This document shows positions 1 to 64,000 of a stretch of DNA of 64,000 bases, in pieces. Location: positions 16,463-80,462 of the forward strand of contig CAMVRE010000001.1 in assembly GCA_947169825.1 (NCBI GenBank), read 5' to 3'. Under the pieces are notes generated by a model. It did not search any database and had not been told where the DNA came from. It saw only the letters and a list, made by a program, of their open reading frames with translations. Positions within the stretch are counted from its first letter, which is position 1. Each line of letters begins with the position of its first letter. This DNA is from an uncultured Verrucomicrobiota bacterium. Lineage in GTDB: Bacteria; Verrucomicrobiota; Kiritimatiellia; RFP12; UBA3636. The translations under genes were made by a program, and so were the position numbers.

Positions 1-1
1 G

Positions 2-1822
2 GTGCTCCGGGCGTCCGATGCGGACGGCATTCCGATCGGATTCAAGCGGCTGGCCTCCGACGTCCCCCGGAGGGAATCGCTCCAGTTCGTGCTCGGATTC
101 CTTTTCATCGACATGTCGGGCAACGGCCTGCTGCTGGCGGCGACCGAGTCGGCCGACGAAATCGCGTTCCCCGCCGGATATCTGTCCGGGATTCCAAGGC
201 TCCAGGAGTTCCTCGCCCCCGTTCCGGACGCCGCGCTGCGGGAATCGAACTCCGTCGGGATCCTCTTCCACCGCGCCGACCCCGATCGGAACGTCCTTTC
301 CGTCGCCATCTCCGACATCACCGCCTTGGCGAAGTCCGGAGACGGAACGAAGCCCGATTTCGCCCATTTCGTTTCCGGGAGGCTTCTTCGTCCCGGTTGG
401 TTCTGGAATCGTACGCCCCAGCCGGGACCGATGCAGTTCGCGTATTTCGATTTGCGCGCCGCGAACGCCGACATGGAACGAACCCTGCTGGTCGAGAAGA
501 CAGTCGGCGCGCTCGCCGCCGCCGCGGACGACCTCTCCGGCCGCGAGGCGTTCTCCGGCTGGCTCGCGCAATTCCTCGCGAGTCTCGGCGTTCCGGATTC
601 CGTCTGGGACAATCCGGCTTTTGCGCACGATGTCCTCGAGGCTCTGAAGAGCCGGAAGGACGGCCGGCTTTTCGCCCTTGCGAACCGGATTGCGGACGAT
701 TCCGGCCGTCGAAAGGAAGACGGCGGAAGGAGCGCCGAAATCCGGCCGGCCGGCCGGACATTCCTCTCCTCGTCCGACGAAACCTTCGGCCGGAAGGTCG
801 TGGACATGATCCGCAAAGCCGAAAAATCCGTCTTCGTGGTGTCCCCGGTCGTCGAGGAGGAAGAGGTTTTCGAAGCTCTCCGCGAAGCGTCGGCGAGAAA
901 CGTCGACGTCCGCGTGGTCACGCAGCTCGGAAACCACAGGACGGGCGAATTCAAGACATCCCCGGAATTCGCCGATTACGACATCCCCCGCCGAAAGTTA
1001 GCGGACTTCGGCGCGCGCGTCCGCGACTGGGACGTCACGGTCCACGCGAAGATGGTTCTCGCGGACGACCGGCGCTTCCTGTTCACGACGGCCAACTTGA
1101 ACGGAAACAGTCTCGGAACGGGCGAACGGAACGCGGTCGAAGCGGCCTTTCTCTTCGAAGACGGCCCCGAAGTCGCCGCCGGCCGGAAATTCTTCGACGC
1201 CATCTGGGAGGGCTGCCCGACCCGGCAGGAGAAACGGGACGACTCGATCGTCATCGCGCGGGTCGCCTCGAAAGTCCGGGCGCCGGCAGCGGCCGACTGC
1301 TCGGTCCGCGCGGGCGCGGCGGAGTTTCTCCTGTCCACGCCGGCGAATCTCCTGTTGTCCCGCCGCATCGCGGTTTTGCTGGATTCCGCGAAGAAGAACG
1401 TCCTTCTTCTGGCGATGACGCTCTACGACCTGGAAAAAGTCCCGGCGCTGTTCAATGCGTTCGTCCGGACCTTGAAGAGGAACGTGAAGGTCACGGTCCT
1501 CGTCCGACCCGGCGCGGAACAGAATTTCAAGCCGTCCGAGTGGCCAGATCCATCCACGAAGAAATTGATGGCGCTCGGCCTGAAGGTCGTCGAGATCCCG
1601 CGTCTCCACGCCAAAGGCGTCTTCATCGACGACCGCATCGGCCTGATGACGAGCGCCAACCTGAATCCCTATTCGCTTGGGGATCTCGAGACCTCCCACG
1701 TCGAGGTCGCCGTTCAGGCGCCGTGCGTGGAGCCTTTCATGGCCGGATTCCAACAGTTTGCCGCATCCTTGGAAAAAGGCGGCATACATCAACGAGGAGA
1801 AAGAAAACATGCAAAATCTTGA
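2..1822 (+). CDS. Phospholipase D-like (two HKD motif) domain protein; 5' end probably outside window
   Basis: Two HxK(x4)D motifs are visible: VHAKMVLADD...TTANLNGNS and LHAKGVFIDD...TSANLNPYS. The long ORF runs from the window edge to TGA at 1820-1822. Confidence 0.75.
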   Translation: MLRASDADGIPIGFKRLASDVPRRESLQFVLGFLFIDMSGNGLLLAATESADEIAFPAGYLSGIPRLQEFLAPVPDAALRESNSVGILFHRADPDRNVLSVAISDITALAKSGDGTKPDFAHFVSGRLLRPGWFWNRTPQPGPMQFAYFDLRAANADMERTLLVEKTVGALAAAADDLSGREAFSGWLAQFLASLGVPDSVWDNPAFAHDVLEALKSRKDGRLFALANRIADDSGRRKEDGGRSAEIRPAGRTFLSSSDETFGRKVVDMIRKAEKSVFVVSPVVEEEEVFEALREASARNVDVRVVTQLGNHRTGEFKTSPEFADYDIPRRKLADFGARVRDWDVTVHAKMVLADDRRFLFTTANLNGNSLGTGERNAVEAAFLFEDGPEVAAGRKFFDAIWEGCPTRQEKRDDSIVIARVASKVRAPAAADCSVRAGAAEFLLSTPANLLLSRRIAVLLDSAKKNVLLLAMTLYDLEKVPALFNAFVRTLKRNVKVTVLVRPGAEQNFKPSEWPDPSTKKLMALGLKVVEIPRLHAKGVFIDDRIGLMTSANLNPYSLGDLETSHVEVAVQAPCVEPFMAGFQQFAASLEKGGIHQRGERKHAKS

Positions 1823-2222
1823 GCAAGAACGCCAATCCTTGATGGCACTGGTCAATGCCTTCAACGAAAGGACCCGTCTAGCGGGAGTCCCTCCTTTTTC
1901 CATGTCGTGCGAAGATGCGGCAACGAGCAAGGAGGCAGAAATCGATTATCTGAACGAGTCTTCCTGCAACTTGCCGCCACTCGCCGCCGCCACTCTTGCG
2001 GAGCGACGTGGATGGGCTTATTTGCCCGGTGACGATTCCTTTCCCATCGGGAATGGTAACGGAGCACTTCCGAGTTCTCTCGTGGAAGCGCTCCGCATAG
2101 CCATGGCGGGCGAATCAAACGATGGTTTTTTCCATTTTTTCCTTATGAAGGGCGACTGGATAATTAGAATGGATGTTTATGACAATGGTTATGGCAGTCC
2201 CGCTCATTTTGTCTCCATTTGA
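1809..2222 (+). CDS. Hypothetical protein (138 aa)
   Basis: ATG at 1809 is preceded by aggagaaagaaaac. It overlaps the PLD gene stop by 14 nt in another frame. GC is lower here. No recognisable domain. Confidence 0.5.
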   Translation: MQNLEQERQSLMALVNAFNERTRLAGVPPFSMSCEDAATSKEAEIDYLNESSCNLPPLAAATLAERRGWAYLPGDDSFPIGNGNGALPSSLVEALRIAMAGESNDGFFHFFLMKGDWIIRMDVYDNGYGSPAHFVSI

Positions 2223-2288
2223 CATTGTTTTCAGATTGAACAAGAGGGGTTCCTCGCTTCAAGCGACAACACAATTGAACAAAGAACA

Positions 2289-2510
2289 ATGAGCAGAAGA
2301 GTCCGCCACGTCCACGCCCGTCCCGGCGAGCACATCTACGTCCACCGCCACGACCATCCGCGCTACCGCCCGACCCCGGTGTATACGCCGGCGAGCCCGA
2401 CTTTCGGCGACATGGTGCGTTCGTTTTTCCGGTTTCTCAAGATACTGTTCTACTGGGTTCTGGCATTGTTCATTCTTTTTCTCATCATCGGAATTCTCCG
2501 TTCGAAATAA
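2289..2510 (+). CDS. Small hydrophobic protein (73 aa), hypothetical
   Basis: A/C-rich leader ...caattgaacaaagaacaATG. The C-terminal FLKILFYWVLALFILFLIIGIL is a likely TM helix. Lower-GC patch. Confidence 0.4.
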   Translation: MSRRVRHVHARPGEHIYVHRHDHPRYRPTPVYTPASPTFGDMVRSFFRFLKILFYWVLALFILFLIIGILRSK

Positions 2511-2712
2511 CACAATCCTCGGACAGGTAGGGTGTGCGGACGCATCGTGCCGAAGAGTTCGGCGCGCTCGTCGAGCGCACCCCGTCGTCGTTGCCCGCCT
2601 TCTTTTCCGGCAGGGCGCGGCGGTCCCTCGTGCCGTCGCCGGAAATCGGCCGCCCTTGTCCCTTATCGGTGGTGTACGGGAACGATTCCCGATCCGACAA
2701 GGGAGCAAAGAC

Positions 2713-3129
2713 ATGAACCGGACAACAGCGCATTCCATGAAAGACGGGACGATTGAATTTCATGCCGGACGGGAAAACCTGTCCAATTGCTACAACTGCG
2801 GAAGAGCCGTGTACGGAGATCCCGACGCCAAAGCGGGAGGGCATGTGTTCTGCAGCCGCAAATGCCGTGCGGACTGGGAGCGAAGCCAAGCGCGTCGCAG
2901 AGCGGCGAAGGAAGCGGCCAAGCGCCGTGCGGAAGAAGCCAGGCGCCGTGCGGAGGAAGCCAGGCGCATTCGCGAGGACAACGTCCGCATCGATGCCGAA
3001 AATGCACGACGTCGGCAAAAACAGGCGGCATTGAACCAACAGGCCGAGGCGCGCGAGAAGCGCTATCGCGGCTGGGCATGGGCGGCGGGAATCCCGCTTG
3101 TTCTCTGGGCCATATTCAAATGGATTTAA
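2713..3129 (+). CDS. Hypothetical Zn-ribbon / Arg-Ala-Glu-rich coiled-coil protein with C-terminal TM anchor
   Basis: GGGAG sits 7 nt upstream of ATG 2713. Motif CYNCGRAVYG...CSRKCRADWE, an RRAEEARRRAEEARR repeat, and a C-terminal WAAGIPLVLWAIFKWI. Confidence 0.55.
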   Translation: MNRTTAHSMKDGTIEFHAGRENLSNCYNCGRAVYGDPDAKAGGHVFCSRKCRADWERSQARRRAAKEAAKRRAEEARRRAEEARRIREDNVRIDAENARRRQKQAALNQQAEAREKRYRGWAWAAGIPLVLWAIFKWI

Positions 3130-3193
3130 GACGAAACATCTCCGGACGCCATCCGAGCAAGGAACAAACAACCATCAAGAAAGGAATCGCACA

Positions 3194-3448
3194 ATGACCA
3201 ATCGCCGTCGCCACAACTCCCGAAAGGACATGCCGTTTACGCCCCGTTTCCATCGTCCTTGCCCGCAGCATCCCATGCCGACGCGCCATCCGCTCGACAA
3301 TGTGCCAAGCGATCCGGGGACAAGCTATTCCTGGCTCTTTGTGTTTCTCGGCTGCGCCGCTCTTGCCCTTGTCGTTGCCTATCCCGAGATCTTCATCGCT
3401 CTCGTTGGGCTTGGAGTAGGCGCGGTCGTGATCGCAGCGATGGATTGA
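3194..3448 (+). CDS. Small membrane protein, hypothetical (84 aa)
   Basis: aaggaa lies upstream of ATG 3194. The C-terminal WLFVFLGCAALALVVAYPEIFIALVGLGVGAVVIAA gives two predicted TM helices. Confidence 0.45.
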   Translation: MTNRRRHNSRKDMPFTPRFHRPCPQHPMPTRHPLDNVPSDPGTSYSWLFVFLGCAALALVVAYPEIFIALVGLGVGAVVIAAMD

Positions 3449-3491
3449 TGATCGCATCGCGACGTTTCAAATGTCTCTCGGCGGGCGCGCA

Positions 3492-4148
3492 CTATCGCCG
3501 CATGAGAGAGAGAACCATTTCCCCGATCTTGCCCTTGAGCGCATGGTAGTCCCCGGGGCCGACGCGGATGACGTCATCGAAGTCGAAGGGGAGGACGGGG
3601 GTGTCGAGACGGACGAGGGAGAGGGTCTCCTCGTCCCAGCGGTAGTTCGCGTGGCGGGCGGGATCGGGAACGGCGCCGGGACGGAGGAGGTCGTCGTAGG
3701 CGAGGAAGTCCGCGATGTGTTCGCGGAGGGAGTCCTCCGGGACCTGGTGGGCGTCGGGCTTCTCGGGCGTCACTTGCTGCGCGGCGAGATGCGCCTCGAG
3801 CGCGCGGGGCTGGAAGTTCAGAAAGAGGATGCGGTAGCCGGCCGCGCGGGCGGCGTCGGTGTAGGGCCGCGTCTCCCACGGATGCTCGTCGGTGTTGTCG
3901 AGGACGACGAGCCCGATCCCCTCCGCGAGCGACGCCTTGAACGCCTCCAGGTTCCGGCGGTGGTATTCGCCCAGCTTGCGGATGTCGAAGACGTAGCGGC
4001 CGTCGACCATGAAGTAGTCGTCGGTCGAATGGACGCGCACGGAGACGCCTTCGCGGTCCATCGTCTCGCGGATGTTCCGCGCGAACGAGCTCTTCCCCGA
4101 GCCGGGGACGGCGCGGTTCACGAGGACGGTCGGACGGATTTCTTTCAC
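3492..4148 (-). CDS. P-loop NTPase, AAA_33/zeta-toxin/polynucleotide-kinase-like
   Basis: Walker A LVNRAVPGSGKSSFARN and a Walker B-like GLVVLDNTD. GTG start. 218 aa. Confidence 0.65.
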   Translation of the reverse strand: MKEIRPTVLVNRAVPGSGKSSFARNIRETMDREGVSVRVHSTDDYFMVDGRYVFDIRKLGEYHRRNLEAFKASLAEGIGLVVLDNTDEHPWETRPYTDAARAAGYRILFLNFQPRALEAHLAAQQVTPEKPDAHQVPEDSLREHIADFLAYDDLLRPGAVPDPARHANYRWDEETLSLVRLDTPVLPFDFDDVIRVGPGDYHALKGKIGEMVLSLMRR

Positions 4149-4190
4149 GCCGCAAAGTCTACCACAGGGGCGGCTCGCCCGACAAGGGCG

Positions 4191-5474
4191 CTATCCGTTG
4201 AACAGCGCTTCGCGCAGCTTCTCCGGATCGGCCTTGCAGTCGTTCGGGAGGATCAGGGCGAGTGTGCAGGTTTCAGGGCGAATAATGTCTGCGGCCAGGG
4301 TTTGGATCTGTTCGCGCGTGATGGAACGGAGCCCCTTCACCCATTGTTCGGGAGGCATCACGAAACCGCGGTTCCGCAGGCTCCCTTGGAGAACCAGTCG
4401 CTGTTCTTCGGACGTCTCGCCGAAGAACATGTTCCAGCCAGTCAGGAGACCCTTCGTGTCCGCAAGCTCCCGGTTGCTTACGGGTCGTTCGGCCATTGCG
4501 CGGATTTCCTGTCCGATCAGCGCGACGGCCTTCTCGACTCGCGTGGGGTCCAGTCCGGCCTTCACGTAGAACATGCCCGTTCCCTTGTAGTGATGAGATG
4601 CCGCATGGATCGAATAGGCCATGCCATTCTGGTCCCGGATTCGGCGGAAGAGCCGCGAATCCATGCCGCCACCGAGGATGTTGGCCAGAAGGGCGAGCCT
4701 GTCCCGGTTTTCGTTGTCGAGTTCGGGAATCCGGAAGGCGACGATTGCGTTGACCTGCTTGACGTCGCGGCGTTCGGCGACCAGCGGCCGGACTGGACGG
4801 AAGCGGCTTTTCGGCTTCCGACGTACGGGGTTGTTGGCGAGGTTTTCGAGATGAGGCCGGACCATCTCGACGATCCTTTCGTGGTCCAAAGCGCCTGCGG
4901 CGGACACGAGAACCTCGGGCGCCGCATAGTTCCGATGATGGAAGTCGAGAAGCGCGTCCGCGTCCGCCTGCTCGAGAGCGGTGGGGTTCCCCGAAATCGG
5001 GCGTCCGAGACTATGACCGGGCCAGATGGCGGCTCGGGCGGCGCGAAAGATCCGCCCGTCGGGGGAGTCCTCGGACCTCTTAATCTCTTCCAGAACGACC
5101 TTCCTCTCCCGTTCGATCTCCGAGGACGGGCAGAGCGGGTGCGAGAACATGTCTCCGAGGATGCCGACGGCCAGCGCCGTTTTGGATGCCGGAACCCGTG
5201 CGTGGAAGCTGGTTTCCTCGTGTCCCGTTTCGGCATTGTATTCGGCGCCGATCCTTTCGAGCGGGCGGACGATCTCCGTGCGCGTCGGATGCCTGCGGGA
5301 TCCTTTGAAAATCATGTGTTCGAGGAAGTGGCTCCATCCCGCCTCTGAGCTCCGTTCGAACCGGCTGCCCATGCCGACGGAGAAGCAGACGGAAAAGCTG
5401 TTCACGCCGGGCATGGCGGACGTGGCGATCTTGGCGCCGTTGGGAAGAGTGGTGATTCTGACGTGTTCGAACAT
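4191..5474 (-). CDS. M16 (pitrilysin/insulinase) family zinc peptidase
   Basis: Inverted zincin motif HFLEHMIFKG, then ...E...AETGHEETSF. Start chosen at MFEHVRITTLPNG, which has aagga 9 nt upstream. Confidence 0.85.
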   Translation of the reverse strand: MFEHVRITTLPNGAKIATSAMPGVNSFSVCFSVGMGSRFERSSEAGWSHFLEHMIFKGSRRHPTRTEIVRPLERIGAEYNAETGHEETSFHARVPASKTALAVGILGDMFSHPLCPSSEIERERKVVLEEIKRSEDSPDGRIFRAARAAIWPGHSLGRPISGNPTALEQADADALLDFHHRNYAAPEVLVSAAGALDHERIVEMVRPHLENLANNPVRRKPKSRFRPVRPLVAERRDVKQVNAIVAFRIPELDNENRDRLALLANILGGGMDSRLFRRIRDQNGMAYSIHAASHHYKGTGMFYVKAGLDPTRVEKAVALIGQEIRAMAERPVSNRELADTKGLLTGWNMFFGETSEEQRLVLQGSLRNRGFVMPPEQWVKGLRSITREQIQTLAADIIRPETCTLALILPNDCKADPEKLREALFNG

Positions 5475-5591
5475 GGTGTGTCCTTGGCTGGTGTTGTCGC
5501 GGGCGATTTGCCCGACACCATCCATAATCCGCCGGCGCGGATTCTTTCCACGTGGCGTCGGCGAATAGGACCGGATTCCGTCCTTCGTCCG

Positions 5592-7163
5592 TCAGTTTAC
5601 CGCGGGACCGGGCTCAGTCGCGCGGGCGTTCCGCATCGTCACCGCGAGGGGAATCATGTTGTTTCCGACCGGGAAATAGCCAAACATGAATTCCTTTTTC
5701 GGGATATCGGAGCAGGTTCGGTAGTGGGCGTCGACGGCGTCGGAAACTTCGCAGACGGGGTTCGAAAGATCGAGATCCTGCGTCCGCGGATCGTAGAGGA
5801 AGACGGCCTTCGCCCAATAGACGGAATTTCCCGACGCGTCCTTCTTGCGCCCGTGCCACGTGATGGCCAGATCGTCGTAACCGTCATTGTTCAGATCGAC
5901 CGTTTCGATGCCGATTCCCCTTCTCAGGCCCCTGTCCAGATCGTCGTAGACGAAGATCTGCTGAACGCGGAACGGCGCGTCCTCCAGGGAATCGGCCCAC
6001 CGGAGGTGGACTTCGTAGCAGTAGCGCCATCTCGACTTCACGTTCTTGTTCTCCGTCACGATGCGCCACAGCTCGACGTCGAGCTCGCGCCCGTTCAACC
6101 GGACGGTCGCATCAAGCCGGAGGGAGTTGAGGGGGGCGAGCCGGTGGCGGAGATAATACCCGAGGGCGCTCAAAGCGACTAGCCCGGAGACGATCGCGAA
6201 AATGAGACAACGCCAATAGTTTTCCGCTTCAGGGGTTCTTGCGGGGCCGATGATGACCACAATCAGAAGGAGAAGAACCAAAATTATGCCGACTTCTTCA
6301 AAATGGCGCGACCACCGATGGACACGCCGCCCGTCGATGCGAAACAGGAGATTGGTCGCGACCTTGGAGAAATCCGGTTTGTTCTTTTCCCTTTCGGAAT
6401 AGTACGCACCGACGTCTTTCCATTCTTTCCGGGCGGTGTCGGGTTTGCGCGGGTCACGGTGGAAAAGCAGTTCCTTCTGGGTTTCGCGCAGGATCCCGAT
6501 TTCGTATCCGAGCACCTTTTTCCTTTCGCGGATGACAACCGACGAGACGGGAATCAGCTCGTTCATCGGTCCGATATGGGAGACGAGGATGGCGAGAACG
6601 GGGCCCTTGAGCCGAACGCTGTGGCAGAGATGGAAGGAAACGTGGGTCCGGAGCCTATCGAGGGCTTCTTTTCCAAGTTCGTAACGTTGCGCGTCCGAAA
6701 CCTCGAACGCGAGCCGTTCTTCGTCTTTGGTGCCCAACAACTCTTTTTGGACGTAGGCGCAGAAATCCCGGTCTTCGCGTTTCGGATCTTCTTCGCAAAA
6801 CGTCTTGTAGCCGATATCGACGAGATAGAGCTCCTTTTTTTTCTTGTCCTCGCCGACGCCGAGCAGGATGCACCCGCCCCAGGCGTTGGCCATGGAAACC
6901 ATCGCCTCGACCACGTTCCACTTGCACGCATCGCCCGTCGAGTTGTCCCCCTGCTTGGGAAGATAGTGCGCCTTGAACTCGAGGAAGTTCGTTTCCCGGG
7001 TTCCGTTCTCACGGGAGCCGGAAAGCCCCCGAAGCAGCTTGTCGACGTCAGGTACCGGAGGAGGGTCGACGCCCAGGACGGAGCTGGACAGGGAGCCAAA
7101 ATCATCGCACTTGGCGATTGTCTTTCGGGAGAAAAGGCGAAGGAGTAGCTGTTTCATGGCCAT
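5592..7163 (-). CDS. Schlafen-type AlbA_2 domain protein with central TM helices and a C-terminal FG-GAP/VCBS-like segment
   Basis: AlbA_2 signature NFLEFKAHY...ANAWGGCILLGVGEDKK. Hydrophobic stretches IILVLLLLIVVIIG and LIFAIVSGLVALSALGYY. DLNNDGYDDLAITWHG near the C-terminus. GC and codon use are markedly lower than the neighbours. The listed 1130-aa ORF is cut at MAMKQLL because the remainder is antisense to the 7362-8465 gene. Confidence 0.7.
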   Translation of the reverse strand: MAMKQLLLRLFSRKTIAKCDDFGSLSSSVLGVDPPPVPDVDKLLRGLSGSRENGTRETNFLEFKAHYLPKQGDNSTGDACKWNVVEAMVSMANAWGGCILLGVGEDKKKKELYLVDIGYKTFCEEDPKREDRDFCAYVQKELLGTKDEERLAFEVSDAQRYELGKEALDRLRTHVSFHLCHSVRLKGPVLAILVSHIGPMNELIPVSSVVIRERKKVLGYEIGILRETQKELLFHRDPRKPDTARKEWKDVGAYYSEREKNKPDFSKVATNLLFRIDGRRVHRWSRHFEEVGIILVLLLLIVVIIGPARTPEAENYWRCLIFAIVSGLVALSALGYYLRHRLAPLNSLRLDATVRLNGRELDVELWRIVTENKNVKSRWRYCYEVHLRWADSLEDAPFRVQQIFVYDDLDRGLRRGIGIETVDLNNDGYDDLAITWHGRKKDASGNSVYWAKAVFLYDPRTQDLDLSNPVCEVSDAVDAHYRTCSDIPKKEFMFGYFPVGNNMIPLAVTMRNARATEPGPAVN

Positions 7164-7361
7164 TCGTTGGTTGCGTAAACACGCGATACATTCTATCAAA
7201 TTGTCCTGCCGCGAGCAAGCGAGCGCGCTTGCCATAGTATTGGTGTTCGTGCGACTGCAATCGTTCCATGCCAGTTCTCCTGTGGAAAGGGATTGGAGTC
7301 GCCGCTTATGGATGGTGAACGACCGAACGTTCACGAACGACGACATCAAAGGACCAGAGAC

Positions 7362-8465
7362 ATGACCGACAACAACACCAAGAAGACCAACGCCATGGAA
7401 CACAACCCCGTCCATACCGCCATGAAGAACGTGTCCCCGAAGATTCTGCTGCCCATCCTCGTGTCCGTTTTCGCGCTCTGCGCGCTCCCGTTCCTGACGG
7501 GCGCGTCCACCGCGGACGCGTCGGCGGAACCGACGCTTTCGCCCCTCGACGACCTCAGCCGGGAAACCGGGCGCGACGCGGACGCGACGGAAGTCCGAAC
7601 GAAGCAGGCGGACGCCTACCGCGCCCAGGGGGAGTACGACCTGTGCTACCGGATCTACCGGGGATGCGTCGAGAGCGGGCGGATCGACGGCCGCGCGTTC
7701 TACAAGGTCCTGCGCGGCGACGCGAAGGACCTTGCTGCGGCACATCCCGAAAAGAGGATGACGGTGCTCGTCGAAGACGGGAAGAAGAAGCCGGAGGAGT
7801 GGCAGGTTGCCCGGATGCGTCCCGAAGACAAGGCCTTGATTTGGAAAAAGAAGGGCGTGACGCCGAAGAAGGATTGGTTGACGGAAAAGGAACGGACGGC
7901 CCTCGTGGAGGCCGGCACCGCGAAGGGACTCGAGTTCCTGGACGGAAAACCGTCCCTCACGTTGGAGAAATGCCGCCGGATCCTCGCGTGCTACGACCTG
8001 CTGCGCGACCACGTCCAGAATCTGCTCGACGGAACGGAAGAGCGTCTGGTCCGCGAAGCGCCCGGCGACGAAGCGCTCGAATCCCTGCGCCGCGACCTGC
8101 TGGCCCTCAAGAAGGAAATCCGGGTCGCGCGCACGCGGTTCGTCTCCTACACGCTCGTGAGCCCGTTCCTCGCGGAGACGGTCCGGCTGCGCAGGATCGC
8201 CAAGGACAGCTTCCTCCAGATGCTGTTCAACCACCGGGCGAACGCGGGGAAGCGGCTGGACGCCATCTCGATGCTCGCGTTGGCGTGCCACAACGAGATT
8301 CTCATGAGCTGCACGGAGGACGTCCGCATCCAGTTCTGCGACGTCGTGTCCGGCCTGAAGCGGATCTCGCGTCCTGCGGAATGGGAGCACTTCAAGACCG
8401 TGACGACGATGCTCGACAGCTACGACCCCTCGAAGAAGCGCGGGGCCGACGCCTGGTGGGAGTAG
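7362..8465 (+). CDS. Hypothetical secreted/membrane-anchored protein
   Basis: Internal signal-like MKNVSPKILLPILVSVFALCALPFLTGASTADA. The start could be 7362, 7395 or 7422. No known domain. Confidence 0.5.
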   Translation: MTDNNTKKTNAMEHNPVHTAMKNVSPKILLPILVSVFALCALPFLTGASTADASAEPTLSPLDDLSRETGRDADATEVRTKQADAYRAQGEYDLCYRIYRGCVESGRIDGRAFYKVLRGDAKDLAAAHPEKRMTVLVEDGKKKPEEWQVARMRPEDKALIWKKKGVTPKKDWLTEKERTALVEAGTAKGLEFLDGKPSLTLEKCRRILACYDLLRDHVQNLLDGTEERLVREAPGDEALESLRRDLLALKKEIRVARTRFVSYTLVSPFLAETVRLRRIAKDSFLQMLFNHRANAGKRLDAISMLALACHNEILMSCTEDVRIQFCDVVSGLKRISRPAEWEHFKTVTTMLDSYDPSKKRGADAWWE

Positions 8466-8489
8466 CAGGAAGGAAAGGAGAGACAGACG

Positions 8490-9839
8490 ATGAAGAACAA
8501 CGCCATTCGTCCGTTCCGCCTTGCGGCGGCGATCCTTCTTGCGGCGATCGCGCCCGCCGCGATGGCCCATCCTTCGGCCGCGGAACACGCCCGGGATCTG
8601 CGGGCGGTCTTCGCGGGGCTGGAGGAGGGGCCCTTCCGCGAGATCTTCGAAACGGTGAGCGCCGACGTCGACAACGCGCTGGCCAGATCGTTCGAGGCGG
8701 AGATCGGACCGATTCCGGGCGGGCCCGGCAACCATCGCATCCTCGGTCATTCGTGGGCGCTCGGAGATCGCATCCCGAAGGACAAGCTCCGTCTGCTGGA
8801 AAGCGCCCATCCGGGCCGGCGGGCGGACATCGTCCGCTGGTGGAACCGGTTCTCCGAGGCGGAGATCTCGAAGATCGCGGAAAAGACGGGGCTCGCCAGA
8901 CCGCAGGCGAAGGCGCTCGGAAACATCATCTGGCGAATCCATCTGTTCGGCGACCGGACGGTCGACAACCGGGCGGTTGACCACGTCATCCCGACCCGCG
9001 AAAACGCGGAACGGCTGATCCGGGACCTGAACGACCTGTTCCGCCGATCCTGCCCCGACGCCCTGGGCAAGGCCGTGCAGACGATTCGGGACGCGATGCG
9101 TTCCGGGTCAACGGAGGCGGCCCGGGCGACGGCCGCACTCGACGCCTGCGCGAAGGCCCGAATCCCGACCATGCTGGAACAGGGATACGGCAGGCAGCTC
9201 GCCTCGAAGGGCATCGGACGTTCCGCGCAGGCGGCAGCCGCGCTTCCCCGGACGGCCGTCGCCGGCTCCGTTCCGTCCTCCGCCGCGAAACTGATGGCGA
9301 AGGGGAAAGCCTTCGCCGCCAATTCCCCGGAAGGCGCCAAGGCGTGGTCCGCGGCCAAGGAGGGCTTCCGGTCGAAGGGAACCGTACAGGTGCGGCCGGG
9401 ACTCCTGGCGCCGTCCGGACGGCTGCTTACGTCCGTGAAGTCCGGCGCCGCCGCGGGCGCGCTCGTGTTCGCCGCGGACGCCGGCATGGCCTGCTACCGG
9501 TTCTGGCAGGGGGACATCCTCGACGCCGAGTTTGCGGACGGCATCGCGGACGCGGCCCTGAAGGGGGCTGTCGTCGGCGCGGCCGTCGGCGTCGCGGTCC
9601 TGCTGGGCGCGACGCCCCAGGGCTGGGTCGTTCTCGCCGTGGCCACCGCGACGTACATCGTCGTCGACGTCGGAATCCGGATCTGGCGGGAGATCGACGA
9701 ACGGCGGTTCCTCTCCGCGGAAGACCTCGCCGCCTTCGGCATCCGGCCGGATGCGTTTCCGGAGCCGCGCGATACCATTCTTTCGCCGATGGACGACGGG
9801 TTTCTGGAGCCGCGGGACAGTACGCTCGTCTTACCGTGA
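8490..9839 (+). CDS. Hypothetical secreted protein with C-terminal hydrophobic region
   Basis: aggaaggaaaggag lies upstream. Signal peptide MKNNAIRPFRLAAAILLAAIAPAAMA. C-terminal GAVVGAAVGVAVLLGA...VVLAVATATYIVV. Confidence 0.6.
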   Translation: MKNNAIRPFRLAAAILLAAIAPAAMAHPSAAEHARDLRAVFAGLEEGPFREIFETVSADVDNALARSFEAEIGPIPGGPGNHRILGHSWALGDRIPKDKLRLLESAHPGRRADIVRWWNRFSEAEISKIAEKTGLARPQAKALGNIIWRIHLFGDRTVDNRAVDHVIPTRENAERLIRDLNDLFRRSCPDALGKAVQTIRDAMRSGSTEAARATAALDACAKARIPTMLEQGYGRQLASKGIGRSAQAAAALPRTAVAGSVPSSAAKLMAKGKAFAANSPEGAKAWSAAKEGFRSKGTVQVRPGLLAPSGRLLTSVKSGAAAGALVFAADAGMACYRFWQGDILDAEFADGIADAALKGAVVGAAVGVAVLLGATPQGWVVLAVATATYIVVDVGIRIWREIDERRFLSAEDLAAFGIRPDAFPEPRDTILSPMDDGFLEPRDSTLVLP

Positions 9840-9860
9840 CGGGGAGAAGCCGACAATGAC

Positions 9861-10148
9861 ATGAGGAAGCTTCTGGACCATCTCAAGGCGCACGAGGGCA
9901 CGGCGGATCCGTGGATCCTCGTCTGGGACAACCGCGGAACGTTTCCGCGGAAGGTTGGCGAACTCATACGCATCTGCAATCTTGCGACGGGCGCCTCGCA
10001 GCTCTTCGGCATCCCCGTCCGCACGTCGACCTACGTCGACTACCGCGGCGAGGTCGTCCTCGAAACCCGCGTCGAGCGCGCCGAGCTTCCGGAGCTCGTC
10101 GCCCGCCTCGAGTCCCGCCTCCGCCGCCCGCTCCGCCGCGTTTCGTGA
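9861..10148 (+). CDS. Small conserved protein (95 aa); partner gene of the AlbA_2 module, paralog of 14852-15142
   Basis: ggggagaag lies upstream. It is about 80% identical at both protein and DNA level to 14852-15142 (DPWILVWDNRxTFPRKVGxxIRICNLATGAS..FGIPVRTSTxVDYRGEVVLETRVERAELPEL). It ends 38 nt before the AlbA_2 gene. Confidence 0.65.
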   Translation: MRKLLDHLKAHEGTADPWILVWDNRGTFPRKVGELIRICNLATGASQLFGIPVRTSTYVDYRGEVVLETRVERAELPELVARLESRLRRPLRRVS

Positions 10149-10185
10149 TTTCCTTTCGGCTGCGGTTGTGGTATCATCCCGACCC

Positions 10186-12039
10186 ATGCCGACCGCGACA
10201 CGCAAGACCAGGCGCGTCTATCCCGTCAGCGGATACGATTTTGCACGGACCGTCCTCAACCAGAAGGGGGACGGAGCCGTGGAAACCCTGCTGGAAGTCG
10301 CGCACGGCGGGGAAACGGACTGGCTGGAGAAGAAGGCCGGCATCTATCCCTCCGTGGAACACGATCGGGCATTTCGGGCGAAGCTCGAGAAATGTCCCCC
10401 GGAGAAGATCGCCGAAGAGTCGAAATACTACGAGACGGAAATTCTCCGATCAATCGCCTGTTCGCTCGTTGCGCTTCACAATTCGCGCGGCGGCGTGCTG
10501 TTCATCGGCATCGACGACGCCAACGCCCCGGTTCCCTTCGAAACGTGCGATGCCGACGGTGTCCTGGCCACGAAGGGCCTCGAGGCGTACGTTCGGGAAT
10601 CGGTACTGGGAAGACTTCTTCCGAAAGGCGGACTCTTTTCCTGCAAGAAGGAAACCTGGGCGGTCCCCGCCGACCAGCTCGACATCGAGGCGAGAGTGTG
10701 TTCATATCGGGGGGCGAAGGTTCTTGCTCTTCTCGTTCCCCCCTTGGAACCGGGATGTCCCCCCTCACTCGTCACGCGGACGGAAAACAACCGGCCCCGG
10801 AAACTGCTCCTGCAACGCAATCCCGGCGATGTCGGCGCCGTCCGAAGAACCGAAGCGGAATCCTCTTGGGACGACTCGGCCGCGGCCCTTGCCGACTTCC
10901 ACGCCTCCCGCGGACGGACGTTCGGTTCCAACACGGATCTATTCGGAAAACTCCGAGAAATCGGAATCGAGCCCCCGCCGCAAAAGACAAGGTTCTGGGC
11001 AACCGGGCGGCAACGCCGACACCTTCTATCCACAGCAGGCATATTGATAGGCCTCGCGTCCGTCATCGGCCTGACGGTCTTGGGCACCCTTCAGATTCGC
11101 GTCCAAGGCGCACTGACGCGCAAGGAAAAGATTGAAAAGCTGCTGCATGAAAAGGCCCTCGTCCTCTCCCGCACGGCCTTCGCGACCTCCCTTGGCGAAA
11201 CGATGGTCGAGAAGGTCGATCCCACGGTCGTGGACAAGGCCGTGAACGGATTCTGGAAGGATTCGACGCTTTACACCGAGGCGCTTGTCGACATCGCCTT
11301 TGCCCTTCAGGCGCCTGAGGGAACCGATCTCGTCGGCGAAGCCGAGAAGATCCTTCAGGTTCGTCTGGGGGCCGGACTGGAAGCCGCCATCCGCGAGGAG
11401 GCGCGCCGCGTTTGCCGCTACCGCATTGCATTCACCCAGGACGCCATTGAAACCTTCGATCTGTCGGGCAAGGAAGACTCCGGTGCGCGCGAGATGCTCG
11501 CCGTGATTTTGGTCGATGCCGTCCACAACGAAGACTTCAACCGCTGCTGTCTCGACATGGAGGCGGCGCGCTTCCTTGTGGACGAGACGCTGGGGAAGGG
11601 ATCCGCGGGCGGACGGAAGACGCTCCGCATGAACGCGGAAGACGTCCGCGAATACCGCCGCCGGTGCCGCGCGGTTCAGAAAGCCGTTGTCGAAGAGCGC
11701 ATGAACGTGGCCGTGATCCTGACCATTCGCGGGGCGTATGCCGACATTGGCGCCCCGGACTTCGCCGACCGTTTGACCGAAGCGATCTCGCGCGCCACCG
11801 ACATTCCGCGCGACGAGTTCGGAGAACACTTTGCCAAGTTGCTTGACGAGGGCCGTCTTCTGCTTTCCACGAATCTTGCTCAGAGATACGCGCAGATGCT
11901 AAAAGTCCGTGGAGAGTCTGGTCAGATCGATTGGCCGCTTTCCGAGGAAACCGTCGATCTCGTCGTCGAAACCATTGCGCATCGGACCGGCATCGGCGAG
12001 GGGCAGATCCGACTGGCCTTCGACAATGCCTGCCGCTAG
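10186..12039 (+). CDS. AlbA_2 (Schlafen-like) N-terminal domain protein with TM segment and helical C-terminal domain
   Basis: SGYDFARTV...GGETDWLEKKAG...ALHNSRGGVLFIGIDD. A TM segment at LLSTAGILIGLASVIGLTVLGTL. The first ~300 aa are homologous to 15180-19067; the rest is different. Confidence 0.75.
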   Translation: MPTATRKTRRVYPVSGYDFARTVLNQKGDGAVETLLEVAHGGETDWLEKKAGIYPSVEHDRAFRAKLEKCPPEKIAEESKYYETEILRSIACSLVALHNSRGGVLFIGIDDANAPVPFETCDADGVLATKGLEAYVRESVLGRLLPKGGLFSCKKETWAVPADQLDIEARVCSYRGAKVLALLVPPLEPGCPPSLVTRTENNRPRKLLLQRNPGDVGAVRRTEAESSWDDSAAALADFHASRGRTFGSNTDLFGKLREIGIEPPPQKTRFWATGRQRRHLLSTAGILIGLASVIGLTVLGTLQIRVQGALTRKEKIEKLLHEKALVLSRTAFATSLGETMVEKVDPTVVDKAVNGFWKDSTLYTEALVDIAFALQAPEGTDLVGEAEKILQVRLGAGLEAAIREEARRVCRYRIAFTQDAIETFDLSGKEDSGAREMLAVILVDAVHNEDFNRCCLDMEAARFLVDETLGKGSAGGRKTLRMNAEDVREYRRRCRAVQKAVVEERMNVAVILTIRGAYADIGAPDFADRLTEAISRATDIPRDEFGEHFAKLLDEGRLLLSTNLAQRYAQMLKVRGESGQIDWPLSEETVDLVVETIAHRTGIGEGQIRLAFDNACR

Positions 12040-12111
12040 AGCGGTTCTATATCGGACTTGGCGACAGAATTCGTTTGATGGCGAAAGGGGGGTGTGATAG
12101 TATTTATCCCC

Positions 12112-13476
12112 ATGAGAAGCAACCCAATTTCTGGCTACGATCTTGCCAAGTCGATCTTCCGCGAATGCGGAGGCAAGAATGTCGATGCTCTGGTCGATTT
12201 CGCCGGCGGCGAGACGGACTGGCTCGAGTTCAAGGCCGGTCTTTTCGCCCGCCCGGAGGACCTAAAGGACGGAGAACGCCAGGAGGACGCGCTCTGGCAC
12301 GTCGCCCGGGCGGTGTTCGGATTTCTCAATTCGTCTGGCGGCTTGATCATCCTGGGAATCGACGACAAGCGAAAGCCCGCCGATCTGAGGAAGTCCAAAG
12401 GAGGCGAGACGTTGGCCGACGAAGGCATGGAGGCATATTTGAGGAAAGTCGTGGAGCCCAACCTGCCCCCGAGCAAGAAAAAATGGGAAACCGGGCGCGC
12501 CGGCCGTCTTGCATGGGAAGGCCGGGAACGGACTCTCGTCAAGGACGCCATTGGCATTGAGCCGGCCAAATTCCGTGGAAAGGATATCATTCTCCTTTTC
12601 GTGGCTCCTCTCGCCAAGGGGCGGATGGAAATCGTCCGGGAAGGCGATTCGCAAGTTCTTCTGGTCCGACAGCCCGGCCATGTCGCGAAAGTCGAATCCA
12701 TTAAAGACGTCCAAGACATGGTTTCTTGGACAACCCGCCGCCGCAGGGTCGAAAGACGCGAGTTTGCGGAAACACTGGAACAGTTCAAGACAGAGAAAAA
12801 GGAAGATATCCGTGCGAAAGGTGTCGACGCGTTTTCCAAGCCGGGCAAACGGCCAGCCGTCACGAAGAAAGCCAAACCCGCGCCCGGCGTCTTGTTTCCC
12901 TGTCCGGAGTGCGGCTCATATGTTTCCGGCAACGGGAAAAACGGGAACCAGCGTTGCACCAAATGCGGCGAGACGTTCCATTGCGGCGTCTACGAGGAGA
13001 ACTTCGTCCCCCAGCCGGACGACGAGTCCAGCGGATGGGCGGTTGCGAAATGGCTGCTGCTCTCGTTCGGGCACCGGGTGTCCGATTCCGATCTGCGGCG
13101 ACAATTGAAAGTCGAGAAAACGCTTTTCAACGGCGTGACGGGCGATGATTTCGAGGACGTCCTTGATCGTTGCAAATTGGATGTCGAGACGATTACCCTA
13201 TCCAAGAAGGATTTGAACATCGGAGCCTCCGACCTTTGCGAAGCGTTCTCCAACGACGGGCTCGTCGCCGTGGAATACGCGACGGACCGGGCCCCCTTCC
13301 CCGAAACACGTGGCGCAACGAGATGGATCGGACTGGAACGAACGAACAAAGGCGTCGTTCGTGTCATGGATCCCTGGTTTGCCTTCGGATATTTGGAGTT
13401 CCGGGCTTGGAAGAAGGCCGCATTTGACGATGTCAGGGCCATCGTGAAAGCCTTCTCTGTTTTTGAAAAGGAATAG
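12112..13476 (+). CDS. AlbA_2 domain protein fused to Zn-ribbon and a degenerate papain-like (C39-like) domain
   Basis: SGYDLAKSI...GGETDWLEFKAG...FLNSSGGLIILGIDD. Zn-ribbon CPECGSYV...RCTKCGETFHC. The C-terminal GWAVAKWLL...WIGLERTNKGVVRVMDP is homologous to 30879-31574, but the catalytic Cys is replaced by Ser and the His by Arg. Confidence 0.75.
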   Translation: MRSNPISGYDLAKSIFRECGGKNVDALVDFAGGETDWLEFKAGLFARPEDLKDGERQEDALWHVARAVFGFLNSSGGLIILGIDDKRKPADLRKSKGGETLADEGMEAYLRKVVEPNLPPSKKKWETGRAGRLAWEGRERTLVKDAIGIEPAKFRGKDIILLFVAPLAKGRMEIVREGDSQVLLVRQPGHVAKVESIKDVQDMVSWTTRRRRVERREFAETLEQFKTEKKEDIRAKGVDAFSKPGKRPAVTKKAKPAPGVLFPCPECGSYVSGNGKNGNQRCTKCGETFHCGVYEENFVPQPDDESSGWAVAKWLLLSFGHRVSDSDLRRQLKVEKTLFNGVTGDDFEDVLDRCKLDVETITLSKKDLNIGASDLCEAFSNDGLVAVEYATDRAPFPETRGATRWIGLERTNKGVVRVMDPWFAFGYLEFRAWKKAAFDDVRAIVKAFSVFEKE

Positions 13477-13490
13477 ATCCATTCGGATCC

Positions 13491-13730
13491 GTGTTCAAAC
13501 GGTTCCAAAAAGAAAACATGGATTCGAAAACTCCCAAGTCGCAGTCCTCGGTGCCCAAAAAGAAGCCTAAATCGCCGCAGTGGCTGATGGGCATCATCTT
13601 TTTTCTTGGGCCATTTCGTGTTCGATTGGTTGCTGCTATGATCGTTCTGGTCAATCGGGCCCGTCGTGCGGCGATTGGGGCAAAATTGGAAAAACGGAAG
13701 CAATCAAGGCTCAAGAAACGAGTCGAATGA
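13491..13730 (+). CDS. Small basic hydrophobic protein, hypothetical (79 aa)
   Basis: Lies in a low-GC patch between two island genes. Contains WLMGIIFFLGPFRVRLVAAMIVLV. No domain. Confidence 0.3.
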   Translation: MFKRFQKENMDSKTPKSQSSVPKKKPKSPQWLMGIIFFLGPFRVRLVAAMIVLVNRARRAAIGAKLEKRKQSRLKKRVE

Positions 13731-13871
13731 GTCGCGAGGATCAAATCTGACTTGAGAAAAGGGCGGAAGAAACCGAACGAAAAGGCCAGGAAGATTCCGC
13801 TTGTCGGGGATGTCTCAAGATTTGTGGATACAGGGTGTTCCGTATGGGAAGCAGGGGGAGACAAGGTCCGT

Positions 13872-14741
13872 TCACGCGGCCTTGTATCGTCGTTCATAGG
13901 CCCGTCGGTCGAACGCAACCGACGGGAACACCTTCCCGAACGAATGGTCGAGCAGGGACGGCGTCTCGCGGTAGCGGCCGCCGGTGTTGTCCAACAGCCG
14001 ACCCATCGGGTTGACGACGATGTAGGCGTTAACGATGTCCGCCGTGTTCTCCACGACGGGGCGGCAGTCCGCGTGGCGCGCCGCAAAAGCCTCGAATTCC
14101 GCGCCGGAGACGAGCAGATCGTCCGCGTGGTCGTTCGTCCCTTCGATCCGGATCATCCGCAGCAGCTTCCACCGATCGGGACGGACTGCCGCCACCAAGG
14201 CGTGGAAGTCCTGGCGGCAGTTCACCCGGTTGACCACGGTGTTGATCTTCAGCCGGATTCCCGCGGCGTGGATCGCGCGCGCCAGCTCCCCTAGCCGCGA
14301 CATGGACAGGCTCTGGCCGGCGCCGTTGACACGCCCCAGCCGGCAGTTGTCCTCGTGGCGGAAGGCGTCGACGCTGATGCCGATCATGGACAGCTTGTTC
14401 CGGTTGGCGTCGATCCACGACGGCGTGAGCAGGCTGCCGTTCGTGATGACGGAGACGGGAATGCCCAATCCGTGGATGTGGTCGATCAGCCCTTGGGCGA
14501 ACGGCGCCGCCAGAGGCTCTCCTCCCGCCAGATTGAACCGGCGCACGTCCACGTCGCGAGTGATGTTGGAGACGATTCGCTTCCATTCTTCCAGCCCCAG
14601 CGGCGTCCTGCCGAAACGCGAATGGCAGAACCGGCACCGGTAGTTGCAGATGTCGGTGTAGTGGAGATTGACGACCAGGTCCTGGTATTCCTTCATGGCA
14701 CGGGTTCCTTGTTCGGGTTGGATGGCTTCCACATTTGGCAT
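13872..14741 (-). CDS. Prokaryotic viperin-like radical SAM enzyme (pVip)
   Basis: VVNLHYTDICNYRCRFCH carries the CxxxCxxC cluster. GGEPL and SVITNGSLL align with eukaryotic viperin (NYHFTRQCNYKCGFCFH...SGGEPF...VSNGSLI). GGAGGA lies 7 nt upstream of ATG 14741. Confidence 0.85.
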   Translation of the reverse strand: MPNVEAIQPEQGTRAMKEYQDLVVNLHYTDICNYRCRFCHSRFGRTPLGLEEWKRIVSNITRDVDVRRFNLAGGEPLAAPFAQGLIDHIHGLGIPVSVITNGSLLTPSWIDANRNKLSMIGISVDAFRHEDNCRLGRVNGAGQSLSMSRLGELARAIHAAGIRLKINTVVNRVNCRQDFHALVAAVRPDRWKLLRMIRIEGTNDHADDLLVSGAEFEAFAARHADCRPVVENTADIVNAYIVVNPMGRLLDNTGGRYRETPSLLDHSFGKVFPSVAFDRRAYERRYKAA

Positions 14742-14851
14742 AAGGGATTCCTCCGCCGGTTTTCCGATTTTGCGGTTTTACCGGTTTGCGATGGAAATGA
14801 CCGGAATCCGCCGCTTATGGGTGGTGTCGGCGGAATCCGTCAAAACGAGAC

Positions 14852-15142
14852 ATGCACAAACTCCTAGAACACCTCAAAGCGCATCTTTCGACGGCCGATC
14901 CGTGGATTCTCGTCTGGGACAATCGCGAGACGTTTCCGCGGAAGGTCGGGGACCGTATCCGCATCTGTAATCTGGCGACGGGCGCGTCGCTGTTCTTCGG
15001 CATCCCCGTTAGGACTTCGACCTGGGTCGACTACCGCGGCGAGGTCGTTCTCGAAACCCGTGTCGAGCGGGCCGAACTACCGGAACTGCTCGCGCGCCTC
15101 GAGGCGCGACTCCGACATTCGCCGGGCCGCCGCGTTTCATGA
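14852..15142 (+). CDS. Small conserved protein (96 aa); partner gene, paralog of 9861-10148
   Basis: See 9861-10148. The 3' flanking sequence tgatttcctttcggc is also duplicated. Confidence 0.65.
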   Translation: MHKLLEHLKAHLSTADPWILVWDNRETFPRKVGDRIRICNLATGASLFFGIPVRTSTWVDYRGEVVLETRVERAELPELLARLEARLRHSPGRRVS

Positions 15143-15179
15143 TTTCCTTTCGGCCGTCCTTCTGGTAGAATTCATCTCC

Positions 15180-18100
15180 ATGCAAGCCACTTCCACCGCA
15201 CGGTCTCCTCTGGTTCCCGTCAACGGATACGATTTTGCCCGATCGGTTCTCGACCAGGAACCGGATCGTGGCGTCGAGATACTTCTTCAGGCGGCAGGCG
15301 AAAACGAATCGGACTGGCTCGAAAAGAAAGCCGCGGTCTACCGGTCGGAAAGCAAGGACGAACGCTTCCGGAAAGCGTTGGAAAACTGCCCCCCCGAACA
15401 GAGGAAACGCAGGAAAGATCTCCTGAATCTCGAATTGCTCGCTGAAATCGCCAAGGCCATCGTCGCCATCCACAACTCCCGAGGTGGCGTTTTGTTCGTC
15501 GGCATCGACGACCAAACCAATGAACCCGTTTCCTTCGAAAACAACGACGGCGGAGAAATCTGGAGGACGAACGGAAAGGGCGACTATGCCCTCAAGGCGG
15601 TTTGGGGCCGGCTTGCCCGGGAGAACGGAGAGTTTCGTTTCGACCACGAGACATTGATCGTTCCGGTGGAAGCCGTCGGCGTGGTTCCAAAATGGTGTCG
15701 CTACAAGAACGCGGATGTCCTCGCCCTGCTCATCCCCCCGCTCGCACCCGAAAAGAATCCGCTTGAAGTCACGCACGTCGAAAACAATTCTCCGTGGAGA
15801 TCCATTCCGAAGAGAGCACCAGGAGATGTCGGTCAAGTCAAGAAGGAAATGCGAAACGATGCGTGGATCGGTTCCGCCGCACAATTGGCCGATTTCCACC
15901 ACGCCCGCCAAGAACGTTTTCTAAATCAAACCGATCTTGCTTCCAAACTCAAGATACTTGGTCTTTCCGTTCCCAGCTCCTTTGTTTCCCAAATTCCGAA
16001 GCCCCGGCAGGAAATCACCTCGACCGTCGACCGTCCGCGCGCAGCCAACTTCGTCGGACGCGAAAAGGAACTCGAAGAGTTGCACGAACTGCTCGCGGAC
16101 GGACGAATCCCCGTCGTGACCGGTCCAGGTGGGACGGGCAAGTCCGAGTTGGTCCTCCAGTACGCCGCACGGAACAAGGCCGACTACCCCGGAGGTTTGT
16201 TCCAGATTGACATGGAAGACGTCACCGATTGGAATCAGACCTTCCTATCAATGCTGGAGAAGCCCGGCGTTCGGGATGTTCTCGGACTTCCGGTGAACAA
16301 CGAAGCCGAGATAGAATGTGAAGCCGAAAAGGAACCAAGTGTCAATAGTGCGGAATTGGCAGCCGACGGAACTGGCATGCCATGCGACAATTGCTTGAGA
16401 GAGAGCATCGCCGGAGACAAGAAATCCGTTCCAGCGGCCTTGTCCGCCCGGGTCGGCAGGGCAGGTCCCATTTTGATGATCCTTGACAACGTCGATCCTC
16501 CAGCCTGCAAAACGCTTTTCAAGGAAACCGTCCTCTCCAAACTGGGTCTTCCGTCCGACGTGAAAATCGTCGCCACGGCACGGGCGTCAGATCTTACCTT
16601 TCCGGCCAGCGGCGTCTGCAAGGAATTCCGACTTTCCGACTTGTTGCCGGATGTAGCCGTCCGGTTTTTGCTGGCAAATCACCCGGAGGCTTCCGAAGAC
16701 GAACGGAAGGCGGCGGAAAACATCGCCCGGATGCTTGATTATCGCATCCTCTATCTGAAGGCCGTTCCCTCGCTGTTGGAGGATGACGATTCCGATTTTG
16801 CCGGGTCGTGGAGGGCACTCGAAGCGGGCCTGCGCGACAATCTCGCGGATGTCGTCGCCGCGGGAATGGAAGACGACAGGGGCCGGACGCCGTCCGCCCT
16901 TTGGCAACTGACGCAAAAGGCTTTTGCCGCCAATCGTCCAAAAGGAGACAGGTGGATTCTCCTGGCGCGGATCGCCTCGTTCTTTTCTCCTGACCTCGGC
17001 ATCCGGAAAGCCGCGCTTTCCGCATTGTGGAAAAGCATCTCGGCGCCAGATGGCGATCTGGACATCGCCTTTGATCAGGCGATCAACAAACTTCTCAAGC
17101 ATGGTATCCTCGAGGACCGAGACGGCGAATACTATATGCATCGTCTCACATGCGCGGCCATTCGAGCCGCTTCAAGAGAGGAAGCGCCGAACATCGAGGA
17201 ATCTGTCGGTTTGTCATTGGCGGGAACTGGTCGCTCGGAGAGTCGGGACTGGGTATCGCTCTCCGGCAGTATTCCGGCCCTGCGCCATGTCCCGGAGGCT
17301 CTGCTCGACGGAAAGACGTGCGTTGACATCCTGTGCGGCAACCGTCAATTCGCCGACCTTTGCCCGTGGACAAAACTCGACTATTCTGATTGGAGGAAAC
17401 TTCTTGCCTTTCATCCACAGTTTATCGATCAATTGCAACAATCCGCTGATAATGGCAGCGCTGGTGCACAAATCGCTCTTGGGATTTGTTACTATTACGG
17501 TCGCGGCGTGAACCAGAATTACGAAGAAGCCGTAAAATGGTTCCGCAAGGCTGCCGAGCAGGAAAACGCTGCTGCGTATTCGAATCTCGGCGTATGCTAC
17601 GAAAAGGGCCGCGGCGTGGAACGGAACGCCGAAGAGGCCGCGAAATGGTACCGCAAAGCCGCCAATCAGGAAAACGCTACTGCGCAGACCAATCTCGGCA
17701 ATTGCTACTACAACGGTTGCGGCGTGGAACAGAGTTCTGAGGAAGCCGTGAAGTGGTACCTCAAGGCCGCCGAGAAGGGAAACGCTGATGCGCAGTTCAA
17801 TCTCGGCGTATGCTATGGCAATGGCCACGGCGTGAAGCAGAACGCCGAGGAAGCTGTGAGGTGGTTCCGCCAGGCCGCCAATCAGGAAAACGCTACTGCG
17901 CAGTTCAATCTCGGTTGCTGCTACTACCACGGTCGTGGTGTGGAACAGAACTACGAAGAAGCCGTGAGGTGGTGGCGCAGGGCCGCCGATCAAGGAAAGG
18001 GTGCAGCGCAATTTAATCTTGGCGTGTGCTATGGCAAGGGCCACGGCGTGGATCGGAGCGCCGAGGAAGCCGTGAAGTGGTACCGTAAGGCTGCCGAGCA

Positions 18101-19067
18101 GGAAGACGCCGCTGCGCAGGCTAGGCTCGGCTTGTGCTACGAGGAGGGCGAAGGCGTGGAACGGAACGCCGAGGAAGCCGTAAAATGGTACCGCAAGGCC
18201 GCCGAGCAGGGCAACGCTTCTGCACAGACAAAACTCGGTTATTGCAAGAATGACGGCCGTGGCATAGAACGAAGCGTCGAAGATGCGGTGAAGTGGTGGC
18301 AAAAAGCGGCAGAACGGGGGTACGCCCCGGCTCAATGGGAACTCGGTAGTTGCTTTGCCCTCGGAAAAGGTGTCGCGCGGAATGAGGAAGAGGCCGTAAA
18401 CTGGTGGCGTAAGGCGGCGGACCAAGGAAACCCCTGGAGACAAATCCGTTTGGGCCGGGTTCTTTTGTTCGGGAACGGCGTTGAAAAGAACGAGGCGGAG
18501 GCGTTCCGTTGGTTCCAGCGCGCGGCGGAACAAAAAGACGATTATGCGTTCGCCTGGCTCGGCTACTGTTTCGCGTCAGGAACCGGGACGCCCAAGGATA
18601 CACAAAAATCTGAATCGCTCTTTTTGAAGATCAGTCAACCCGCTCTTGGATTCAACGAGATTGCATGGTGTTTGTTCAAAGCAGGACGGTTTTCGGATGC
18701 CTTGCCGTTCGCGGAAAGGGCAGTTGCCGCGTTGCGGACAATCGAAGACTTCCCGATGCAGAAACGAATTATAATCCTCGATACACTTGCTGCCATTTTT
18801 CACCATTTGAACCGGGAAGAGGAAACGAAAGACGTTTGCTCCGAAATCCTGTCTCTGTTCCCAGAAAACGACGATTCAAAACACCACGAGGAAGCTCTCG
18901 TCCGGCTCGGGCGGGCCTGTCAACGCCTTGGCGACAAATCTGGCGCGGTCGATGCGTTCCAGAAGGCACTAACCATTGTGGAACGGCATGACGGCAAGCA
19001 CGCCGAATACGGAGAGTCCGCAGATTCCTTGCGCGCGTTGCTGGCCGAATTGTCGGAACGCGGTTGA
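15180..19067 (+). CDS. AlbA_2 N-terminal domain fused to STAND (NB-ARC-like) NTPase and Sel1/TPR repeat array; Avs-like architecture
   Basis: NGYDFARSV...ESDWLEKKAA...AIHNSRGGVLFVGIDD. Walker A PVVTGPGGTGKSELV and Walker B ILMILDNVD. At least 12 Sel1-type repeats (AQxxLGxCYxxGxGVxxNxEEAVKWYRKAAEQ). C-terminal TPR-like segment. Confidence 0.85.
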   Translation: MQATSTARSPLVPVNGYDFARSVLDQEPDRGVEILLQAAGENESDWLEKKAAVYRSESKDERFRKALENCPPEQRKRRKDLLNLELLAEIAKAIVAIHNSRGGVLFVGIDDQTNEPVSFENNDGGEIWRTNGKGDYALKAVWGRLARENGEFRFDHETLIVPVEAVGVVPKWCRYKNADVLALLIPPLAPEKNPLEVTHVENNSPWRSIPKRAPGDVGQVKKEMRNDAWIGSAAQLADFHHARQERFLNQTDLASKLKILGLSVPSSFVSQIPKPRQEITSTVDRPRAANFVGREKELEELHELLADGRIPVVTGPGGTGKSELVLQYAARNKADYPGGLFQIDMEDVTDWNQTFLSMLEKPGVRDVLGLPVNNEAEIECEAEKEPSVNSAELAADGTGMPCDNCLRESIAGDKKSVPAALSARVGRAGPILMILDNVDPPACKTLFKETVLSKLGLPSDVKIVATARASDLTFPASGVCKEFRLSDLLPDVAVRFLLANHPEASEDERKAAENIARMLDYRILYLKAVPSLLEDDDSDFAGSWRALEAGLRDNLADVVAAGMEDDRGRTPSALWQLTQKAFAANRPKGDRWILLARIASFFSPDLGIRKAALSALWKSISAPDGDLDIAFDQAINKLLKHGILEDRDGEYYMHRLTCAAIRAASREEAPNIEESVGLSLAGTGRSESRDWVSLSGSIPALRHVPEALLDGKTCVDILCGNRQFADLCPWTKLDYSDWRKLLAFHPQFIDQLQQSADNGSAGAQIALGICYYYGRGVNQNYEEAVKWFRKAAEQENAAAYSNLGVCYEKGRGVERNAEEAAKWYRKAANQENATAQTNLGNCYYNGCGVEQSSEEAVKWYLKAAEKGNADAQFNLGVCYGNGHGVKQNAEEAVRWFRQAANQENATAQFNLGCCYYHGRGVEQNYEEAVRWWRRAADQGKGAAQFNLGVCYGKGHGVDRSAEEAVKWYRKAAEQEDAAAQARLGLCYEEGEGVERNAEEAVKWYRKAAEQGNASAQTKLGYCKNDGRGIERSVEDAVKWWQKAAERGYAPAQWELGSCFALGKGVARNEEEAVNWWRKAADQGNPWRQIRLGRVLLFGNGVEKNEAEAFRWFQRAAEQKDDYAFAWLGYCFASGTGTPKDTQKSESLFLKISQPALGFNEIAWCLFKAGRFSDALPFAERAVAALRTIEDFPMQKRIIILDTLAAIFHHLNREEETKDVCSEILSLFPENDDSKHHEEALVRLGRACQRLGDKSGAVDAFQKALTIVERHDGKHAEYGESADSLRALLAELSERG

Positions 19068-19328
19068 ATTTAACGGGTTTCTTTCACAGAAGGCCTCCGC
19101 CTATGTCTGGGCGGAACAACTCCGATGTTTCGCGCGAAACAGGAAAAGAGTTTGCTGGGAATAATCGCCGAAGAGTTGCTTTGATCCCTTTTTCCGGTGC
19201 GCTCGGCGAGCGCATCCTACCGAGATGGCGGTGCAAAAACCGACGGATCGGGTTCGCATTGGTGGAAAACCGGTCAGACCGGACCTTATCGGGATTGATG
19301 GCAATCAACTCCGACAAGGAAACCGACG

Positions 19329-20561
19329 ATGCAGGCGGACGATCTTGAATCAGCACAGACCGTGCTGCAGGACAAAGTATTCCGGCGCGCAGGCGAACTC
19401 GGATACGACGCCGACAAGATTGAGCCGATCTATGACGGCGTGGCCGATGCAGTGGCATATCTTGACGCGAAGCCGCGGTTGATGTGGATCCTCAAGGAGC
19501 CCTACGACGACTGGGACGACGATGAAAGTCCCTGCGGCGGCGGATGGACGTTCTTCCGGGATGTCGCGAAGGGAAAGACCCTCGCGCAGGTCGCGAACGC
19601 GAACCCGGCCCTTCGCAACGTGGCGTACGCAAGCCGAGCCATTCTGGGCGGCATCGGTTCCTACGCAGAGCTGCCGTGGATTGTGGATGCGCCGGCGGAC
19701 TACGAGCGCTCGCTGCGGAGCATCGCGTTCGTAAACGTGGGCAAGATGCCGGCGGGTCGGACCACGAGCGAGGAACGCCTCGCCGCCTGTTATGCGCAAT
19801 GGAAGGACGTTCTCTTCGAGCAGATCGATCTCTATGATCCGGACATCCTCGTCTTCGGCAACACGCTGCAATGCTTCGAGCCGGACATGGGACTTGATCT
19901 TTCCAAGCCGGTCCGGACCGTGAAGAACGGAGGATCGACGGTGGATATCCACGTTTGGCGCGGCAAGCGCATCCTCTGGGCGCCGCATCCCGCCGCTCAC
20001 ATTCAACCCGAAGAATGGGTGGATTCCGTCATCGAGGCGGCACGGGGCCCGTTAATCCAGGCGGCGCGCTCGGCGAGCGCGCCCTACCGGGAGGAATCCG
20101 CCAGTCCGGTAGGGCGCGATGGCCCCATCGCGCCGGATTCCGAAATCGCGGTACGACCGTCGCAGAAAGTCGCACCGGAAGAAAAAAGCGGGCAGGCCCG
20201 GAAAACAGCGGCGGCTACCGCTTATACAAGGCAGAACAACCCCACGAACACACAACAAAACGAATCCAAAACCAGGAGCAGCACCATGTCCCAAGTCCAC
20301 GCCAATCCCGACGAAATCCGCGACTTCGCCGCCCGGCTCCAGGCCTGCGACGAGAACATCTCGGACGAACTTTCCGCCACGGCCGCCGCGTTCGCGGCGC
20401 TCGGCGACACCTGGAACGACGCCAAGCGCGCGGAGTTCGAGGAATCCTTCGAGGAGCTGAAGGACTGCATCGGCCGCTTCTCGGCCTCCTGCGCGGAGCA
20501 GGTTCCCCACCTGATCCGGCTCGCCGACCACCTCGACGAATTCAACGCCACCTTCTGCTGA
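19329..20561 (+). CDS. Hypothetical protein; N-terminal ~240-aa unknown domain and C-terminal 91-aa helical WXG100-like segment (possibly two genes, see findings)
   Basis: AAGGAA 7 nt upstream of ATG 19329. The ORF is continuous, but residues 241-319 are the translation of a GC-rich palindromic repeat. An A/C-rich canonical leader precedes internal ATG 20286 (MSQVHANPDEIRDFAARLQA...LGDTWNDAKRAEFEE...). Confidence 0.5.
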   Translation: MQADDLESAQTVLQDKVFRRAGELGYDADKIEPIYDGVADAVAYLDAKPRLMWILKEPYDDWDDDESPCGGGWTFFRDVAKGKTLAQVANANPALRNVAYASRAILGGIGSYAELPWIVDAPADYERSLRSIAFVNVGKMPAGRTTSEERLAACYAQWKDVLFEQIDLYDPDILVFGNTLQCFEPDMGLDLSKPVRTVKNGGSTVDIHVWRGKRILWAPHPAAHIQPEEWVDSVIEAARGPLIQAARSASAPYREESASPVGRDGPIAPDSEIAVRPSQKVAPEEKSGQARKTAAATAYTRQNNPTNTQQNESKTRSSTMSQVHANPDEIRDFAARLQACDENISDELSATAAAFAALGDTWNDAKRAEFEESFEELKDCIGRFSASCAEQVPHLIRLADHLDEFNATFC

Positions 20562-20566
20562 ACGAA

Positions 20567-21769
20567 ATGGAAACCGTCGCCTCCGTCGAAAACATGGAAG
20601 ATGTCTCGTCGGCCCTCTCCTCCGGGGTCGAGAACGCGGCGGAGTCCGTCCGCGAGACGGGCTCCTCGCTCGACGGCCTCTCGGAGGCGGCCGACGCCGC
20701 CCTCGCCGATGCGGAGCGCGCGGTCGAGGAGGCCCGGGCAGAAGTCGTCCGGCTCGAATCGCTGGTTTCGTCCCTCGAATCGCAAATCTCCTCCCAAGAC
20801 GACGGCGAGAAGGATTCCGGCGGAAACGATTCCGCCGCGGCCGAACTCGCGTCCGCGCAGGCGGATCTCGGAGAAGCGAAGGAAGAGCTTCGCAATTGCG
20901 AGGACCGTCGCGAGAAGGCGGCGGCGACGGCGCGCCGGGCGACGGCGCTGCGCGAACGCTTCCTGGACGCGAGCCGAGCTTCGCTGAAGCGGATGGAGGA
21001 TCTCGGAACCCTGTGCGCCTCCCGCGTCCGGCATGCCTGCGAGGCGCTGGAGAAGTACATCGCCGAACATCCCGGACACGCGGCGGCCGGATTCGCCGGA
21101 TGGATCCGGTGGACTCCGCCGGCGAACGCGCCCGTGACGCCCGATGCGCTCGCCGCCCGGATCAAGGGCGCGAATCTCCGGGAATCCATCGCCTACGAGG
21201 CGGAGCGCGATCCGCGGTTCCGGTCCAAGATCGAGGACTACGGACGCCGCTGGGAGTCCGCGGCCACGCTCTCGGAGAAGACGGCCGTCATCCGCCAGGC
21301 GCGCCGGAACGCCAGCGGCGAACTGGCGGAACGCGTCGTGACGGCGGCGTTCCGCCCGATCGGAGACGTCTCCACGCAGAACCGGACCGTCTTCGACGAC
21401 GGGCGCTACACGAAGACGGATCTCGTCGTCCGCAACCTGCGCGCGCCGGTGATCCTCGGGCGCGGCGACCGCGCCTTCGCCCCGAAAGGAGGGACGATCG
21501 CGTTCGAGGTCAAGGCGGGACAGGCGTCCTACCTGCGGTCGCAGGAGGACCATCTCGCGTTCCAGGCCGGCGGGCACCGGACGGCGAACGCCTCGGCGAC
21601 GATCTGCACGGCGGACATCCACGATCTGCCGGAAGCGGAGGAGCGCGAACTGAGGGACAGGCTCCGCGCCGCGGGTTCGCCGATCCTCGGCATGCTGCCG
21701 CGGAAGCGGGATATCGACCGGGCTCTCTACGAAGCCATCGTCTACGGAATCGGGAAGACCAGACCATGA
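20567..21769 (+). CDS. Coiled-coil N-terminal / putative PD-(D/E)xK nuclease C-terminal protein (polymorphic-toxin-like)
   Basis: Ala/Glu-rich helical N-terminus (AERAVEEARAEVVRLESLVSSLESQ). C-terminal YTKTDLVVRN...GGTIAFEVKAGQ fits the D...(D/E)xK restriction-endonuclease-fold motif. Translationally coupled to the upstream stop. Confidence 0.55.
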   Translation: METVASVENMEDVSSALSSGVENAAESVRETGSSLDGLSEAADAALADAERAVEEARAEVVRLESLVSSLESQISSQDDGEKDSGGNDSAAAELASAQADLGEAKEELRNCEDRREKAAATARRATALRERFLDASRASLKRMEDLGTLCASRVRHACEALEKYIAEHPGHAAAGFAGWIRWTPPANAPVTPDALAARIKGANLRESIAYEAERDPRFRSKIEDYGRRWESAATLSEKTAVIRQARRNASGELAERVVTAAFRPIGDVSTQNRTVFDDGRYTKTDLVVRNLRAPVILGRGDRAFAPKGGTIAFEVKAGQASYLRSQEDHLAFQAGGHRTANASATICTADIHDLPEAEERELRDRLRAAGSPILGMLPRKRDIDRALYEAIVYGIGKTRP

Positions 21770-21966
21770 ACGACAATCTCGCGACCTCCTTCAAGCGCGC
21801 TCTTGAACTCTTCCGGGAACAGACCCGCGGCGAGTTCGCGACGAATCTGATGGAGAAGGTCCTCGAACCAATGGCGAACGAACTGGACGCCCTGTCGTCC
21901 GAAATCGAAAGCGCGAACCGGGAACTCTCCGATCTCGAAACCGAACTCGAAGGAAACAACGAATGA
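21766..21966 (+). CDS. Small helical protein (66 aa), hypothetical
   Basis: ATG overlaps the upstream stop (ATGA). Coiled-coil ELDALSSEIESANRELSDLETELE. Ends 4 nt into the next start. Confidence 0.5.
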   Translation: MNDNLATSFKRALELFREQTRGEFATNLMEKVLEPMANELDALSSEIESANRELSDLETELEGNNE

Positions 21967-24900
21967 AGAACGACATCCGCGAAACCAACGACGAAATCCG
22001 CCGCCTCGTCGGCGCGCTCGACGCGAGCCTCGACGGCATCCCCGCCGGGGAGGTCGCGCGAGAAGCGGCGCTGAAGGCCCGGGCCGGGAAACTCGACGGC
22101 GAGATCGTGGGCCTGCTCGCGAAGGCGGGCTTCACCCGGGAAACGGCTGGCGCGGGCGCTTTCGACTCCCTGCGCCGAGAGGCGTCCGAACGCGCAGCCG
22201 AACGCGCGGGACGCGAAGGGGAAGCGTCGGACGCCGCGACCCGCGCGGCCGCGGTCCGCGCGGAAATCGCGGGGCTGGACGCCGACATCGAGTCGGCCAA
22301 GGCGCGGCAAAAGGCCCTCACGGACCGGATCGACGCGCTGACCGCCGAAATCCGGAACCGGTGGATCGTCGAGGACATCTGGCATTGGATCTTCGGGGAC
22401 GAGGCGAAGGCCGAGAAAGCGAGGGCCGAAGGCGCGAGGGCCGCCGTCCGGAACGAACTGGACGTGCTCCTCGGAAGCCTCCACGAGAAGGAGGAGCGCC
22501 GGAACGCTCTCGCCGCCGAAGAGTCGGACCTGCGCCGCCAGGAGGCCGAACTCGACGCCCGGATCGGGGAGAACGCCGCGCGGCAGAACGCCTTCCGAAA
22601 CGCCGTCGCGACGGCGCGGGAACACGGGAAGGTCCTCGCGGAACTGTCCGATCTGAAAGGCCGGCAGGAGAAGCGGGCCGCCGAACGCGCGCAGGCGGGA
22701 CGCGACGCAGCAAGGGAGCTCGGGGAGCGCGTCGCGGACATCCTCGGCGCGCAGCCCCGGCTCGCGGACCTCGGACCGGACGGATACGGGCGCGCGGAGA
22801 CGTTCCCGAAGGCGTTTTCGTTCGGGCGCTACCGCTTCTCCGCGGACGGCCACGACTGGTGCGTTCCGCGGATCCTGCCGTTCCCCATGCCGAAGTCGCT
22901 CGTCTTTCCCGCGACGGAAGCGGGGACGGCGGCCGTCCGCGAATTCCTCCTGCGCGCGTTCCAGTGCCTTCCGCCGGAATCCCTCGAGATCACCGTGTGC
23001 GATCCCGTCCGGATGGGCGCCTCGCTGAACGGGTTCCAGGGACTCCTCGACAACCGGAAGCCCGTCGCCGGCGGGAAGTTTCCGACCGTCGCGCCCGAAA
23101 TTGAGGAGGCGCTGTCGCGGCTTCACGGCGCGATCGAGACGTTCCTGCAGGAGGAGTGCACGGGCGAGATCCGCGACTGGGCGTCCTACAACGCCGCCCA
23201 TCCCGACCGGCCGAAGACCTACCGGATCCTCGCGATGTTCGACCTGCCGGACCAGCTCACGGACGCCGCCGCGGGCTACCTGGCGAAGATTCTCGAGAAC
23301 GGCCCGAAGTGCGGCATTCTGCCCCTTCTGGCCCTCGATCCGGCGAAGCTCGACCCCCGGAGGCATGCCGCGCTGAAGGCCGCTCTCGGAGCCTTCGCGT
23401 GGGACGCCGGACGGATGCAGGGGATTTTCGGCGGCTTTCCGGTTCTCCGGAACGCGCGTCTCGCCGCGGAGGAACCGTGCGCCCTTCCGGACGACGCGGG
23501 CGTCTCGGCGGCCCTTTCCGGGCTGTGCGCCGGCTACGCGGAGCGCGACCGCTTCGCCGGATCGCTGGAGTCGGTCTTGCGGGACGAGGCGTTCTGGGGA
23601 GCCACGTCCGAGAACGGCCTGGAGGCGACGATCGGATGGGAGGAGGAGAGCCGGGCCCCCGTCCGGTTCTCGCTGAGCGACCAGCCGCCCGTCCATGCGC
23701 TGCTCGGCGGATCGACCGGCTCGGGCAAGACGAACCTGCTCCACGTGCTGATCCACTCCCTCTGCCACCGGTATTCGCCGCGCGAGCTGAACCTCTACCT
23801 GCTCGACTACAAGGAGGCGACGGAGTTCAACGCCTATGCGCGCCCGCTCCTGCCTCACGCCGCGGGCATCGCAACGGAGAGCGACGTGGAATACGGCATC
23901 TCGGTCCTGCGCCATCTGGAGCGGGAGCGCATCCGCCGTTCCGAGCTCTTCAAGGAGGCGGGAACCGTCGATATCCGCGGATACCGGCGCAAGACCGGGG
24001 AGGCGCTGCCGCGCATCCTCCTCGTCGTCGACGAATTCCAGCGGCTGTTCGAGGGCGCGAAGGCGGGCGCCGAGGCGGAGACCCTGTTCCGGAACCTCCT
24101 CAAGCTCGGTCGGTCGGCCGGCATCCATCTGCTGATGGCGACGCAGACGGTGAACGGGCTCCAGAACATCGTTTCGATCCGGACGTTCCTCGGGCAGATG
24201 GCCTGCCGTCTCGCGCTGAAGTGCACGCCGGAGGATTCGGCCACGCTGCTCGCGATGGACAACCTGGCGGCGTCGACGCTGCCGGGACCGCCGCACGGCA
24301 TCCTCAACAACGACCTTGGAAAGAAGTCGGCGAACGTCCGCCTCTGCATCCCGCTGGCGGATCCGGACGGCTGCAAGGCCCACCTCGAGGAGCTGTCCGC
24401 AGCGGCGGCCGAACGTGGCGAGGGCGTGTCGGACTGCCGCGTGTTCCGCGGCACGGCGCTTCCGGAGCCGCCCGCGGACGGCGGGCTCGTTTCGCCGGAG
24501 GAGATCCGCGGCCCTCGGATCGCCGTCGGCCGGACGGCGGACTTCGAGGAGGAGCCGGTCTTCGCGGACCTGGACGGAAAGAACCTGCTCGTGGTCGCCC
24601 GGCGATCCGACATCGCCGGCGGGCTCCGCCGCGCGATCGCGCGGGGGATCGCCGCCGGGGCGGGAACGAAGGAGGTCCTTCTCTATTCGGAGAATCCGGA
24701 GGACTGGAACGCCCTCGACGGGGCCGCGAACATCGTCCGCGTCGACGACGAATGGAGCGGCGAGAACCTCGACGAGTTTGCGGCAAGGGACGCGGCCCGC
24801 AAGGTCGTCGTCCTCGACGGGTTCGAAAATCTCCGCGGGCTCCGCTCGGCGGGATACGTCCCCTCGCGGAGCGGCCCTTCCGCGGCGGAACGCCTCCGCG

Positions 24901-25181
24901 CGCTGGTCGAGCGACCGAAGAAAAGCGGCGTGCAGCTCGTGCTGCTCTTCCGCGACTACGGACGGGCGTGCCAGGACGCCAAGGGCCTGCTCTCGGTCTG
25001 CGACCTGCGCATCGGAGACATGACGCTCTCCGAACCGGCGAAGTTCCTCGGCTTCGAGGGAATCGGGCCGAGGGAGGTTCCGGCGCTCTCCCCGACCAAG
25101 GCCGTGCTGATCGACCGCGACGCCGACGGACCGGCCGTGTTCCGGCCGTTCGCGCAATCGAAAGGGGGCGCGCAATGGTAG
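21963..25181 (+). CDS. FtsK/SpoIIIE-family ATPase (single ATPase domain) with N-terminal coiled-coil region
   Basis: Walker A LLGGSTGSGKTNLLHVLI, Walker B RILLVVDEFQRLF, and GRSAGIHLLMATQTVNGL. GAAGGA RBS. No TM segment apparent. Confidence 0.85.
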   Translation: MKNDIRETNDEIRRLVGALDASLDGIPAGEVAREAALKARAGKLDGEIVGLLAKAGFTRETAGAGAFDSLRREASERAAERAGREGEASDAATRAAAVRAEIAGLDADIESAKARQKALTDRIDALTAEIRNRWIVEDIWHWIFGDEAKAEKARAEGARAAVRNELDVLLGSLHEKEERRNALAAEESDLRRQEAELDARIGENAARQNAFRNAVATAREHGKVLAELSDLKGRQEKRAAERAQAGRDAARELGERVADILGAQPRLADLGPDGYGRAETFPKAFSFGRYRFSADGHDWCVPRILPFPMPKSLVFPATEAGTAAVREFLLRAFQCLPPESLEITVCDPVRMGASLNGFQGLLDNRKPVAGGKFPTVAPEIEEALSRLHGAIETFLQEECTGEIRDWASYNAAHPDRPKTYRILAMFDLPDQLTDAAAGYLAKILENGPKCGILPLLALDPAKLDPRRHAALKAALGAFAWDAGRMQGIFGGFPVLRNARLAAEEPCALPDDAGVSAALSGLCAGYAERDRFAGSLESVLRDEAFWGATSENGLEATIGWEEESRAPVRFSLSDQPPVHALLGGSTGSGKTNLLHVLIHSLCHRYSPRELNLYLLDYKEATEFNAYARPLLPHAAGIATESDVEYGISVLRHLERERIRRSELFKEAGTVDIRGYRRKTGEALPRILLVVDEFQRLFEGAKAGAEAETLFRNLLKLGRSAGIHLLMATQTVNGLQNIVSIRTFLGQMACRLALKCTPEDSATLLAMDNLAASTLPGPPHGILNNDLGKKSANVRLCIPLADPDGCKAHLEELSAAAAERGEGVSDCRVFRGTALPEPPADGGLVSPEEIRGPRIAVGRTADFEEEPVFADLDGKNLLVVARRSDIAGGLRRAIARGIAAGAGTKEVLLYSENPEDWNALDGAANIVRVDDEWSGENLDEFAARDAARKVVVLDGFENLRGLRSAGYVPSRSGPSAAERLRALVERPKKSGVQLVLLFRDYGRACQDAKGLLSVCDLRIGDMTLSEPAKFLGFEGIGPREVPALSPTKAVLIDRDADGPAVFRPFAQSKGGAQW

Positions 25182-25344
25182 GGCGCGACGGCCCGTCGCG
25201 CCGGGCGCCGCGGCGCGTTCGGCGAACGCGCCCTACCGGGATCGGAATCCTCCTTGTGTTTCGGTGGAAAACCCGGAGCGTTGGGATTTATAGAAAGTGA
25301 AAGGACGACGGCCGTCCCGCGAAACCAACCGAAACGATAGCGAC

Positions 25345-26562
25345 ATGAACGAAGAGAACCTCCCCGCCCTCCCGATTCCGCACTGCCCCGTGATGATCGT
25401 CCTCGACACGTCCCACAGCATGTGGGGCCGCGGGATGCAGGACCAGCAGGACGCGCTCAAGGCCTTCCACAAGACCCTGGGCGCGCTCGAATTCGCCGAC
25501 TCGCGGATCGAGATCGCGGCGGTCGGGATGGGCGAGAACCTGAAGGTGCTGCAGCCCTTCGCGCCGCTCGCGGAGTCGAACGTCGCGAATCTGGCGATCC
25601 GTCCGAAGGGCGACACACCCGTTGGCGGCGCGCTCCGGCTCGCGCTCGGCGAACTGCGCCGGAGGACGGACGAGCTCCGCCGCGCCGGCGAGGGCGTCGC
25701 CACGCCGCAGCTGCTGGTTCTCTCGGACGGGAAGTCCTCGGACGACTTTTCCGCCGAAGCCGCCGAGATCCGCCGGGAAGCGGCGGCGGGCCGGCTCGTC
25801 TGCCGGGCCGTCGCGACCGGCGGGAGTCCAGACCTCGGCGCGCTCGCGCGCATCGCGGGGGAGAAGGTCGACCGTCCCGACTACGGAGGCCTCCGCGAGA
25901 CCTTCGCGAGGATCGGCGAAAAAGTGTCGCAGACCTACGAGGACGCCGTTCCCGACCTTCTGATGGCCGAGACCCGGCCGACGCCGAGCGGAACCTACGT
26001 CGAGGAGAAGCCCCGCCCCCTCGGCAACTCCGGTCGCCTGTCCGGCCGCACGGTGCTCGTGGACGGAACGAACGTCTGCTTCTGGGGACGGAACGGAACG
26101 ACAGCGAGCCTTGCGCCCGTCCTTGCGCTCGCCCGGGCGCTCGACGCGGAGGGAGCGGACTGGCAGGCGTGCTTTGACGCCTCCACGCGCCATCATCTGG
26201 CCCGGGGAGGAACCGGCGACGAGGCGGCCTACGAGAGACTTCTCCGCAGCCGTCCCGAGCGCTTTTCGGAGGCGCCGGGTGGAACCTGCGCCGACGTGTT
26301 TCTGCTCCAGGCCGCCGCCGCCGACCCGAAGACCGTCGTCGTCTCGAACGACTTCTACCGGGACCACGTGGCGGAGTATCCGTTCGTCAAGGACAAGAGC
26401 CGGTTCTTCCGCGGCGGCGTGTTCCGCGACCAGCTCTGCATCCCGAATCTCGGGATTCGCTGCGCGCTGATCCGGACGAGCGCGGCGTCTGACGCCGAAA
26501 TCCGTGAAACGGAGAAAAAGAGAACCTCCTGTGGAATCTTAGACGAGGGATTCCTTATCTAG
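25345..26562 (+). CDS. von Willebrand factor A domain fused to Zc3h12a-like NYN ribonuclease domain
   Basis: MIDAS VMIVLDTSHSMWG...GDTPVGGAL...LLVLSDGKS. C-terminal VLVDGTNVCFWGR...KTVVVSNDFYRDHVAEYPFVKDKSRFF aligns with MCPIP1 (DGSNVAMSHG...IVVSNDTYRDL...SFVNDKF). The start may be GTG 25297 instead. Confidence 0.8.
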   Translation: MNEENLPALPIPHCPVMIVLDTSHSMWGRGMQDQQDALKAFHKTLGALEFADSRIEIAAVGMGENLKVLQPFAPLAESNVANLAIRPKGDTPVGGALRLALGELRRRTDELRRAGEGVATPQLLVLSDGKSSDDFSAEAAEIRREAAAGRLVCRAVATGGSPDLGALARIAGEKVDRPDYGGLRETFARIGEKVSQTYEDAVPDLLMAETRPTPSGTYVEEKPRPLGNSGRLSGRTVLVDGTNVCFWGRNGTTASLAPVLALARALDAEGADWQACFDASTRHHLARGGTGDEAAYERLLRSRPERFSEAPGGTCADVFLLQAAAADPKTVVVSNDFYRDHVAEYPFVKDKSRFFRGGVFRDQLCIPNLGIRCALIRTSAASDAEIRETEKKRTSCGILDEGFLI

Positions 26563-26620
26563 GACAGAAGGACGCATCAAACCAACCCGAATTCGAACAA
26601 CAACAAGAAGGAACAAAACC

Positions 26621-27883
26621 ATGTCTCTCCTCCTCCTCGGCGGTCTCGCCATTGCCGGAATTGCGGCCTGGAACGCGCTCTCGGACAGTTCGTCCGGCTC
26701 GACGCCGGCCGCGCCGCCCCCGGCTCCCGTTCGCCGTCCCCGTCCGTCTCGTTCAGCGGGTTCCTCCCGTCCTTGCAAGGCGACGCCGACGCGCCCCCGG
26801 ACGCCGAAGGCGCTTCCTCCGACGGGCGGCGGATGGCTCGCCCAGTGCGGAGCGAGCGCCGTCCCGACCGGCGGGCCGACGACGGTCTACGACCCCAGCG
26901 GAAACCCGCTCCAGCTCTCCGCCGCCGACGAACTCGCCAGCGGCGGCGAGGGGACCGTCTACCGCTGCCCCGGGCACGACGGGTTCGTCATCAAGCTCTA
27001 CAAGCGCGACATCGTGGACAACCCGGAGAAACAGAAGGCCGTCGTGGGGAGACTCCGCGACATGCTCGTCATCGAGGCGCTCCGCAAGGATCGCGACATC
27101 GCCTGGCCGCAGATGCCCGTCTATGACGCGAACAAGCGCGTGGCGGGGTTCGTCATGCGCGCCGTTGACGGAGCGTCCTTCCGTTCCCTTCAGGGCGCGG
27201 CCCAGATCCAGCGTCTGTTCCCCGAATGGGATCGGAAGGACCTGGCCCTCGTGGCGCGCAACTTCCTCGACAAGATGCAGCTTCTTGCGGACCACGGCGT
27301 ACTCGTGAACGACTTCAACCCGGCGAACTTCATCGTCGGAAGGGACCACAGGGTCCGCCTCATCGACTGCGACAGCTTCCAGATTCCCTCCGCGAACGGA
27401 GGCTCTCCGCATGTCACGACGACCTACTTCGCCTCTCACTCCGCGCCGGAGCTCCTTCGCGATCCCTCGCTTCTCAAGCGGTCCCGCGGGCCGGAGCAGG
27501 CTCGGTTCGGTGCAGCCATCATCGTGTTCCAGCTCCTCATGTGCGGACTGCATCCCTACAGCCACAAGAACGGAGGAACTCCCGAGGGAAACCTCAAGGC
27601 CGGGCAATGCCCGCTGGGAATCGGTTCGGGATGCTCGATTCCGACTGGCTGGTACAATCTCCTTAGCTACCTTCCCTACACGATGATGGAGAAATTCATC
27701 CGGATGTTCCGTGACGGGCACGGCGACCTCTCGGTTCGACCGACTCTGGCGGAACTGAGAGCGGAAGTGGAGAAGTTCCTCTTCGTCATGAAGAAAGATC
27801 CGCTCCGCAGGGAACTTGCCCCGGCGACGCCCAAGGTGAAATCGGACTCGAACCAAGGTCCTTGGAAAAAACCGGCGGCCTAG
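26621..27883 (+). CDS. Membrane-anchored Ser/Thr protein kinase-like protein
   Basis: N-terminal TM LLLLGGLAIAGIAAW. Gly-rich loop LASGGEGTVYRC, then VIKLYK, HGVLVNDFNPANFIV (catalytic loop) and LIDCDSF (DFG-like). Confidence 0.75.
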   Translation: MSLLLLGGLAIAGIAAWNALSDSSSGSTPAAPPPAPVRRPRPSRSAGSSRPCKATPTRPRTPKALPPTGGGWLAQCGASAVPTGGPTTVYDPSGNPLQLSAADELASGGEGTVYRCPGHDGFVIKLYKRDIVDNPEKQKAVVGRLRDMLVIEALRKDRDIAWPQMPVYDANKRVAGFVMRAVDGASFRSLQGAAQIQRLFPEWDRKDLALVARNFLDKMQLLADHGVLVNDFNPANFIVGRDHRVRLIDCDSFQIPSANGGSPHVTTTYFASHSAPELLRDPSLLKRSRGPEQARFGAAIIVFQLLMCGLHPYSHKNGGTPEGNLKAGQCPLGIGSGCSIPTGWYNLLSYLPYTMMEKFIRMFRDGHGDLSVRPTLAELRAEVEKFLFVMKKDPLRRELAPATPKVKSDSNQGPWKKPAA

Positions 27884-27967
27884 TGGAAAACCCGGAGGCC
27901 CAGAACTTAATCTAGGTAAAGGAACGAACAACCAAGCTTCAACAAACCCACAAACCCCGAACAGACC

Positions 27968-28663
27968 ATGAAAGACTACGCCAACAACAACACCCTCGAC
28001 GTCACCAACCCCGCGCCGCGCTGCCCGGTGATTCTTCTCCTCGACACGTCCGGAAGCATGGACGGCTCGCCGATCCACGAGCTCAACCAGGGCGTCCGGC
28101 AGTTTCTGGAGGAGACGAGGAGCGACGAGGCGGCCGGTATGAGCGTCGAACTGGAGGTCATCACTTTCGACGACCGCGCCTCGCGCGTCATTCCCTTCCG
28201 GTCCATCGCGGGCGTGAACGGCCTGCCTTCGTTCGGAGCCGGCGGAATGACGAGCATGGGCGCCGCGCTGCGGATGGCGACGGCCGATCTCAAGGCCCGC
28301 CGCCACCTCTACCGCCAGACCGGCGTCTCGAGCTACCGTCCGTGGGTGGTGCTGATGACGGACGGCGGTCCCAACGACGAGTGGCGGAACGCCGCCCGTG
28401 AGATGCGCGAGATGGGGGAGCGAGGGCGCATCCAGTACATCGGCATCGAGATCGGCCATCAGGTGGACCATCGGACGATGTGCCAGATCCTGCCGGCGAA
28501 TCCGGGGCCCGTTCGTCTGCAGGGGCTGAAGTTCAAGCAGTTCTTCCGCTGGCTCACGGACTCCCTGCGCAGCGTCTCCCGCAGCACGCCGGAGCAGGAG
28601 AGCCAGGTGCGGTTCGGCGACATCCGGTCATGGGCCGACCTGGCGAGCCTCGAGAACCTCTAG
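27968..28663 (+). CDS. vWA domain protein (TerY-like)
   Basis: PVILLLDTSGSMDG (MIDAS DxSxS), then SMGAAL...VVLMTDGGPND. Confidence 0.8.
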   Translation: MKDYANNNTLDVTNPAPRCPVILLLDTSGSMDGSPIHELNQGVRQFLEETRSDEAAGMSVELEVITFDDRASRVIPFRSIAGVNGLPSFGAGGMTSMGAALRMATADLKARRHLYRQTGVSSYRPWVVLMTDGGPNDEWRNAAREMREMGERGRIQYIGIEIGHQVDHRTMCQILPANPGPVRLQGLKFKQFFRWLTDSLRSVSRSTPEQESQVRFGDIRSWADLASLENL

Positions 28664-28685
28664 GCCGATGGAAGGAACGAAGAAA

Positions 28686-29792
28686 ATGACCGACAGGAAC
28701 CACCCGATTTCGCGCGGCTTCGCTGCCTCCGTCCCCGGCGCGGGGCACATCCGGTACGCCACGCCGTGCCAGGACGCCTCCGGTGCGATCCTTGCGCCGC
28801 GTCCGGCGGCCATCGTCTGCGACGGCCGCGGCAGCGCGAGGCTCTCGCACTTCGGAGCGCAGGGCGCGGTTCGCGCGTTCTTCAGCCAGCTGAGCGTCCT
28901 CGAGCCGTTCCTCGCCGGCGTGCTCGACCGGGAGGCGCCCCAGGAGAAGTGGGACGGCCTCTGCCGACTCCTCTACCGGACGCTCCTTCAGGTCAAGCTC
29001 GACCTCGCGGCGGAGCGCGGCGGCGAGGAGAAGGACTTCGACTTCACCGTGGCGTTCGCCGTGGCGGGGACCGTCTCGATCGGCTGCTTCCAGGTCGGCG
29101 ACGGGGCCATCGTCCTGCGGAACGGAGGCGTCTGCAGGACCGCGTTCGAGCCCGACAAGGGCGAGTTCGCGAATCAGACTCAGTTCCTCCGTCCGGGCGG
29201 CGATGCCGCGGGAAAGTTCCACGCCAGGCTCTTCCCCGCCGAAGAGAACGAGGGCGTGGCGATCACCTCGGACGGCCCCGAGCACCTCATGTTCCGCCAG
29301 CCCGCGATGGAGCCCGGCCCCATCTTCGGACAGCTTTTCGACGATCTTGCCGCGGGCGAACTCTGCGAGCAGGACCTCCGCGACTATCTCACGAGGGCCG
29401 TCTGGTCGTCCGATCCGCGCGGTTCGGACGACCGGTCCATCGCGGTGCTCCTTCCGAACGCCGCGCAAACTGCAGTCCATCCGACGAAAGCGAAAACGCC
29501 CGACCGGGGCCGTCCGGAACCGCCGCCCGAGCCGATCGGGAACGAAGACGACGATGGACCGGAGGACGATTCAATGGAACCGAACGAAATCCGGAACGAG
29601 GCGGCGCCGTCCGCCGAACGCGCCACGTGCGCTCCGCCGCGTCGACCCGTCTCCCCCTGGATCGCCGCCGCCATCCTCGCCGCCTGCATTCTCGTCGCCG
29701 TGGACACGATCCGCTCCTGGTGGAAGCCGTGCCTCGAATGGAGCGCCGCCCCGACCGCCGCGTACGCCCAGCCGGAGAACGACAACCTCTAG
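28686..29792 (+). CDS. PP2C-family Ser/Thr protein phosphatase-like protein with C-terminal TM anchor
   Basis: SVPGAGHIRYATPCQDAS...IVCDGRGSARLSHFGAQ...FAVAG...GDGAIV. GGAAGGAA sits upstream of ATG 28686; an alternative ATG at 28668 lacks an RBS. C-terminal WIAAAILAACILVAV. Confidence 0.7.
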   Translation: MTDRNHPISRGFAASVPGAGHIRYATPCQDASGAILAPRPAAIVCDGRGSARLSHFGAQGAVRAFFSQLSVLEPFLAGVLDREAPQEKWDGLCRLLYRTLLQVKLDLAAERGGEEKDFDFTVAFAVAGTVSIGCFQVGDGAIVLRNGGVCRTAFEPDKGEFANQTQFLRPGGDAAGKFHARLFPAEENEGVAITSDGPEHLMFRQPAMEPGPIFGQLFDDLAAGELCEQDLRDYLTRAVWSSDPRGSDDRSIAVLLPNAAQTAVHPTKAKTPDRGRPEPPPEPIGNEDDDGPEDDSMEPNEIRNEAAPSAERATCAPPRRPVSPWIAAAILAACILVAVDTIRSWWKPCLEWSAAPTAAYAQPENDNL

Positions 29793-29810
29793 CCAGAAAG
29801 GACCATCGCC

Positions 29811-30401
29811 ATGCCGCGCACCACATTCCTCTCCAAATTCCATGTTTCGCAAACGGAGGCCTTCCGGGCCTTCGACGCCGTCTGCAGGGAGCTGCGCGAC
29901 GTCGGGCTGATGAAGGGCGGCGGAGAGCTGGAGGGGGTCGAATGCGAATGGCATCCCGAGGGAATCGGTTCGTTCGGCGTCTCGGGGTGCGGACTCTCGG
30001 ACTTCGCGACCGAGGGCTACTACTGGAACCGGACGATCCATCTGCCCGCCTGGGGGTTCTGGTTCGGCAGCGCCGACGGCATCCGCAACGTCGTGCGCCA
30101 CGAGTTCGGACACGCGCTCGCGGACATCCGTCCGAAGCCGTTCAAGGGGGCCGTCTTCCGCAGGGCGTTCGGCGCTCCGTACGGCCGACGCAAGGTCGCC
30201 CGGTTCCGCTCCGACTGGGAGGAGTCCTGCGTCTCGAAGTACGCTTCGTCCTGCACCCAGGAGGACTGGGCCGAGACGTTCATGCTCTTCCTGCGGAACA
30301 AGGGGCGGATGCCCGCCCGCTTCCGCGGTCTGCCCGACATCGAGGCCAAGTGGGACGCGACGCATTCGATTCTTTCGAAGATGGGGTGGAACCGAGGTTG
30401 A
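29811..30401 (+). CDS. Putative Zn-metallopeptidase (HExxH)
   Basis: NVVRHEFGHALADI. Confidence 0.55.
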   Translation: MPRTTFLSKFHVSQTEAFRAFDAVCRELRDVGLMKGGGELEGVECEWHPEGIGSFGVSGCGLSDFATEGYYWNRTIHLPAWGFWFGSADGIRNVVRHEFGHALADIRPKPFKGAVFRRAFGAPYGRRKVARFRSDWEESCVSKYASSCTQEDWAETFMLFLRNKGRMPARFRGLPDIEAKWDATHSILSKMGWNRG

Positions 30402-30435
30402 GCCATTTCTTATTCCAAGAAGAAAGACAAAAATC

Positions 30436-30867
30436 ATGAACCACAAATCAGCAAAGGAAAACAACATGAGCAAAGAAAACAACATTGAGAAAATCGTCGA
30501 GAACGGAGCTCTTGTCGCTGGAACTGGCGCGTGCGCGGCCGGTGTGACCGCCGCCGCGGCTGCGACCGCCGGAGTCAGCGCGACCGCCGTTTCGGCTATC
30601 GGAGGCGTGACGGGCGGCGCCATCGGCGCCGCCATCGGAACGGGCCTGGGGATTGCCGGCGGCGGAACCGCCATTCCCGCAACTATCCCGTTCGCCGTCT
30701 CCGGAGCCGCGCACGGGGCCGCCATGGCCACGACAGTAGCCGGCTGGCTTGGCATTCCGATTGCCGCCGCGGCGCCAGCTTGGGCGGTTCCCGTGGCAGT
30801 GGCGGGTGGTGCCGCCGCGCTCGGCGCCGTTGGCTGGAAGGTCTACAAGAAGTGGCTCCGCATGTAA
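30436..30867 (+). CDS. Gly/Ala-rich (glycine-zipper-like) membrane protein
   Basis: GAIGAAIGTGLGIAGGGTAIPATIPFAVSGAAHGAAMATTVAGWLGIPIAAAAPAWAVPVAVAGGAAALGAVGW. Alternative start at 30466. Confidence 0.5.
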   Translation: MNHKSAKENNMSKENNIEKIVENGALVAGTGACAAGVTAAAAATAGVSATAVSAIGGVTGGAIGAAIGTGLGIAGGGTAIPATIPFAVSGAAHGAAMATTVAGWLGIPIAAAAPAWAVPVAVAGGAAALGAVGWKVYKKWLRM

Positions 30868-30878
30868 GAGGCGACGAC

Positions 30879-31574
30879 ATGTCCACGAGAAAGACCCCCG
30901 TCAGCAAGACCAGGACCTTCGAATCTCGCGATGCGGAATGTACGCATTGCGGGCAGGAATGCACGGTCCGCGAGGGCAACGGCGTCTACGAGTGCCCCGA
31001 ATGCGGGGAGACATTCGAGGTCGACCTCTGGGAAGCGAAGCACGTCCATCAGCCCGACGGCATCACATGCGGCTGGGCGACGGCGAAGTGGTTGCTCTCG
31101 GCATTCGGCTGCAAGGTTCCATCCGACCGAAAGCTCGAACGCGAACTGCACGTCCGAATGGCCCAGGACGGCATCACCGGCGCGTTCACGAAGGGAATCA
31201 ACTGGGTCATCCGCGGAATCGGCAGTCGCTGGGACTGGGAAGGCATTCCGGAGGACGAGGGCGGAACGCTACCGACGAACCTCGTGGCCACGCTCTGGAA
31301 GCACGGGCTCCGTCCCGTGTTCCCGGGGTTCGGCGGGCTCTGGAACTACTCCGACTACAAGGACTACATGGCGGAAGTCTTTGCCCGCCACGGCCGGTTC
31401 GCGATGTTCTACAAAACGCCGGAGTACTGGCACTGGATCGGCATCGAGAGGTTCGGACGGACCGTCCGCGCGATGGATCCGGGAGACTGGGGCTACACGC
31501 CGTTCTCCCGCCACGAGGTCATCCGCAGCAGGAGGGTCTCCGTGGCGTGCATGATCGGATTCGTGCGGGCGTAG
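30879..31574 (+). CDS. Zn-ribbon + C39-like (papain-fold) peptidase domain protein
   Basis: CTHCGQEC...YECPECGETFE. Then HQPDGITCGWATAKWLLSAFG (Q...CG.A motif of the C39 family) and ...YWHWIGIERFGRTVRAMDPGDWG (His motif). Paralogous to the C-terminus of 12112-13476. Confidence 0.7.
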   Translation: MSTRKTPVSKTRTFESRDAECTHCGQECTVREGNGVYECPECGETFEVDLWEAKHVHQPDGITCGWATAKWLLSAFGCKVPSDRKLERELHVRMAQDGITGAFTKGINWVIRGIGSRWDWEGIPEDEGGTLPTNLVATLWKHGLRPVFPGFGGLWNYSDYKDYMAEVFARHGRFAMFYKTPEYWHWIGIERFGRTVRAMDPGDWGYTPFSRHEVIRSRRVSVACMIGFVRA

Positions 31575-31660
31575 CCAGTTTCGACCATCGTGGAAAAACG
31601 GACGACCGCGCGCTTATGAAGGATAGAACGACACATCAAAACCCCATGGAAACCAAACGC

Positions 31661-32341
31661 ATGAAAACAACCATCGCCATTCTTCTCTCCCTCTTCCTTT
31701 CCTCTCACGCGCAGGCGGGCGTGCTCTCGCCGGTCTTCAAGATCGCGGAGAAGGCCGCCAGTCGCGGCGCCGCCAAGGCCGCCGCGAAGACGGCCCTGCA
31801 CGAGGCGGACGATGTCGCGAAGTTCGTTCTGCACGAATCGGACGACGTCACGAAGGTCACGCTGCACGAATCGGACGACCTCATGAAGGCCGGCGCGCGC
31901 GCCGGAGGGAAGGCCGCCGCGGAGGCGACCGCCCGCACGGGCGGAATGGTCGAACGTTCCATCGCGGCCGAGCGCGCGGCGGCCCGAGCGGCGGCGCCCA
32001 TCGTCCCCGAGATCCACCGCCCGGTGATCGTTCCGCCCAAGACCGTCCTCGCCGGCGGCGCCGCCGTGGCGGGAACCGTCGCCGCGCACAACCTCACGAT
32101 CGGCGAGAGAAAGAAGGACGAGGCGGTCGCAGACGGCATCCGCAACGACCCCGAAGCGGCGGAGCGGATTGCTTCCGGAGGTCTTCTCCACATGCTGGGA
32201 GCGGGAGGCGGTCGCGCGCTCGTGATCCTCGCCTGGCTCCTCGGCGGCGGAATCGGGCTGGCCGCGGTCTTCCGTTCGCTCCCCGCCCGCCGCCCGCGTC
32301 CCGCGACGATCGACGTCACCGCCGAATCGACGATCCGCTGA
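31661..32341 (+). CDS. Secreted Ala-rich hypothetical protein
   Basis: Signal peptide MKTTIAILLSLFLSSHAQA. Repeats HEADDVAKFVLHESDDVTKVTLHESDD. C-terminal hydrophobic LVILAWLLGGGIGLAAVF. Confidence 0.55.
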   Translation: MKTTIAILLSLFLSSHAQAGVLSPVFKIAEKAASRGAAKAAAKTALHEADDVAKFVLHESDDVTKVTLHESDDLMKAGARAGGKAAAEATARTGGMVERSIAAERAAARAAAPIVPEIHRPVIVPPKTVLAGGAAVAGTVAAHNLTIGERKKDEAVADGIRNDPEAAERIASGGLLHMLGAGGGRALVILAWLLGGGIGLAAVFRSLPARRPRPATIDVTAESTIR

Positions 32342-32402
32342 TTCCCCGCATTCCGAAACAAACCTAAAACAAACCAAAAACAACAAACACCACAAACACG
32401 CC

Positions 32403-33422
32403 ATGAAAACGATCAAAACCATCTTCTTCCTCGTCCTCTTCGCCGTCCTCTTCGCCTCGACGCGAACCTCCTGTTCGATCGAGCGTTCGTCGCGCGAGGC
32501 CGTCCGCGCCGCCGCCGAGCCGCCCGCCGCCAAGGCCCCGTCCGCGCCGCCGGCCGGACTTTCCGCGGACGAGATCGCCTGGGCCCGCTACCGCGCCGCG
32601 GTCGACGCCGCCGGCAAGGCGCATCTCGCCCGTCTCGACCGGATCTACGGCGACTTCCTCCGCGGTCTCTCGGAAAAGGGCCCCTCCCGCTTCGCGTCCG
32701 TCCGAAACGCCGTCCCCGCGATCCGGCGCTCGGTCTCCGGATTCAAGACGGCGGGCAAGATGGTCAAGGACATCACGCTCGACCAGGCAAAGGGTGGCGA
32801 CCGGTTCGAACGCCGGCTCGAAAGCCTCCTCGAGACTCCGTTCGTCCGTCCGCTCGCCCGCGCCCGCGAGGGCATCTTCGCCGACTGCGACACCTGCGCC
32901 GCCCGGCTCGCCGCCGAAGCCCGGGCGTACCGCGAGGAGATCGGCCGTGCGCAGGCCGAGCTTCCGCGCCCCCTCCAGATTCGGGCGAACAACAAAGGAT
33001 TCCAGGCGCTGGTCGAACGGGACAAGGCCACGATGCGGGAGTTCGCGTCCAAGGCCCGCGAAACCGCGGTCGGCGTCGCGCTCGAGGCCGCGTTCGCGCG
33101 GTCGACCTACGCGGCGGTCCGCAAGCTGGTGACGATCCTCGGCGGAAAGGCCGTCGGCAAGGGCGCGATCACCGTCGCGCTGCCGTTCGTGGACGGCCCG
33201 ATTCCGGTCGGCGACATCCTCGCCGTCGGCGGCGCCGCCTGGACCGCATGGGACGTGCACAAGCTCGCCCGCGTCCTTCCCGACGCGATCGAGAACCAAC
33301 TCCGGGCGACCGTCGACCAGACGCAGCGCGACACGCTCGCCGAAGCCGCCCGCTTCGCGAGGGAAGCCCATGACGCCTGCGTCGCCTCCGCGGTCGAACT
33401 CGGCCGCGCTGCAGCGAAGTAG
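32403..33422 (+). CDS. Secreted hypothetical protein
   Basis: Signal peptide MKTIKTIFFLVLFAVLFAST. A/C-rich leader. No domain recognised. Confidence 0.6.
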   Translation: MKTIKTIFFLVLFAVLFASTRTSCSIERSSREAVRAAAEPPAAKAPSAPPAGLSADEIAWARYRAAVDAAGKAHLARLDRIYGDFLRGLSEKGPSRFASVRNAVPAIRRSVSGFKTAGKMVKDITLDQAKGGDRFERRLESLLETPFVRPLARAREGIFADCDTCAARLAAEARAYREEIGRAQAELPRPLQIRANNKGFQALVERDKATMREFASKARETAVGVALEAAFARSTYAAVRKLVTILGGKAVGKGAITVALPFVDGPIPVGDILAVGGAAWTAWDVHKLARVLPDAIENQLRATVDQTQRDTLAEAARFAREAHDACVASAVELGRAAAK

Positions 33423-33592
33423 CGTTTTGCTCCGCACGTCCGCATGGGAAAAGACGGCGTTTCAACCGATTCCCCAAGCTTCCCAAAAAGGAGAAAACGA
33501 CTGATGGCGCGTCAGATTTCCGACGGACGGAACGTATGAATGGATGGAGACTGGGACGGACAATCCTTTCGAACTTCCAAGCGGAGAACACC

Positions 33593-33928
33593 ATGTACTC
33601 GACCGGAATGGACGGCTTCGACGGCGGCAAATGGATCCTGGCCCTGGAATGGCTGGCGGTCGTCGGCGTGTTCGTCCTGCTGGCGACGGGGCCGGCGAAG
33701 GAAGGGTCCGACGAAGATACGGAGTACGAGAAGGAGATCGTCGGGAGGACGATTCGCGGCCCCGTCGCGAGGACGGAACTGGATCCGGGACAACGGTCCT
33801 GGCTCGCGAATGCGATCGCGGTCGGGGACGAGGCCGGCGGCGAGTTCGTCCGCTGGGCGAACGACCTCGCCGAAGCGGAAGAAATCCAGCGGGCGATCGC
33901 GCTCGCGAGCAAACAGGGAGCCAAATGA
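33593..33928 (+). CDS. Small membrane protein, hypothetical
   Basis: TM WILALEWLAVVGVFVLLATG. The stop overlaps the next start (ATGATG). Confidence 0.45.
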   Translation: MYSTGMDGFDGGKWILALEWLAVVGVFVLLATGPAKEGSDEDTEYEKEIVGRTIRGPVARTELDPGQRSWLANAIAVGDEAGGEFVRWANDLAEAEEIQRAIALASKQGAK

Positions 33929-34974
33929 TGAAATCGACGAAAGCAATCCTGTTCTGCGCGGCGGCGGCCGTCGCGGGCGCGACGGCGCAAGCCGCCGGGA
34001 CGAACGAAACGGAGGCTGTCGCCTCGACGAATTCCGCGGCGCGATCGATTGCGCCGGTCGCCACGGCGCCGACGAACGCCGCCGCGGCGTTTTCCATCCC
34101 GAAGTCGATTGTGCTCCGGATGTACGAGGCGGCGGACGCTGCGCGGGACCGCGCCCTGGCGGGCCCGGACGGAAAGCCCCCGTTCAACGACATGCTGGAG
34201 TTCGGCGGATTGTGCGCGGGCGGCGACGCCGATCTCGCGTTCGCCGCCCAGAACCGGCCGCGCGGGGAAATGTCGCTCGTCGACGACGGCAACGCCGACC
34301 GGGAGCGCCGCGAACTGTGGCCGTTCGACGTCGAAGGATTCGAAGGAAGGCTCGAGGCGCGGATGGTCCGGGGAGAAGACGGAGGCTTCCGGCGGCGGGA
34401 GGAGGACGGAACGGAACTGCCGGTCAATCCGACCATCCGCTGGGCGAACGCCGAAATCGCGGCGTGGACCGTCCGGGAACTGGACGGAAGGTATCCGCGG
34501 ATGTCGGCGGACGACTGGCTCGGCATGACCGGAACGGCGGCGATTCCGGAAGGAACGGCGGCCTGGCGGCTCGATCCCGCATACTGTTTCGTCCTGGAAA
34601 CCGGGGAAGGTGCATGGAATCCAAGAACGTATTCGTTCGTTCTCTGGAAGGGAACGGGATCGCCGCTCTTGACCGCTTCGTTCGATTCCTTTCCCAACGA
34701 CAGGGAGGCGACGGCCGCCCTTTGCCTGCATTGCGACGCCGCGTCCGCGAACAATCTGGCCGTTCTCGAATGGAGGCACCAGAGCATGCGCGATTCGATG
34801 GATCCCGGACGCATCCGGCAATTCCTCGAACTCGCCCGGAACGCCGGCGTTCCGACCGCGGAAGCGAACCTGGGGGTCCTCCGCGCCCATCTGCCGGAAG
34901 TCTTCGCCGAGCCCAATCCGCCGGACGCCGCCGGAACGGCGGAGAAAACCGATGCAATCCCCACCCCCCGATAA
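33925..34974 (+). CDS. Secreted hypothetical protein
   Basis: Signal peptide MMKSTKAILFCAAAAVAGATAQA, similar to the signal peptide of 35369. Confidence 0.6.
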   Translation: MMKSTKAILFCAAAAVAGATAQAAGTNETEAVASTNSAARSIAPVATAPTNAAAAFSIPKSIVLRMYEAADAARDRALAGPDGKPPFNDMLEFGGLCAGGDADLAFAAQNRPRGEMSLVDDGNADRERRELWPFDVEGFEGRLEARMVRGEDGGFRRREEDGTELPVNPTIRWANAEIAAWTVRELDGRYPRMSADDWLGMTGTAAIPEGTAAWRLDPAYCFVLETGEGAWNPRTYSFVLWKGTGSPLLTASFDSFPNDREATAALCLHCDAASANNLAVLEWRHQSMRDSMDPGRIRQFLELARNAGVPTAEANLGVLRAHLPEVFAEPNPPDAAGTAEKTDAIPTPR

Positions 34975-34984
34975 CACCACCGCC

Positions 34985-35302
34985 ATGCCGACACCGCCAC
35001 GAACCTACTCTTCCGCCGCCGCGGAAAAGCTTCGACTCGCCCTCCTCGCCCTCGCCGCAACCGCCATGACGGGCTGCGGTTTGACGGACGACTCGTACTA
35101 CGGGACCACCGGCGGCGTTCCGCCGATGATACCCGACTCCGATGGCGACGGAATGGATGACGATTTCGAGCTATCCCACGGCACCGATCCGCACAACTGG
35201 GATACGGACGGCGATGGATTCTCCGACGGCGACGAGGTGCAAATCCACAAGACCGATCCGCGCGACCCGAAGTCCATTCCCGCCATCGCAACGCGAATTT
35301 GA
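34985..35302 (+). CDS. Lipoprotein with thrombospondin-type-3-like Ca-binding Asp repeats
   Basis: Lipobox LAATAMTGC. DSDGDGMDDDFE and DTDGDGFSDGDE. Confidence 0.55.
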   Translation: MPTPPRTYSSAAAEKLRLALLALAATAMTGCGLTDDSYYGTTGGVPPMIPDSDGDGMDDDFELSHGTDPHNWDTDGDGFSDGDEVQIHKTDPRDPKSIPAIATRI

Positions 35303-35368
35303 CAAACGGCGGAAAACGGACGGACTCCGCGCCGTTGCGCCCCCGAACCCGAACACGGAAGTACGACC

Positions 35369-36916
35369 ATGAACACGATGAAAACGATTCTCTTCTGCGC
35401 GGCGGCGTGCGCCGCGCTGTTCTCCGCCGCGGCGGAACCGGAAGGCGCCGCGGCGGACGCGGAATTCCCGCCGGAGTCCGTAGCGGAGGCGGACGGCGCG
35501 GAGGACGCGCCGAGGAACGACCCGCTCAACGCGGTGGTGAAGCTCGAGGTGTCCACGGCGGAGGCGGACGTCTTCCAGCCGTGGCGGACGGACAAGCGAG
35601 GCGGCGACGGCTCGGGGGTCGTGATCGGCGACGGACGCATCCTCACGTGCGCGCACTGCGTCTCGGACGCCACGTTCATCCGCGTCCGGAAGCCGAACGA
35701 GGACGCCATCTACCACGCGACGGTCGAATTCATCGGAAACGAGTCCGACCTGGCCCTGGTGCGCGTGGACGACCCGGCGTTCATGGCGGACGTGGCGCCG
35801 ATGGAGATCGGCGAGACGCCCCGCGTCCAGGCGGAGGTCGTCGCGGTCGGCTATCCGAAGGGAGGACGACTCATCTCCTTCACGCGCGGAATCGTCTCGC
35901 GCATCGAGGACCAGCGCTACGCCCACTCCTTCAAGTACCTGCTGGCCGTCCAGGTGGACGCCGCCATCAACCCCGGCAACAGCGGAGGCCCCGTCCTCGA
36001 CCTGGAGTCCGGGAAGATCGCCGGCGTCGCGTTCCAGGGCGACAAGGACGGCGAGGCGCTCGGCTACATGATTCCGCCGGACGTGATCCGCCAGTTCCTC
36101 GCGGATATCGCGGACGGCCGCGTCGACGGCGTGGGGGAGCAGCGCTTCACGTTCCTCTCGATGGAAAGCGAGAGCAAGCGCCGCGCCTACGGGATGAAGC
36201 CCGGACAGACGGGCGTCTCCGTGACGCACGTGGACCCCACGCTCGGCGACGGGTCGCTGCGCGCCGGGGACGTGCTGCTGGAGATCGGCGGCTACAAAGT
36301 CGCCAACAACGGGAACATCCGGATCGAGGGCAACGAGATTCGTTCGGTCAACTGGCCCGTCTACGTCCGCCAGCTGGGCGAAACGGTGCCCGCCAGGGTC
36401 CTGCGGGACGGCGTCGAGGCCGACGTGTCGATCCCCGTCTCCAAGCGGAGCTGGCGGATCCGCCCGTTCCTCCACGACCGGAAGGCGGACTGGTTCCTCG
36501 TCGGCGGGCTCGCCTTCTCGACCGTCTCGTTCGACTGGCTCGGCCAGGGGCGTTCGCGGTACCGCGAGGATCCGGGCGACGAGCGGAAGACGCCCGGGGA
36601 GGAGCTGGTCGTGCTCTGCTCCACGTTCCCGGACTCCTCCATCGAGGGGTACCTGGGCTGGGCCGGATGCCGCGTCGACACCGTGAACGGCGTCAAGGTC
36701 CTCAACCTGCGGCATCTGGCGGAGCTGGTCGACGGCTGCACGGACGAGTTCATCCGGTTCGGCATGGACGACAACGACGAATGGAACGACGATCTGGTCG
36801 TCGACGCCGCTCAGATGCGCGAGGCGACCCCGCGCGTGATGGAGCGCTACGCCATTCCCGCCGATCGAAGCTCCGACCTGAAGGAAGAATCCGCCCCGGT
36901 GGAAGAGGCCGAGTGA
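35369..36916 (+). CDS. Secreted trypsin-like (S1/HtrA-like) serine protease
   Basis: Signal peptide MNTMKTILFCAAACAALFSAAA. Catalytic-triad contexts ILTCAHCV, DLALVRV, GNSGGPVLD. Confidence 0.8.
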   Translation: MNTMKTILFCAAACAALFSAAAEPEGAAADAEFPPESVAEADGAEDAPRNDPLNAVVKLEVSTAEADVFQPWRTDKRGGDGSGVVIGDGRILTCAHCVSDATFIRVRKPNEDAIYHATVEFIGNESDLALVRVDDPAFMADVAPMEIGETPRVQAEVVAVGYPKGGRLISFTRGIVSRIEDQRYAHSFKYLLAVQVDAAINPGNSGGPVLDLESGKIAGVAFQGDKDGEALGYMIPPDVIRQFLADIADGRVDGVGEQRFTFLSMESESKRRAYGMKPGQTGVSVTHVDPTLGDGSLRAGDVLLEIGGYKVANNGNIRIEGNEIRSVNWPVYVRQLGETVPARVLRDGVEADVSIPVSKRSWRIRPFLHDRKADWFLVGGLAFSTVSFDWLGQGRSRYREDPGDERKTPGEELVVLCSTFPDSSIEGYLGWAGCRVDTVNGVKVLNLRHLAELVDGCTDEFIRFGMDDNDEWNDDLVVDAAQMREATPRVMERYAIPADRSSDLKEESAPVEEAE

Positions 36917-36926
36917 TGTCCGCGCC

Positions 36927-39830
36927 CTACTTCCCGACGGGAGCGACGGCGATTGCAGAGAGGACGCCGGGGCGGGAGGCGTCGTAGGAGACGCGGAAGG
37001 AGACGGGCGAGGTGCCGTCGTAGGCGAAGTCGGCGGTCGCGCCGTCGGCAGAGATCGAGAGACCCTCGACGCCGTCGGCGCCCGCGAGGCGAAACGGCGA
37101 GGGCGCGGCGGGGGAGGGCGAGGGGGAGCCGAGCGGGTCGGAGAGGATGGCGGCGGCGATGTCGGGCTTCTCCTCCAGGATCGTCGCGCGGTAGCGTCCG
37201 GCGGGGAGCGCAAGCGGGAGCCACGGGCCCTCGACGGCGGTGCACGGCGGGTGCGGCCCGGGCGCGAAGGCGAGATCGTCCGGGGCGGGGACGAAGCCGC
37301 CGGTCTTCTCGTCGGGGATGCGCGCAAGCGTTGTCGAACCGAACTCGTGGTAGAGGTCGACGGCGGGAAGGCGGAGCGCGCCGTCGGAGTCCGGAGCGGG
37401 CAGGCCACCGTGCGCGGGATCGCGCGCGTAGGCGACGTAGGAGATGCGCGCGTCGCCCGGGGTGGAGAGGTGCGTCCAGAGGTTGGAGGAGGGGTCGAGG
37501 GCGGGGAGGAAGGCGAGGCGCCAGTCCGGGGCCGGGGCCCCGGGCGCGGAACCGGCTTCGCGGCTTGCGCGGAAGAGGTTGGTGGAGGAGTGGAGCGAGC
37601 CGTCGGCGTCCGTGAAGGAGGAGACGAGGACGAGGTCCTTGCCGGCCTCGGCGCGGACGAGCCAGCCATAGCCCTCGCGGTGGATTTCGGCGAAGGAGCG
37701 GACCTTCGTGGCGGCGTTCGCCTGGGGCGGGCGCACGCCCCAGTGGCGGGTGGGCGGCTCAAGCATCGAATGCTGAATGCTGAATGCTGAATGCTGAATG
37801 GAGGAAGCTTGTTCTGTCGTCGTGCATTCTGCATTCTGCATTCTGCATTCAGCATTGCCTTCGCGGTCGCAGACCGCGAAGGCCCAGGCGCCGTCGGCGC
37901 GGGCGAGGAGACGGAGCCTCGGGTTGGCGAGGTGGCGGCGGAGGGTGGCGCCGAAGGGGAAGAGGGAGACCTTGGCGGGGAAGGCGTCCTCGTGGAGGAT
38001 CACGTGCGTGACGCCCGTCTTGCGGAGGGCGGCGTATTGGTCGTCGGTGAAGTCGCCCTCGGTCATCGTCTCGAAGCGACGGAAGACGCGCTCGACGTAG
38101 GCGGGCTCCGTGACGGCGGCGTAGCCGTTGAGCATCCGCAGCCCGGCGCGCATGGCGTGGTATTCGTAGATCGAGCTGTAGGAGGAGTCGCCGGGCCAGA
38201 TCGGCAGGACGAGCGCGCGCGGCACGAGCCCGCGCGCCTCGGCGTCGGAAACGGCGGCCGCGTAGGCGGCGTTGGGGCCGGGAAGGAGGCATACGCCCGC
38301 GCGCATGCCGCGCGAGGCGGAGAGGAGGACGGCGAGCACCAGCGCCGCGGCGGGAAGCGCGCGGAGGAGGGGACGGCGGCGCGGCGCCCGGCGGAGCGCC
38401 TCCGCCGCGGAGGCCGAGGCGCGTTCGCGCTGGCCGGAGGCGAGGCGCGAGAGCGCGAGCGGCGCGGCGGCGCGGCGCAGGAGCGGCGCGAGGGAGGCGA
38501 GGGAAGCCCACGCGAGCGCGAGGAACGCCGCGTAGAGCGTCGGGAGGAGGCAGAGGACCTTGAGCGGCTGGCGCACCAGGCGGAAGGGCGGGACGAGCCG
38601 GCGGAGGGCGCGCAGGAGGAGGGCGTCCCCGGGGCCGTTCGTCCCGAGCGCGAGGAAGAAGGCGGCGACGATCGCCGCGCCGAGGAGGAGCCCGGCGAGC
38701 GCGGCGCGGAGCGCGGCGGTGTCGCGCGGGGCGGCGGACTCGGCGCGGGTCGAGAAGCGCGGGTCGAAGACGATCGCCGGCGAGCGGAACGGCGCGGTGC
38801 GGCGCCGGCGCAGGAGGCGCCAGGCCAGGACCAGGGCGGCCGCGAGCAGCGCGAGGCCGGCGAGCGAGAGCAGCGCCGCGATCGCCCAGCCCTGGTGGAG
38901 CTGCTCGGGCGAGTGGCTGAAGTAGGCCGGGTCGAAGAAGGCGTGCCAGTCGGGCGAATGGCGCGCGAGATCCTGCATCGAACGGCCGCCGGCGGCGTCG
39001 GTCGAGGCGTAGGCGCGCTTGGCGGCCCGGCCGAGCGCGGCGCAGACCGCGCCGCCGAGCAGGATCGGCGAGAGGGCGCGGACGAGCCGAAGGAAGCGGC
39101 GGCGCGAGGCGAAGGGGTTCGCGGGCGAGCGCAGGAGCGCGACGAGGCCCCAGAGCGGGAGGGCGAGCACGGCGAAGAGGAAGCAGTGCAGGTCGGCCGC
39201 GTAGCAGCAGAGCACGAGCGCGCCCGCGAGGACGCCGCCGCGGAGGCGCCGGTCGCGCACGGCGATGTCGACGCCGAGCGCGACGCCCGGGACGAGCCCC
39301 ATGCCGAATCCGGTGGGGGAGCCGCCGGCCAGGACGACCCAGCGGTAGGGGACGCACGTCGCGAGCGCGGCGCAGGCGAGCGCCGCGCCGGGGCCGGCGC
39401 CGCAGCGGCGGGCGAGGGCGTGGCAGAACGCGAGCCCGAGGAGGATCGAGAGCCACTGGGCGAGGTTCCAGGCGAAGGCGTCGGACGCCCCGGCGGCGCG
39501 CGCGAGGGAGTAAGGGAGGGCGAACGGAAAGTAGCACAGGTCCGGGCGCGGCGGGCGGGCCTCGTCGGACGTATTGAACTCCCAGAGGTTGCGGAACCAG
39601 GGGAGGCGGCCGCGGAGGTAGGAGTCGAAGAGGTCGAAATGGTAGAGCAGCTGCAGGTGGTCCCCCTGCACGAGCGTGCGCGCGGGGGCGTCCCCGGCGT
39701 AGCAGGTGTAGGCGATGCCGCGGGCGACGTGCGCGGGGAGCGGCCGGAGGAACGCGGCCCAGAGCGAGAGCGCGAGCGCGGCGAGCGCCAGGGCGGCGCG
39801 GAGGCGGGGATGTCGGCGCAGGGGCGTCAT
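36927..39830 (-). CDS. Large polytopic membrane protein with C-terminal soluble domain; carries an in-frame palindromic (GAATGCT)n element
   Basis: At least 12 hydrophobic helices in the first ~640 aa. ATG at 39830 (MTPLRRHP). The ORF has no stop across the 37764-37859 hairpin, which encodes ...[30 protein letters not shown]... The C-terminal ~270 aa look like genuine coding sequence. Confidence 0.5.
37764..37859. repeat. Imperfect palindrome: (GAATGCT)x4.7, 22-nt spacer, (TGCATTC)x4.7
   Basis: Read directly: gaatgctgaatgctgaatgctgaatgctgaatgg...tgcattctgcattctgcattctgcattcagcatt. Confidence 0.9.
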
Positions 39831-39875
39831 GGCGGCGGATGATACCACGGCGTCCCCGCGGCGGGCAAGGGGCGC

Positions 39876-39904
39876 TTGCAGCGCGGCGGCGTTCGTGGTA
39901 TTCT
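39876..39904 (+). promoter_or_regulatory. Sigma70-like promoter candidate upstream of metK (TTGCAG-17-TATTCT)
   Basis: ttgcag cgcggcggcgttcgtgg tattct. About 115-nt leader to ATG 40019. Confidence 0.4.
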
Positions 39905-40018
39905 CCGCGCCCTCAGCACATCAAGAGCCGGGGTTCTTCCGCCCCGCCCCAACCGAGCGATCGCGCCACGGTGGATCCGGACAAGCCGGGATGCGCCCTG
40001 AACCGAAAGGGAAAAACC

Positions 40019-41203
40019 ATGCAACGCTACGTATTCACCTCCGAGGCCGTCTCGGAGGGCCACCCTGACAAGGTCGCCGACCAGATCAGCGACGCCATCC
40101 TCGACGCCGCGCTGGCGGTCGACCCCGCCGCGCACGTCGCGGCCGAGACGTTCGTCGGGCCGCGCTTCTGCGCGAACCTCGGCGAGGTCTCGGAGCACAT
40201 TCTGCCGAGGCTCGATCCCGAGACGATCGCGCGCGGCGTCGTCCGCGACATCGGCTACGACCGCCCCGAGGAGGGCTTCGACTGGAGGACCTTCGACTAC
40301 CAGAACCGCCTTGGCGCGCAGTCGCCCGACATCGCGCAGGGCGTCGACCGCGGCTCCGCCGACGAGCAGGGCGCGGGCGACCAGGGGATGATGTTCGGCT
40401 ACGCCGTGCGCGAGACGCCGGAGCTCATGCCCGCGCCGATCGCCTGGGCGCACCGCCTGATGCGCCGCTTCACGGACGAGCGCAGGTCCGGCCGCATCCC
40501 GTGGCTGCGCCCCGACGCGAAGAGCCAGGTGAGCGTCGTCTACGAGGACGGCCGCCCGGTCCGGATCGACGCGATCGTGCTCTCGCACCAGACGACGGAC
40601 GAACCGGACATCGACCGCGACATCCGCCCGGCGATCGAGGCCGTGGTGCGCGACGAGCTCGCCGGCACCGGGATGCTGGTTCCCGCCACGCGGTTCCACG
40701 TCAACCCGACCGGGCGCTTCGTGACGGGCGGGCCCGCCGGCGACTCCGGCCTCACCGGGCGCAAGATCGTCGTGGACACCTACGGCGGCGCGTGCCCGCA
40801 CGGCGGCGGCGCCTTCTCGGGCAAGGACCCGAGCAAGGTCGACCGCTCCGCGGCCTACTACGCGCGCTACGCGGCGAAGAACCTCGTCGCCGCCGGCGCG
40901 GCGGATCGCTGCGAGATCCAGGTGAGCTACGCGATCGGCGTGGCGGCGCCGACGAGCGTTCGCGTGCAGTTCTTCGGCACGGAGAAGGGCGGCGCCACGG
41001 AGGCGAAGGCCGTCGCGATGCTCGAGAGCGGCGAGGTCTTCGACTTCCGTCCCGGCCGTCTCGTCGCCGCGCTCGGGCTCCTCGCGCCGAGCGGCTGGAC
41101 CTACCGCGACACCGCGAGCGGCGGGCACTTCGGCCGCGCGGCGTTCCCGTGGGAGCGCCTCGACCGGGTCGACGCCGTCCGCGCCGCCCTCGGCCTGCGC
41201 TAG
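40019..41203 (+). CDS. metK: S-adenosylmethionine synthetase
   Basis: [73 protein letters not shown]. Confidence 0.92.
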
Positions 41204-41229
41204 CCGCGGCACGAGTCGCGAAACGCCCC

Positions 41230-41258
41230 TTGCGCGCGCGGCGGACTTCTGCTACAAT
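41230..41258 (+). promoter_or_regulatory. Sigma70-like promoter candidate (TTGCGC-17-TACAAT) upstream of TPR protein gene
   Basis: ttgcgc gcgcggcggacttctgc tacaat. aaggag RBS before ATG 41331. Confidence 0.45.
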
Positions 41259-41330
41259 CGCCCCGTTTTCGGGTTCCCCGCGGCGTGCCGCCGGGGGCCC
41301 CGGCGCAACAGCCCCTTTCAAGGAGTCCGC

Positions 41331-44300
41331 ATGCCCACCACATTCCGTTCCTCCCTCCGTCCGCTTCTCGCCGCGGCCGCGCTCGCCGCGCTCGTTCCCG
41401 TCGGCGCCCGCGCCCAGGCCGCCGTCTCCGACCAGGACGCGAAGATCCTCTCCCAGGAGATGAAGTACGTCGACGCCCTGAACCGCGCCGGCTTCCCCGA
41501 CTACGCGGACCTCGTCCTGCGCGACATCCAGGCCAAGTATCCCGCCGCCAAGGCCAAGCTCAAGGTCAAGATGCTCGAGCAGGTCCTGCAGCTGGGCAAG
41601 TTCGACGAGGCGCAGGCGATCATCGACAAGGAGCCGAACCAGGACGCCCCCGAGACGTGGGCGATGAAGCTCACGATGGCGGACTACCTCTTCGCCCGCG
41701 GCCGCTACGACGAGGCGTTCGCCACCTACAACGCCCTCTTCAAGAAATACGGCAGCGCGCCGCCCAAGGAGATCGTCGAGTTCTACGTGAACTCCTACTA
41801 CAAGTTCGCGCAGATGCTCAAGTTCCAGAAGAAGGACAAGGAGGCGGCCGACGCGCTGGAGAAGCTCCTCGCGGTGGCGGGCCTCCCGGCGGACATGAAG
41901 CGCCCCGTCCTCTTCGACCACGCGCAGACGCTCGTCAAGGTCGCCAGCGAGGCCGGCAAGGGCGGCGCCGGCGGCTACATCACCCGCGCCAACAAGTCCA
42001 TCGAGGCCCTGCTCTGGACGCAGGACGTGTGGTTCGGCCGCTCCGTCGCGCTCATGGCCCACATCAAGGTCATCGAGGGCAAGGTCGACGAGGCGCAGAA
42101 GCTCGTCGAGGACTACATGCCGATGCTCGTCCAGCTCGAGGAGGCCCTGATCGAGGCCGGCAAGGAGGACGGCGAGGACTACCTCGGCCTCTCCCCGATC
42201 CCCGAGGTGCGCTACCTCATGGGCGTCATGTACCAGGAGGAGGCCGACAAGCTCGTGACGCAGTCCAAGTCCGAGGCCGGCAAGAAGAAGACGGACCTCG
42301 AGGACAAGGCCGGCGAGCTCTACGGCCTCGCGCTGCGCGAGCTCGTGAACGTCTACATCAAGTATCCGTCCTACGCCTGGGCCATCGAGGCGATGAGCCG
42401 CCACGAGCAGATCAACAAGGCGCTCGACGAGCTCGGCTTCGAGGTGGCGGACTCCACCACGCCCGCGCAGAGGGCGCAGGTCGCGAAGAAGCAGTTCGAG
42501 TCCGCCCACATGTTCTACCACCAGAACCGCTTCGAGGAGGCGATCAAGCAGTTCGAGACCGTCCTCAAGAGCTTCCCCGAGGTGGTCCCCGAGTCGATCA
42601 AGGCGCTCGTCGTCCTCGCCCAGGCCGCCGTCGAATACGGCGAATCCCAGGAGGAAGAGGAGGCGCAGCAGTACTGGCAGCTCTACTCCGGCGCCGTCGC
42701 GGGCTACATCGCCGACCGCTTCGCGCGCTCGACGAAGGAGGGCATGACCCTCGCGGGCGACCAGCTCCGCTCGCTCCAGTCGTTCTACGCGACGCACAAC
42801 CTGCCCGAGCTCTCCCAGCAGGCGCGCTCGGACTTCTTCCGCCTCTATCCGGAGCACCCCGCCGCCGCGAACACGGTCATGCAGGAGGCCGAGCGCCTCT
42901 ACAAGGACGGCAGCTACGAGGAGGCGATGCCGCTCTACCGGCTCCTCATGGAGAACTACACGAAGAACGCCGTCTCCTGGCCCGCCCAGCGCCGCCTCGC
43001 CGACTGCTACGGCAAGACCGGCCGTCCCGAGGAGGAGCTCAACATCCGCTCCAACTACCTCGCGCGCGTGGAGCACAAGAGGAACCCCGGCAACGACCTC
43101 ATCACCGCGCAGTACTCCTACCTCAAGGCGCTCCGCACGCTCCGCGCCAACGCGCTGCGCGAGGCGACGCTCGCCTACGACGAGGCGCGCCGCGGCGAGG
43201 CCAAGCCCGCCGAGGAGGGCAAGGATCCCGTCGAGGAGGCCGTCGTCGCCCTCAAGGCGGCCAACGACGGCGTCCGCGGCATGCTCAACGAATACACGAA
43301 GCTCATCCGCCGCCTCACCGACAAGGAGCAGCGCGCCAAGTTCGAGGTGAGCGCCAAGCAGAAGGACCTCAACGACCAGATCCTCCAGAGCGCCCTCTTC
43401 GACCACGCCTTCTGCCTTTCCTCCCTGAACCAGCCCGAGGCGCAGCTGCCGAAGTACAAGCAGCTCGCGATCAAGGACTACGAGCGGATCCTCGAGCTCT
43501 TCCCGAAGGCGCAGGGCGTCCCGATCGTCCTCCTGCAGCTCGGCACGCTCTACTCCACGATCCGGACGGACGACGAGGCGGAGGCCGAGGCCAACACCAA
43601 GAAGGCGAGCGAGTACTTCGACCGGCTCTCCGCGGACTACCCCGAGTCGGAGCAGGCCAAGAACGCCCTCTACCTCCAGGCCAAGGCCCTCATGGAGCTG
43701 GGCTACCGCCCCGAGGCCATCAAGAAGTACGGCGAGATGATCTCCACGCCCGGCGGCAAGTACACGCCGCTGCAGCTCGCGAAGGCCGCCGAGGAGCTCG
43801 TCGCCGCCAAGGCGTGGGAGACCGCCGAGAAGGGCTTCCAGGCCGCGCTCGCCGGCGCGAAGCCGGACGACGCCGCGCTGCGCAACATGATCGAGATGGG
43901 CCTCATGCAGATCCTCGTTGCGCAGAAGAAGTACACGGAGGCCGTCCCGCGCCTCAAGAAGTTCCTCGAGGACACGCCCCGCTTCCATCGCACGGCCGAT
44001 GTCCTGGAGCTGCTTCGCACCGCGTGCGTCGAGGCCGCCGTCGCCGAGCCCGACAAGAAGAAGCGCTCCCTTCTCTTCAAGGACGCCAACGACGCCTCCG
44101 CCAAGCTCAAGGCCTACCGTCGCGGCGATCGCGCGGCGCTCGAGCTCCAGCTCCAGCACGGCGACATCATGGAGAAGCAGTACAAGGCGGCCGTCGACTT
44201 CAAGGCCGACGACGCCGAGGACATCCTCCGCTCCTCCGCCAACTACTACCAGCGCATCATCACGACCTTCGGCGCCAACCCCAAGAACGCCGAGATCCTC

Positions 44301-44756
44301 GAGCCGCTCGCCCAGGTCTACCAGCGCAGCATCCAGACGCTGATGCAGATGAAGACCTACTCCGACGGCTCGTCGGTCTGGCCCGACGTCCAGTACGAGT
44401 GCGGCCACTACCTCAAGCTCTTCAAGGACATCGCCGACCCGAAGGAGGTCCTCAAGGTTCGCAGCGCCCTCAACGAGGCCACGCGCGAGATCAACGCCGC
44501 CGGCGAGGAAATGCCGCCCTCCGCCCTGATCGAGCTCATGGGCGACGCGCCCGACGTCGAGGCCATCCTTGCCACGCTCCCGGAGGACGCCTACCTCCCC
44601 AAGGAGGAGTCCGAGGAGGCCCCCGCGGAGGAGTCCTCCGAAGAGGTCGCCGACCCCGCCGAAGCGCCGGCCGAAGCGACCGAGGCCGCCGAGGCGGCCC
44701 CCGCCGAAGAGGCGGCGGAGGAAGCCCCCGCGGACGAGCCCGCCGCCGAGGAGTGA
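41331..44756 (+). CDS. Large secreted TPR-like repeat protein with acidic C-terminal tail
   Basis: Signal peptide MPTTFRSSLRPLLAAAALAALVPVGARA. Many TPR-like helical pairs. C-terminal EEAPAEESSEEVADPAEAPAEATEAAEAAPAEEAAEEAPADEPAAEE. Confidence 0.7.
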   Translation: MPTTFRSSLRPLLAAAALAALVPVGARAQAAVSDQDAKILSQEMKYVDALNRAGFPDYADLVLRDIQAKYPAAKAKLKVKMLEQVLQLGKFDEAQAIIDKEPNQDAPETWAMKLTMADYLFARGRYDEAFATYNALFKKYGSAPPKEIVEFYVNSYYKFAQMLKFQKKDKEAADALEKLLAVAGLPADMKRPVLFDHAQTLVKVASEAGKGGAGGYITRANKSIEALLWTQDVWFGRSVALMAHIKVIEGKVDEAQKLVEDYMPMLVQLEEALIEAGKEDGEDYLGLSPIPEVRYLMGVMYQEEADKLVTQSKSEAGKKKTDLEDKAGELYGLALRELVNVYIKYPSYAWAIEAMSRHEQINKALDELGFEVADSTTPAQRAQVAKKQFESAHMFYHQNRFEEAIKQFETVLKSFPEVVPESIKALVVLAQAAVEYGESQEEEEAQQYWQLYSGAVAGYIADRFARSTKEGMTLAGDQLRSLQSFYATHNLPELSQQARSDFFRLYPEHPAAANTVMQEAERLYKDGSYEEAMPLYRLLMENYTKNAVSWPAQRRLADCYGKTGRPEEELNIRSNYLARVEHKRNPGNDLITAQYSYLKALRTLRANALREATLAYDEARRGEAKPAEEGKDPVEEAVVALKAANDGVRGMLNEYTKLIRRLTDKEQRAKFEVSAKQKDLNDQILQSALFDHAFCLSSLNQPEAQLPKYKQLAIKDYERILELFPKAQGVPIVLLQLGTLYSTIRTDDEAEAEANTKKASEYFDRLSADYPESEQAKNALYLQAKALMELGYRPEAIKKYGEMISTPGGKYTPLQLAKAAEELVAAKAWETAEKGFQAALAGAKPDDAALRNMIEMGLMQILVAQKKYTEAVPRLKKFLEDTPRFHRTADVLELLRTACVEAAVAEPDKKKRSLLFKDANDASAKLKAYRRGDRAALELQLQHGDIMEKQYKAAVDFKADDAEDILRSSANYYQRIITTFGANPKNAEILEPLAQVYQRSIQTLMQMKTYSDGSSVWPDVQYECGHYLKLFKDIADPKEVLKVRSALNEATREINAAGEEMPPSALIELMGDAPDVEAILATLPEDAYLPKEESEEAPAEESSEEVADPAEAPAEATEAAEAAPAEEAAEEAPADEPAAEE

Positions 44757-44789
44757 ATGCCGAATGCTGAATGCTGAATGCTGAATTCC
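44755..44789. repeat. (GAATGCY)x5 heptamer array overlapping stop codon of 41331-44756
   Basis: gaatgccgaatgctgaatgctgaatgctgaattcc. Confidence 0.9.
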
Positions 44790-44866
44790 TACGCACAAAA
44801 CTCCAACCGCCCATCTCCAATCTCGCTCCCGTAACCCTTCAACCTTTCAACCCAAACTCCCCACCC

Positions 44867-45676
44867 ATGAAAAAGACACCACTCGTCCTCCTCGCCGCGC
44901 TGCTTCTCGGCTGCGCCACGTCCGTCCGGGCCGCCGACGTCAAGGCCAAGGTCCAGCTCTCCAACGGCGAGACGCACCAGGGCACGATCCGCTGGCTTCC
45001 CGCCGACAAGAAGTACATGTTCGGCATGAAGCAGCCGAACGGCACGGTCGCCGAACGCGCCCTTCCGGCCGACGCCGTCGTCAGGCTCCAGGTCGAGACC
45101 CCGCAGGAGTGGGGCAGGCTCCGCCAGCAGGCGCAGCAGTCGCCCGACGCCGCGATCTCCGGCCTCCAGGCCCTCGCCGAGCGCTACCGCCGCCTCCAGT
45201 GGGACGGCGAGGCCGGCGCCCTGATCGCCCAGATCTACCTCAAGAAGAACAACGCCAAGGGTGCCGTCGACGCCTGCCGCAAGATCGTCCAGGGCAACGA
45301 CCGCGCCGCGTGGGACTCCGCGATGGCCCCGTGGTACTGGAAGGCGCTCATCGAGTCCAACCAGACCGGCTCCCTGCCCGGTCTGCTGGAGAAGGGCGCC
45401 ACCTCCGCCGACCGCAACGTCGCCGCCCAGGCCTGCCTCAAGCGCGGCGACATGCTCGACTCCCAGAACGACGCCAAGAACGCCCTGAAGGACGGCTACC
45501 TGCGCGTCGTGCTCCTCTTCCAGGACGTCGCCGAGGCCCGCGCCGAGGCCATCTACAAGGCCGCTCAGATGTTCGACAAGCTCCACCAGTCCGCCTACGC
45601 CGAGAAGATGCGCAAGCTCCTCCTCGACCAGTATCGCAACTCCCCCTGGACCAAGCGGCTCTCCTCCGGCGACTAG
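44867..45676 (+). CDS. Lipoprotein, hypothetical
   Basis: MKKTPLVLLAALLLGCATS (lipobox LLGC). Its leader is shared with the exbB leader (cccttcaacctttcaacc). Confidence 0.65.
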   Translation: MKKTPLVLLAALLLGCATSVRAADVKAKVQLSNGETHQGTIRWLPADKKYMFGMKQPNGTVAERALPADAVVRLQVETPQEWGRLRQQAQQSPDAAISGLQALAERYRRLQWDGEAGALIAQIYLKKNNAKGAVDACRKIVQGNDRAAWDSAMAPWYWKALIESNQTGSLPGLLEKGATSADRNVAAQACLKRGDMLDSQNDAKNALKDGYLRVVLLFQDVAEARAEAIYKAAQMFDKLHQSAYAEKMRKLLLDQYRNSPWTKRLSSGD

Positions 45677-45678
45677 GT

Positions 45679-45759
45679 CAATGCTGAATGCTGAATGCCG
45701 AATGCCGAATGACAGACCGACTTTAAACTTTAAACTTTAAACCCTTCAACCTTTCAACC
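45679..45759. repeat. Composite repeat: (GAATGCY)x5 + (ACTTTAA)x3 + cccttcaacctttcaacc leader box
   Basis: caatgctgaatgctgaatgccgaatgccgaatgac...actttaaactttaaactttaa acccttcaacctttcaacc. The leader box is also present at 44834-44852. Confidence 0.85.
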
Positions 45760-45776
45760 AAACACCCCCCAAAACC

Positions 45777-46541
45777 ATGAAAAAGTCCCTCCTCGCCACC
45801 CTCGCCGCCGCCGCCCTGCTGGTCGCGGCCGCTCCGGTCACCACCTACGCCCAGGACGATTTCGCGCCCGCGCCGCAGGCCCAGCAGGCGCCCGCGCAGC
45901 CCAAGCACTCCACGTTCTACGACGTGCTCTTCGGCTCGGGCTGGCTCGGCACGCTCCTCTGGCTCGCGCTGTTCGGGTGCCTCGGCTACTACATCTACCT
46001 GGCGATCGACTGCGGCATCCTCGTGCGCCCCTCCAAGATCATGCCGGACGCGCTCGTCAACAACGTCAAGGAGGCCATGAAGGAGGGCGACGTCGTGAAG
46101 GCGCTGCAGTTCTGCGAGAACGAGCCCACCCCGATGTCCAACATCCTCTCCGCCGGCTTCATCCACGTGGAGGAGGGCTTCGACGTCATCTCCTCCGCCG
46201 TCGACGCCGCGGCCGACCTCGAGATCGAGCGCATCATGCAGCACCTGGCGTGGATCTCCGTCTGCGCCAACATCGCCCCGCAGCTCGGCCTGCTCGGAAC
46301 GGTCCAAGGCATGATCATGGCGTTCGGCAACTTGGGCACCGGCTCGCCGAACGTCGGCCTCCTCGCGACGAACATCTCGCAGGCGCTCTACACGACGGCC
46401 GGCGGTCTGACGACCTCCATCCCCGCCGTGTGCACCTACTACTTCTACCGCAACCGCGCCAACCGCATCATCCTCCAGATGACCGCCACCACGATGGAGC
46501 TCATCAAGGACCTGCGCAACGTCGAGGTCGTCGCCGAATAA
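45777..46541 (+). CDS. exbB: MotA/TolQ/ExbB proton-channel family protein
   Basis: Three TM helices. ...APQLGLLGTVQGMIMAFGNLG...ALYTTAGGLTTSIPAV. Confidence 0.85.
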   Translation: MKKSLLATLAAAALLVAAAPVTTYAQDDFAPAPQAQQAPAQPKHSTFYDVLFGSGWLGTLLWLALFGCLGYYIYLAIDCGILVRPSKIMPDALVNNVKEAMKEGDVVKALQFCENEPTPMSNILSAGFIHVEEGFDVISSAVDAAADLEIERIMQHLAWISVCANIAPQLGLLGTVQGMIMAFGNLGTGSPNVGLLATNISQALYTTAGGLTTSIPAVCTYYFYRNRANRIILQMTATTMELIKDLRNVEVVAE

Positions 46542-46574
46542 GCGGGCGCCCCCGGAATTTCGGGAGGTTTCCCC

Positions 46575-47078
46575 ATGAGCAAGAAACGAGACAACGAAGG
46601 GTGCGACCTGAACATGACGCCGATGATCGACGTCGTGTTCCAGCTCATCATCTTCTTCATCGTCACGATCAACATCGCCGACACGAAGGACGAGAACATC
46701 CAGCTCGAGTTCGGCTACCACGGCCAGGAGGTGAAGACCTCCGAGCAGTCCGACACGTCGGCCGTGACGATCGACGTCGCGATGCCCCGCGCCGGGTTCC
46801 CGGAGGGACGCATCTCCGTCGGCAACATCACGATCCACAAGGAGAACCTGCGGACCATCGTCCGCTCCGGGCGCGCCCGGTTCGGCGACGGCTTCCAGGT
46901 GTGGGTCCGCGGCGACTGGCGCGCCACGCACGGCCTCGTGCGCAAGGTCATGGACCTCTGCGCCGAGGAGGGCATCGGGCGCGTCACCTTCATCGCGATC
47001 AGCGAGGCGGTCACGGAGCCGTCGCGCCGGCACGAGAAGGAGTACAAGGAGCTCTCCACCATCCGCCCGAGGAACTAG
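46575..47078 (+). CDS. exbD: ExbD/TolR biopolymer transport protein
   Basis: NMTPMIDVVFQLIIFFIVT. Confidence 0.85.
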   Translation: MSKKRDNEGCDLNMTPMIDVVFQLIIFFIVTINIADTKDENIQLEFGYHGQEVKTSEQSDTSAVTIDVAMPRAGFPEGRISVGNITIHKENLRTIVRSGRARFGDGFQVWVRGDWRATHGLVRKVMDLCAEEGIGRVTFIAISEAVTEPSRRHEKEYKELSTIRPRN

Positions 47079-47081
47079 CAA

Positions 47082-47552
47082 ATGGCCGACCAGAAGAAGA
47101 AGAAGAAGAAGAAGAACAAGGGCGACGAGGCGACGCTGGAGATGACGCCGATGATCGACGTCGTCTTCCAGCTGCTGATCTTCTTCATCGTCACCCTGAA
47201 CCAGCCGGACATCCTCTCGCAGCTGGAGGCGCTCCGCCCGGCCCCGAACCCGTCGCCGACGGAGGTGGTGGACCCGCCCACGTCGATCACGATCAAGGGC
47301 TTCGCGAAGCACCCGGGCCTCGGCGCCTACATGTTCGGCAACGACCAGAACCGCCGCACCGTGACGCTCGAGCAGCTCCGCGGGTTCGTCGGGCAGATGG
47401 CGAAGGCGAACAAGAAGCAGACGGTCATCGTGAACTGCACGGACGACGCGCCGCACGGCTGCCTCATCCGCGTGCTGGACATGCTGGCCGAGGTCGGCCT
47501 CCATTCCGTGTCCATCTTCTCGCTGGACAACGGGACGGAACGGCCCTGGTAG
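47082..47552 (+). CDS. exbD: ExbD/TolR biopolymer transport protein (second copy) with poly-Lys N-terminus
   Basis: MADQKKKKKKKNKGDEATLEMTPMIDVVFQLLIFFIVT. Confidence 0.85.
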   Translation: MADQKKKKKKKNKGDEATLEMTPMIDVVFQLLIFFIVTLNQPDILSQLEALRPAPNPSPTEVVDPPTSITIKGFAKHPGLGAYMFGNDQNRRTVTLEQLRGFVGQMAKANKKQTVIVNCTDDAPHGCLIRVLDMLAEVGLHSVSIFSLDNGTERPW

Positions 47553-47944
47553 CGCCGCGCGCAGCAGAGCGGTGCGCACGGAGCGGGCCCCGGCGGGTGG
47601 CGAAGCCCCCGCCGGGGTTCGGCCGTTGATCTGGTCGTCTCCGCCGAGCGGCCCTGGATGGGGCCGGCGGCTGCCGAGGGGCCGCAAGCCGGGGGGCCGA
47701 AGGCCCCCCGGCAAGGCCCCGAGGAGGAACGAAGGAAGCAACCTCGATCCAAGGGCGAAGGTTGCCTTCTCCTTTCCTTTCCGGGGCCTTGCCGCTCGCC
47801 TTTCAGGCCCGCGGCTTGCGGCCCCTGGGACGCCGCCGCGCTCCGCGCGGCTGGAGGGGAGACGAACAGATCGACGGAGCAATCCACCGCCCTTCGGCCG
47901 GCGGGCCCGCGGGAGGACGGCGCCGCGCGGGGCGGCTTCTTCGC

Positions 47945-48910
47945 CTATCCGAACCGGTTCAGATGGCTTTCCACGTAGTCCTTCACCGCCTCCTCGAGGG
48001 GGCGGAAGGGGACGTCGCAGCCCGCGGCGCGGAGCTTGGCCATCTCCGCCTCGGTGTGATACTGGTATTTGCCCCGGAGCTTCTCCGGCATGTCGACGAA
48101 ATCGATGTGCGGCTCCTTCCCGACCGCCGCGAAGAGGGCGTTCGCGAGGTCGAGCCACGTGCGGGCATGGCCGGTGCCGCAGTTGTAGATGCCGTTTGCC
48201 TCGGGGTGGTCGCCGAGCCAGACCGTCACCGCCGCGGCGTCCTTCACGTAGACGAAGTCGCGGTCCTGGCAACCGTCGGCGTAGTCCGGGCGGTCGCTCC
48301 GGAAGAGCGCGATCCGGCCTTCGTCGCGCACCGTCGCGTATTGCTTTGCGACGACGGACCGCATCTCGCCCTTGTGGTCCTCGCCGGGCCCGAAGACGTT
48401 GAAGTACTTGAGGCCGGCGATCTTCTTCGACGCGCCGGTCGAGAGCGCCCAGAGGTCGAACTTCTGCTTGCTCCAGCCGTAGAGATTGAGCGGCCTCAGG
48501 TCCGGGATTCGCGCCTCGTCGTCCGAGTAGCCGAGCGAGCCGTCGCCGTAGGTGGCGGCGGACGAGGCGTAGACGAACCGCGTCCCGTTCGCGAGGCACC
48601 ACTCGCACATCTCGCGCGTGTAGCCGGTGTTGTTGTCGTCGAGGAACGACTCGTCCGTCTCCGTCGTCGAGGAGCACGCGCCGAGGTGGAAGAAGCGCTC
48701 CGGCGGTGCGATTTCCCCCGCGCGCACGGCCGCGCGGAACTCGTCGCGCTCCAGGTAGCGCGCGAAGCGGAGCGAATCGAGGTTGCGCCGCTTGAGCGGG
48801 TCGCCGCGGAGGTGGTCGACGACGAGGACGTCCTCCTCGCCACGCGCGTTCAGGAGCTTCACGATGTTGGAGCCGATGAGACCGGCCCCGCCGGTGACGA
48901 TGCATTTCAT
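47945..48910 (-). CDS. hldD: ADP-L-glycero-D-manno-heptose-6-epimerase
   Basis: Aligns along its length with E. coli HldD: IVTGGAGLIGSNIVKLLN, HLGACSSTTE, YASSAATYG, LNLYGWSKQKFD, KYFNVFGPGEDHKG, RDFVYV, NCGTG, LRAAG. Confidence 0.88.
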   Translation of the reverse strand: MKCIVTGGAGLIGSNIVKLLNARGEEDVLVVDHLRGDPLKRRNLDSLRFARYLERDEFRAAVRAGEIAPPERFFHLGACSSTTETDESFLDDNNTGYTREMCEWCLANGTRFVYASSAATYGDGSLGYSDDEARIPDLRPLNLYGWSKQKFDLWALSTGASKKIAGLKYFNVFGPGEDHKGEMRSVVAKQYATVRDEGRIALFRSDRPDYADGCQDRDFVYVKDAAAVTVWLGDHPEANGIYNCGTGHARTWLDLANALFAAVGKEPHIDFVDMPEKLRGKYQYHTEAEMAKLRAAGCDVPFRPLEEAVKDYVESHLNRFG

Positions 48911-48942
48911 GGCGCGCGATTCTAGCATGCCCCCTCCGCACC

Positions 48943-48971
48943 CGCAAGCGCGTTGCGCGGCTCGGCGGGGT
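48943..48971 (+). promoter_or_regulatory. Sigma70 consensus-like promoter (TTGCGC-17-TATAAT) upstream of hom
   Basis: ttgcgc ggctcggcggggtgcgc tataat. gggagaagaagc RBS before ATG 49017. Confidence 0.5.
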
Positions 48972-49016
48972 GCGCTATAATCCGCGCCCTTCCACGCACG
49001 AAACGGGAGAAGAAGC

Positions 49017-50309
49017 ATGAAAACGATCGGAGTCGCCATCCTGGGATTCGGAACCGTCGGCGCAGGCGTCGCCAAGGGCCTGCTCGAGAACCGCGCGGTC
49101 CTGCGCGAGCGCACCGGGCTCGACATCGAGCTGCGGCGCGTCGCCGACCTCGATACGACGACCGACCGCGGCGTGGCGCTCCCGGAGGGCGTCCTCGGCC
49201 CCGACGCCGGCGCCGCGATCCGCGACCCGGCGGTCGACGTCGTCGTCGAGCTCATCGGCGGCACCGGCGTCGCCAAGAAGTTCGTGCGGGAGGCGCTCGA
49301 GGCGGGCAAGCCCGTCGTGACCGCCAACAAGAAGCTCCTCGCCGAGGCCGGCGCGGAGCTCTTCGCGCTCGCCGCGGAGAAGGGCGTCGACCTCTTCTTC
49401 GGCGCGTCCGTCGGCGGCGGCATCCCGATCATCCGCTCGGTGCGCGACGGACTCGTCGGCACCCGGATCGAGACGATCTACGGCATCCTCAACGGCACCT
49501 GCAACTACATCCTCACCGCGATGGAGAGGGAGGGGCGCTCGTTCGACGAGGTCCTCGCCGACGCGCAGCGGCTCGGCTTCGCCGAGGCGGACCCGACGCT
49601 CGACGTCGACGGCTTCGACACGCTCCACAAGGCCGCGATCCTCGCGGCGCTCGCGCACGGCTTCGCGCCGGACGTGCATTCGCTCCCGGTCCAGGGCATC
49701 CGCGGCGTCGTCTCGGCCGAGGACATCGCCCAGGCGCGCGAGCTCGGCTACCGAATCAAGCTGCTCGCCATCGTCAAGGACGCGCCCGACGGCCTCGAGC
49801 TGCGGGTGGCGCCGACGCTCGTCCCGGCCGACGGCATGCTCGGCTCCGTCTCGGGCGTCTTCAACGCCGCGATGGTGAAGAGCGATCTCGATGACTGGAC
49901 GCTCTACTACGGCCGCGGCGCCGGCCGCCTCCCGACGGCCGCGACCGTGATCGGCGACGTGGCCGAGGCCGCGCGCAACCTCGCCGCCGGCACGCACCGC
50001 GCGGTGGCGGTCCCGAAGGCCTCGCGCGAGATCCGCGTGAAGCCGCTCGGCGAGTGCGTCTCGCGCTTCTACGCGCGCCTTTCGCTCAAGGACGCCCCCG
50101 GCTCGCTCGCGACCGCGACGGGCGCCTTCTCGAAGCACGGCGTCTCGATTTCCGCGGCCGTGCAGCGCGGCGCGTCGGCGGACGGCTTCGCGCGCGTCAT
50201 CGTCCTCACGCACGAGGCGAAGCGCGCGGACATGGACGCCGCGCTCGCCGAGATCGCCGCGTCGCCCGTCTCGGGCGCCGCGCCGGTCTGCCTCGGAATC
50301 GAGGGGTAG
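49017..50309 (+). CDS. hom: Homoserine dehydrogenase with C-terminal ACT domain
   Basis: IGVAILGFGTVGAGVAKGL, VVTANKKLLAE, ILNGTCNYILTAM, LGFAEADPTLDVDGFDTLHKAAILAALA. Confidence 0.88.
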   Translation: MKTIGVAILGFGTVGAGVAKGLLENRAVLRERTGLDIELRRVADLDTTTDRGVALPEGVLGPDAGAAIRDPAVDVVVELIGGTGVAKKFVREALEAGKPVVTANKKLLAEAGAELFALAAEKGVDLFFGASVGGGIPIIRSVRDGLVGTRIETIYGILNGTCNYILTAMEREGRSFDEVLADAQRLGFAEADPTLDVDGFDTLHKAAILAALAHGFAPDVHSLPVQGIRGVVSAEDIAQARELGYRIKLLAIVKDAPDGLELRVAPTLVPADGMLGSVSGVFNAAMVKSDLDDWTLYYGRGAGRLPTAATVIGDVAEAARNLAAGTHRAVAVPKASREIRVKPLGECVSRFYARLSLKDAPGSLATATGAFSKHGVSISAAVQRGASADGFARVIVLTHEAKRADMDAALAEIAASPVSGAAPVCLGIEG

Positions 50310-50385
50310 GACTACCTCCGAGGGTTGACTCCCCCGCCCGGCTTCGCCGGGAGCCCCCTCCGGGAGGGGGCGGGCGCTCCGCGCC

Positions 50386-50426
50386 GTTGAAAAAGAACAG
50401 GGGCCGGCGCCCATCGGCGCCGGCCC
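50386..50426 (-). terminator. Rho-independent terminator for secG (12-bp GC stem, CATC loop, U-tract on minus strand)
   Basis: Minus-strand RNA: GGGGCCGGCGCC gaug GGCGCCGGCCCC UGUUCUUUUUC. Lies 24 nt past the secG stop. Confidence 0.55.
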
Positions 50427-50449
50427 CTGGAGGATTCGTCCGCGTTTGC

Positions 50450-50992
50450 CTATTCGGCGGCGGGCGCGGGTTCCGCGGCGGGAGCCTCGGCGGGCGGTTC
50501 CGCGGGCGCGGCCTCGGGAGCCGGGGCTTCCGGAGCAGGAGCGGCCTCGGGAGCCGGGGCTTCCGGAGCGGGAGCGGGTTCCGCGGCGGGAGCTTCGGCG
50601 GGGGCCTCGGGCGCGGGGAGGTCGGCGAGGGCGTCGGCGAGGGCGGCCTGCATCTCCTCGTCGGTCGCGGCCGGAGCCGCGTCGGCGGCCGCGGCGGCGG
50701 GGGCCGCGGCCTCGGCCGTCTCGGCGAAGCGCTCCGTCACGTCGGCGGAGACGGTGCCCTGCGGCTTGAGGATCGCCAGGAGCGTCGTGTTCACGAGGAA
50801 GGCGATCGCGAGGATGACGGTCGTGCGCGTGAGGACGTTGCCCATCTGGCCGCCGAAGACGGACTCGGCGGCGCCGCTTCCGAAGGAGAGCCCGAGGCCC
50901 TGGCCCTTGGACTTCTGGATGAGGATGATGCCGATCAGCATCAGGCACACGACGGCCTCGACCGCCAGCAGGAAGTGGATGAGGATGTTCAT
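50450..50992 (-). CDS. secG: Preprotein translocase subunit SecG with long Ala/Pro/Glu-rich C-terminal extension
   Basis: N-terminal LIGIILIQKSKGQGLGLSFGSGAAESVFGG plus a second TM. The last ~90 aa are (PAPEA/APEAP)-type repeats. Confidence 0.8.
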   Translation of the reverse strand: MNILIHFLLAVEAVVCLMLIGIILIQKSKGQGLGLSFGSGAAESVFGGQMGNVLTRTTVILAIAFLVNTTLLAILKPQGTVSADVTERFAETAEAAAPAAAAADAAPAATDEEMQAALADALADLPAPEAPAEAPAAEPAPAPEAPAPEAAPAPEAPAPEAAPAEPPAEAPAAEPAPAAE

Positions 50993-51026
50993 GGTGCTTC
51001 GGTGGCCCGTGGGTCGTGGAGGGAAA

Positions 51027-51785
51027 CTAGGCGTTGGCGCCGGCCGCGACGAGCGCGAGGAAGTCGGGCGCCTTGAGCGACGCGCCGCCGATGAGGCCGC
51101 CGTCGATGTCCTTCTTGGCGAGGAGCTCGGGCGCGTTGGCCGGCTTCATCGAGCCGCCGTAGAGGATGCGGACGGTCTCGGCCGCGTCGGCGCCGTAGAG
51201 GTCGGCGAGGATCGCGCGGATCTGCGCGTGGACCTCCTGCGCCATGTCGGGCGTCGCGGTCTTGCCGGTGCCGATGGCCCAGACGGGCTCGTAGGCGATG
51301 ACGACCTTCGCGAGGTCCGAGATGCCCTCGAGCGCCTTGCGGGTCTGGCGGTCGATCACGGCGGCCGTCTCGCCCGCCTCGCGCTCGGCGAGCGTCTCGC
51401 CCACGCAGATGACGGCGACGAGGCCCGCCTCGACCGCGGCCTTGGCGCGCTGGTTCACGGTCTCGTCCGTCTCGCCGAAATACTGGCGGCGCTCGGAGTG
51501 GCCCACGATGACGTGCGTCACGCCCGCGTCGAGCAGCATGGCGGTGGAGACCTCGCCGGTGTAGGCGCCGCTCGCGGCCCAGTGGACGTTCTCGGCGCCG
51601 ACCTCGAGCGCGGAGCCCTTCGCGGCCTCGACGACCGCGGGGATGGTGAGGTAGGGCGGGCAGACGAGGATCTCCGGGAGGTTCCCGGCGGGGAGTCCGG
51701 CGGCGATCTCCTTCACGAGGGCGGCGCCCTCGGCGGAGGTCTTGTTCATTTTCCAGTTGCCGGCGATGAGGATGCGACGAGACAT
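51027..51785 (-). CDS. tpiA: Triosephosphate isomerase
   Basis: ILIAGNWKMN, VGHSERR, AYEPVWAIGTGKTAT, GGSMKP, GGLIGGASL. Confidence 0.92.
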   Translation of the reverse strand: MSRRILIAGNWKMNKTSAEGAALVKEIAAGLPAGNLPEILVCPPYLTIPAVVEAAKGSALEVGAENVHWAASGAYTGEVSTAMLLDAGVTHVIVGHSERRQYFGETDETVNQRAKAAVEAGLVAVICVGETLAEREAGETAAVIDRQTRKALEGISDLAKVVIAYEPVWAIGTGKTATPDMAQEVHAQIRAILADLYGADAAETVRILYGGSMKPANAPELLAKKDIDGGLIGGASLKAPDFLALVAAGANA

Positions 51786-51879
51786 GTGTGGTCCTTTTTC
51801 GTTTGAAACGTCCGTCCGGGCCGCTTTCCGGTTCCGTGCGGAGCACGGGCCGGGAGTATGCGGGAAACCCCCGGAAAAG

Positions 51880-52818
51880 TCAAGGATGATCCGCGATTTC
51901 GCGCGGCGGGAGCCCGGCGGCGCGGCGGACGAGGGACGTGATCCGGTCGGAGACGGCGTCGTCCGGCGCGCGGAAATGCAGGACGCGCGCGTTGCCGTCC
52001 GGGTCGGGCGCAAAGGGCGTGGCGCCGTCGGGCGCGACGCGGACGCGCCCCGCCGGCCCGAGTTCGTAGAGCTCGTTCTCGCCGTGGACCGCCAGATCGA
52101 CGGTGATCGGGTCCCAGCTGCTGCGGATGCGGCACGGCCCGCAGAAGTGGCGGAACGCCTCGACGAGCGGGTGGCCGTCGCATTCCGGCGGCAGGCCCGA
52201 GAGGTCGGTCATGATCGACTCGCCGCATTCGGAGCCGACGAAGACGATCGGGCCGTCCCAGCCGCGAAGGAAGCTCCGCGTGTCTCCGATGTATTCCTTC
52301 ACGTTGAACTCGACGTAGCCGTCCTTCTTCCCGAATCCGCCCGCCATCGCCCAGATGCAGCGGACCTTGCGGCGGAAGAGGGCCGGGTCGTCCGCGAGCG
52401 CGGCGGCGAGATTGTTGAAGAAGCCGATCGAGACCACCGAGACGGAGCCGTCCGGCGCGTCGGCGAGAACGCGGCGCCAGAGGTCGAGCGGATCGGTCCG
52501 CGGCGGCTCCGGGCCGCGCCAGCGCGCCGCGAGGCCGGCCAGATACGCCGAGCGGTTGCCGCTGTTGGGGAGCGGGTCGCGCGTGACGGCGACCGGGACG
52601 TCCTCCCGGCCCCATGCCGAGAGGACGACCTTCACGGCGGCGGCCACGAAGGGGCTCTGGACGTTGCACGAGACGGCGCCGAGGCGGAACGCGCCGGGGT
52701 GGCGCCGCTCCTCGCCGCAGAGCAGCGAGAGCGCCGCGACGTCGTCCACGTCGCAGCAGAAGTCGGTCTCGAGGACGACGGTTTCGCCCGTGCGGGCGGA
52801 GAGGGGCTGGATGTCCAT
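51880..52818 (-). CDS. Inosine-uridine preferring nucleoside hydrolase family protein
   Basis: N-terminal VVLETDFCCDVDDVAAL (DxDxxxDD aspartate cluster). Confidence 0.75.
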   Translation of the reverse strand: MDIQPLSARTGETVVLETDFCCDVDDVAALSLLCGEERRHPGAFRLGAVSCNVQSPFVAAAVKVVLSAWGREDVPVAVTRDPLPNSGNRSAYLAGLAARWRGPEPPRTDPLDLWRRVLADAPDGSVSVVSIGFFNNLAAALADDPALFRRKVRCIWAMAGGFGKKDGYVEFNVKEYIGDTRSFLRGWDGPIVFVGSECGESIMTDLSGLPPECDGHPLVEAFRHFCGPCRIRSSWDPITVDLAVHGENELYELGPAGRVRVAPDGATPFAPDPDGNARVLHFRAPDDAVSDRITSLVRRAAGLPPREIADHP

Positions 52819-52867
52819 GGTTCGAAGGGAATGGGTTGCCGGGAACGCCGCGCCGCGCGCGGTCGCG

Positions 52868-55800
52868 TTATTTCAGGATCATCAGGGTCGCGCGGGCGGA
52901 GCGCGGGGGCGCCGGGACGTCGACCTCGACGATCGTCGAAAGCGTCGCGCCGGTGGCGTCGCGGACCGTGACCTCCGCGTAGTTCGCGCGCGGCTCGGTG
53001 AGGTCTTCCTTCTTGTTAGCCGGGTTCACGCCGAGCACCTTGCCCGGCCGCGGCTTCGCGACCGTGCAGGCCTGCACGAGCCCGACGTTCTTCGCGGCCG
53101 GGCCCCAGCCCGCCAGCCACTGCGGTGTCGAGAAGCCCTCGCCCTCGATCACGACCGTGCCCACGCCCACGCCGCCGCCAACCTTCGTGTAGCGCCAGAC
53201 CACGCGCCGGACCGCCTCCCCTTCTGGTACGGGGAACCGGAAGTCGGATCCGGCCGCCACGCTTCCGAGATCGGAGACCGTTCCGAGAACCGTCTCCGTG
53301 TCGTCGGCCGCAATTCCGACGACGGTGAGCGTCGAGCCGCCGGTCATGGAGTGCCCGACGGCGTGGAACGAGACCGCCGTAACGGTCCCGCCGAGATCGT
53401 AGGTCGCCATCCAGTCGCCGTCCTTATCGAACTTCACCGGCGCGGCATCGCTCTTGTAGGATTCCTTCGCCACGTCGAACGTCCAGCCGTAGGGCCGGTT
53501 GGTCGGCCAGAGGGTGAACGGCTCCTCGATCCGCGTCGCCGTGGCGTTCGGGTTCGGGCAGTCGGTCCACGCGCGCACCGCGTATCCGGAGGCGCGATAC
53601 TGCGTGTCCCACGAGAGGTCGATCGCGTCCCAGGCGACGGGCTCCGCGACCGCGACGGCCGGCGGATGGAGCCCGGGGAGGGAAAGAACCTTGAAGGAGA
53701 CGTTGGTCTCGTAGACGACGCCTGCGGCGGGGGTCATCGCGAAGGTCAGCGTAAAGGTCGTGCCCTCGTCCGACTCGGCGGGCGTCCAGGAGAGCGTGCC
53801 GTCCGCGAGCGCCGGAGACCGGGACGGCGCCGGGGCGATGTCCGCGAGCACGACGTCGACGGGCGTGTGGTCGTCGAGCTCGGCGGAGACGGCCGCCGTG
53901 TTCCGGATCACGCCGTAGAGCCTGTCCTCGCCTGCCGCGTTCGACCAGGGGCCGACCGTGAGCGTCGGGTTCAGCGCCGAGCGCAGCGTGCGCGCGGAGA
54001 CGCTCGCCCAGGGCGAGTAGTTGTAGCGCTCCGTGTCGCCCTCGGCGCGGACGCGGACCGTGTAGTCCGTGTCGTCGGAAAGGCCGGCGAGCACGGCCGG
54101 CGGCGCCGCGAAATCCATCGTCGCGACCGCGACGGTCTCGCCGGTCACGTAGACCTCGACCGCGTAGTTCGTCGCGTTCGCCACCGGGCTCCACGCGACC
54201 GAGAACGAGTTCGTCGAGAGCGTCCCCCCGACCACCGCGAGGTCCGCCGGCGCGCCGAGGTCCTCAAGCGATGTCGAGACCTGCTGTGTGACCTTCACCG
54301 AATCAAGGAAGAGGCAGCTGTCGGTCTGCGCGGGCTCGAAGAACAGGCGGAAGGGGGACGGAACGGAGAGGGTCGCCGACAGCGGATTGCCCGACGCGTC
54401 GACCGAATAGGCGTCGTCGTCCAGGTTCGAGGCGGTCGTATCCACCGTGGCGAGCGCGAACGTCCGGCTCTCGACGACGGCGCCCTCCCCGTCGAGAACC
54501 GACATCGAAAGGCTCCGGTTCGCGTTCTTCGTCGCGGCGTGGAAGGAGATCGTCGCCGAGCCCGACGACACGCCGTTGCGAAGGAAGACGGCGGGCGAGG
54601 TCGCCGATCCCTTCGCCGACGTCGCCGTCCCGAAGAGAATCGCGGAGGGCGCCTTCCGGAGACCCGTCGTTCCCGTCCAACCGGCGTTCGTGGCGATGTT
54701 CGCGATGAACGCGCCGTTCTCGATGATCTGGGCGGTCGAGGCCCAGCTTGCCGTATTGTTCGCCGAACCGGAGAACGGCTCGAAGAAGAGCACCGCCGCC
54801 TCCGTCGATCCGCGCACGCGAAACTCGACGTTGGTCGCGTAGGTCCCGCCCTGGTTGACGACCGAGAAGGCGGCCGCGTAGGATCCGGCCGCGCCTTCGC
54901 CAGGGGTCCAGGAGAAGACGCCGTCCGCGAACGTTGGCTGGGCGCCGGTCGGAACGGGCGTCAGACCGTTGAAGGTCACGGTCTGCGGCGTGCCGTTCGC
55001 GAGCGCCGCGGAGACGCCGAAGGAGAACGCCCGGCCGATGGTTGGAACGGGGTCCGGCGTCCCGATTGTCCAGACGGGCTGCCAGTTGTCGGCTGTGGTC
55101 GAGATCTGCTCCTCGTACCATTCGGAGGATGCATACGTGACGCCGTCGCCGACCGCGCGCAGGCGGACCGTGTAGGTGGTGCCGTCCTCGAGGTCGGTCA
55201 CCATGAATCCAAGTCCCGGGTATAGCTGCTGCGTGCCGGCCTCCCGCCCTTCCGGATCCAGGACCTCCAGCTCGAAGCCCGTGGCGTGTTCGTCCACCGA
55301 CGAGAAGAAGAGCAGCAGATGGTGGACGTCCGGACTTACGGACACGACCGGCGTGGCGAGCTGAATCCGGCCGTCGTCGTAGGTCTGCAAGACGACCACT
55401 TCACTCAGGAAGGAATACCTCCCCTGGAACCGGACTTTGAACGACAACGGCGCGTCCGCGAACGTGGCGACGAGCGGAACGCCGTTCGTGTCGGTCGTCC
55501 GGGCGTCGATGTCGCGGTCGTTCGCTTCGGCCAGCCGCTGCAGGCCGAACGTCTGTTCCGTTCCGGCGATTGTCGCGTCCGACGAATCCAGGAGGGACAC
55601 CGCGAGCGCGTTAGTCCCGCTGGACGGATGTACCGCGGCGCGGAAGGAGACCGTCACGGGACCCGCCGTCGCGTCATCGAGCCGCGCGATGGCGCGCGTC
55701 CGCGCCCAACCGTCGTTGGATGCGTTGCCGAACCGAATGGCGTGGGGACCGATGCAAACGCTTTTTCCGTGCCAGCCGGGTTCTTCGCCGGCCGTTGAAA

Positions 55801-55972
55801 AGTCCCCCTCCGAAGTTGCACCCCCCGTGAGATAGGTTCTTCCTTCGAGAGATGAATCTGACTTGCCGATGGTCGAAAAACCCTCCACGAACAGATTGGT
55901 GGTGACGGTCATCGCGCGCGCGGAGACGGCGAGAAGCAGGGCGAGCGGCAGAAGAAGGCGGCGTGCTTTCAT
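52868..55972 (-). CDS. Large secreted beta-sandwich/Fn3-like repeat protein
   Basis: Signal peptide MKARRLLLPLALLLAVSARA. Ser/Thr/Asn-rich, repeated TVTxxT segments. Paralogous to 55992-57620. Confidence 0.6.
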   Translation of the reverse strand: MKARRLLLPLALLLAVSARAMTVTTNLFVEGFSTIGKSDSSLEGRTYLTGGATSEGDFSTAGEEPGWHGKSVCIGPHAIRFGNASNDGWARTRAIARLDDATAGPVTVSFRAAVHPSSGTNALAVSLLDSSDATIAGTEQTFGLQRLAEANDRDIDARTTDTNGVPLVATFADAPLSFKVRFQGRYSFLSEVVVLQTYDDGRIQLATPVVSVSPDVHHLLLFFSSVDEHATGFELEVLDPEGREAGTQQLYPGLGFMVTDLEDGTTYTVRLRAVGDGVTYASSEWYEEQISTTADNWQPVWTIGTPDPVPTIGRAFSFGVSAALANGTPQTVTFNGLTPVPTGAQPTFADGVFSWTPGEGAAGSYAAAFSVVNQGGTYATNVEFRVRGSTEAAVLFFEPFSGSANNTASWASTAQIIENGAFIANIATNAGWTGTTGLRKAPSAILFGTATSAKGSATSPAVFLRNGVSSGSATISFHAATKNANRSLSMSVLDGEGAVVESRTFALATVDTTASNLDDDAYSVDASGNPLSATLSVPSPFRLFFEPAQTDSCLFLDSVKVTQQVSTSLEDLGAPADLAVVGGTLSTNSFSVAWSPVANATNYAVEVYVTGETVAVATMDFAAPPAVLAGLSDDTDYTVRVRAEGDTERYNYSPWASVSARTLRSALNPTLTVGPWSNAAGEDRLYGVIRNTAAVSAELDDHTPVDVVLADIAPAPSRSPALADGTLSWTPAESDEGTTFTLTFAMTPAAGVVYETNVSFKVLSLPGLHPPAVAVAEPVAWDAIDLSWDTQYRASGYAVRAWTDCPNPNATATRIEEPFTLWPTNRPYGWTFDVAKESYKSDAAPVKFDKDGDWMATYDLGGTVTAVSFHAVGHSMTGGSTLTVVGIAADDTETVLGTVSDLGSVAAGSDFRFPVPEGEAVRRVVWRYTKVGGGVGVGTVVIEGEGFSTPQWLAGWGPAAKNVGLVQACTVAKPRPGKVLGVNPANKKEDLTEPRANYAEVTVRDATGATLSTIVEVDVPAPPRSARATLMILK

Positions 55973-55991
55973 GGCGGACCTCGTGGGGTTT

Positions 55992-57620
55992 CTACTTCAC
56001 CGAGATCACGGCGGGCTTCGGCGTGGCGGCTGCGGGAACGGCGACCGGACGGGTCGTTGAGGCGGTCTTCCCGCTCAGGCCCGTCGCCGTCACCTCGATA
56101 TAGTTCGTCTCGCCCGCGACAGGGTTCGAGATCGTGACGCTCGTTCCCGCGACGGCGGTCGCGTCGGGACCATAGCCCGTGAGATACGACGGCTGCTTCC
56201 CGACGCCGGTGCCAGCGACGGAGAACGTGCCGAAACCAAAGTTACCCGCGGTTTTTACGGTCTTGAAGAACAGTCGCGTGAATCCGGCCGAAGCGAGGGG
56301 ATCTCCGTTCGCCAGTTCGTCGATGGAATAATTGCCGGTCGCGATTTCGGTGTTCGTCCACGTCTTGATCTCGACCCAGTCGGACGAATCCGTCGAACCC
56401 GTCGAACCATAGACGGTGAACGTTCCGGTCACGGCCGAAACCCTCCTCAGATGGAACGAAACCGAGGCGATGGTGCCGCCAAAGGCCGGCGTACCGATCC
56501 AAAGGGTCGTGTTGCCCTTGAAGTCAACGGGCGCTTCCTCGTAGGTGTAGTGCTCATGGCTGTTTTCGAAAGTCCATCCCTCCGGAACCGTTCCGTCTGC
56601 TTTGTAGACGGAAAAGTCCTCCGTCGCGAAATCGGCCGGGACGAGCGTCCACGCGCGGACCGAGAAGGCCGCGTCGTTCTGCGCGGGCCACGAGACGGTG
56701 AACGCCGAAGAAGAAACCGCGGAGGTGGTCAAATCGGGAGCGGTCACGGCGGGTGCGGTCAGCGTCGTCACGCGCAACGTCGCGGCGGCCGAGTCGTCGT
56801 GCGTTGTTCCATCTCCTTTGGCCACAACACTAACGTCATAGGTTTCGCCTTCCGCGAGCCCCGTCACAATCGTAGTTGTCTCCGATGGTTCGCAGTTCGT
56901 CACGACCACGTCGTTGACGCTCACTTCGTAGGCCGTTACATCGGAAACGGCACCCCACGAAAGAGAGAATCCGGTATAGTTTGTGGAAGGCGCCAAAACG
57001 ACAGGCGTAGACAATTTCGGAAGCCCCGAGGAAAACGTTTCCGTCACCACGATTTGGTCGATGCAGATGCGGCCATCTGTGGATGTGGCGAATCGGAGTT
57101 GGAACGGATCGGGCAAAGACGAAACGTCGGAGATGGTCCAAATCCTCTTGAGATTGTCGTTGCTCGACAAAAGGTAGGACGTGTTTGAAGCGGGCTCCGA
57201 CGACGCCACCGTGTATCCGGACGAAACCAAATCGGTTCCTTCGACGGAAACGGTGAGCGTGGCCTTGTCAATGGCATTTGCGTTTTGCGCCGCAATGTAG
57301 AACGAAACGGCAAGAGATGTCGCTGTGCCGTTGTCGGAAAGAGAGATGGGTGGAGAAACGATATAGCCGTAGGAATTAGCTTGACCAAGGCGCATGCCTG
57401 ATTTGCCTTTGATGACCAAAGATCCTGTCCATCCGTTTGAATCAGCATTAAACAATTCCGCAGAAGATGTTCCTATTTTCGCCCCGTTTGCCGTAGAGCT
57501 CCAGACATAGTCAAAATTTCCAAATCCTTCTTCGAAGATTTGTTCGGTCGCTCCGTGTGCGGGCGCGGAGGAAAGAACCGAAAGCGCGGCGGCGGAGAGG
57601 AGGGAAAGGCGGGCTTTCAT
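55992..57620 (-). CDS. Secreted beta-sandwich repeat protein (paralog of upstream gene)
   Basis: Signal peptide MKARLSLLSAAALSVLSSAPAHG. N-terminal EGFGNF box shared with 52868-55972 (EGFSTIG). Confidence 0.6.
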   Translation of the reverse strand: MKARLSLLSAAALSVLSSAPAHGATEQIFEEGFGNFDYVWSSTANGAKIGTSSAELFNADSNGWTGSLVIKGKSGMRLGQANSYGYIVSPPISLSDNGTATSLAVSFYIAAQNANAIDKATLTVSVEGTDLVSSGYTVASSEPASNTSYLLSSNDNLKRIWTISDVSSLPDPFQLRFATSTDGRICIDQIVVTETFSSGLPKLSTPVVLAPSTNYTGFSLSWGAVSDVTAYEVSVNDVVVTNCEPSETTTIVTGLAEGETYDVSVVAKGDGTTHDDSAAATLRVTTLTAPAVTAPDLTTSAVSSSAFTVSWPAQNDAAFSVRAWTLVPADFATEDFSVYKADGTVPEGWTFENSHEHYTYEEAPVDFKGNTTLWIGTPAFGGTIASVSFHLRRVSAVTGTFTVYGSTGSTDSSDWVEIKTWTNTEIATGNYSIDELANGDPLASAGFTRLFFKTVKTAGNFGFGTFSVAGTGVGKQPSYLTGYGPDATAVAGTSVTISNPVAGETNYIEVTATGLSGKTASTTRPVAVPAAATPKPAVISVK

Positions 57621-57926
57621 GGCGGCGGGGAGGGGGAGAAAGGGGCGCGAGGGAAAGAATGCGGCGGACGGGGCGGGAGACTACCACAAAAGTTTCTCCA
57701 TTGGAACCGAAAAGAATTGACAGGAAACACCAGATAAGGTGTTTATAACCTGTCGATAACACTAAATATGCGAATTTGCATGGGATGGAGGGAGACTCAC
57801 CCACCCGGCTTTGCCGGGAGCCCCCTCAGGGAGGGGGCCGGCGCATGCGCCGAGGTCGCGCTGCGCGGCCGGCTCCTCCGCTGGGGGAGCTGGCGAGCGA
57901 AGCGAGCCTGAGGGGGTCGAGATCGG

Positions 57927-58331
57927 CTACCGAGCCGGGACGACGCGAATCGCGCGCACGACCGCGCGTGCAGGATCTCCTCCGAGGAACGCGAGGATCT
58001 TCGGCAGCAGCAGGCGCGGGGCCGATCGCTTCAGCTCGGCATACCACACGGACCCTCGCACCTGCACGACCAGTTCGCCGTTCTCGATGCCGCCCGGCGT
58101 CGCGCGCCGCGCGACGTCCGGCCCGACGATCTCCGCCCACGACTCGGCGATGCGCAGCGCGGCGGGATCCGCTTCGGGGACGCCCAGCGCCTTCACCACG
58201 CGCGTCGCGGCGTCTCCCGCCGGTTCCGCGTCCTTGAACGGCGGCGGCGGGAAGGCGTCCGGCACGCGCAGGAACTCGCGCCGCACGCGCCACGAGCCGG
58301 GCGTGTAGTCCTTCGGGAGGGTTCGTCTCAT
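57927..58331 (-). CDS. DUF721-like small protein, hypothetical
   Basis: GELVVQVRGSVWYAELKRSAPRLLLPKILAFLG resembles the DUF721 core. Tentative. Confidence 0.45.
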   Translation of the reverse strand: MRRTLPKDYTPGSWRVRREFLRVPDAFPPPPFKDAEPAGDAATRVVKALGVPEADPAALRIAESWAEIVGPDVARRATPGGIENGELVVQVRGSVWYAELKRSAPRLLLPKILAFLGGDPARAVVRAIRVVPAR

Positions 58332-58332
58332 G

Positions 58333-58490
58333 GTCGTGATGGTCGTGATGGTCGCGATGGTCTCGATAGTCGCGATGGTCTCGATAGTCGCGATGGTCTC
58401 GATAGTCGCGATGGTCTCGATAGTCGTGATGGTCGGACCATCCAGACCATCGGACCATCCAGACCATCAGACCATCAGACCAGATTCTCC
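58333..58490. repeat. Tandem repeats: (GATGGTCGTGAT)x2 + (GATGGTCTCGATAGTCGC)x4 + (GGACCATCNA)x4
   Basis: Read directly. Occupies the whole spacer between the DUF721-like start and the purM stop. Confidence 0.9.
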
Positions 58491-59521
58491 AATCGGGTTC
58501 TGCCCGTTCCCTTCGCGATCTGGCCGACGACGATCGGGGCGGCCTTGGCCTTGGCGAGGGCGGCCATCGTTTTCGCGAGGTCCTTCGGGCGCACGCACAG
58601 GACGTATCCGATGCCCATGTTGAAGACGCGATACATCTCCGCGGGGTCGACCTTGCCGACCTCCTGGAAGAACTTGAAGATCGGCGGGACCTCCCACGCG
58701 CGGCAGTCGAACACCGCGTCGACGCCCTTCGGGAGCATGCGCGGGACGTTGTCCACGAGCCCGCCGCCCGTGATGTGCGCCATGCCGTGGATCTTCACGC
58801 CGGCCTTGCGAACCGCGAGGACGGGCTTCAGGAACGAGCCGTGGACGGCGAGGAGGGCGTCCCGGAAGGTCGTCCTCGTCCCGGGGACGAAGTCGGAGAG
58901 CTTCTTCTTCGCGACCTCGAAGACGAGCTTGCGCGCGAGCGAATAGCCGTTCGTCTGCAGACCGGTCGAGGGGAGGCCGACGAGCATGTCGCCGGGGCGG
59001 ATCGTCTCGCCCGTGACGAGGTCCTTCCGCGAGACCTTGCCGACGATCGTGCCGCAGACGTCGTATTCGCCGTCGGCGGGGTAGAGGCCGGGCATCTCCG
59101 CCGTCTCGCCGCCGAGGAGCGCGAGTCCGTTGCGGCGGCACCCGCGGCAGAAGCCGGCGATGACCTTGGCGAAGACCTTCGCGTCGAGCTTGGCGGTGCC
59201 GAGGTAGTCGAGGAAGAAGAGCGGCGTGGCGCCCTGCGTGAGGATGTCGTTCACGCAGTGGTTCACGAGGTCCTCGCCCACGGTGTCGTGGACGCCGGCC
59301 ATGTGCGCGACCTTGAGCTTCGTGCCGACGCCGTCGGTGGAGGCGACGAGGATCTCGCCGGCGCCGGGCGAGCGGAAGAGGCCGCCGAAGCGGCCGATGT
59401 CGGAGAGGACGCCGGGCGTCTTGGTGCTCTTGACGTCGGCCTTGATCCTGGCGAGGCCGCGGTCCATTTCGTCGATGTCGACGCCGGCGGCGGCGTAGGC
59501 GGAGGGCTGCTTCTTCTTCAT
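58475..59521 (-). CDS. purM: Phosphoribosylformylglycinamidine cyclo-ligase (AIR synthetase)
   Basis: AYAAAGVDID, ASTDGVGTKL, DLVNHCVNDI, GGETAEMPG, MAHITGGGL. Confidence 0.9.
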   Translation of the reverse strand: MKKKQPSAYAAAGVDIDEMDRGLARIKADVKSTKTPGVLSDIGRFGGLFRSPGAGEILVASTDGVGTKLKVAHMAGVHDTVGEDLVNHCVNDILTQGATPLFFLDYLGTAKLDAKVFAKVIAGFCRGCRRNGLALLGGETAEMPGLYPADGEYDVCGTIVGKVSRKDLVTGETIRPGDMLVGLPSTGLQTNGYSLARKLVFEVAKKKLSDFVPGTRTTFRDALLAVHGSFLKPVLAVRKAGVKIHGMAHITGGGLVDNVPRMLPKGVDAVFDCRAWEVPPIFKFFQEVGKVDPAEMYRVFNMGIGYVLCVRPKDLAKTMAALAKAKAAPIVVGQIAKGTGRTRLENLV

Positions 59522-59590
59522 GGTCGGATGCAAAATGGAACGCGGGCGGCGGATCGCGCCGCCCGCGCGATGCGGAAACGGAGGCGGACG

Positions 59591-60055
59591 CTATTCGGGG
59601 CGGACGCGGGACTCGCTGCCGCTCACGATGAGGCGGACCGGCTGCCCGACGTAGAACGAGTCCTTGCCGGCGGTCTGGACGACGATGCGCTCGGAGCCGT
59701 CGGCGAGCTTGACCGTGAGCTCGAGGCCGTTGTTCGTCCCGGTGGCGCCCTTCTCGATCGCGGCGCCGGCGAGGGCGCCGGCGATGCCGCCGAGCGCGCC
59801 GCCGACGGTGTGGCCGCGGCCGCCGCCCATCGTGGAGCCGATCGCCGCGCCGGCGACCGCGCCGCCGATGCCGCCGAGCGTGCCGTCGGTGCCTTCGATC
59901 TTGACCTGCTCGACGCGGGTCAGGGTGCCGTGGTAGACGGCCTGCTGGGCGCGCGCGCCGTCGCGCGAATAGGTGGAGCCGGAGAGCTCGGAGGCGCAGC
60001 CGGCGGAGAGGAGGAGGGCGGCCAGGGCCGCGAGAAGGGGGGTGGTGCGTTTCAT
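59591..60055 (-). CDS. Glycine-zipper (SlyB/Pcp-like) outer-membrane lipoprotein
   Basis: Lipobox LLSAGC. GGIGGAVAGAAIGSTMGGGRGHTVGGALGGIAGALAGAAI. Confidence 0.7.
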   Translation of the reverse strand: MKRTTPLLAALAALLLSAGCASELSGSTYSRDGARAQQAVYHGTLTRVEQVKIEGTDGTLGGIGGAVAGAAIGSTMGGGRGHTVGGALGGIAGALAGAAIEKGATGTNNGLELTVKLADGSERIVVQTAGKDSFYVGQPVRLIVSGSESRVRPE

Positions 60056-60231
60056 GGGTGGGTATTCTAGACGATTGTCGCGGGCGTTTCAAGTGGCGCG
60101 CTGCGGCCCGCCGCGGCGCGCACGGTCCTTTGACGAATCTCCCGCTCCGTTTATTCACGGGCGCGCACGGCCGCCACCCGTTTTCCGGTCGAGTCCGCCG
60201 CCCCGGCGGCCACGCGGCTTGCGAAACCGCC

Positions 60232-61653
60232 CTAGTGCGCGTGGCGGGAGCCGCCGCCGGGGCCGCCGCCGGGCGGGGAGACGGTGCACTTCCACGAGTT
60301 GGTGGCGAGCCAGCGCCCGCCGCCCTCGCGGAACGCGGGAATCTCCCATCGCGCGAGCGCCGCGCACCAGGCGCAGCCCGGCGCGAGAGCGATCGGCCCG
60401 CGCTCGAGATAGGGCGGGAGGTGGTCGGTCCGGTGGCGGCGCCACCGCAGGTCGAAGCTCCCGCCCGCGGGCGCGGAGGAGGCGTCGAGCGGGATGAGCC
60501 GCACGTCGCGGAAGACGGGCAGCACGACGGGCGAGACGGTCGGCGGCGCGCGGCGGCCCTCGATCTCGAGGCATCCGAACGGCTTGGCCGCGCCGATCCA
60601 GAGCATCGGCCCGGAGGCGTCGCCGCCCTCGCCGAGCGCGCCGAGGCGCGCGAAGGGGTTCTCGACGCGCATCGCCGCGTCGGCGCCGGCGTAGTCGTAT
60701 TCCTCCCGCAGCTCGCCCTCGAGCGGCATCGAGGGGTCCTTCATCGCGTCCCAGCCGCCCCACGCGCCGGCGTCCCAGCCGATCCACGTGCCGAGGAGCT
60801 CGTTCGTGCCGGGTCCGGGGCGCGGCGCCTCGGCGGAGACGCCTCCGAACATCTTCTCGACGCCCGCCGCGGCGAGCATTCCGCCGAGCGTGAGAGGAAC
60901 CGGTCGCAGATGCAGCCCGAGCAGCTCGGAGCCCGGGGCCGGATCGTCGTCCGCCTCGGGGAGGGCCGGCCACCAGCGGAAGTCCGAGTAGCCCTCCAGG
61001 AGCCCCGGCGCGCGGCGGTAGAACCAGCACCAGTCGCGGCCGAGGACCGCGTCGTAGAACGCGGGGTCGAGCAGCCAGTGCGCGCCGGAGGGGTCGGTCA
61101 GGAACGCGGCGTTGTCGACGCCGGCCGCGACGCCGCCCTCGGCGATCGCCTCGAGCGCGTCGGCGTAGTCGTCCCACGCGCCGGGCCAGGGCTCGGGCAT
61201 CGCGGTGGAGCCGTCGCCGAGGCGCGCGCCGTATTCCTCGCGCGCGGTGCGGGCGCAGTCCAGGACGAACTCCTTGAAGTCCGGGTTCGACGGCGCGCCG
61301 TTGAGCATCGCGGCCTGCTGCGCGGCGGCGACGCCGGCGAGCGGCCCGGCGAAGAGCAGGCGGAGCTGCGCGTTGGTGACCGCCTCGACCGCGGCGTGGT
61401 CGAGCGAGGCGAGCGCGAGCGCGTGGAAGAGGTTGAGCTCGCCCTCGAGGTCGAGCGCGGTGGCCTGCCAGCGCGCGGCGGCGAGCGCGGCGGCGTCGCC
61501 CGCGTTCTGCGTCTTGTCCTTGGCGAGCACCGCGTGGTGGACGTCCGCGAGCCACAGCGCCGCGACGAGCAGCGCGACCGCCGCGAACAGCACGAGCAGG
61601 ATCACCTGCCCGCGCCGCCCGTCGCCGTCCGTCTGTAGTCTTGCGTCTGACAT
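60232..61653 (-). CDS. TadG-like / Tad pseudopilin-family protein (putative Flp pilus assembly)
   Basis: N-terminal TM RRGQVILLVLFAAVALLVAALWLA. Located in the flp-tadE context. Large Ala/Gly-rich extracytoplasmic region. Confidence 0.5.
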   Translation of the reverse strand: MSDARLQTDGDGRRGQVILLVLFAAVALLVAALWLADVHHAVLAKDKTQNAGDAAALAAARWQATALDLEGELNLFHALALASLDHAAVEAVTNAQLRLLFAGPLAGVAAAQQAAMLNGAPSNPDFKEFVLDCARTAREEYGARLGDGSTAMPEPWPGAWDDYADALEAIAEGGVAAGVDNAAFLTDPSGAHWLLDPAFYDAVLGRDWCWFYRRAPGLLEGYSDFRWWPALPEADDDPAPGSELLGLHLRPVPLTLGGMLAAAGVEKMFGGVSAEAPRPGPGTNELLGTWIGWDAGAWGGWDAMKDPSMPLEGELREEYDYAGADAAMRVENPFARLGALGEGGDASGPMLWIGAAKPFGCLEIEGRRAPPTVSPVVLPVFRDVRLIPLDASSAPAGGSFDLRWRRHRTDHLPPYLERGPIALAPGCAWCAALARWEIPAFREGGGRWLATNSWKCTVSPPGGGPGGGSRHAH

Positions 61654-61655
61654 AA

Positions 61656-61793
61656 GACCGTGTGACCGTGTAACCGTGTGACCGTGCGACCGTGTGACCG
61701 TGTAACCGTGTGACCGTGTAACCGTGTGACCGTGCGACCGTGTGACCGTGCGACCGTGCGACCGTGTGACCGTGCGACCGTGTGACCGTGCGA
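61656..61793. repeat. (GACCGTGY)x17 octamer tandem array forming the entire tadE-like/tadG-like intergenic spacer
   Basis: gaccgtgtgaccgtgtaaccgtgtgaccgtgcgaccgtg... abuts the tadE-like stop (61794) and ends 2 nt before the tadG-like ATG (61653). Confidence 0.9.
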
Positions 61794-62372
61794 CTATTCG
61801 AGATAGAGCCCCGCGTGCTCCCCCTGGGTCGCCGTCGCCTCCATCGCGACGCGCGGGACGCCCTCGCCATCGAGCGGCGCCCACGGGACGGCGAAGCGCG
61901 CGAACGGCATCCAGAGCGGCGCGTCGTGCCGGACCGTGAGGTCGAGCGTGCCGTTGCCGAAGAGCGAGCCGGATTCGCGGACGGAGAGCGTCCCCTTCTC
62001 CCATTCCTCGTAGTTCAGGACCCAGTCCGCGCGCTCGTGGTTCTCGGCGGAGAGGTAGTCGGGGATGCGGGCGCGCTCGAACGCGGCCGGCGAGCCGTCC
62101 GCCGGCGTCCAGCCGAGATCCTCCGCGAGGAGCTTCCCCGAGACGGGGATCGCCGCGACGCGCGCCGCCTTCGTCGCCATCCAGGAGTTGAATCCGACGG
62201 CGCGTGCGCGCGCGGCGCGCGACGCCGCGTGGTGCAGGATCTCGCGCCCGCCGAGCGCGAGCGCGGCCTGCAGGAATCCGAAGAGCAGGACGCAGAGCAC
62301 CAGGAGCGCGAGCAGCGTCTCGAGATAGGCCTGTCCGGCGCGGCGCGGCGGCGGGACGGCGCGGCGAATCAT
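61794..62372 (-). CDS. TadE-like pilus assembly protein
   Basis: N-terminal RRAGQAYLETLLALLVLCVLLFGFLQAALAL (TadE motif). Confidence 0.6.
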   Translation of the reverse strand: MIRRAVPPPRRAGQAYLETLLALLVLCVLLFGFLQAALALGGREILHHAASRAARARAVGFNSWMATKAARVAAIPVSGKLLAEDLGWTPADGSPAAFERARIPDYLSAENHERADWVLNYEEWEKGTLSVRESGSLFGNGTLDLTVRHDAPLWMPFARFAVPWAPLDGEGVPRVAMEATATQGEHAGLYLE

Positions 62373-62391
62373 GGCGGCGGCGGGGGAAGGG

Positions 62392-62637
62392 CTAGTCTTC
62401 CTTGACGCCGTCCTTTTCCATGCTCTTGAGCTTGTCGATGGAGCGGCCTTCCTCGGCGGCGTCCCGGGCCCTGTCGGCGTTCTTGGTCGTCGTGAGCGAG
62501 TTCACCGCGCCGGAGGTCTTCTCCGTGACGGTGTCGCCGAGGATGCCGAACACCGCGAGGGCGGCGATGGCGATGACGACGACGATGATGATGTATTCGA
62601 CCATGGTCTGGCCGGAGCGGCGGGTGTCGCGTTTCAT
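62392..62637 (-). CDS. Flp/Fap-family pilin
   Basis: Leader MKRDTRRSG, then QTMVEYIIIVVVIAIAALAVFGILG (G/XXXXEY Flp motif). Confidence 0.7.
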   Translation of the reverse strand: MKRDTRRSGQTMVEYIIIVVVIAIAALAVFGILGDTVTEKTSGAVNSLTTTKNADRARDAAEEGRSIDKLKSMEKDGVKED

Positions 62638-62660
62638 GGCGTGTGGCGGGGTGTTCGGGG

Positions 62661-62837
62661 TTACGGGTATTCGGACGAGGCGAGGGAGACCGAGCGGTCG
62701 CCGTTCTCGCGGAGCGCGCCGCCGAGGGCGGCGAGCGCGAAGGCGAGCCCGATCAGCACGGCGAACGCGAGGACGTATTCGACCATGGTCTGCCCGGAGC
62801 GAGAGCGGAGGGCGAACGGACTCGGGGTTGTCTTCAC
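62661..62837 (-). CDS. Flp/Fap-family pilin (second copy; GTG start, probably leaderless)
   Basis: VKTTPSPFALRSRSG / QTMVEYVLAFAVLIGLAFALAALGG. A TTGTCC-18-TACACT promoter-like box ends 7 nt before the GTG. The N-terminal part of the listed 133-aa ORF overlaps the tRNA and was discarded. Confidence 0.5.
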   Translation of the reverse strand: MKTTPSPFALRSRSGQTMVEYVLAFAVLIGLAFALAALGGALRENGDRSVSLASSEYP

Positions 62838-62938
62838 GGCGGCAAGTGTAGCACACCCGCCCCCGCGCGGACAAGACCCGATTTTGCGCGGGCGGGAGAA
62901 GAAGGACCCCCGGGCCGAGACGGTCCGGGGGTCCAAGT

Positions 62939-63013
62939 TGGCTCCGGTGGCTGGATTCGAACCAGCGACCAAGGGATTAACAGTCCCCTGCGCTACCGCT
63001 ACGCTACACCGGA
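62939..63013 (-). tRNA. tRNA-Asn (anticodon GTT), CCA encoded
   Basis: Reverse complement: TCCGGTG TA GCGT AGCGGTA GCGC A GGGGA CTGTTAA TCCCT TGGTC GCTGG TTCGAAT CCAGC CACCGGA G CCA. Cloverleaf with 7-bp acceptor stem, TPsiC loop TTCGAAT and anticodon loop C-U-GUU-A-A. Confidence 0.88.
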
Positions 63014-63143
63014 ATGCGGCCTTCCGCGCGCGCGGCGCGGAAAACGGGGCGGACGATACCAAAAGCCCCCTTGCGAGTCAAGCAAGAATTCACAAAAGAG
63101 AGAGGTTTGCACCGCGGCGGCGGGCGTGCTAGAATCGCATCCC

Positions 63144-64000
63144 CATGAAACCGATCCCCGAAATCCTCGCCGACAACGCCCGCCTCTATCCGGACGAGAC
63201 CGCCCTCGTCGAGATCAACCCCCAGGAGCTCGAGGCCCGCCATACGACCTGGAAGGAGTATTCGCTCGTCGAGACGGCCCCGGCCGACGACGCCTTCCGC
63301 TCCGAGATCACCTGGGCGCAGTTCGAGGAGAAGGCCAACCGCTTCGCCAACCTCCTGCTCACGCGCGGCGTGAAGAAGGGCGACAAGGTCGCGATCCTCC
63401 TCATGAACGGCCTCGAGTGGCTCCCGATCTACTTCGGCGTCCTCCGCACGGGCGCGCTCGCGGTGCCGCTCAACTTCCGCTACGCCGCCGACGAGATCAG
63501 GTACTGCGTCGACCTTGCGGACGCCTCCTTCCTCGTCTTCGGCCCCGAGTTCATCGGGCGCGTCGAGCAGATCTCCGACCAGCTCCCGAAGGTGAAGGCC
63601 CTCTTCTACGTCGGCGGCGACTGCCCGTCGTTCGCCGAGAGCTACCGCGACCTCGTCCCGCACTGCTCCTCGCGCCGCCCGGAGATCCCGCTCTCGCTCG
63701 ACGACGACGCGGCGATCTACTACTCCTCCGGCACGACCGGCTTCCCGAAGGCGATCGTCCTGCGGCACCGCGCGCTCGCCCAGAGCTGCGAGGTGGAGCA
63801 GGCCCACCACGGCCAGACGCACGACGACGTCTTCCTCTGCATCCCGCCGCTCTACCACACCGGCGCGAAGATGCACTGGTTCGGCAGCTTCCTCGTCGGC
63901 GGCCGGGCGGTCCTGCTGCGCGGCGTGAAGCCCGAGTGGATCGTACGCGCGGTCTCCGAGGAGAAGTGCTCCATCGTGTGGCTCCTCGTGCCGTGGGCGC
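63144..64000 (+). CDS. AMP-dependent synthetase/ligase (acyl-CoA synthetase family), 3' truncated by window end
   Basis: AMP-binding motif IYYSSGTTGFPKAIV. ATG 63144 is preceded by a TTGCAC-17-TAGAAT promoter-like box. Confidence 0.8.

Follow-up and report, generated by a model that had tools for sequence, protein, structure and literature searches.

The window, a stretch of DNA of 64,000 nucleotides, comes from a Kiritimatiellae bacterium, probably of rumen or gut origin. It contains an operon encoding a TPR protein, a lipoprotein, ExbB and two ExbD proteins (Table 1), and this gene order was kept in the related loci L125-L129 and L136-L138. The product of the lipoprotein gene had no Pfam match. 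All related loci had a gene of 253-271 aa at this position, likewise without Pfam matches, and that of L126 aligned to the window gene at the DNA level. A candidate promoter, TTGCGC-17-TACAAT, was read directly from 41204-41330, before the first gene. No Shine-Dalgarno site was found before the lipoprotein gene or before exbB. A GGGAGG Shine-Dalgarno site precedes the first exbD, whose spacer is short and structured; the second exbD began 3 nt past the stop of the first, with GAGGAA in the upstream coding sequence before that stop.

Table 1. Genes, spacers and repeat arrays in the window
Feature	Position	Strand	Description
Third heptamer site	37768-37800 + 37823-37856 (37768-37856)	-	Inverted pair; GAATGCT x4.7 and TGCATTC x4.9 on + strand
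TPR protein gene, 1141 aa	41331-44756	+	First gene of operon; Pfam TPR matches, GC3 frame
TPR-lipoprotein spacer (IG1)	44757-44866	+	Begins at TGA stop of TPR gene; TGAATGCC GAATGCT x3 GAATTCC at 5' side; 3' end ...AACCCTTCAACCTTTCAACCCAAACTCCCCACCC-ATG
Heptamer array 1	44755-44789	+	GAATGCC, GAATGCT x3, GAATTCC
C-rich leader 1	44833-44862	+	8-nt periodicity: AACCCTTC AACCTTTC AACCCAAA CTCCCC
Lipoprotein gene, 269 aa	44867-45676	+	MKKTPLVLLAALLLGC with lipobox-like end
Lipoprotein-exbB spacer (IG2)	45677-45776	+	TAG GT CAATGCT GAATGCT GAATGCC GAATGCC GAATGAC ... (ACTTTAA)3.3 ... AACCCTTCAACCTTTCAACCAAACACCCCCCAAAACC-ATG
Heptamer array 2	45679-45713	+	CAATGCT, GAATGCT, GAATGCC x2, GAATGAC
Sigma-70-like match	45709-45736	+	ATGACA, 16 nt, TAAACT; 9/12
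(ACTTTAA)3.3 array in IG2	45720-45742	+	(CCTTTCAA)3 in its place in another allele
C-rich leader 2	45740-45769	+	8-nt periodicity: AACCCTTC AACCTTTC AACCAAAC ACCCCC
exbB, 254 aa	45777-46541	+	Pfam MotA_ExbB, E = 3.4e-25
Two exbD genes	46575-47078 and 47082-47552 (together 46575-47552)	+	
Operon spacer of inverted 8-nt and 9/18-nt arrays	58332-58474	-	GATGGTCY and GACCATCGCGACTATCGA, stop to start
Operon spacer (TCRCACGG) x17	61654-61793	-	TAG stop to 4 nt before ATG

Both (GAATGCY)4-5 arrays began at the upstream stop codon or 3 nt past it, and the TGA stop of the TPR gene (44754-44756) was part of the first unit of array 1. The arrays adjoined the stop codon and not the start, lying 77 nt (IG1) and 63 nt (IG2) from the ATG. 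Tandem Repeats Finder reported period-7 arrays at 44754-44786 (4.7 copies), 45680-45711 (4.6 copies) and 45720-45742 (3.3 copies), the last being the (ACTTTAA)x3 that the earlier note had correctly placed in the second module. A two-unit heptamer probe matched the window 11 times where 0.09 matches were expected, a number reached in none of 100 shuffles, and the 17-mer CCTTCAACCTTTCAACC had 3 matches against 0.04 expected. Downstream of both arrays a 20-nt stretch, AACCCTTCAACCTTTCAACC, was identical and formed the first 20 nt of leaders 1 and 2. A repeat search also paired the IG1 and IG2 modules, at a spacing of 896-910 nt. The duplicated module of array and C-rich stretch reported by the earlier note before the lipoprotein gene and exbB is present as described. 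The 12-15 nt given between it and the ATG needs correction: from the end of the identical 20-mer to the ATG there are 14 nt in IG1 and 17 nt in IG2, and from the end of the extended motif 4 and 7 nt.

Eleven contigs whose DNA is about 93-100% identical to that of the window were compared; six of them encode the same ExbB protein. Copy number was polymorphic in whole units: IG2 had 4, 4, 4, 4, 4, 5, 5, 6, 6, 6 and 10 heptamer units, and IG1 had 4-6 across strains. Inside one haplotype IG2 was 95, 109 or 137 nt long, lengths which differ by exact multiples of 7. These whole-unit differences point to replication slippage as the mechanism. The octamer part was variable too, with (ACTTTAA)3 replaced by (CCTTTCAA)3 in another allele, and IG1 in other strains had a (GAACCTTY)n version instead of the 3' part found in the window lineage. 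As this 3' part of window-lineage IG1 matches IG2 over 20 nt and other strains differ, copying between the spacers is suggested, and IG1 and IG2 have probably exchanged sequence by recombination. The proposal that expression signals had been duplicated through repeats fits these results, both spacers being built of slippage-prone repeats with the 20-nt identity. Being assembly-sensitive and strain-variable, the spacers are usable as strain markers; calls of stop or frame are less reliable where they extend into an array of this kind.

Variation of this kind could be that of a contingency locus, in which slippage in the 5' region alters lipoprotein and ExbB levels, in phase or in degree, and selection keeps the repeats. 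The whole-unit differences among near-identical strains are consistent with this, the downstream genes encode envelope and uptake components, and phase variation has a precedent in the heptamers upstream of the HMW adhesin genes of Haemophilus influenzae. The 7-bp repeats of hmw1A and hmw2A reportedly lie between promoter and gene, and expression is said to have been measured to shift with copy number. Like those repeats, the heptamer tract described here is in a 5' region and varies in copy number between isolates; unlike them, it has similar repeats in unrelated spacers (58332-58474 and 61654-61793) and in a coding linker. The tract is, however, 60-80 nt from the start codon, beyond any demonstrated promoter, and is missing in most relatives. 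It also lies outside any reading frame and 5' of the sole candidate -35, and unit number affects neither the frame nor the -35/-10 spacing. A contingency locus is considered unlikely. The natural series of 0, 4, 5, 6 and 10 units before one gene is a compact test set for an expression effect.

The earlier note had described the module at two genes. Within the window the full C-rich motif is found at the lipoprotein gene and exbB only; a third site of the heptamer had been overlooked. The inverted arrays of this site form a long predicted hairpin and are in frame and stop-free in a protein linker of a 973-aa ORF (36927-39848). A separate downstream gene at this site was considered and rejected; its 279-aa product, starting from 37766, had no database record. 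The homologues are single proteins of 840-955 aa covering both halves, which places the third site inside one gene; from the protein alignment, the rows of database proteins were used. Two other operon spacers in the window also consisted of 8-9-nt tandem arrays (Table 1); that at 58332-58474 had a predicted fold of -87.4 kcal/mol (z = -10.6).

In a genome scan, GAATGCY arrays turned up at over 118 loci spread across many phyla, tied to no particular gene class. Perfect period-7 arrays flanking 118 of the loci numbered 196, against 4-8 each for periods 4, 5, 6, 8 and 9, and this excess agrees with the published excess of heptanucleotides (PMC4679880, PMC4692102). In a crude assignment of orientation for 107 arrays, the two neighbouring genes shared the strand of the array in 32 cases, were both on the opposite strand in 38 and were mixed in 37; with no orientation bias, the heptamer was rejected as a strand-specific RNA signal. 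It was antisense in another Kiritimatiellae-like operon spacer, and on a 40-kb viral contig it adjoined start codons in both orientations. In viral contigs, 25 stretches of (GAATGCY)3 were spread over 17 contigs; the number of stretches was 3, 14, 15 and 14 for four composition-matched control heptamers and 107 for (TAACTGA)3. GAATGCY in viral contigs is no commoner than most of the composition-matched controls, and the heptamer was rejected as a special cross-phylum element, its viral counts not being exceptional against them. The sequence GAATGC is also the one recognised by restriction enzymes of the BsmI type, a possible further lead.

One unit at three sites in 64 kb and a patchy phylogenetic distribution could indicate a miniature mobile element that placed an array at each site in a transposition-like manner, and in a Lentisphaerae genome (GAATGCT)n and (ATAATTC)n did lie within a composite element whose flanks are fixed. 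In the window, the copies lacked terminal inverted repeats and target duplications, their boundaries differed among the three sites, and no inverted repeats flanked the IG1 and IG2 arrays. The array ends decay gradually (GAATGAC, GAATTCC) and copy number shifts by single units, which makes this origin highly improbable. It is also very doubtful that GA(A/G)TG(C/A)Y arrays are actively maintained as a landing pad which is free of structure, works in either orientation and takes the place of the Shine-Dalgarno site in Kiritimatiellae and their phages as well as in other phyla. Such a role would account for the stop-to-start extent of the arrays and for the shared unit before exbB in two diverged species. 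If it were true, a dedicated factor would recognise or spread the arrays, and the TGA and ATG within them would make stop-and-restart cassettes between cistrons.

The corresponding spacers of six related species carried no heptamer and were 42-75 nt long; the species compared had 68-89% ExbB identity. The G fraction was 0.06-0.17 in those relatives' spacers that were measured, and in all relatives the leader was poor in G, rich in C and devoid of a Shine-Dalgarno site. Most of the relatives' two spacers contained a YTTCAAC(C)-like motif, 15-45 nt before the ATG, over a range of 68-100% ExbB identity, and the CCTTCAACC core was seen again in orthologous spacers. The period of the motif was 8 nt in the window and 10 nt in L126; it was degenerate in L125, L127, L129 and L137. 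The heptamer was present in one related species, RUG13889, whose exbB leader contained (GAATGCY)6, an octamer array and CCCTTCAACC. Two species that differ by about 18% in DNA thus share the heptamer before exbB while closer relatives lack it, a patchiness that would not be expected from pure neutral slippage.

As the first of two readings, the earlier note had suggested a shared regulatory element, either a promoter or a riboregulator target. For the heptamer, the comparisons gave no support to this: it is missing from the spacers of the six related species, its units drift from 4 to 10, it is antisense in other operon spacers and inside an ORF at the third site, and it has no Rfam match. The search with Rfam covariance models gave 0 matches at E <= 1 across 44600-45900, and a known RNA family was rejected. 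Likeness of the heptamer to a Fur box or another operator was also rejected as unconvincing.

The C-rich YTTCAAC(C)-like motif is the only candidate functional element, and a regulatory role is conceivable for that motif alone. Its repeats could be mRNA sites bound by a protein or small RNA that jointly controls translation of the lipoprotein and of ExbB; candidate binders are ribosomal protein S1 and factors of the Csp or Csr type. The motif is kept at 15-45 nt before the ATG across species though its period differs, the full motif is in the window at these two genes only, and the same idea was put forward by MacGregor for TAACTGA repeats (PMC4679880). No sequence complementary to the motif was found within the window, however, no Rfam family matched, the motif is degenerate in the four loci named above, its likeness between species is explicable by G depletion alone, and the heptamer is left unexplained. 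Such a binding site is considered unlikely. Conserved as it is, the G-poor leader motif is the better target for work on initiation without a Shine-Dalgarno site in Kiritimatiellae.

Predicted folding was weak in IG1 (z = -0.1) and IG2 (z = -0.6), the 10-unit allele had a predicted -8.9 kcal/mol over 143 nt, and those orthologous leaders that were folded had 0 to -9 kcal/mol. A fold of -18.5 kcal/mol over 71 nt was predicted for the exbD spacer that has the Shine-Dalgarno site. IG1 and IG2 are predicted to be almost without secondary structure. No intrinsic terminator (a GC-rich stem and U run) was found on the + strand in either spacer, and a terminator function was rejected. Unstructured spacers of C-rich, G-poor composition (C 0.41 and G 0.11 in IG1; C 0.31 and G 0.12 in IG2) could be intercistronic Rho loading (rut) sites, at which Rho would terminate when downstream translation is poor and so set the upstream/downstream ratio. 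Composition is the sole basis for this reading, leaders without a Shine-Dalgarno site are expected to have the same composition, and the spacers of relatives are just 42-75 nt. Rho loading is considered very unlikely.

The operons of exbB are frequently under iron regulation, and the repeats could hold an internal exbB promoter or a tandem operator array, for instance for an iron regulator. Between 41100 and 47700 one sigma-70-like match was found against 0.4 expected, and it sits where two arrays join (Table 1). Its -10 hexamer had no counterpart in the L002/L005 allele, and relatives lacked the region altogether; the loss of this single match in another allele also counts against a shared promoter. 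A better candidate promoter precedes the first gene, the heptamer is tied to no gene class, and it is not known to resemble the Fur box; an internal promoter or operator is very unlikely. The AACUUUA inside (ACTTTAA)n is presumably the core of the T7 epsilon translational enhancer. This reading was dropped because another allele has CCTTTCAA in place of the array.

Long simple-sequence repeats (LSSR) with 5-11-nt units, and the over-representation of heptanucleotides in many prokaryotes, were described by Mrazek, Guo and Shah (2007), according to the accounts in PMC4679880 and PMC4692102. The arrays described here resemble this class in having head-to-tail 7-nt units, mostly intergenic and longer than chance, with a length that varies among close relatives and period 7 dominant. 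The period-7 arrays of 4.6-4.7 copies had 92-96% matches, in line with the head-to-tail copies of the class, and two of the three heptamer sites in the window were intergenic, where LSSR whose unit is not a multiple of 3 mostly lie. They differ in being stacked with a second, 8-nt repeat, the two together filling entire operon spacers. A string search of the literature found no report of the GAATGCY unit or of a Kiritimatiellae host.

The TAACTGA direct repeats of marine Beggiatoaceae, Cyanobacteria and Bacteroidetes (MacGregor 2015, PMC4679880) are likewise intergenic heptamers in 2-6 or more copies that are predicted to be unstructured. They have stops in all three forward frames, as GAATGCT gives TGA in each over three units; in both cases the associated genes are without Shine-Dalgarno sites and occasional ORF copies are in the stop-free orientation. 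Unlike TAACTGA, the unit here is GAATGCY, orientation is not uniform, and the window heptamer adjoins the upstream stop and not the start, its arrays being 77 and 63 nt away and not within a few nt of it, although it adjoins starts in the viral contig. Further heptamers are the GGGAATC repeats of Xanthomonas and GGGGA(C/T)T of Nostoc (Rehm et al. 2015, PMC4692102) and the STRR heptamers of Calothrix (Mazel 1990, as cited in PMC4692102). These too are intergenic and flanked by the same genes in related species with widely varying array length and sequence, and some form inverted pairs with potential stem-loops, comparable to the third site. They are G-rich and quadruplex-capable, whereas GAATGCY has no G runs and no quadruplex is expected.

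Our preferred reading, to which we give a probability of about 0.6, is that both modules are hypermutable simple-sequence repeats filling nearly all of the operon's two internal spacers. The GAATGCY arrays are assigned to the intergenic heptanucleotide simple-sequence repeats already described as LSSR, a little-studied class that is thereby extended to a further phylum. The duplication reported in the earlier note stands, and its engineered look is that of simple-sequence repeats, accounted for by ordinary repeat dynamics and not by an engineered switch.

Two layers can be told apart on this preferred reading, a conserved leader motif and a fast-drifting heptamer tract. The older would be the G-poor, C/U/A-rich leader with a YTTCAAC(C)-like motif in most relatives, ending in CC-ATG. 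This ending is the usual start context of the clade, in which C was at -1 in 56 of 76 starts and at -2 in 49 of 76. In the window lineage the leader would have been amplified to two or three 8-nt units, and the younger (GAATGCY)n tract would have grown between the stop codon and the leader. Both layers would shift in whole units by replication slippage, with IG1 and IG2 probably swapping sequence by recombination. On the mRNA, the predicted outcome is a stretch of 100-110 nt almost without secondary structure, and such an unstructured leader would let translation of the lipoprotein gene and exbB begin in the absence of a Shine-Dalgarno site. The heptamer tract itself is probably a near-neutral spacer, at most length-tuning, and not a sequence-specific signal.

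Against this reading, the YTTCAAC(C)-like motif is conserved, a hint that a specific sequence may be recognised and that lack of structure is not the whole story.

The spacers lying 5′ of the lipoprotein gene (IG1) and of exbB (IG2) proved to be as the earlier note had described them. Each has an array of the heptamer GAATGCY followed by a C-rich, G-poor leader that ends at the ATG; this was evident on direct reading and from repeat statistics that were far from random. Tandem Repeats Finder reported period-7 and period-8 arrays in the spacers, and within the window a two-unit heptamer probe had 11 matches (0.09 expected) and a leader 17-mer had three (0.04 expected). A repeat search also paired the heptamer, leader and first codons of the lipoprotein gene with those of exbB, 896-910 nt apart. 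As these counts greatly exceed expectation and the repeats pair, the observation is real and non-random.

Coordinates, content and predicted folding of the features discussed (window positions)
Feature	Position	Strand	Content	Folding
IG1	44757-44866 (110 nt)		Starts within TGA stop of 1141-aa TPR gene; TGAATGCC, then GAATGCT x3, then GAATTCC; 3′ end ...GTAACCCTTCAACCTTTCAACCCAAACTCCCCACCC-ATG; lipoprotein gene starts at 44867	z = -0.1
IG2	45677-45776 (100 nt)		TAG-GT-CAATGCT GAATGCT GAATGCC GAATGCC GAATGAC-AGACCG-(ACTTTAA)3-ACCCTTCAACCTTTCAACCAAACACCCCCCAAAACC-ATG; exbB starts at 45777	z = -0.6
ORF from ATG in IG1 array	44771-45676		301 aa, in frame with lipoprotein gene (added region 44771-44866)	
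MotA_ExbB (Pfam)	45777-46541			
Sigma-70-like match	45709-45736		Weak	
Third site	37768-37800, 37823-37856		GAATGCT x4.7 facing TGCATTC x4.9	-47.9 kcal/mol, z = -5.9
ORF through third site	36927-39848	minus	973 aa	
Inverted-array spacer	58332-58474	minus	Stop to start: (GATGGTCY)~5.6 facing (GACCATCGCGACTATCGA)~6	58335-58484: -87.4 kcal/mol, z = -10.6
Direct octamer spacer	61654-61793	minus	(TCRCACGG) x17, TAG stop to 4 nt before next ATG	
Near-start -10 elements	60056-60231, 12040-12111, 10149-10185			
Secreted-protein gene leaders	32342-32402, 26563-26620, 27884-27967		G fraction 0.05 in the first	
Tandem repeats in ORF 15060-19067	17486-18238		108 and 216 nt (6.8 and 3.4 copies, 73-77% matches)	
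SAM-I/IV riboswitch match	39913-40026		45.4 bits, above gathering score; upstream of S-adenosylmethionine synthetase gene	
tRNA gene (Rfam)	62942-63013	minus	71 bits	

The first gene of the operon encodes TPR repeats, and the two genes following exbB encode ExbD (Pfam). The 269-aa lipoprotein has an N-terminus closed by a lipobox-like LLGC and had no Pfam family match. The five-gene order was identical in all related loci fetched, and every ExbB homologue with a source name was labelled Kiritimatiellae; contig and sample names alone (RUG, RGIG, STEW19, XIEF21) suggest a ruminant gut origin. The stop codon of the TPR gene overlaps an ATG (TGAATG), and the GAATGCT arrays contain overlapping six-codon mini-ORFs (MLNAEC-stop) in all three frames.

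Strains were compared using six contigs encoding an identical ExbB and five more that share the IG2 junction, namely the lipoprotein stop codon and the first two IG2 heptamer units; all 11 had 93-100% DNA identity to the window. IG2 was found to hold four heptamer units in L005, L131, L132, L134 and L135, five in L001 and the window, six in L002, L003 and L004, and 10 in L133; L006 is cut at the array. Within one haplotype the spacers were 95, 109 and 137 nt long and so differed by exact multiples of seven. IG1 held 4, 5, 5 and 6 units across strains. The second layer of IG2 occurred in two versions, (ACTTTAA)3 with CCCTTCAACCTTTCAACC versus ACTTTAA with (CCTTTCAA)2-3, and that of IG1 as the window version versus (GAACCTTY)4-5. 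The 3′ parts of IG1 and IG2 were identical over 20 nt in the window lineage but not in other strains, which points to a putative exchange of sequence between the two spacers.

Neither spacer, at 42-75 nt, contained the heptamer in six related species (L125, L126, L127/L128, L129/L130, L136-L138; ExbB identity 68-89%). These spacers were C-, U- and A-rich, with a G fraction of 0.06-0.17 in those measured (L136-L138). L126 carried CCCCTTCAAC three to four times in both spacers, L138 carried CCTTTCACCCTTTCAACG and TTTTTCAACC, and L136 carried CTCCTTCCAACCAACCC. Such YTTCAAC(C)-like motifs were present in most of the relatives' spacers, and YUUCAACC as a candidate binding element is a minor alternative. 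In RUG13889 (L074; approximately 82% DNA identity) the heptamer was present 5′ of exbB, in the order GC-rich hairpin, (GAATGCY)6, octamer array (GACCAYCN)4 and CCCTTCAACCAACCCC...ACC-ATG. As the leader is kept without the heptamer in six species, while RUG13889 has the heptamer, the C-rich leader forms the older of the two layers and is conserved; the heptamer, patchy in its distribution, was probably added recently. The exbB locus offers a natural series of 0, 4, 5, 6 and 10 units, and a contingency locus in which the heptamer tract tunes expression is given little weight.

No Shine-Dalgarno site was found in the lipoprotein and exbB leaders. The exbD1 spacer has a GGGAGG site, and exbD2 is preceded by AGGAGG in relatives versus GAGGAA in the window. 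Among 76 starts from the window and L125-L129, C was found at -1 in 56 and at -2 in 49, a strong CC-ATG context, so the ACC-ATG end of both modules is the usual start context in this clade. Genes with and without Shine-Dalgarno sites were intermixed inside single operons of this set. Elsewhere, TAGAAT- or TAGTAT-like -10 elements lay 7-9 nt before start codons in the window and in L125 (~530), L127 (~15340) and L129 (~4900), for example TTGAAA-17-TAGAAT-ACCCACCC-ATG, a short spacing suggestive of frequent leaderless or near-leaderless mRNAs in the clade. Three secreted-protein gene leaders were almost G-free, CA-rich and loosely periodic (AAACAAACC...).

IG1 and IG2 were predicted to fold no better than shuffled sequences. 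The 10-unit allele gave -8.9 kcal/mol over 143 nt, and values for orthologous leaders of 75-96 nt lay between 0 and -9 kcal/mol; the exbD spacer with a Shine-Dalgarno site gave -18.5 kcal/mol over 71 nt. By these predictions, what is conserved in both leaders is that they stay unfolded, and it is inverted arrays that form long hairpins. Neither a terminator, in either spacer, nor an Rfam family match, in the spacer region, was found; Rho loading at the spacers is a lesser alternative. An internal promoter within the spacer repeats is a similarly slight prospect: its one weak sigma-70-like match places the -10 element in the (ACTTTAA) array, which is absent from the other allele, and TTGCGC-17-TACAAT upstream of the first gene is more convincingly promoter-like.

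The most likely reading (about 0.6) is that both spacer layers are slippage products, the C-rich layer serving as a putative leader that lacks both structure and a Shine-Dalgarno site, and the heptamer as a near-neutral or tuning spacer. Heptanucleotide repeats are described as the most abundant of the longer simple repeats in many prokaryotes and are attributed to polymerase slippage (Mrazek 2007, as cited in PMC4679880 and PMC4692102). The TAACTGA repeats of Beggiatoaceae lie directly 5′ of start codons of genes without Shine-Dalgarno sites, are predicted to be unstructured, have stops in all frames and have S1, Csp or CsrA as proposed binders (MacGregor 2015, PMC4679880). The GGGAATC repeats of Xanthomonas lie between the same genes, differ in length and sequence by species and are in some cases inverted pairs (Rehm et al. 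2015, PMC4692102). GAATGCT or GAATGCC repeat strings were not found in the literature searched. The finding is genuine and well delimited, and it adds a new host to a known phenomenon.

A genome scan for (GAATGCY)3 revealed at least 118 stretches in many phyla, those listed including Lentisphaerae, Verrucomicrobia, Kiritimatiellae-like, Planctomycetes, Acidobacteria, Chloroflexi, Cyanobacteria, Bacteroidetes, Streptomyces and others. Among the matches listed, a crude comparison with flanking long ORFs found no orientation bias (both genes on the array strand in 32, both opposite in 38, mixed in 37), and in a Kiritimatiellae-like genome an antisense-oriented array fills an operon spacer. A census of perfect arrays of at least three copies in the 865 kb flanking the matches listed gave 196 of period 7, 71 of them non-GAATGCY with 49 unit types, and 4-8 for each of periods 4, 5, 6, 8 and 9. 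Viral sequences had 25 stretches of (GAATGCY)3, spread over 17 contigs, compared with 3, 14, 15 and 14 stretches for composition-matched controls and 107 for TAACTGA. One 40-kb viral contig of 63-65% GC (IMGVR_UViG_3300028840_003139; L141, L143, L154, L156, L159) had no fewer than 12 GAATGCT arrays; these occur in either orientation at 4-12 nt from start codons, and many are paired with (CCCTGAC)n arrays. Given the many unit types, phyla and orientations and the viral control counts, GAATGCY is an ordinary member of a large heptamer-repeat population and is probably not a specific signal. Mobility of the array is also a minor alternative, inverted or target repeats bounding the arrays not having been found. 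A composite repeated element was seen in L007, L024 and L028 (Lentisphaerae bacterium ADurb.Bin082), L091 and L110, in the order GGGGCGAGGGG, (GAATGCT)n, GAGGCGCATTTC, (ATAATTC)n, TTAGGGGCGAGGGG; it has fixed flanks, unlike the window copies.

A third heptamer site in the window, which the earlier note did not report, consists of inverted arrays that form an in-frame insert within the linker of a membrane protein of 973 aa. The GC3 frame was unchanged across the site (37768-37856) and the ORF continues through it; the protein exceeds the nearest homologue without the insert by approximately 30 aa, and each homologue (840-955 aa) is one protein that spans both halves. One database protein (P0122) also has the insert; some alleles are without it and have (TCGTCAC)4-5, encoding TRHSSLV repeats, at that linker. 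Read in the sense direction, the first arm is GAATGCA in place of GAATGCT and lacks the TGA that GAATGCT gives in every frame over three units; the repeats can therefore occupy a protein linker, but only as a stop-free form. Two further spacers between co-directional genes, likewise absent from the earlier note, consist wholly of 8-9-nt arrays, the inverted one taking the TGA stop codon into its first repeat unit. In L022 (3230-3255), a GAATGCT array is succeeded by an octamer related to TCRCACGG, (GACCGTTA)3. The ORF with 108- and 216-nt repeats probably encodes a repeat-domain protein.

Follow-up and report, generated by a model that had tools for sequence, protein, structure and literature searches.

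The window, the whole stretch of 64,000 nt of DNA that was analysed, contains a flp-flp-tadE-tadG gene cluster on its minus strand, directly downstream of a tRNA-Asn(GTT) gene (Table 1). The cluster represents the flp-tadE-tadG part of a Tad/Flp system: the TadE-like and TadG-related products score above the Pfam cut-offs for PF07811 and PF13400, and both small ORFs encode a GQTMVEY motif. The first gene of the cluster, coding for the 91-aa pilin-like protein, has no match in Pfam, and the 81-aa Flp-type pilin matches PF04964 weakly, below the cut-off. No tadA, tadB, tadC, tadZ or secretin genes were found in the scanned parts of the window, and a Pfam search detects no vWA domain in its TadG-like protein. 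The closest database relatives belong to Kiritimatiellia. An exact record look-up of the 473-aa TadG-like protein gave no match; a homologue with 53% identity is named by NCBI 'pilus assembly protein TadG-related protein [Kiritimatiellia bacterium]'. The 535 TadG-related homologues are mostly 470-480 aa long and share the N-terminal layout of the window protein, which consists of a basic tail, an invariant GQ and then a transmembrane segment. A consensus scan of positions 60000-63200 found a single sigma-70-like match upstream of the cluster on the minus strand, located in front of the tRNA-Asn gene, and a second one on the same strand upstream of the gene that follows tadG (60092..60064). The scan found no promoter-like hexamers in tadE, in the array described below or flanking it, and tadG is therefore probably co-transcribed with tadE; nor did it find a terminator associated with the array.

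Table 1. Features of the tadE-tadG locus, other repeat arrays of the window, and alleles of the octamer array in related assemblies (unit code: A, CACGGTCA; G, CACGGTCG; T, CACGGTTA; C, CACGGTCC; t, CACGGTCT)
Feature	Position	Strand	Size or copies	Basis or unit order
Tandem octamer array	61656..61793	minus-strand sense CACGGTYR	17 octamers	TRF, pattern search, unit parsing
TadE-like pseudopilin gene	62372..61794	minus	192 aa	PF07811, 23.6 bits (cut-off 22.9)
TadG-related gene	61653..60232	minus	473 aa	PF13400 Tad (TadE/G-like), 29 bits (cut-off 22.3)
Flp-type pilin gene	62392..62637	minus	81 aa	Gene call on L001-L005; motif G-QTMVEY
Second Flp-type pilin-like gene	62661..62936	minus	91 aa	Gene call on L001-L003; SGQTMVEY motif
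tRNA-Asn(GTT)	62939..63013	minus		ARAGORN; Rfam RF00005, 71 bits
Sigma-70-like promoter match TTGACT-17-TATCGT	63053..63081	minus		Consensus scan 60000-63200, match only
(GAATGCT)n array	37768; inverse copy at 37823			Gene boundary
Other window arrays	44754 (begins in stop codon), 45680, 45720/45735, 14756			Gene boundaries
Window allele			17 units	A G A G G A G A T A T A G A T A t
L004 allele			10 units	G G T G A A T A A t
L121 allele			9 units	G G A A G A A A t
L122 allele			9 units	L121 order with two point variants
L130 allele			7 units	C A G A T A t
L131 / L133 allele			7 units	A A T A G A t
L132 allele			7 units	G A G A T A t
L017 allele (~85% nt identity)			7 units	G C A A T A t
L005 allele			6 units	G A T A aacggtta t
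L002 / L003 allele			5 units	G A T A t
L123 / L124 allele (TadG 92% identical)			2 units	tcg AACGGTCA CACGGTCC c, 20 nt
L125 (TadG 90% identical)			0 units	Unrelated 22-nt spacer

The tadE-tadG spacer is made up of repeats throughout. TRF, a pattern search and unit parsing all bear out the first-pass annotation, which had described 17 octamers filling the whole spacer, adjoining the TadE-like stop codon and stopping 2 nt short of the TadG-like start; the coordinates of the stop (TAG at 61796-61794) and the start (ATG at 61653-61651) agree with this. TRF reports one array at 61656-61794, with a period of 8, 17.4 copies, 88% matches and a score of 215. The array, the TCG on its 5' side and the TT on its 3' side together account for the entire 140 nt, and the coding strand reads TAG TCG (CACGGTYR)x17 T ATG, that is, 140 nt = 8x17+4. 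The two-unit pattern GACCGTGYGACCGTGY, allowing up to two mismatches, has 16 matches, all of them within the array and on the plus strand, and no reverse-strand copies in the 64-kb window. Dinucleotide shuffles contain a mean of 0.43 such matches and none reaches 16; similarly, the number of 138-nt octamer arrays expected from composition is ~0 in both shuffles and Markov simulations. An Rfam search matched no family at the array locus.

To judge from the alignments, the ATG at 61653 is the real tadG start. The basic N-terminal tail, the invariant G15-Q16 and the hydrophobic segment are present in all 35 aligned TadG homologues, relatives retain the ATG and the N-terminus M[SP]DAR[RL]QT whether or not they carry the array, and codon 4 varies synonymously (GCA/GCC/GCT). 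Initiation at a GTG at codon 17 can be dismissed, as it would delete the family-invariant basic tail and GQ motif. Within the array leader, the sense strand contains no ATG, GTG or TTG and no stop codon in any frame, so mechanically called ORFs read through it. Such ORFs (of the HTVTRSHG type) had been dismissed as artefacts from the outset, correctly so: the spacer length modulo 3 is 0, 1 or 2 depending on the allele, and in 7-unit alleles the TadE stop codon lies in frame with TadG. Since the frame relation differs in this way and the ATG and N-terminus are conserved, the array is not translated. The same frame evidence rules out the array as a translated N-terminal extension of TadG, which is also contradicted by the conserved ATG with M[SP]DARRQT and by the synonymous changes at codon 4. 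The first-pass annotation had further seen no room for a conventional ribosome-binding site. The leader is indeed without a Shine-Dalgarno (SD) sequence, none of the 4-mers of AGGAGGT occurring in its last 25 nt, but this is unexceptional, as SD-less leaders are common in the window: unambiguous starts mostly follow CA-rich, SD-less leaders, and ~9 of 13 candidate starts examined lack any SD-like 4-mer.

Copy number was compared across six metagenome contigs encoding an identical TadE protein, TadG homologue loci, a sister MAG (L017; NCBI title 'uncultured Verrucomicrobia bacterium') and JGI metagenomes; the matching contigs derive from gut-type metagenomes. Within the species group, 11 distinct alleles of 2, 5, 6, 7, 9, 10 or 17 units are found across ~13 assemblies, and the 7-unit class comprises four unit orders and the 9-unit class two. 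Far from being invariant, the number of units thus varies between strains as the slipped-strand mispairing proposed earlier predicts. Spacer lengths of the array alleles all equal 8n+4. The flanks TAG TCG ... CACGGTCTT ATG are identical in every allele of at least 5 units, and the ATG-proximal units, ...CACGGTTA CACGGTCA CACGGTCTT ATG, are constant in nearly all of these, so that the last three units before the ATG are usually the same; the 2-unit allele ends in ...CACGGTCCC ATG. TadE is 100% identical among the 5-, 6-, 10- and 17-unit alleles. Flanking DNA is ~99% identical between the window and L001-L003, which implies that the array changes far faster than point substitution. Short-read assemblies may collapse long arrays and some short alleles are possibly under-counted; the alleles differ in unit order, however, and are therefore not explicable by collapse of one single allele. 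The downstream gene is intact in every array allele, with dN/dS of 0.24-0.40 relative to the window copy. These values indicate that tadG is under purifying selection, and suggest that it is expressed and useful at any array length.

Orthologous junctions outside this group contain different units or none. The spacer consists of 59 nt of a different octamer, GGTGGTTR, in L126 (TadG 81% identical), of 86 nt of the nonamer GTCTGGATG in L128/L129 (66%), and of 12 nt with GGAG in L127 (71%). In ~46 of the 66 relatives whose TadE end could be located, tadE and tadG overlap or are separated by <=12 nt, and the same holds for the majority of the 76 usable JGI loci. The overlaps are GTGA or ATGA, usually after ...GGAGGACATGAACTG inside tadE, and tight Kiritimatiellia junctions have GGAGGA within the 3' end of tadE. 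The coupled junctions of other Kiritimatiellia thus resemble the window in gene pair, gene order and TadG N-terminal layout, but combine a stop/start overlap with GGAGGA, whereas the window genes are 140 nt apart and have no SD. Because most relatives overlap or are separated by <=12 nt, the ancestral junction was probably of the tight, coupled, SD-assisted type. The window lineage would then have lost it and afterwards expanded a two-unit proto-repeat. Arrays at the 5' edge of tadG occur in 10 of the 76 JGI loci and recur, with differing units, in at least six lineages. Heptamer or octamer arrays are found within the 5' coding end of tadG in L146, L176, L193 and probably L178, in the variable tail that precedes the invariant GQ. 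Selection for variability, as opposed to the background rate, could lie behind this repeated appearance of arrays at tadG in at least six lineages.

Arrays of this kind are frequent in the window and in the lineage. Counting merged arrays with a period of 7 or 8 and at least three copies, the window contains 8, compared with a mean of 0.1 in 30 Markov-simulated windows, and all 8 sit at gene boundaries. Heptamers of the GAATGCT type are found at four sites in the window and also in distant Kiritimatiellia, units containing GGTC or GACC related to the octamer recur within the window, and inverted array pairs are present in the spacers at 37768-37856 and 58332-58474. The latter separates a purM-like stop codon (58475) from the ATG (58331) of a gene of the DciA family (PF05258), and its 143 nt consist wholly of tandem repeats. 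In L131/L133 the purM-dciA spacer has other units, which include GACCGTGW, the Tad octamer in the opposite orientation. At tadG, dciA and 37766, arrays stop 0-2 nt away from the start codon. At least five sister-MAG contigs (L012, L013, L017, L056, L097) also carry CACGGTYR, and in L056 it fills the spacer from a bamA-like gene to the next gene in the GACCGTGT orientation (GACCGTGW). A permissive contig scan with (CACGGTYR)3 returned at least 114 stretches from many phyla, most of them irrelevant, with L012-L014, L017, L021, L056 and L097 as the informative ones. Slippage alone does not readily account for the same units turning up at several loci and in distant relatives. Across 80 Kiritimatiellia loci (447 kb) the density is 15.7 arrays per 100 kb, or roughly one junction in six. 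Given this lineage background of ~0.16 arrays per junction, the 10 of 76 at tadE-tadG are close to the background rate. The density in other pattern-matched loci is 7.0 per 100 kb, a biased figure as their genomes were selected for such repeats, and Markov simulations were used as the null for that reason.

The consequences of copy number for expression were approached through RNA folding. The array does not fold better than shuffled sequences (z = +0.19 alone, +1.73 with flanks), its centroid is unpaired, and the array DNA strand likewise folds no better than its shuffles. On these grounds the array was not taken for a riboswitch-, attenuator- or hairpin-type element, nor for a REP/BIME-like hairpin, for which reverse-strand copies are also missing from the window. 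In a deletion series from 17 to 0 units in the native context, the predicted energy needed to open positions -20..+19 of the AUG varies only between 11.5 and 12.3 kcal/mol from 3 to 17 units, and the predicted unpaired probability around the AUG remains at 0.46-0.52. The earlier proposal that unit number alters spacing and structure therefore holds in part. The distance from the tadE stop codon to the start does change (44-140 nt), as does the length of untranslated RNA, but no defined RNA structure is formed; and, as nearly all alleles of at least 5 units share their ATG-proximal units, any fixed element of the leader keeps its distance to the start codon while the opening energy remains flat. 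To judge from the layout of the alleles, copy number cannot change the reading frame, the promoter spacing or the ATG-adjacent sequence. On/off phase variation at tadG, which the first-pass annotation had envisaged, is unlikely. Tuning of TadG expression by copy number, also suggested there, is possible, though not favoured by the anatomy. The array is only mildly richer in C (35%) than in G (29%) and would thus be a poor Rho-loading site.

The preferred explanation, to which a probability of roughly 0.6 is assigned, is that the array is a slippage-driven 8-nt VNTR that leaves tadG uncoupled from tadE and has at most a graded effect on expression. Starting from a two-unit proto-repeat, replication slippage would have built it up within a short spacer between tadE and tadG, and would go on expanding and contracting it in a spacer that may be near-neutral. 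The array would be one member of a lineage-wide class, the 7-9-nt arrays of Kiritimatiellia that fill intergenic spacers from stop to start codon. It turns a junction that is tight in most relatives into a 44-140-nt leader that is untranslated, free of start and stop codons and weakly structured. With an untranslated, SD-less leader, tadG probably initiates de novo and independently of an SD at the conserved ATG, as most genes of the genome would do. Little or only a graded effect of copy number is expected, on the basis of anatomy and the thermodynamic model, since the 3'-most units, the ATG context and the predicted accessibility are constant. A graded effect could arise from the stop distance, by loss of coupling or re-initiation, or from the extent of naked RNA, and would not amount to an on/off switch.

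A contingency locus or rheostat, in which slippage in unit number sets the level of the TadG-related minor pilin and hence piliation, is rather unlikely. The effect would be exerted via the stop-to-start distance, via untranslated RNA open to Rho or RNases, or via a transient structure. The short-unit tract that such loci have in a promoter, 5'-UTR or ORF is present, the 17 octamers being the leader of tadG; copy number is strongly polymorphic among near-identical strains; and the downstream gene is part of a surface-appendage system. Independent arrays mark the 5' edge of tadG in several lineages, and gain or loss of one unit in the in-ORF arrays of L146, L176, L193 and possibly L178 would cause a frameshift. 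There are also documented cases of 5'-UTR repeats exerting graded control. In Haemophilus influenzae, (ATCTTTC)n in the 5'-UTR of hmw1A and hmw2A forms a hairpin with a G-rich partner that RNase III cleaves, and hmw1A expression drops as the repeat number rises (PMC12721329); an AGAT tract in the 5'-UTR of uspA2 tunes expression in Moraxella catarrhalis, as cited in PMC4679880. Like these, the Tad array is a transcribed, non-coding, non-triplet repeat of varying copy number before a gene for a surface structure. However, it is intercistronic rather than promoter-proximal, lies outside the ORF and outside any promoter-like element, and has neither a stable predicted hairpin nor a complementary partner comparable to the G-rich arm of hmw. 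The ATG-adjacent sequence is constant whatever the length, predicted accessibility hardly varies between 3 and 17 units, and the composition disfavours Rho loading; no defined route from length to expression emerged in the computational tests. Moreover, the same kind of array precedes housekeeping genes (dciA, the gene beside bamA) and is found at many unrelated junctions, a preferential association with surface or host-interaction genes was not observed, and the frequency at this junction is about that of the background.

A broader proposal, that tandem-repeat leaders of Kiritimatiellia are a general, evolvable module for SD-independent expression and that the tadE-tadG array is a rheostat or switch for the minor pilin, is improbable. 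If it were true, arrays would be seeded near stop and start codons and spread as a few unit families, and spacers that are free of starts and stops and poor in structure would be retained, their length setting the output via coupling, Rho or RNase access. The in-ORF arrays of relatives would likewise act as a hypermutable rheostat or switch for minor-pilin stoichiometry, and the recurring units would be a sign of a dedicated binding protein or a sequence-biased expansion mechanism.

Even less probable is a sequence-specific cis-element, in which the octamers would offer multiple binding sites to a protein with affinity for RNA or DNA (S1, Csp or CsrA-like, a nucleoid or regulatory protein) and this protein would either bring ribosomes in or keep them out, similar to what has been proposed for the TAACTGA repeats of Beggiatoaceae. 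The occurrence of the octamer at several loci of the sister genome, of GGTC- and GACC-containing units in the window and of GAATGC-type heptamers at four window sites and in distant Kiritimatiellia would fit such a role, as would the placement of arrays 0-2 nt from the starts of tadG, dciA and the gene at 37766. However, the octamer is found in both orientations relative to the downstream gene, as CACGGTCR at tadG and as GACCGTGW at dciA in L131 and after bamA in L056, which argues against an RNA-sequence-specific role; orthologous junctions have unrelated units or none, and Rfam has no match in the region. That the array or its length differences stem from a mis-assembled low-complexity region is hardly credible: contigs L001 and L006 do end inside the array, and the 17-unit allele has a 46-nt internal exact repeat that k=31 graphs could not resolve, but at least 13 independent assemblies, produced with different assemblers, place the array at this junction and agree on its flanks, the internal repeats of the fully spanned short alleles measure <=22 nt (31 nt in one scaffold assembly) and are below the k used, and the alleles differ in unit order as well as number.

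The array belongs to a known kind of repeat, in a lineage not previously noted for such repeats in the literature searched. Heptamers of the STRR type were reportedly described from cyanobacteria by Mazel et al. in 1990. LSSR, with units of 5-11 nt among which heptamers are commonest, mark scattered prokaryote lineages (Mrazek 2007, as cited in PMC4679880 and PMC11868660). The Kiritimatiellia arrays share with LSSR and STRR the 7-9-nt units, the large number of arrays per genome, the use of the same unit at several loci, the mostly non-coding placement of non-triplet units, and slippage as the presumed origin; the unit size within 5-11 nt, an array length beyond that expected from composition, the many arrays, the non-coding non-triplet units and the recurrence of units all agree with this class. 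However, the Kiritimatiellia arrays often occupy the whole stop-to-start spacer and several unit families coexist.

A closer parallel in position is provided by the TAACTGA heptamers, which precede start codons in marine Beggiatoaceae and also in some Cyanobacteria and Bacteroidetes (MacGregor 2015, PMC4679880); in Beggiatoaceae the starts lack an SD and are only a few nt away. They precede unrelated genes, including essential ones, and their function is unknown (PMC4679880). The Tad array resembles them in ending a few nt from the start codon (2 nt here) and in the absence of an SD. In Beggiatoaceae, though, there is one dominant heptamer, mostly in one orientation and in 2-6 copies, whereas the Kiritimatiellia arrays comprise many units, in both orientations, with up to 17 copies and strain-to-strain length variation. 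The rule of one unit in one orientation does not apply to them: units differ at orthologous junctions, and the octamer is used both ways.

Literature searches for tandem repeats in Kiritimatiellia found no description of them, and an STR survey (PMC12699852) does not mention the group. This uncultured animal-gut lineage appears rich in 7-9-nt arrays that run from stop to start codon, with turnover between strains and independent recurrence at the same junction. Kiritimatiellia would thereby offer a further test case, beside heterocystous cyanobacteria and Beggiatoaceae, for the accumulation of repeats and their possible role in SD-independent translation. The natural allelic series of 0, 2, 5, 6, 7, 9, 10 and 17 units is suited to asking at what distance from its upstream partner an SD-less cistron can be placed. 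The tadE-tadG locus could also serve as a hypervariable marker for strain typing of rumen and gut Kiritimatiellia, although the significance of this locus alone is modest. In practical terms, arrays of this type break short-read contigs, as seen in L001 and L006, and generate spurious long ORFs.

At three comparison loci (L146, L176 and L193), and probably at a fourth (L178), repeat arrays stand inside tadG itself, after a start codon that is coupled to the stop of TadE and before the invariant GQ motif. These arrays are heptamers or octamers, such as (GAGGACG)n and (ACTGTCAA)n, and those of L176 include the inverse (CCGTCCT)n. A change of one unit would shift the reading frame, a layout that corresponds to the classical on/off design. 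The TadG-like gene also shows a heptamer period of its own in codons 2-10, both in the window (61605-61650) and in L125 (1548-1590), a locus whose TadG is 90% identical; in L125 and in L123 (92% identical) they contain (C)CAGACG three times, and the window version is degenerate. This periodicity suggests that a short tandem repeat was the source of the variable TadG N-terminal tail too. In another comparison contig (L021, 2760-2830), (CACGGTCA)4 and (GAACCTTC)3 lie in frame within a 670-aa ORF, so arrays are occasionally tolerated in coding sequence. From the translation alone, we read this ORF as a putative glycosyltransferase, in which the arrays appear to occupy a loop that joins the two halves.

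The spacer at 58332-58474 of the window (minus-strand sense), bounded by the stop of a purM-like gene (58475) and the ATG of a DciA-family gene (58331), is made up entirely of tandem repeats. Units of the TGGTCTGA type grow from the purM-like stop codon in one half, and (CGCGACTATCGAGACCAT)n reaches into the dciA ATG in the other. The halves are mutually inverse-complementary (GATGGTC/GACCAT) and could pair with each other. In the 7-unit alleles L131 and L133, the same spacer (7160-7270) contains other units, among them GACCGTGW, the Tad octamer in opposite orientation, and dciA starts with GTG rather than with the ATG of the window.

Two inverted heptamer arrays, separated by 22 nt, have the potential to form a 33-nt stem (Table). 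Both are contained, in frame, in a 973-aa ORF listed by plain reading-frame scan (36927..39848, minus strand), which may represent one gene or two and neither half of which has a match in Pfam; an ATG at 37766 lies 1 nt beyond the end of the first array. With (TGAATGC)n at two further stop codons, the GAATGC-type heptamer is found at four sites within 8 kb of the window. At 44754 the first unit starts within the TGA stop codon, and the second array begins 3 nt past the stop at 45677. Further on come (ACTTTAA)3 and CCTTTCAA-type units, which lie upstream of starts at 44867 and 45777; these starts lack an SD and belong to signal-peptide proteins. AATGCAG-type arrays also occur in the distant Kiritimatiellia L156 and L171.

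Table. Coordinates of repeat arrays and other features
Feature	Sequence	Positions	Strand	Details
Arrays in 5' coding end of TadG-like ORF	L146	3944-4010
	L176	84-228
	L193	1613-1700
	L178	595-640
Inverted heptamer pair	window	37768-37800		(GAATGCT)4.7
	window	37823-37856		(TGCATTC)4.9
GAATGC-heptamer region, repeat tracts	window	44754-44786, 44833-44853, 45680-45711, 45720-45759
SAM-I/IV riboswitch match	window	39913-40026	+	RF01725, 45.4 bits (gathering score 41.1)
Gene run	window	21963-30401	+	FtsK/SpoIIIE-like ATPase (1072 aa), vWA+NYN RNase, protein-kinase-like gene, vWA, PP2C phosphatase, Mx-type metallopeptidase
Coding repeat	window	17486-18238		108 nt (36 aa), 6.8 copies

The neighbourhood of the Tad cluster differs among close relatives, since in the window a tRNA-Asn (62939-63013) ends 3 nt before the flp-flp-tadE-tadG cluster, whereas in L121 (1-1520; TadG 94% identical) a phage-integrase gene lies upstream and ExbD downstream. 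This difference may reflect an island or a rearrangement. The gene run, which has no relation to the Tad genes, resembles a conflict or signalling cassette. The coding repeat lies within a part of the window with lower GC3 and, judged from its consensus unit, looks like a Sel1/TPR-type repeat protein. The riboswitch match overlaps the start of a plus-strand ORF from the reading-frame scan (39839-41203).
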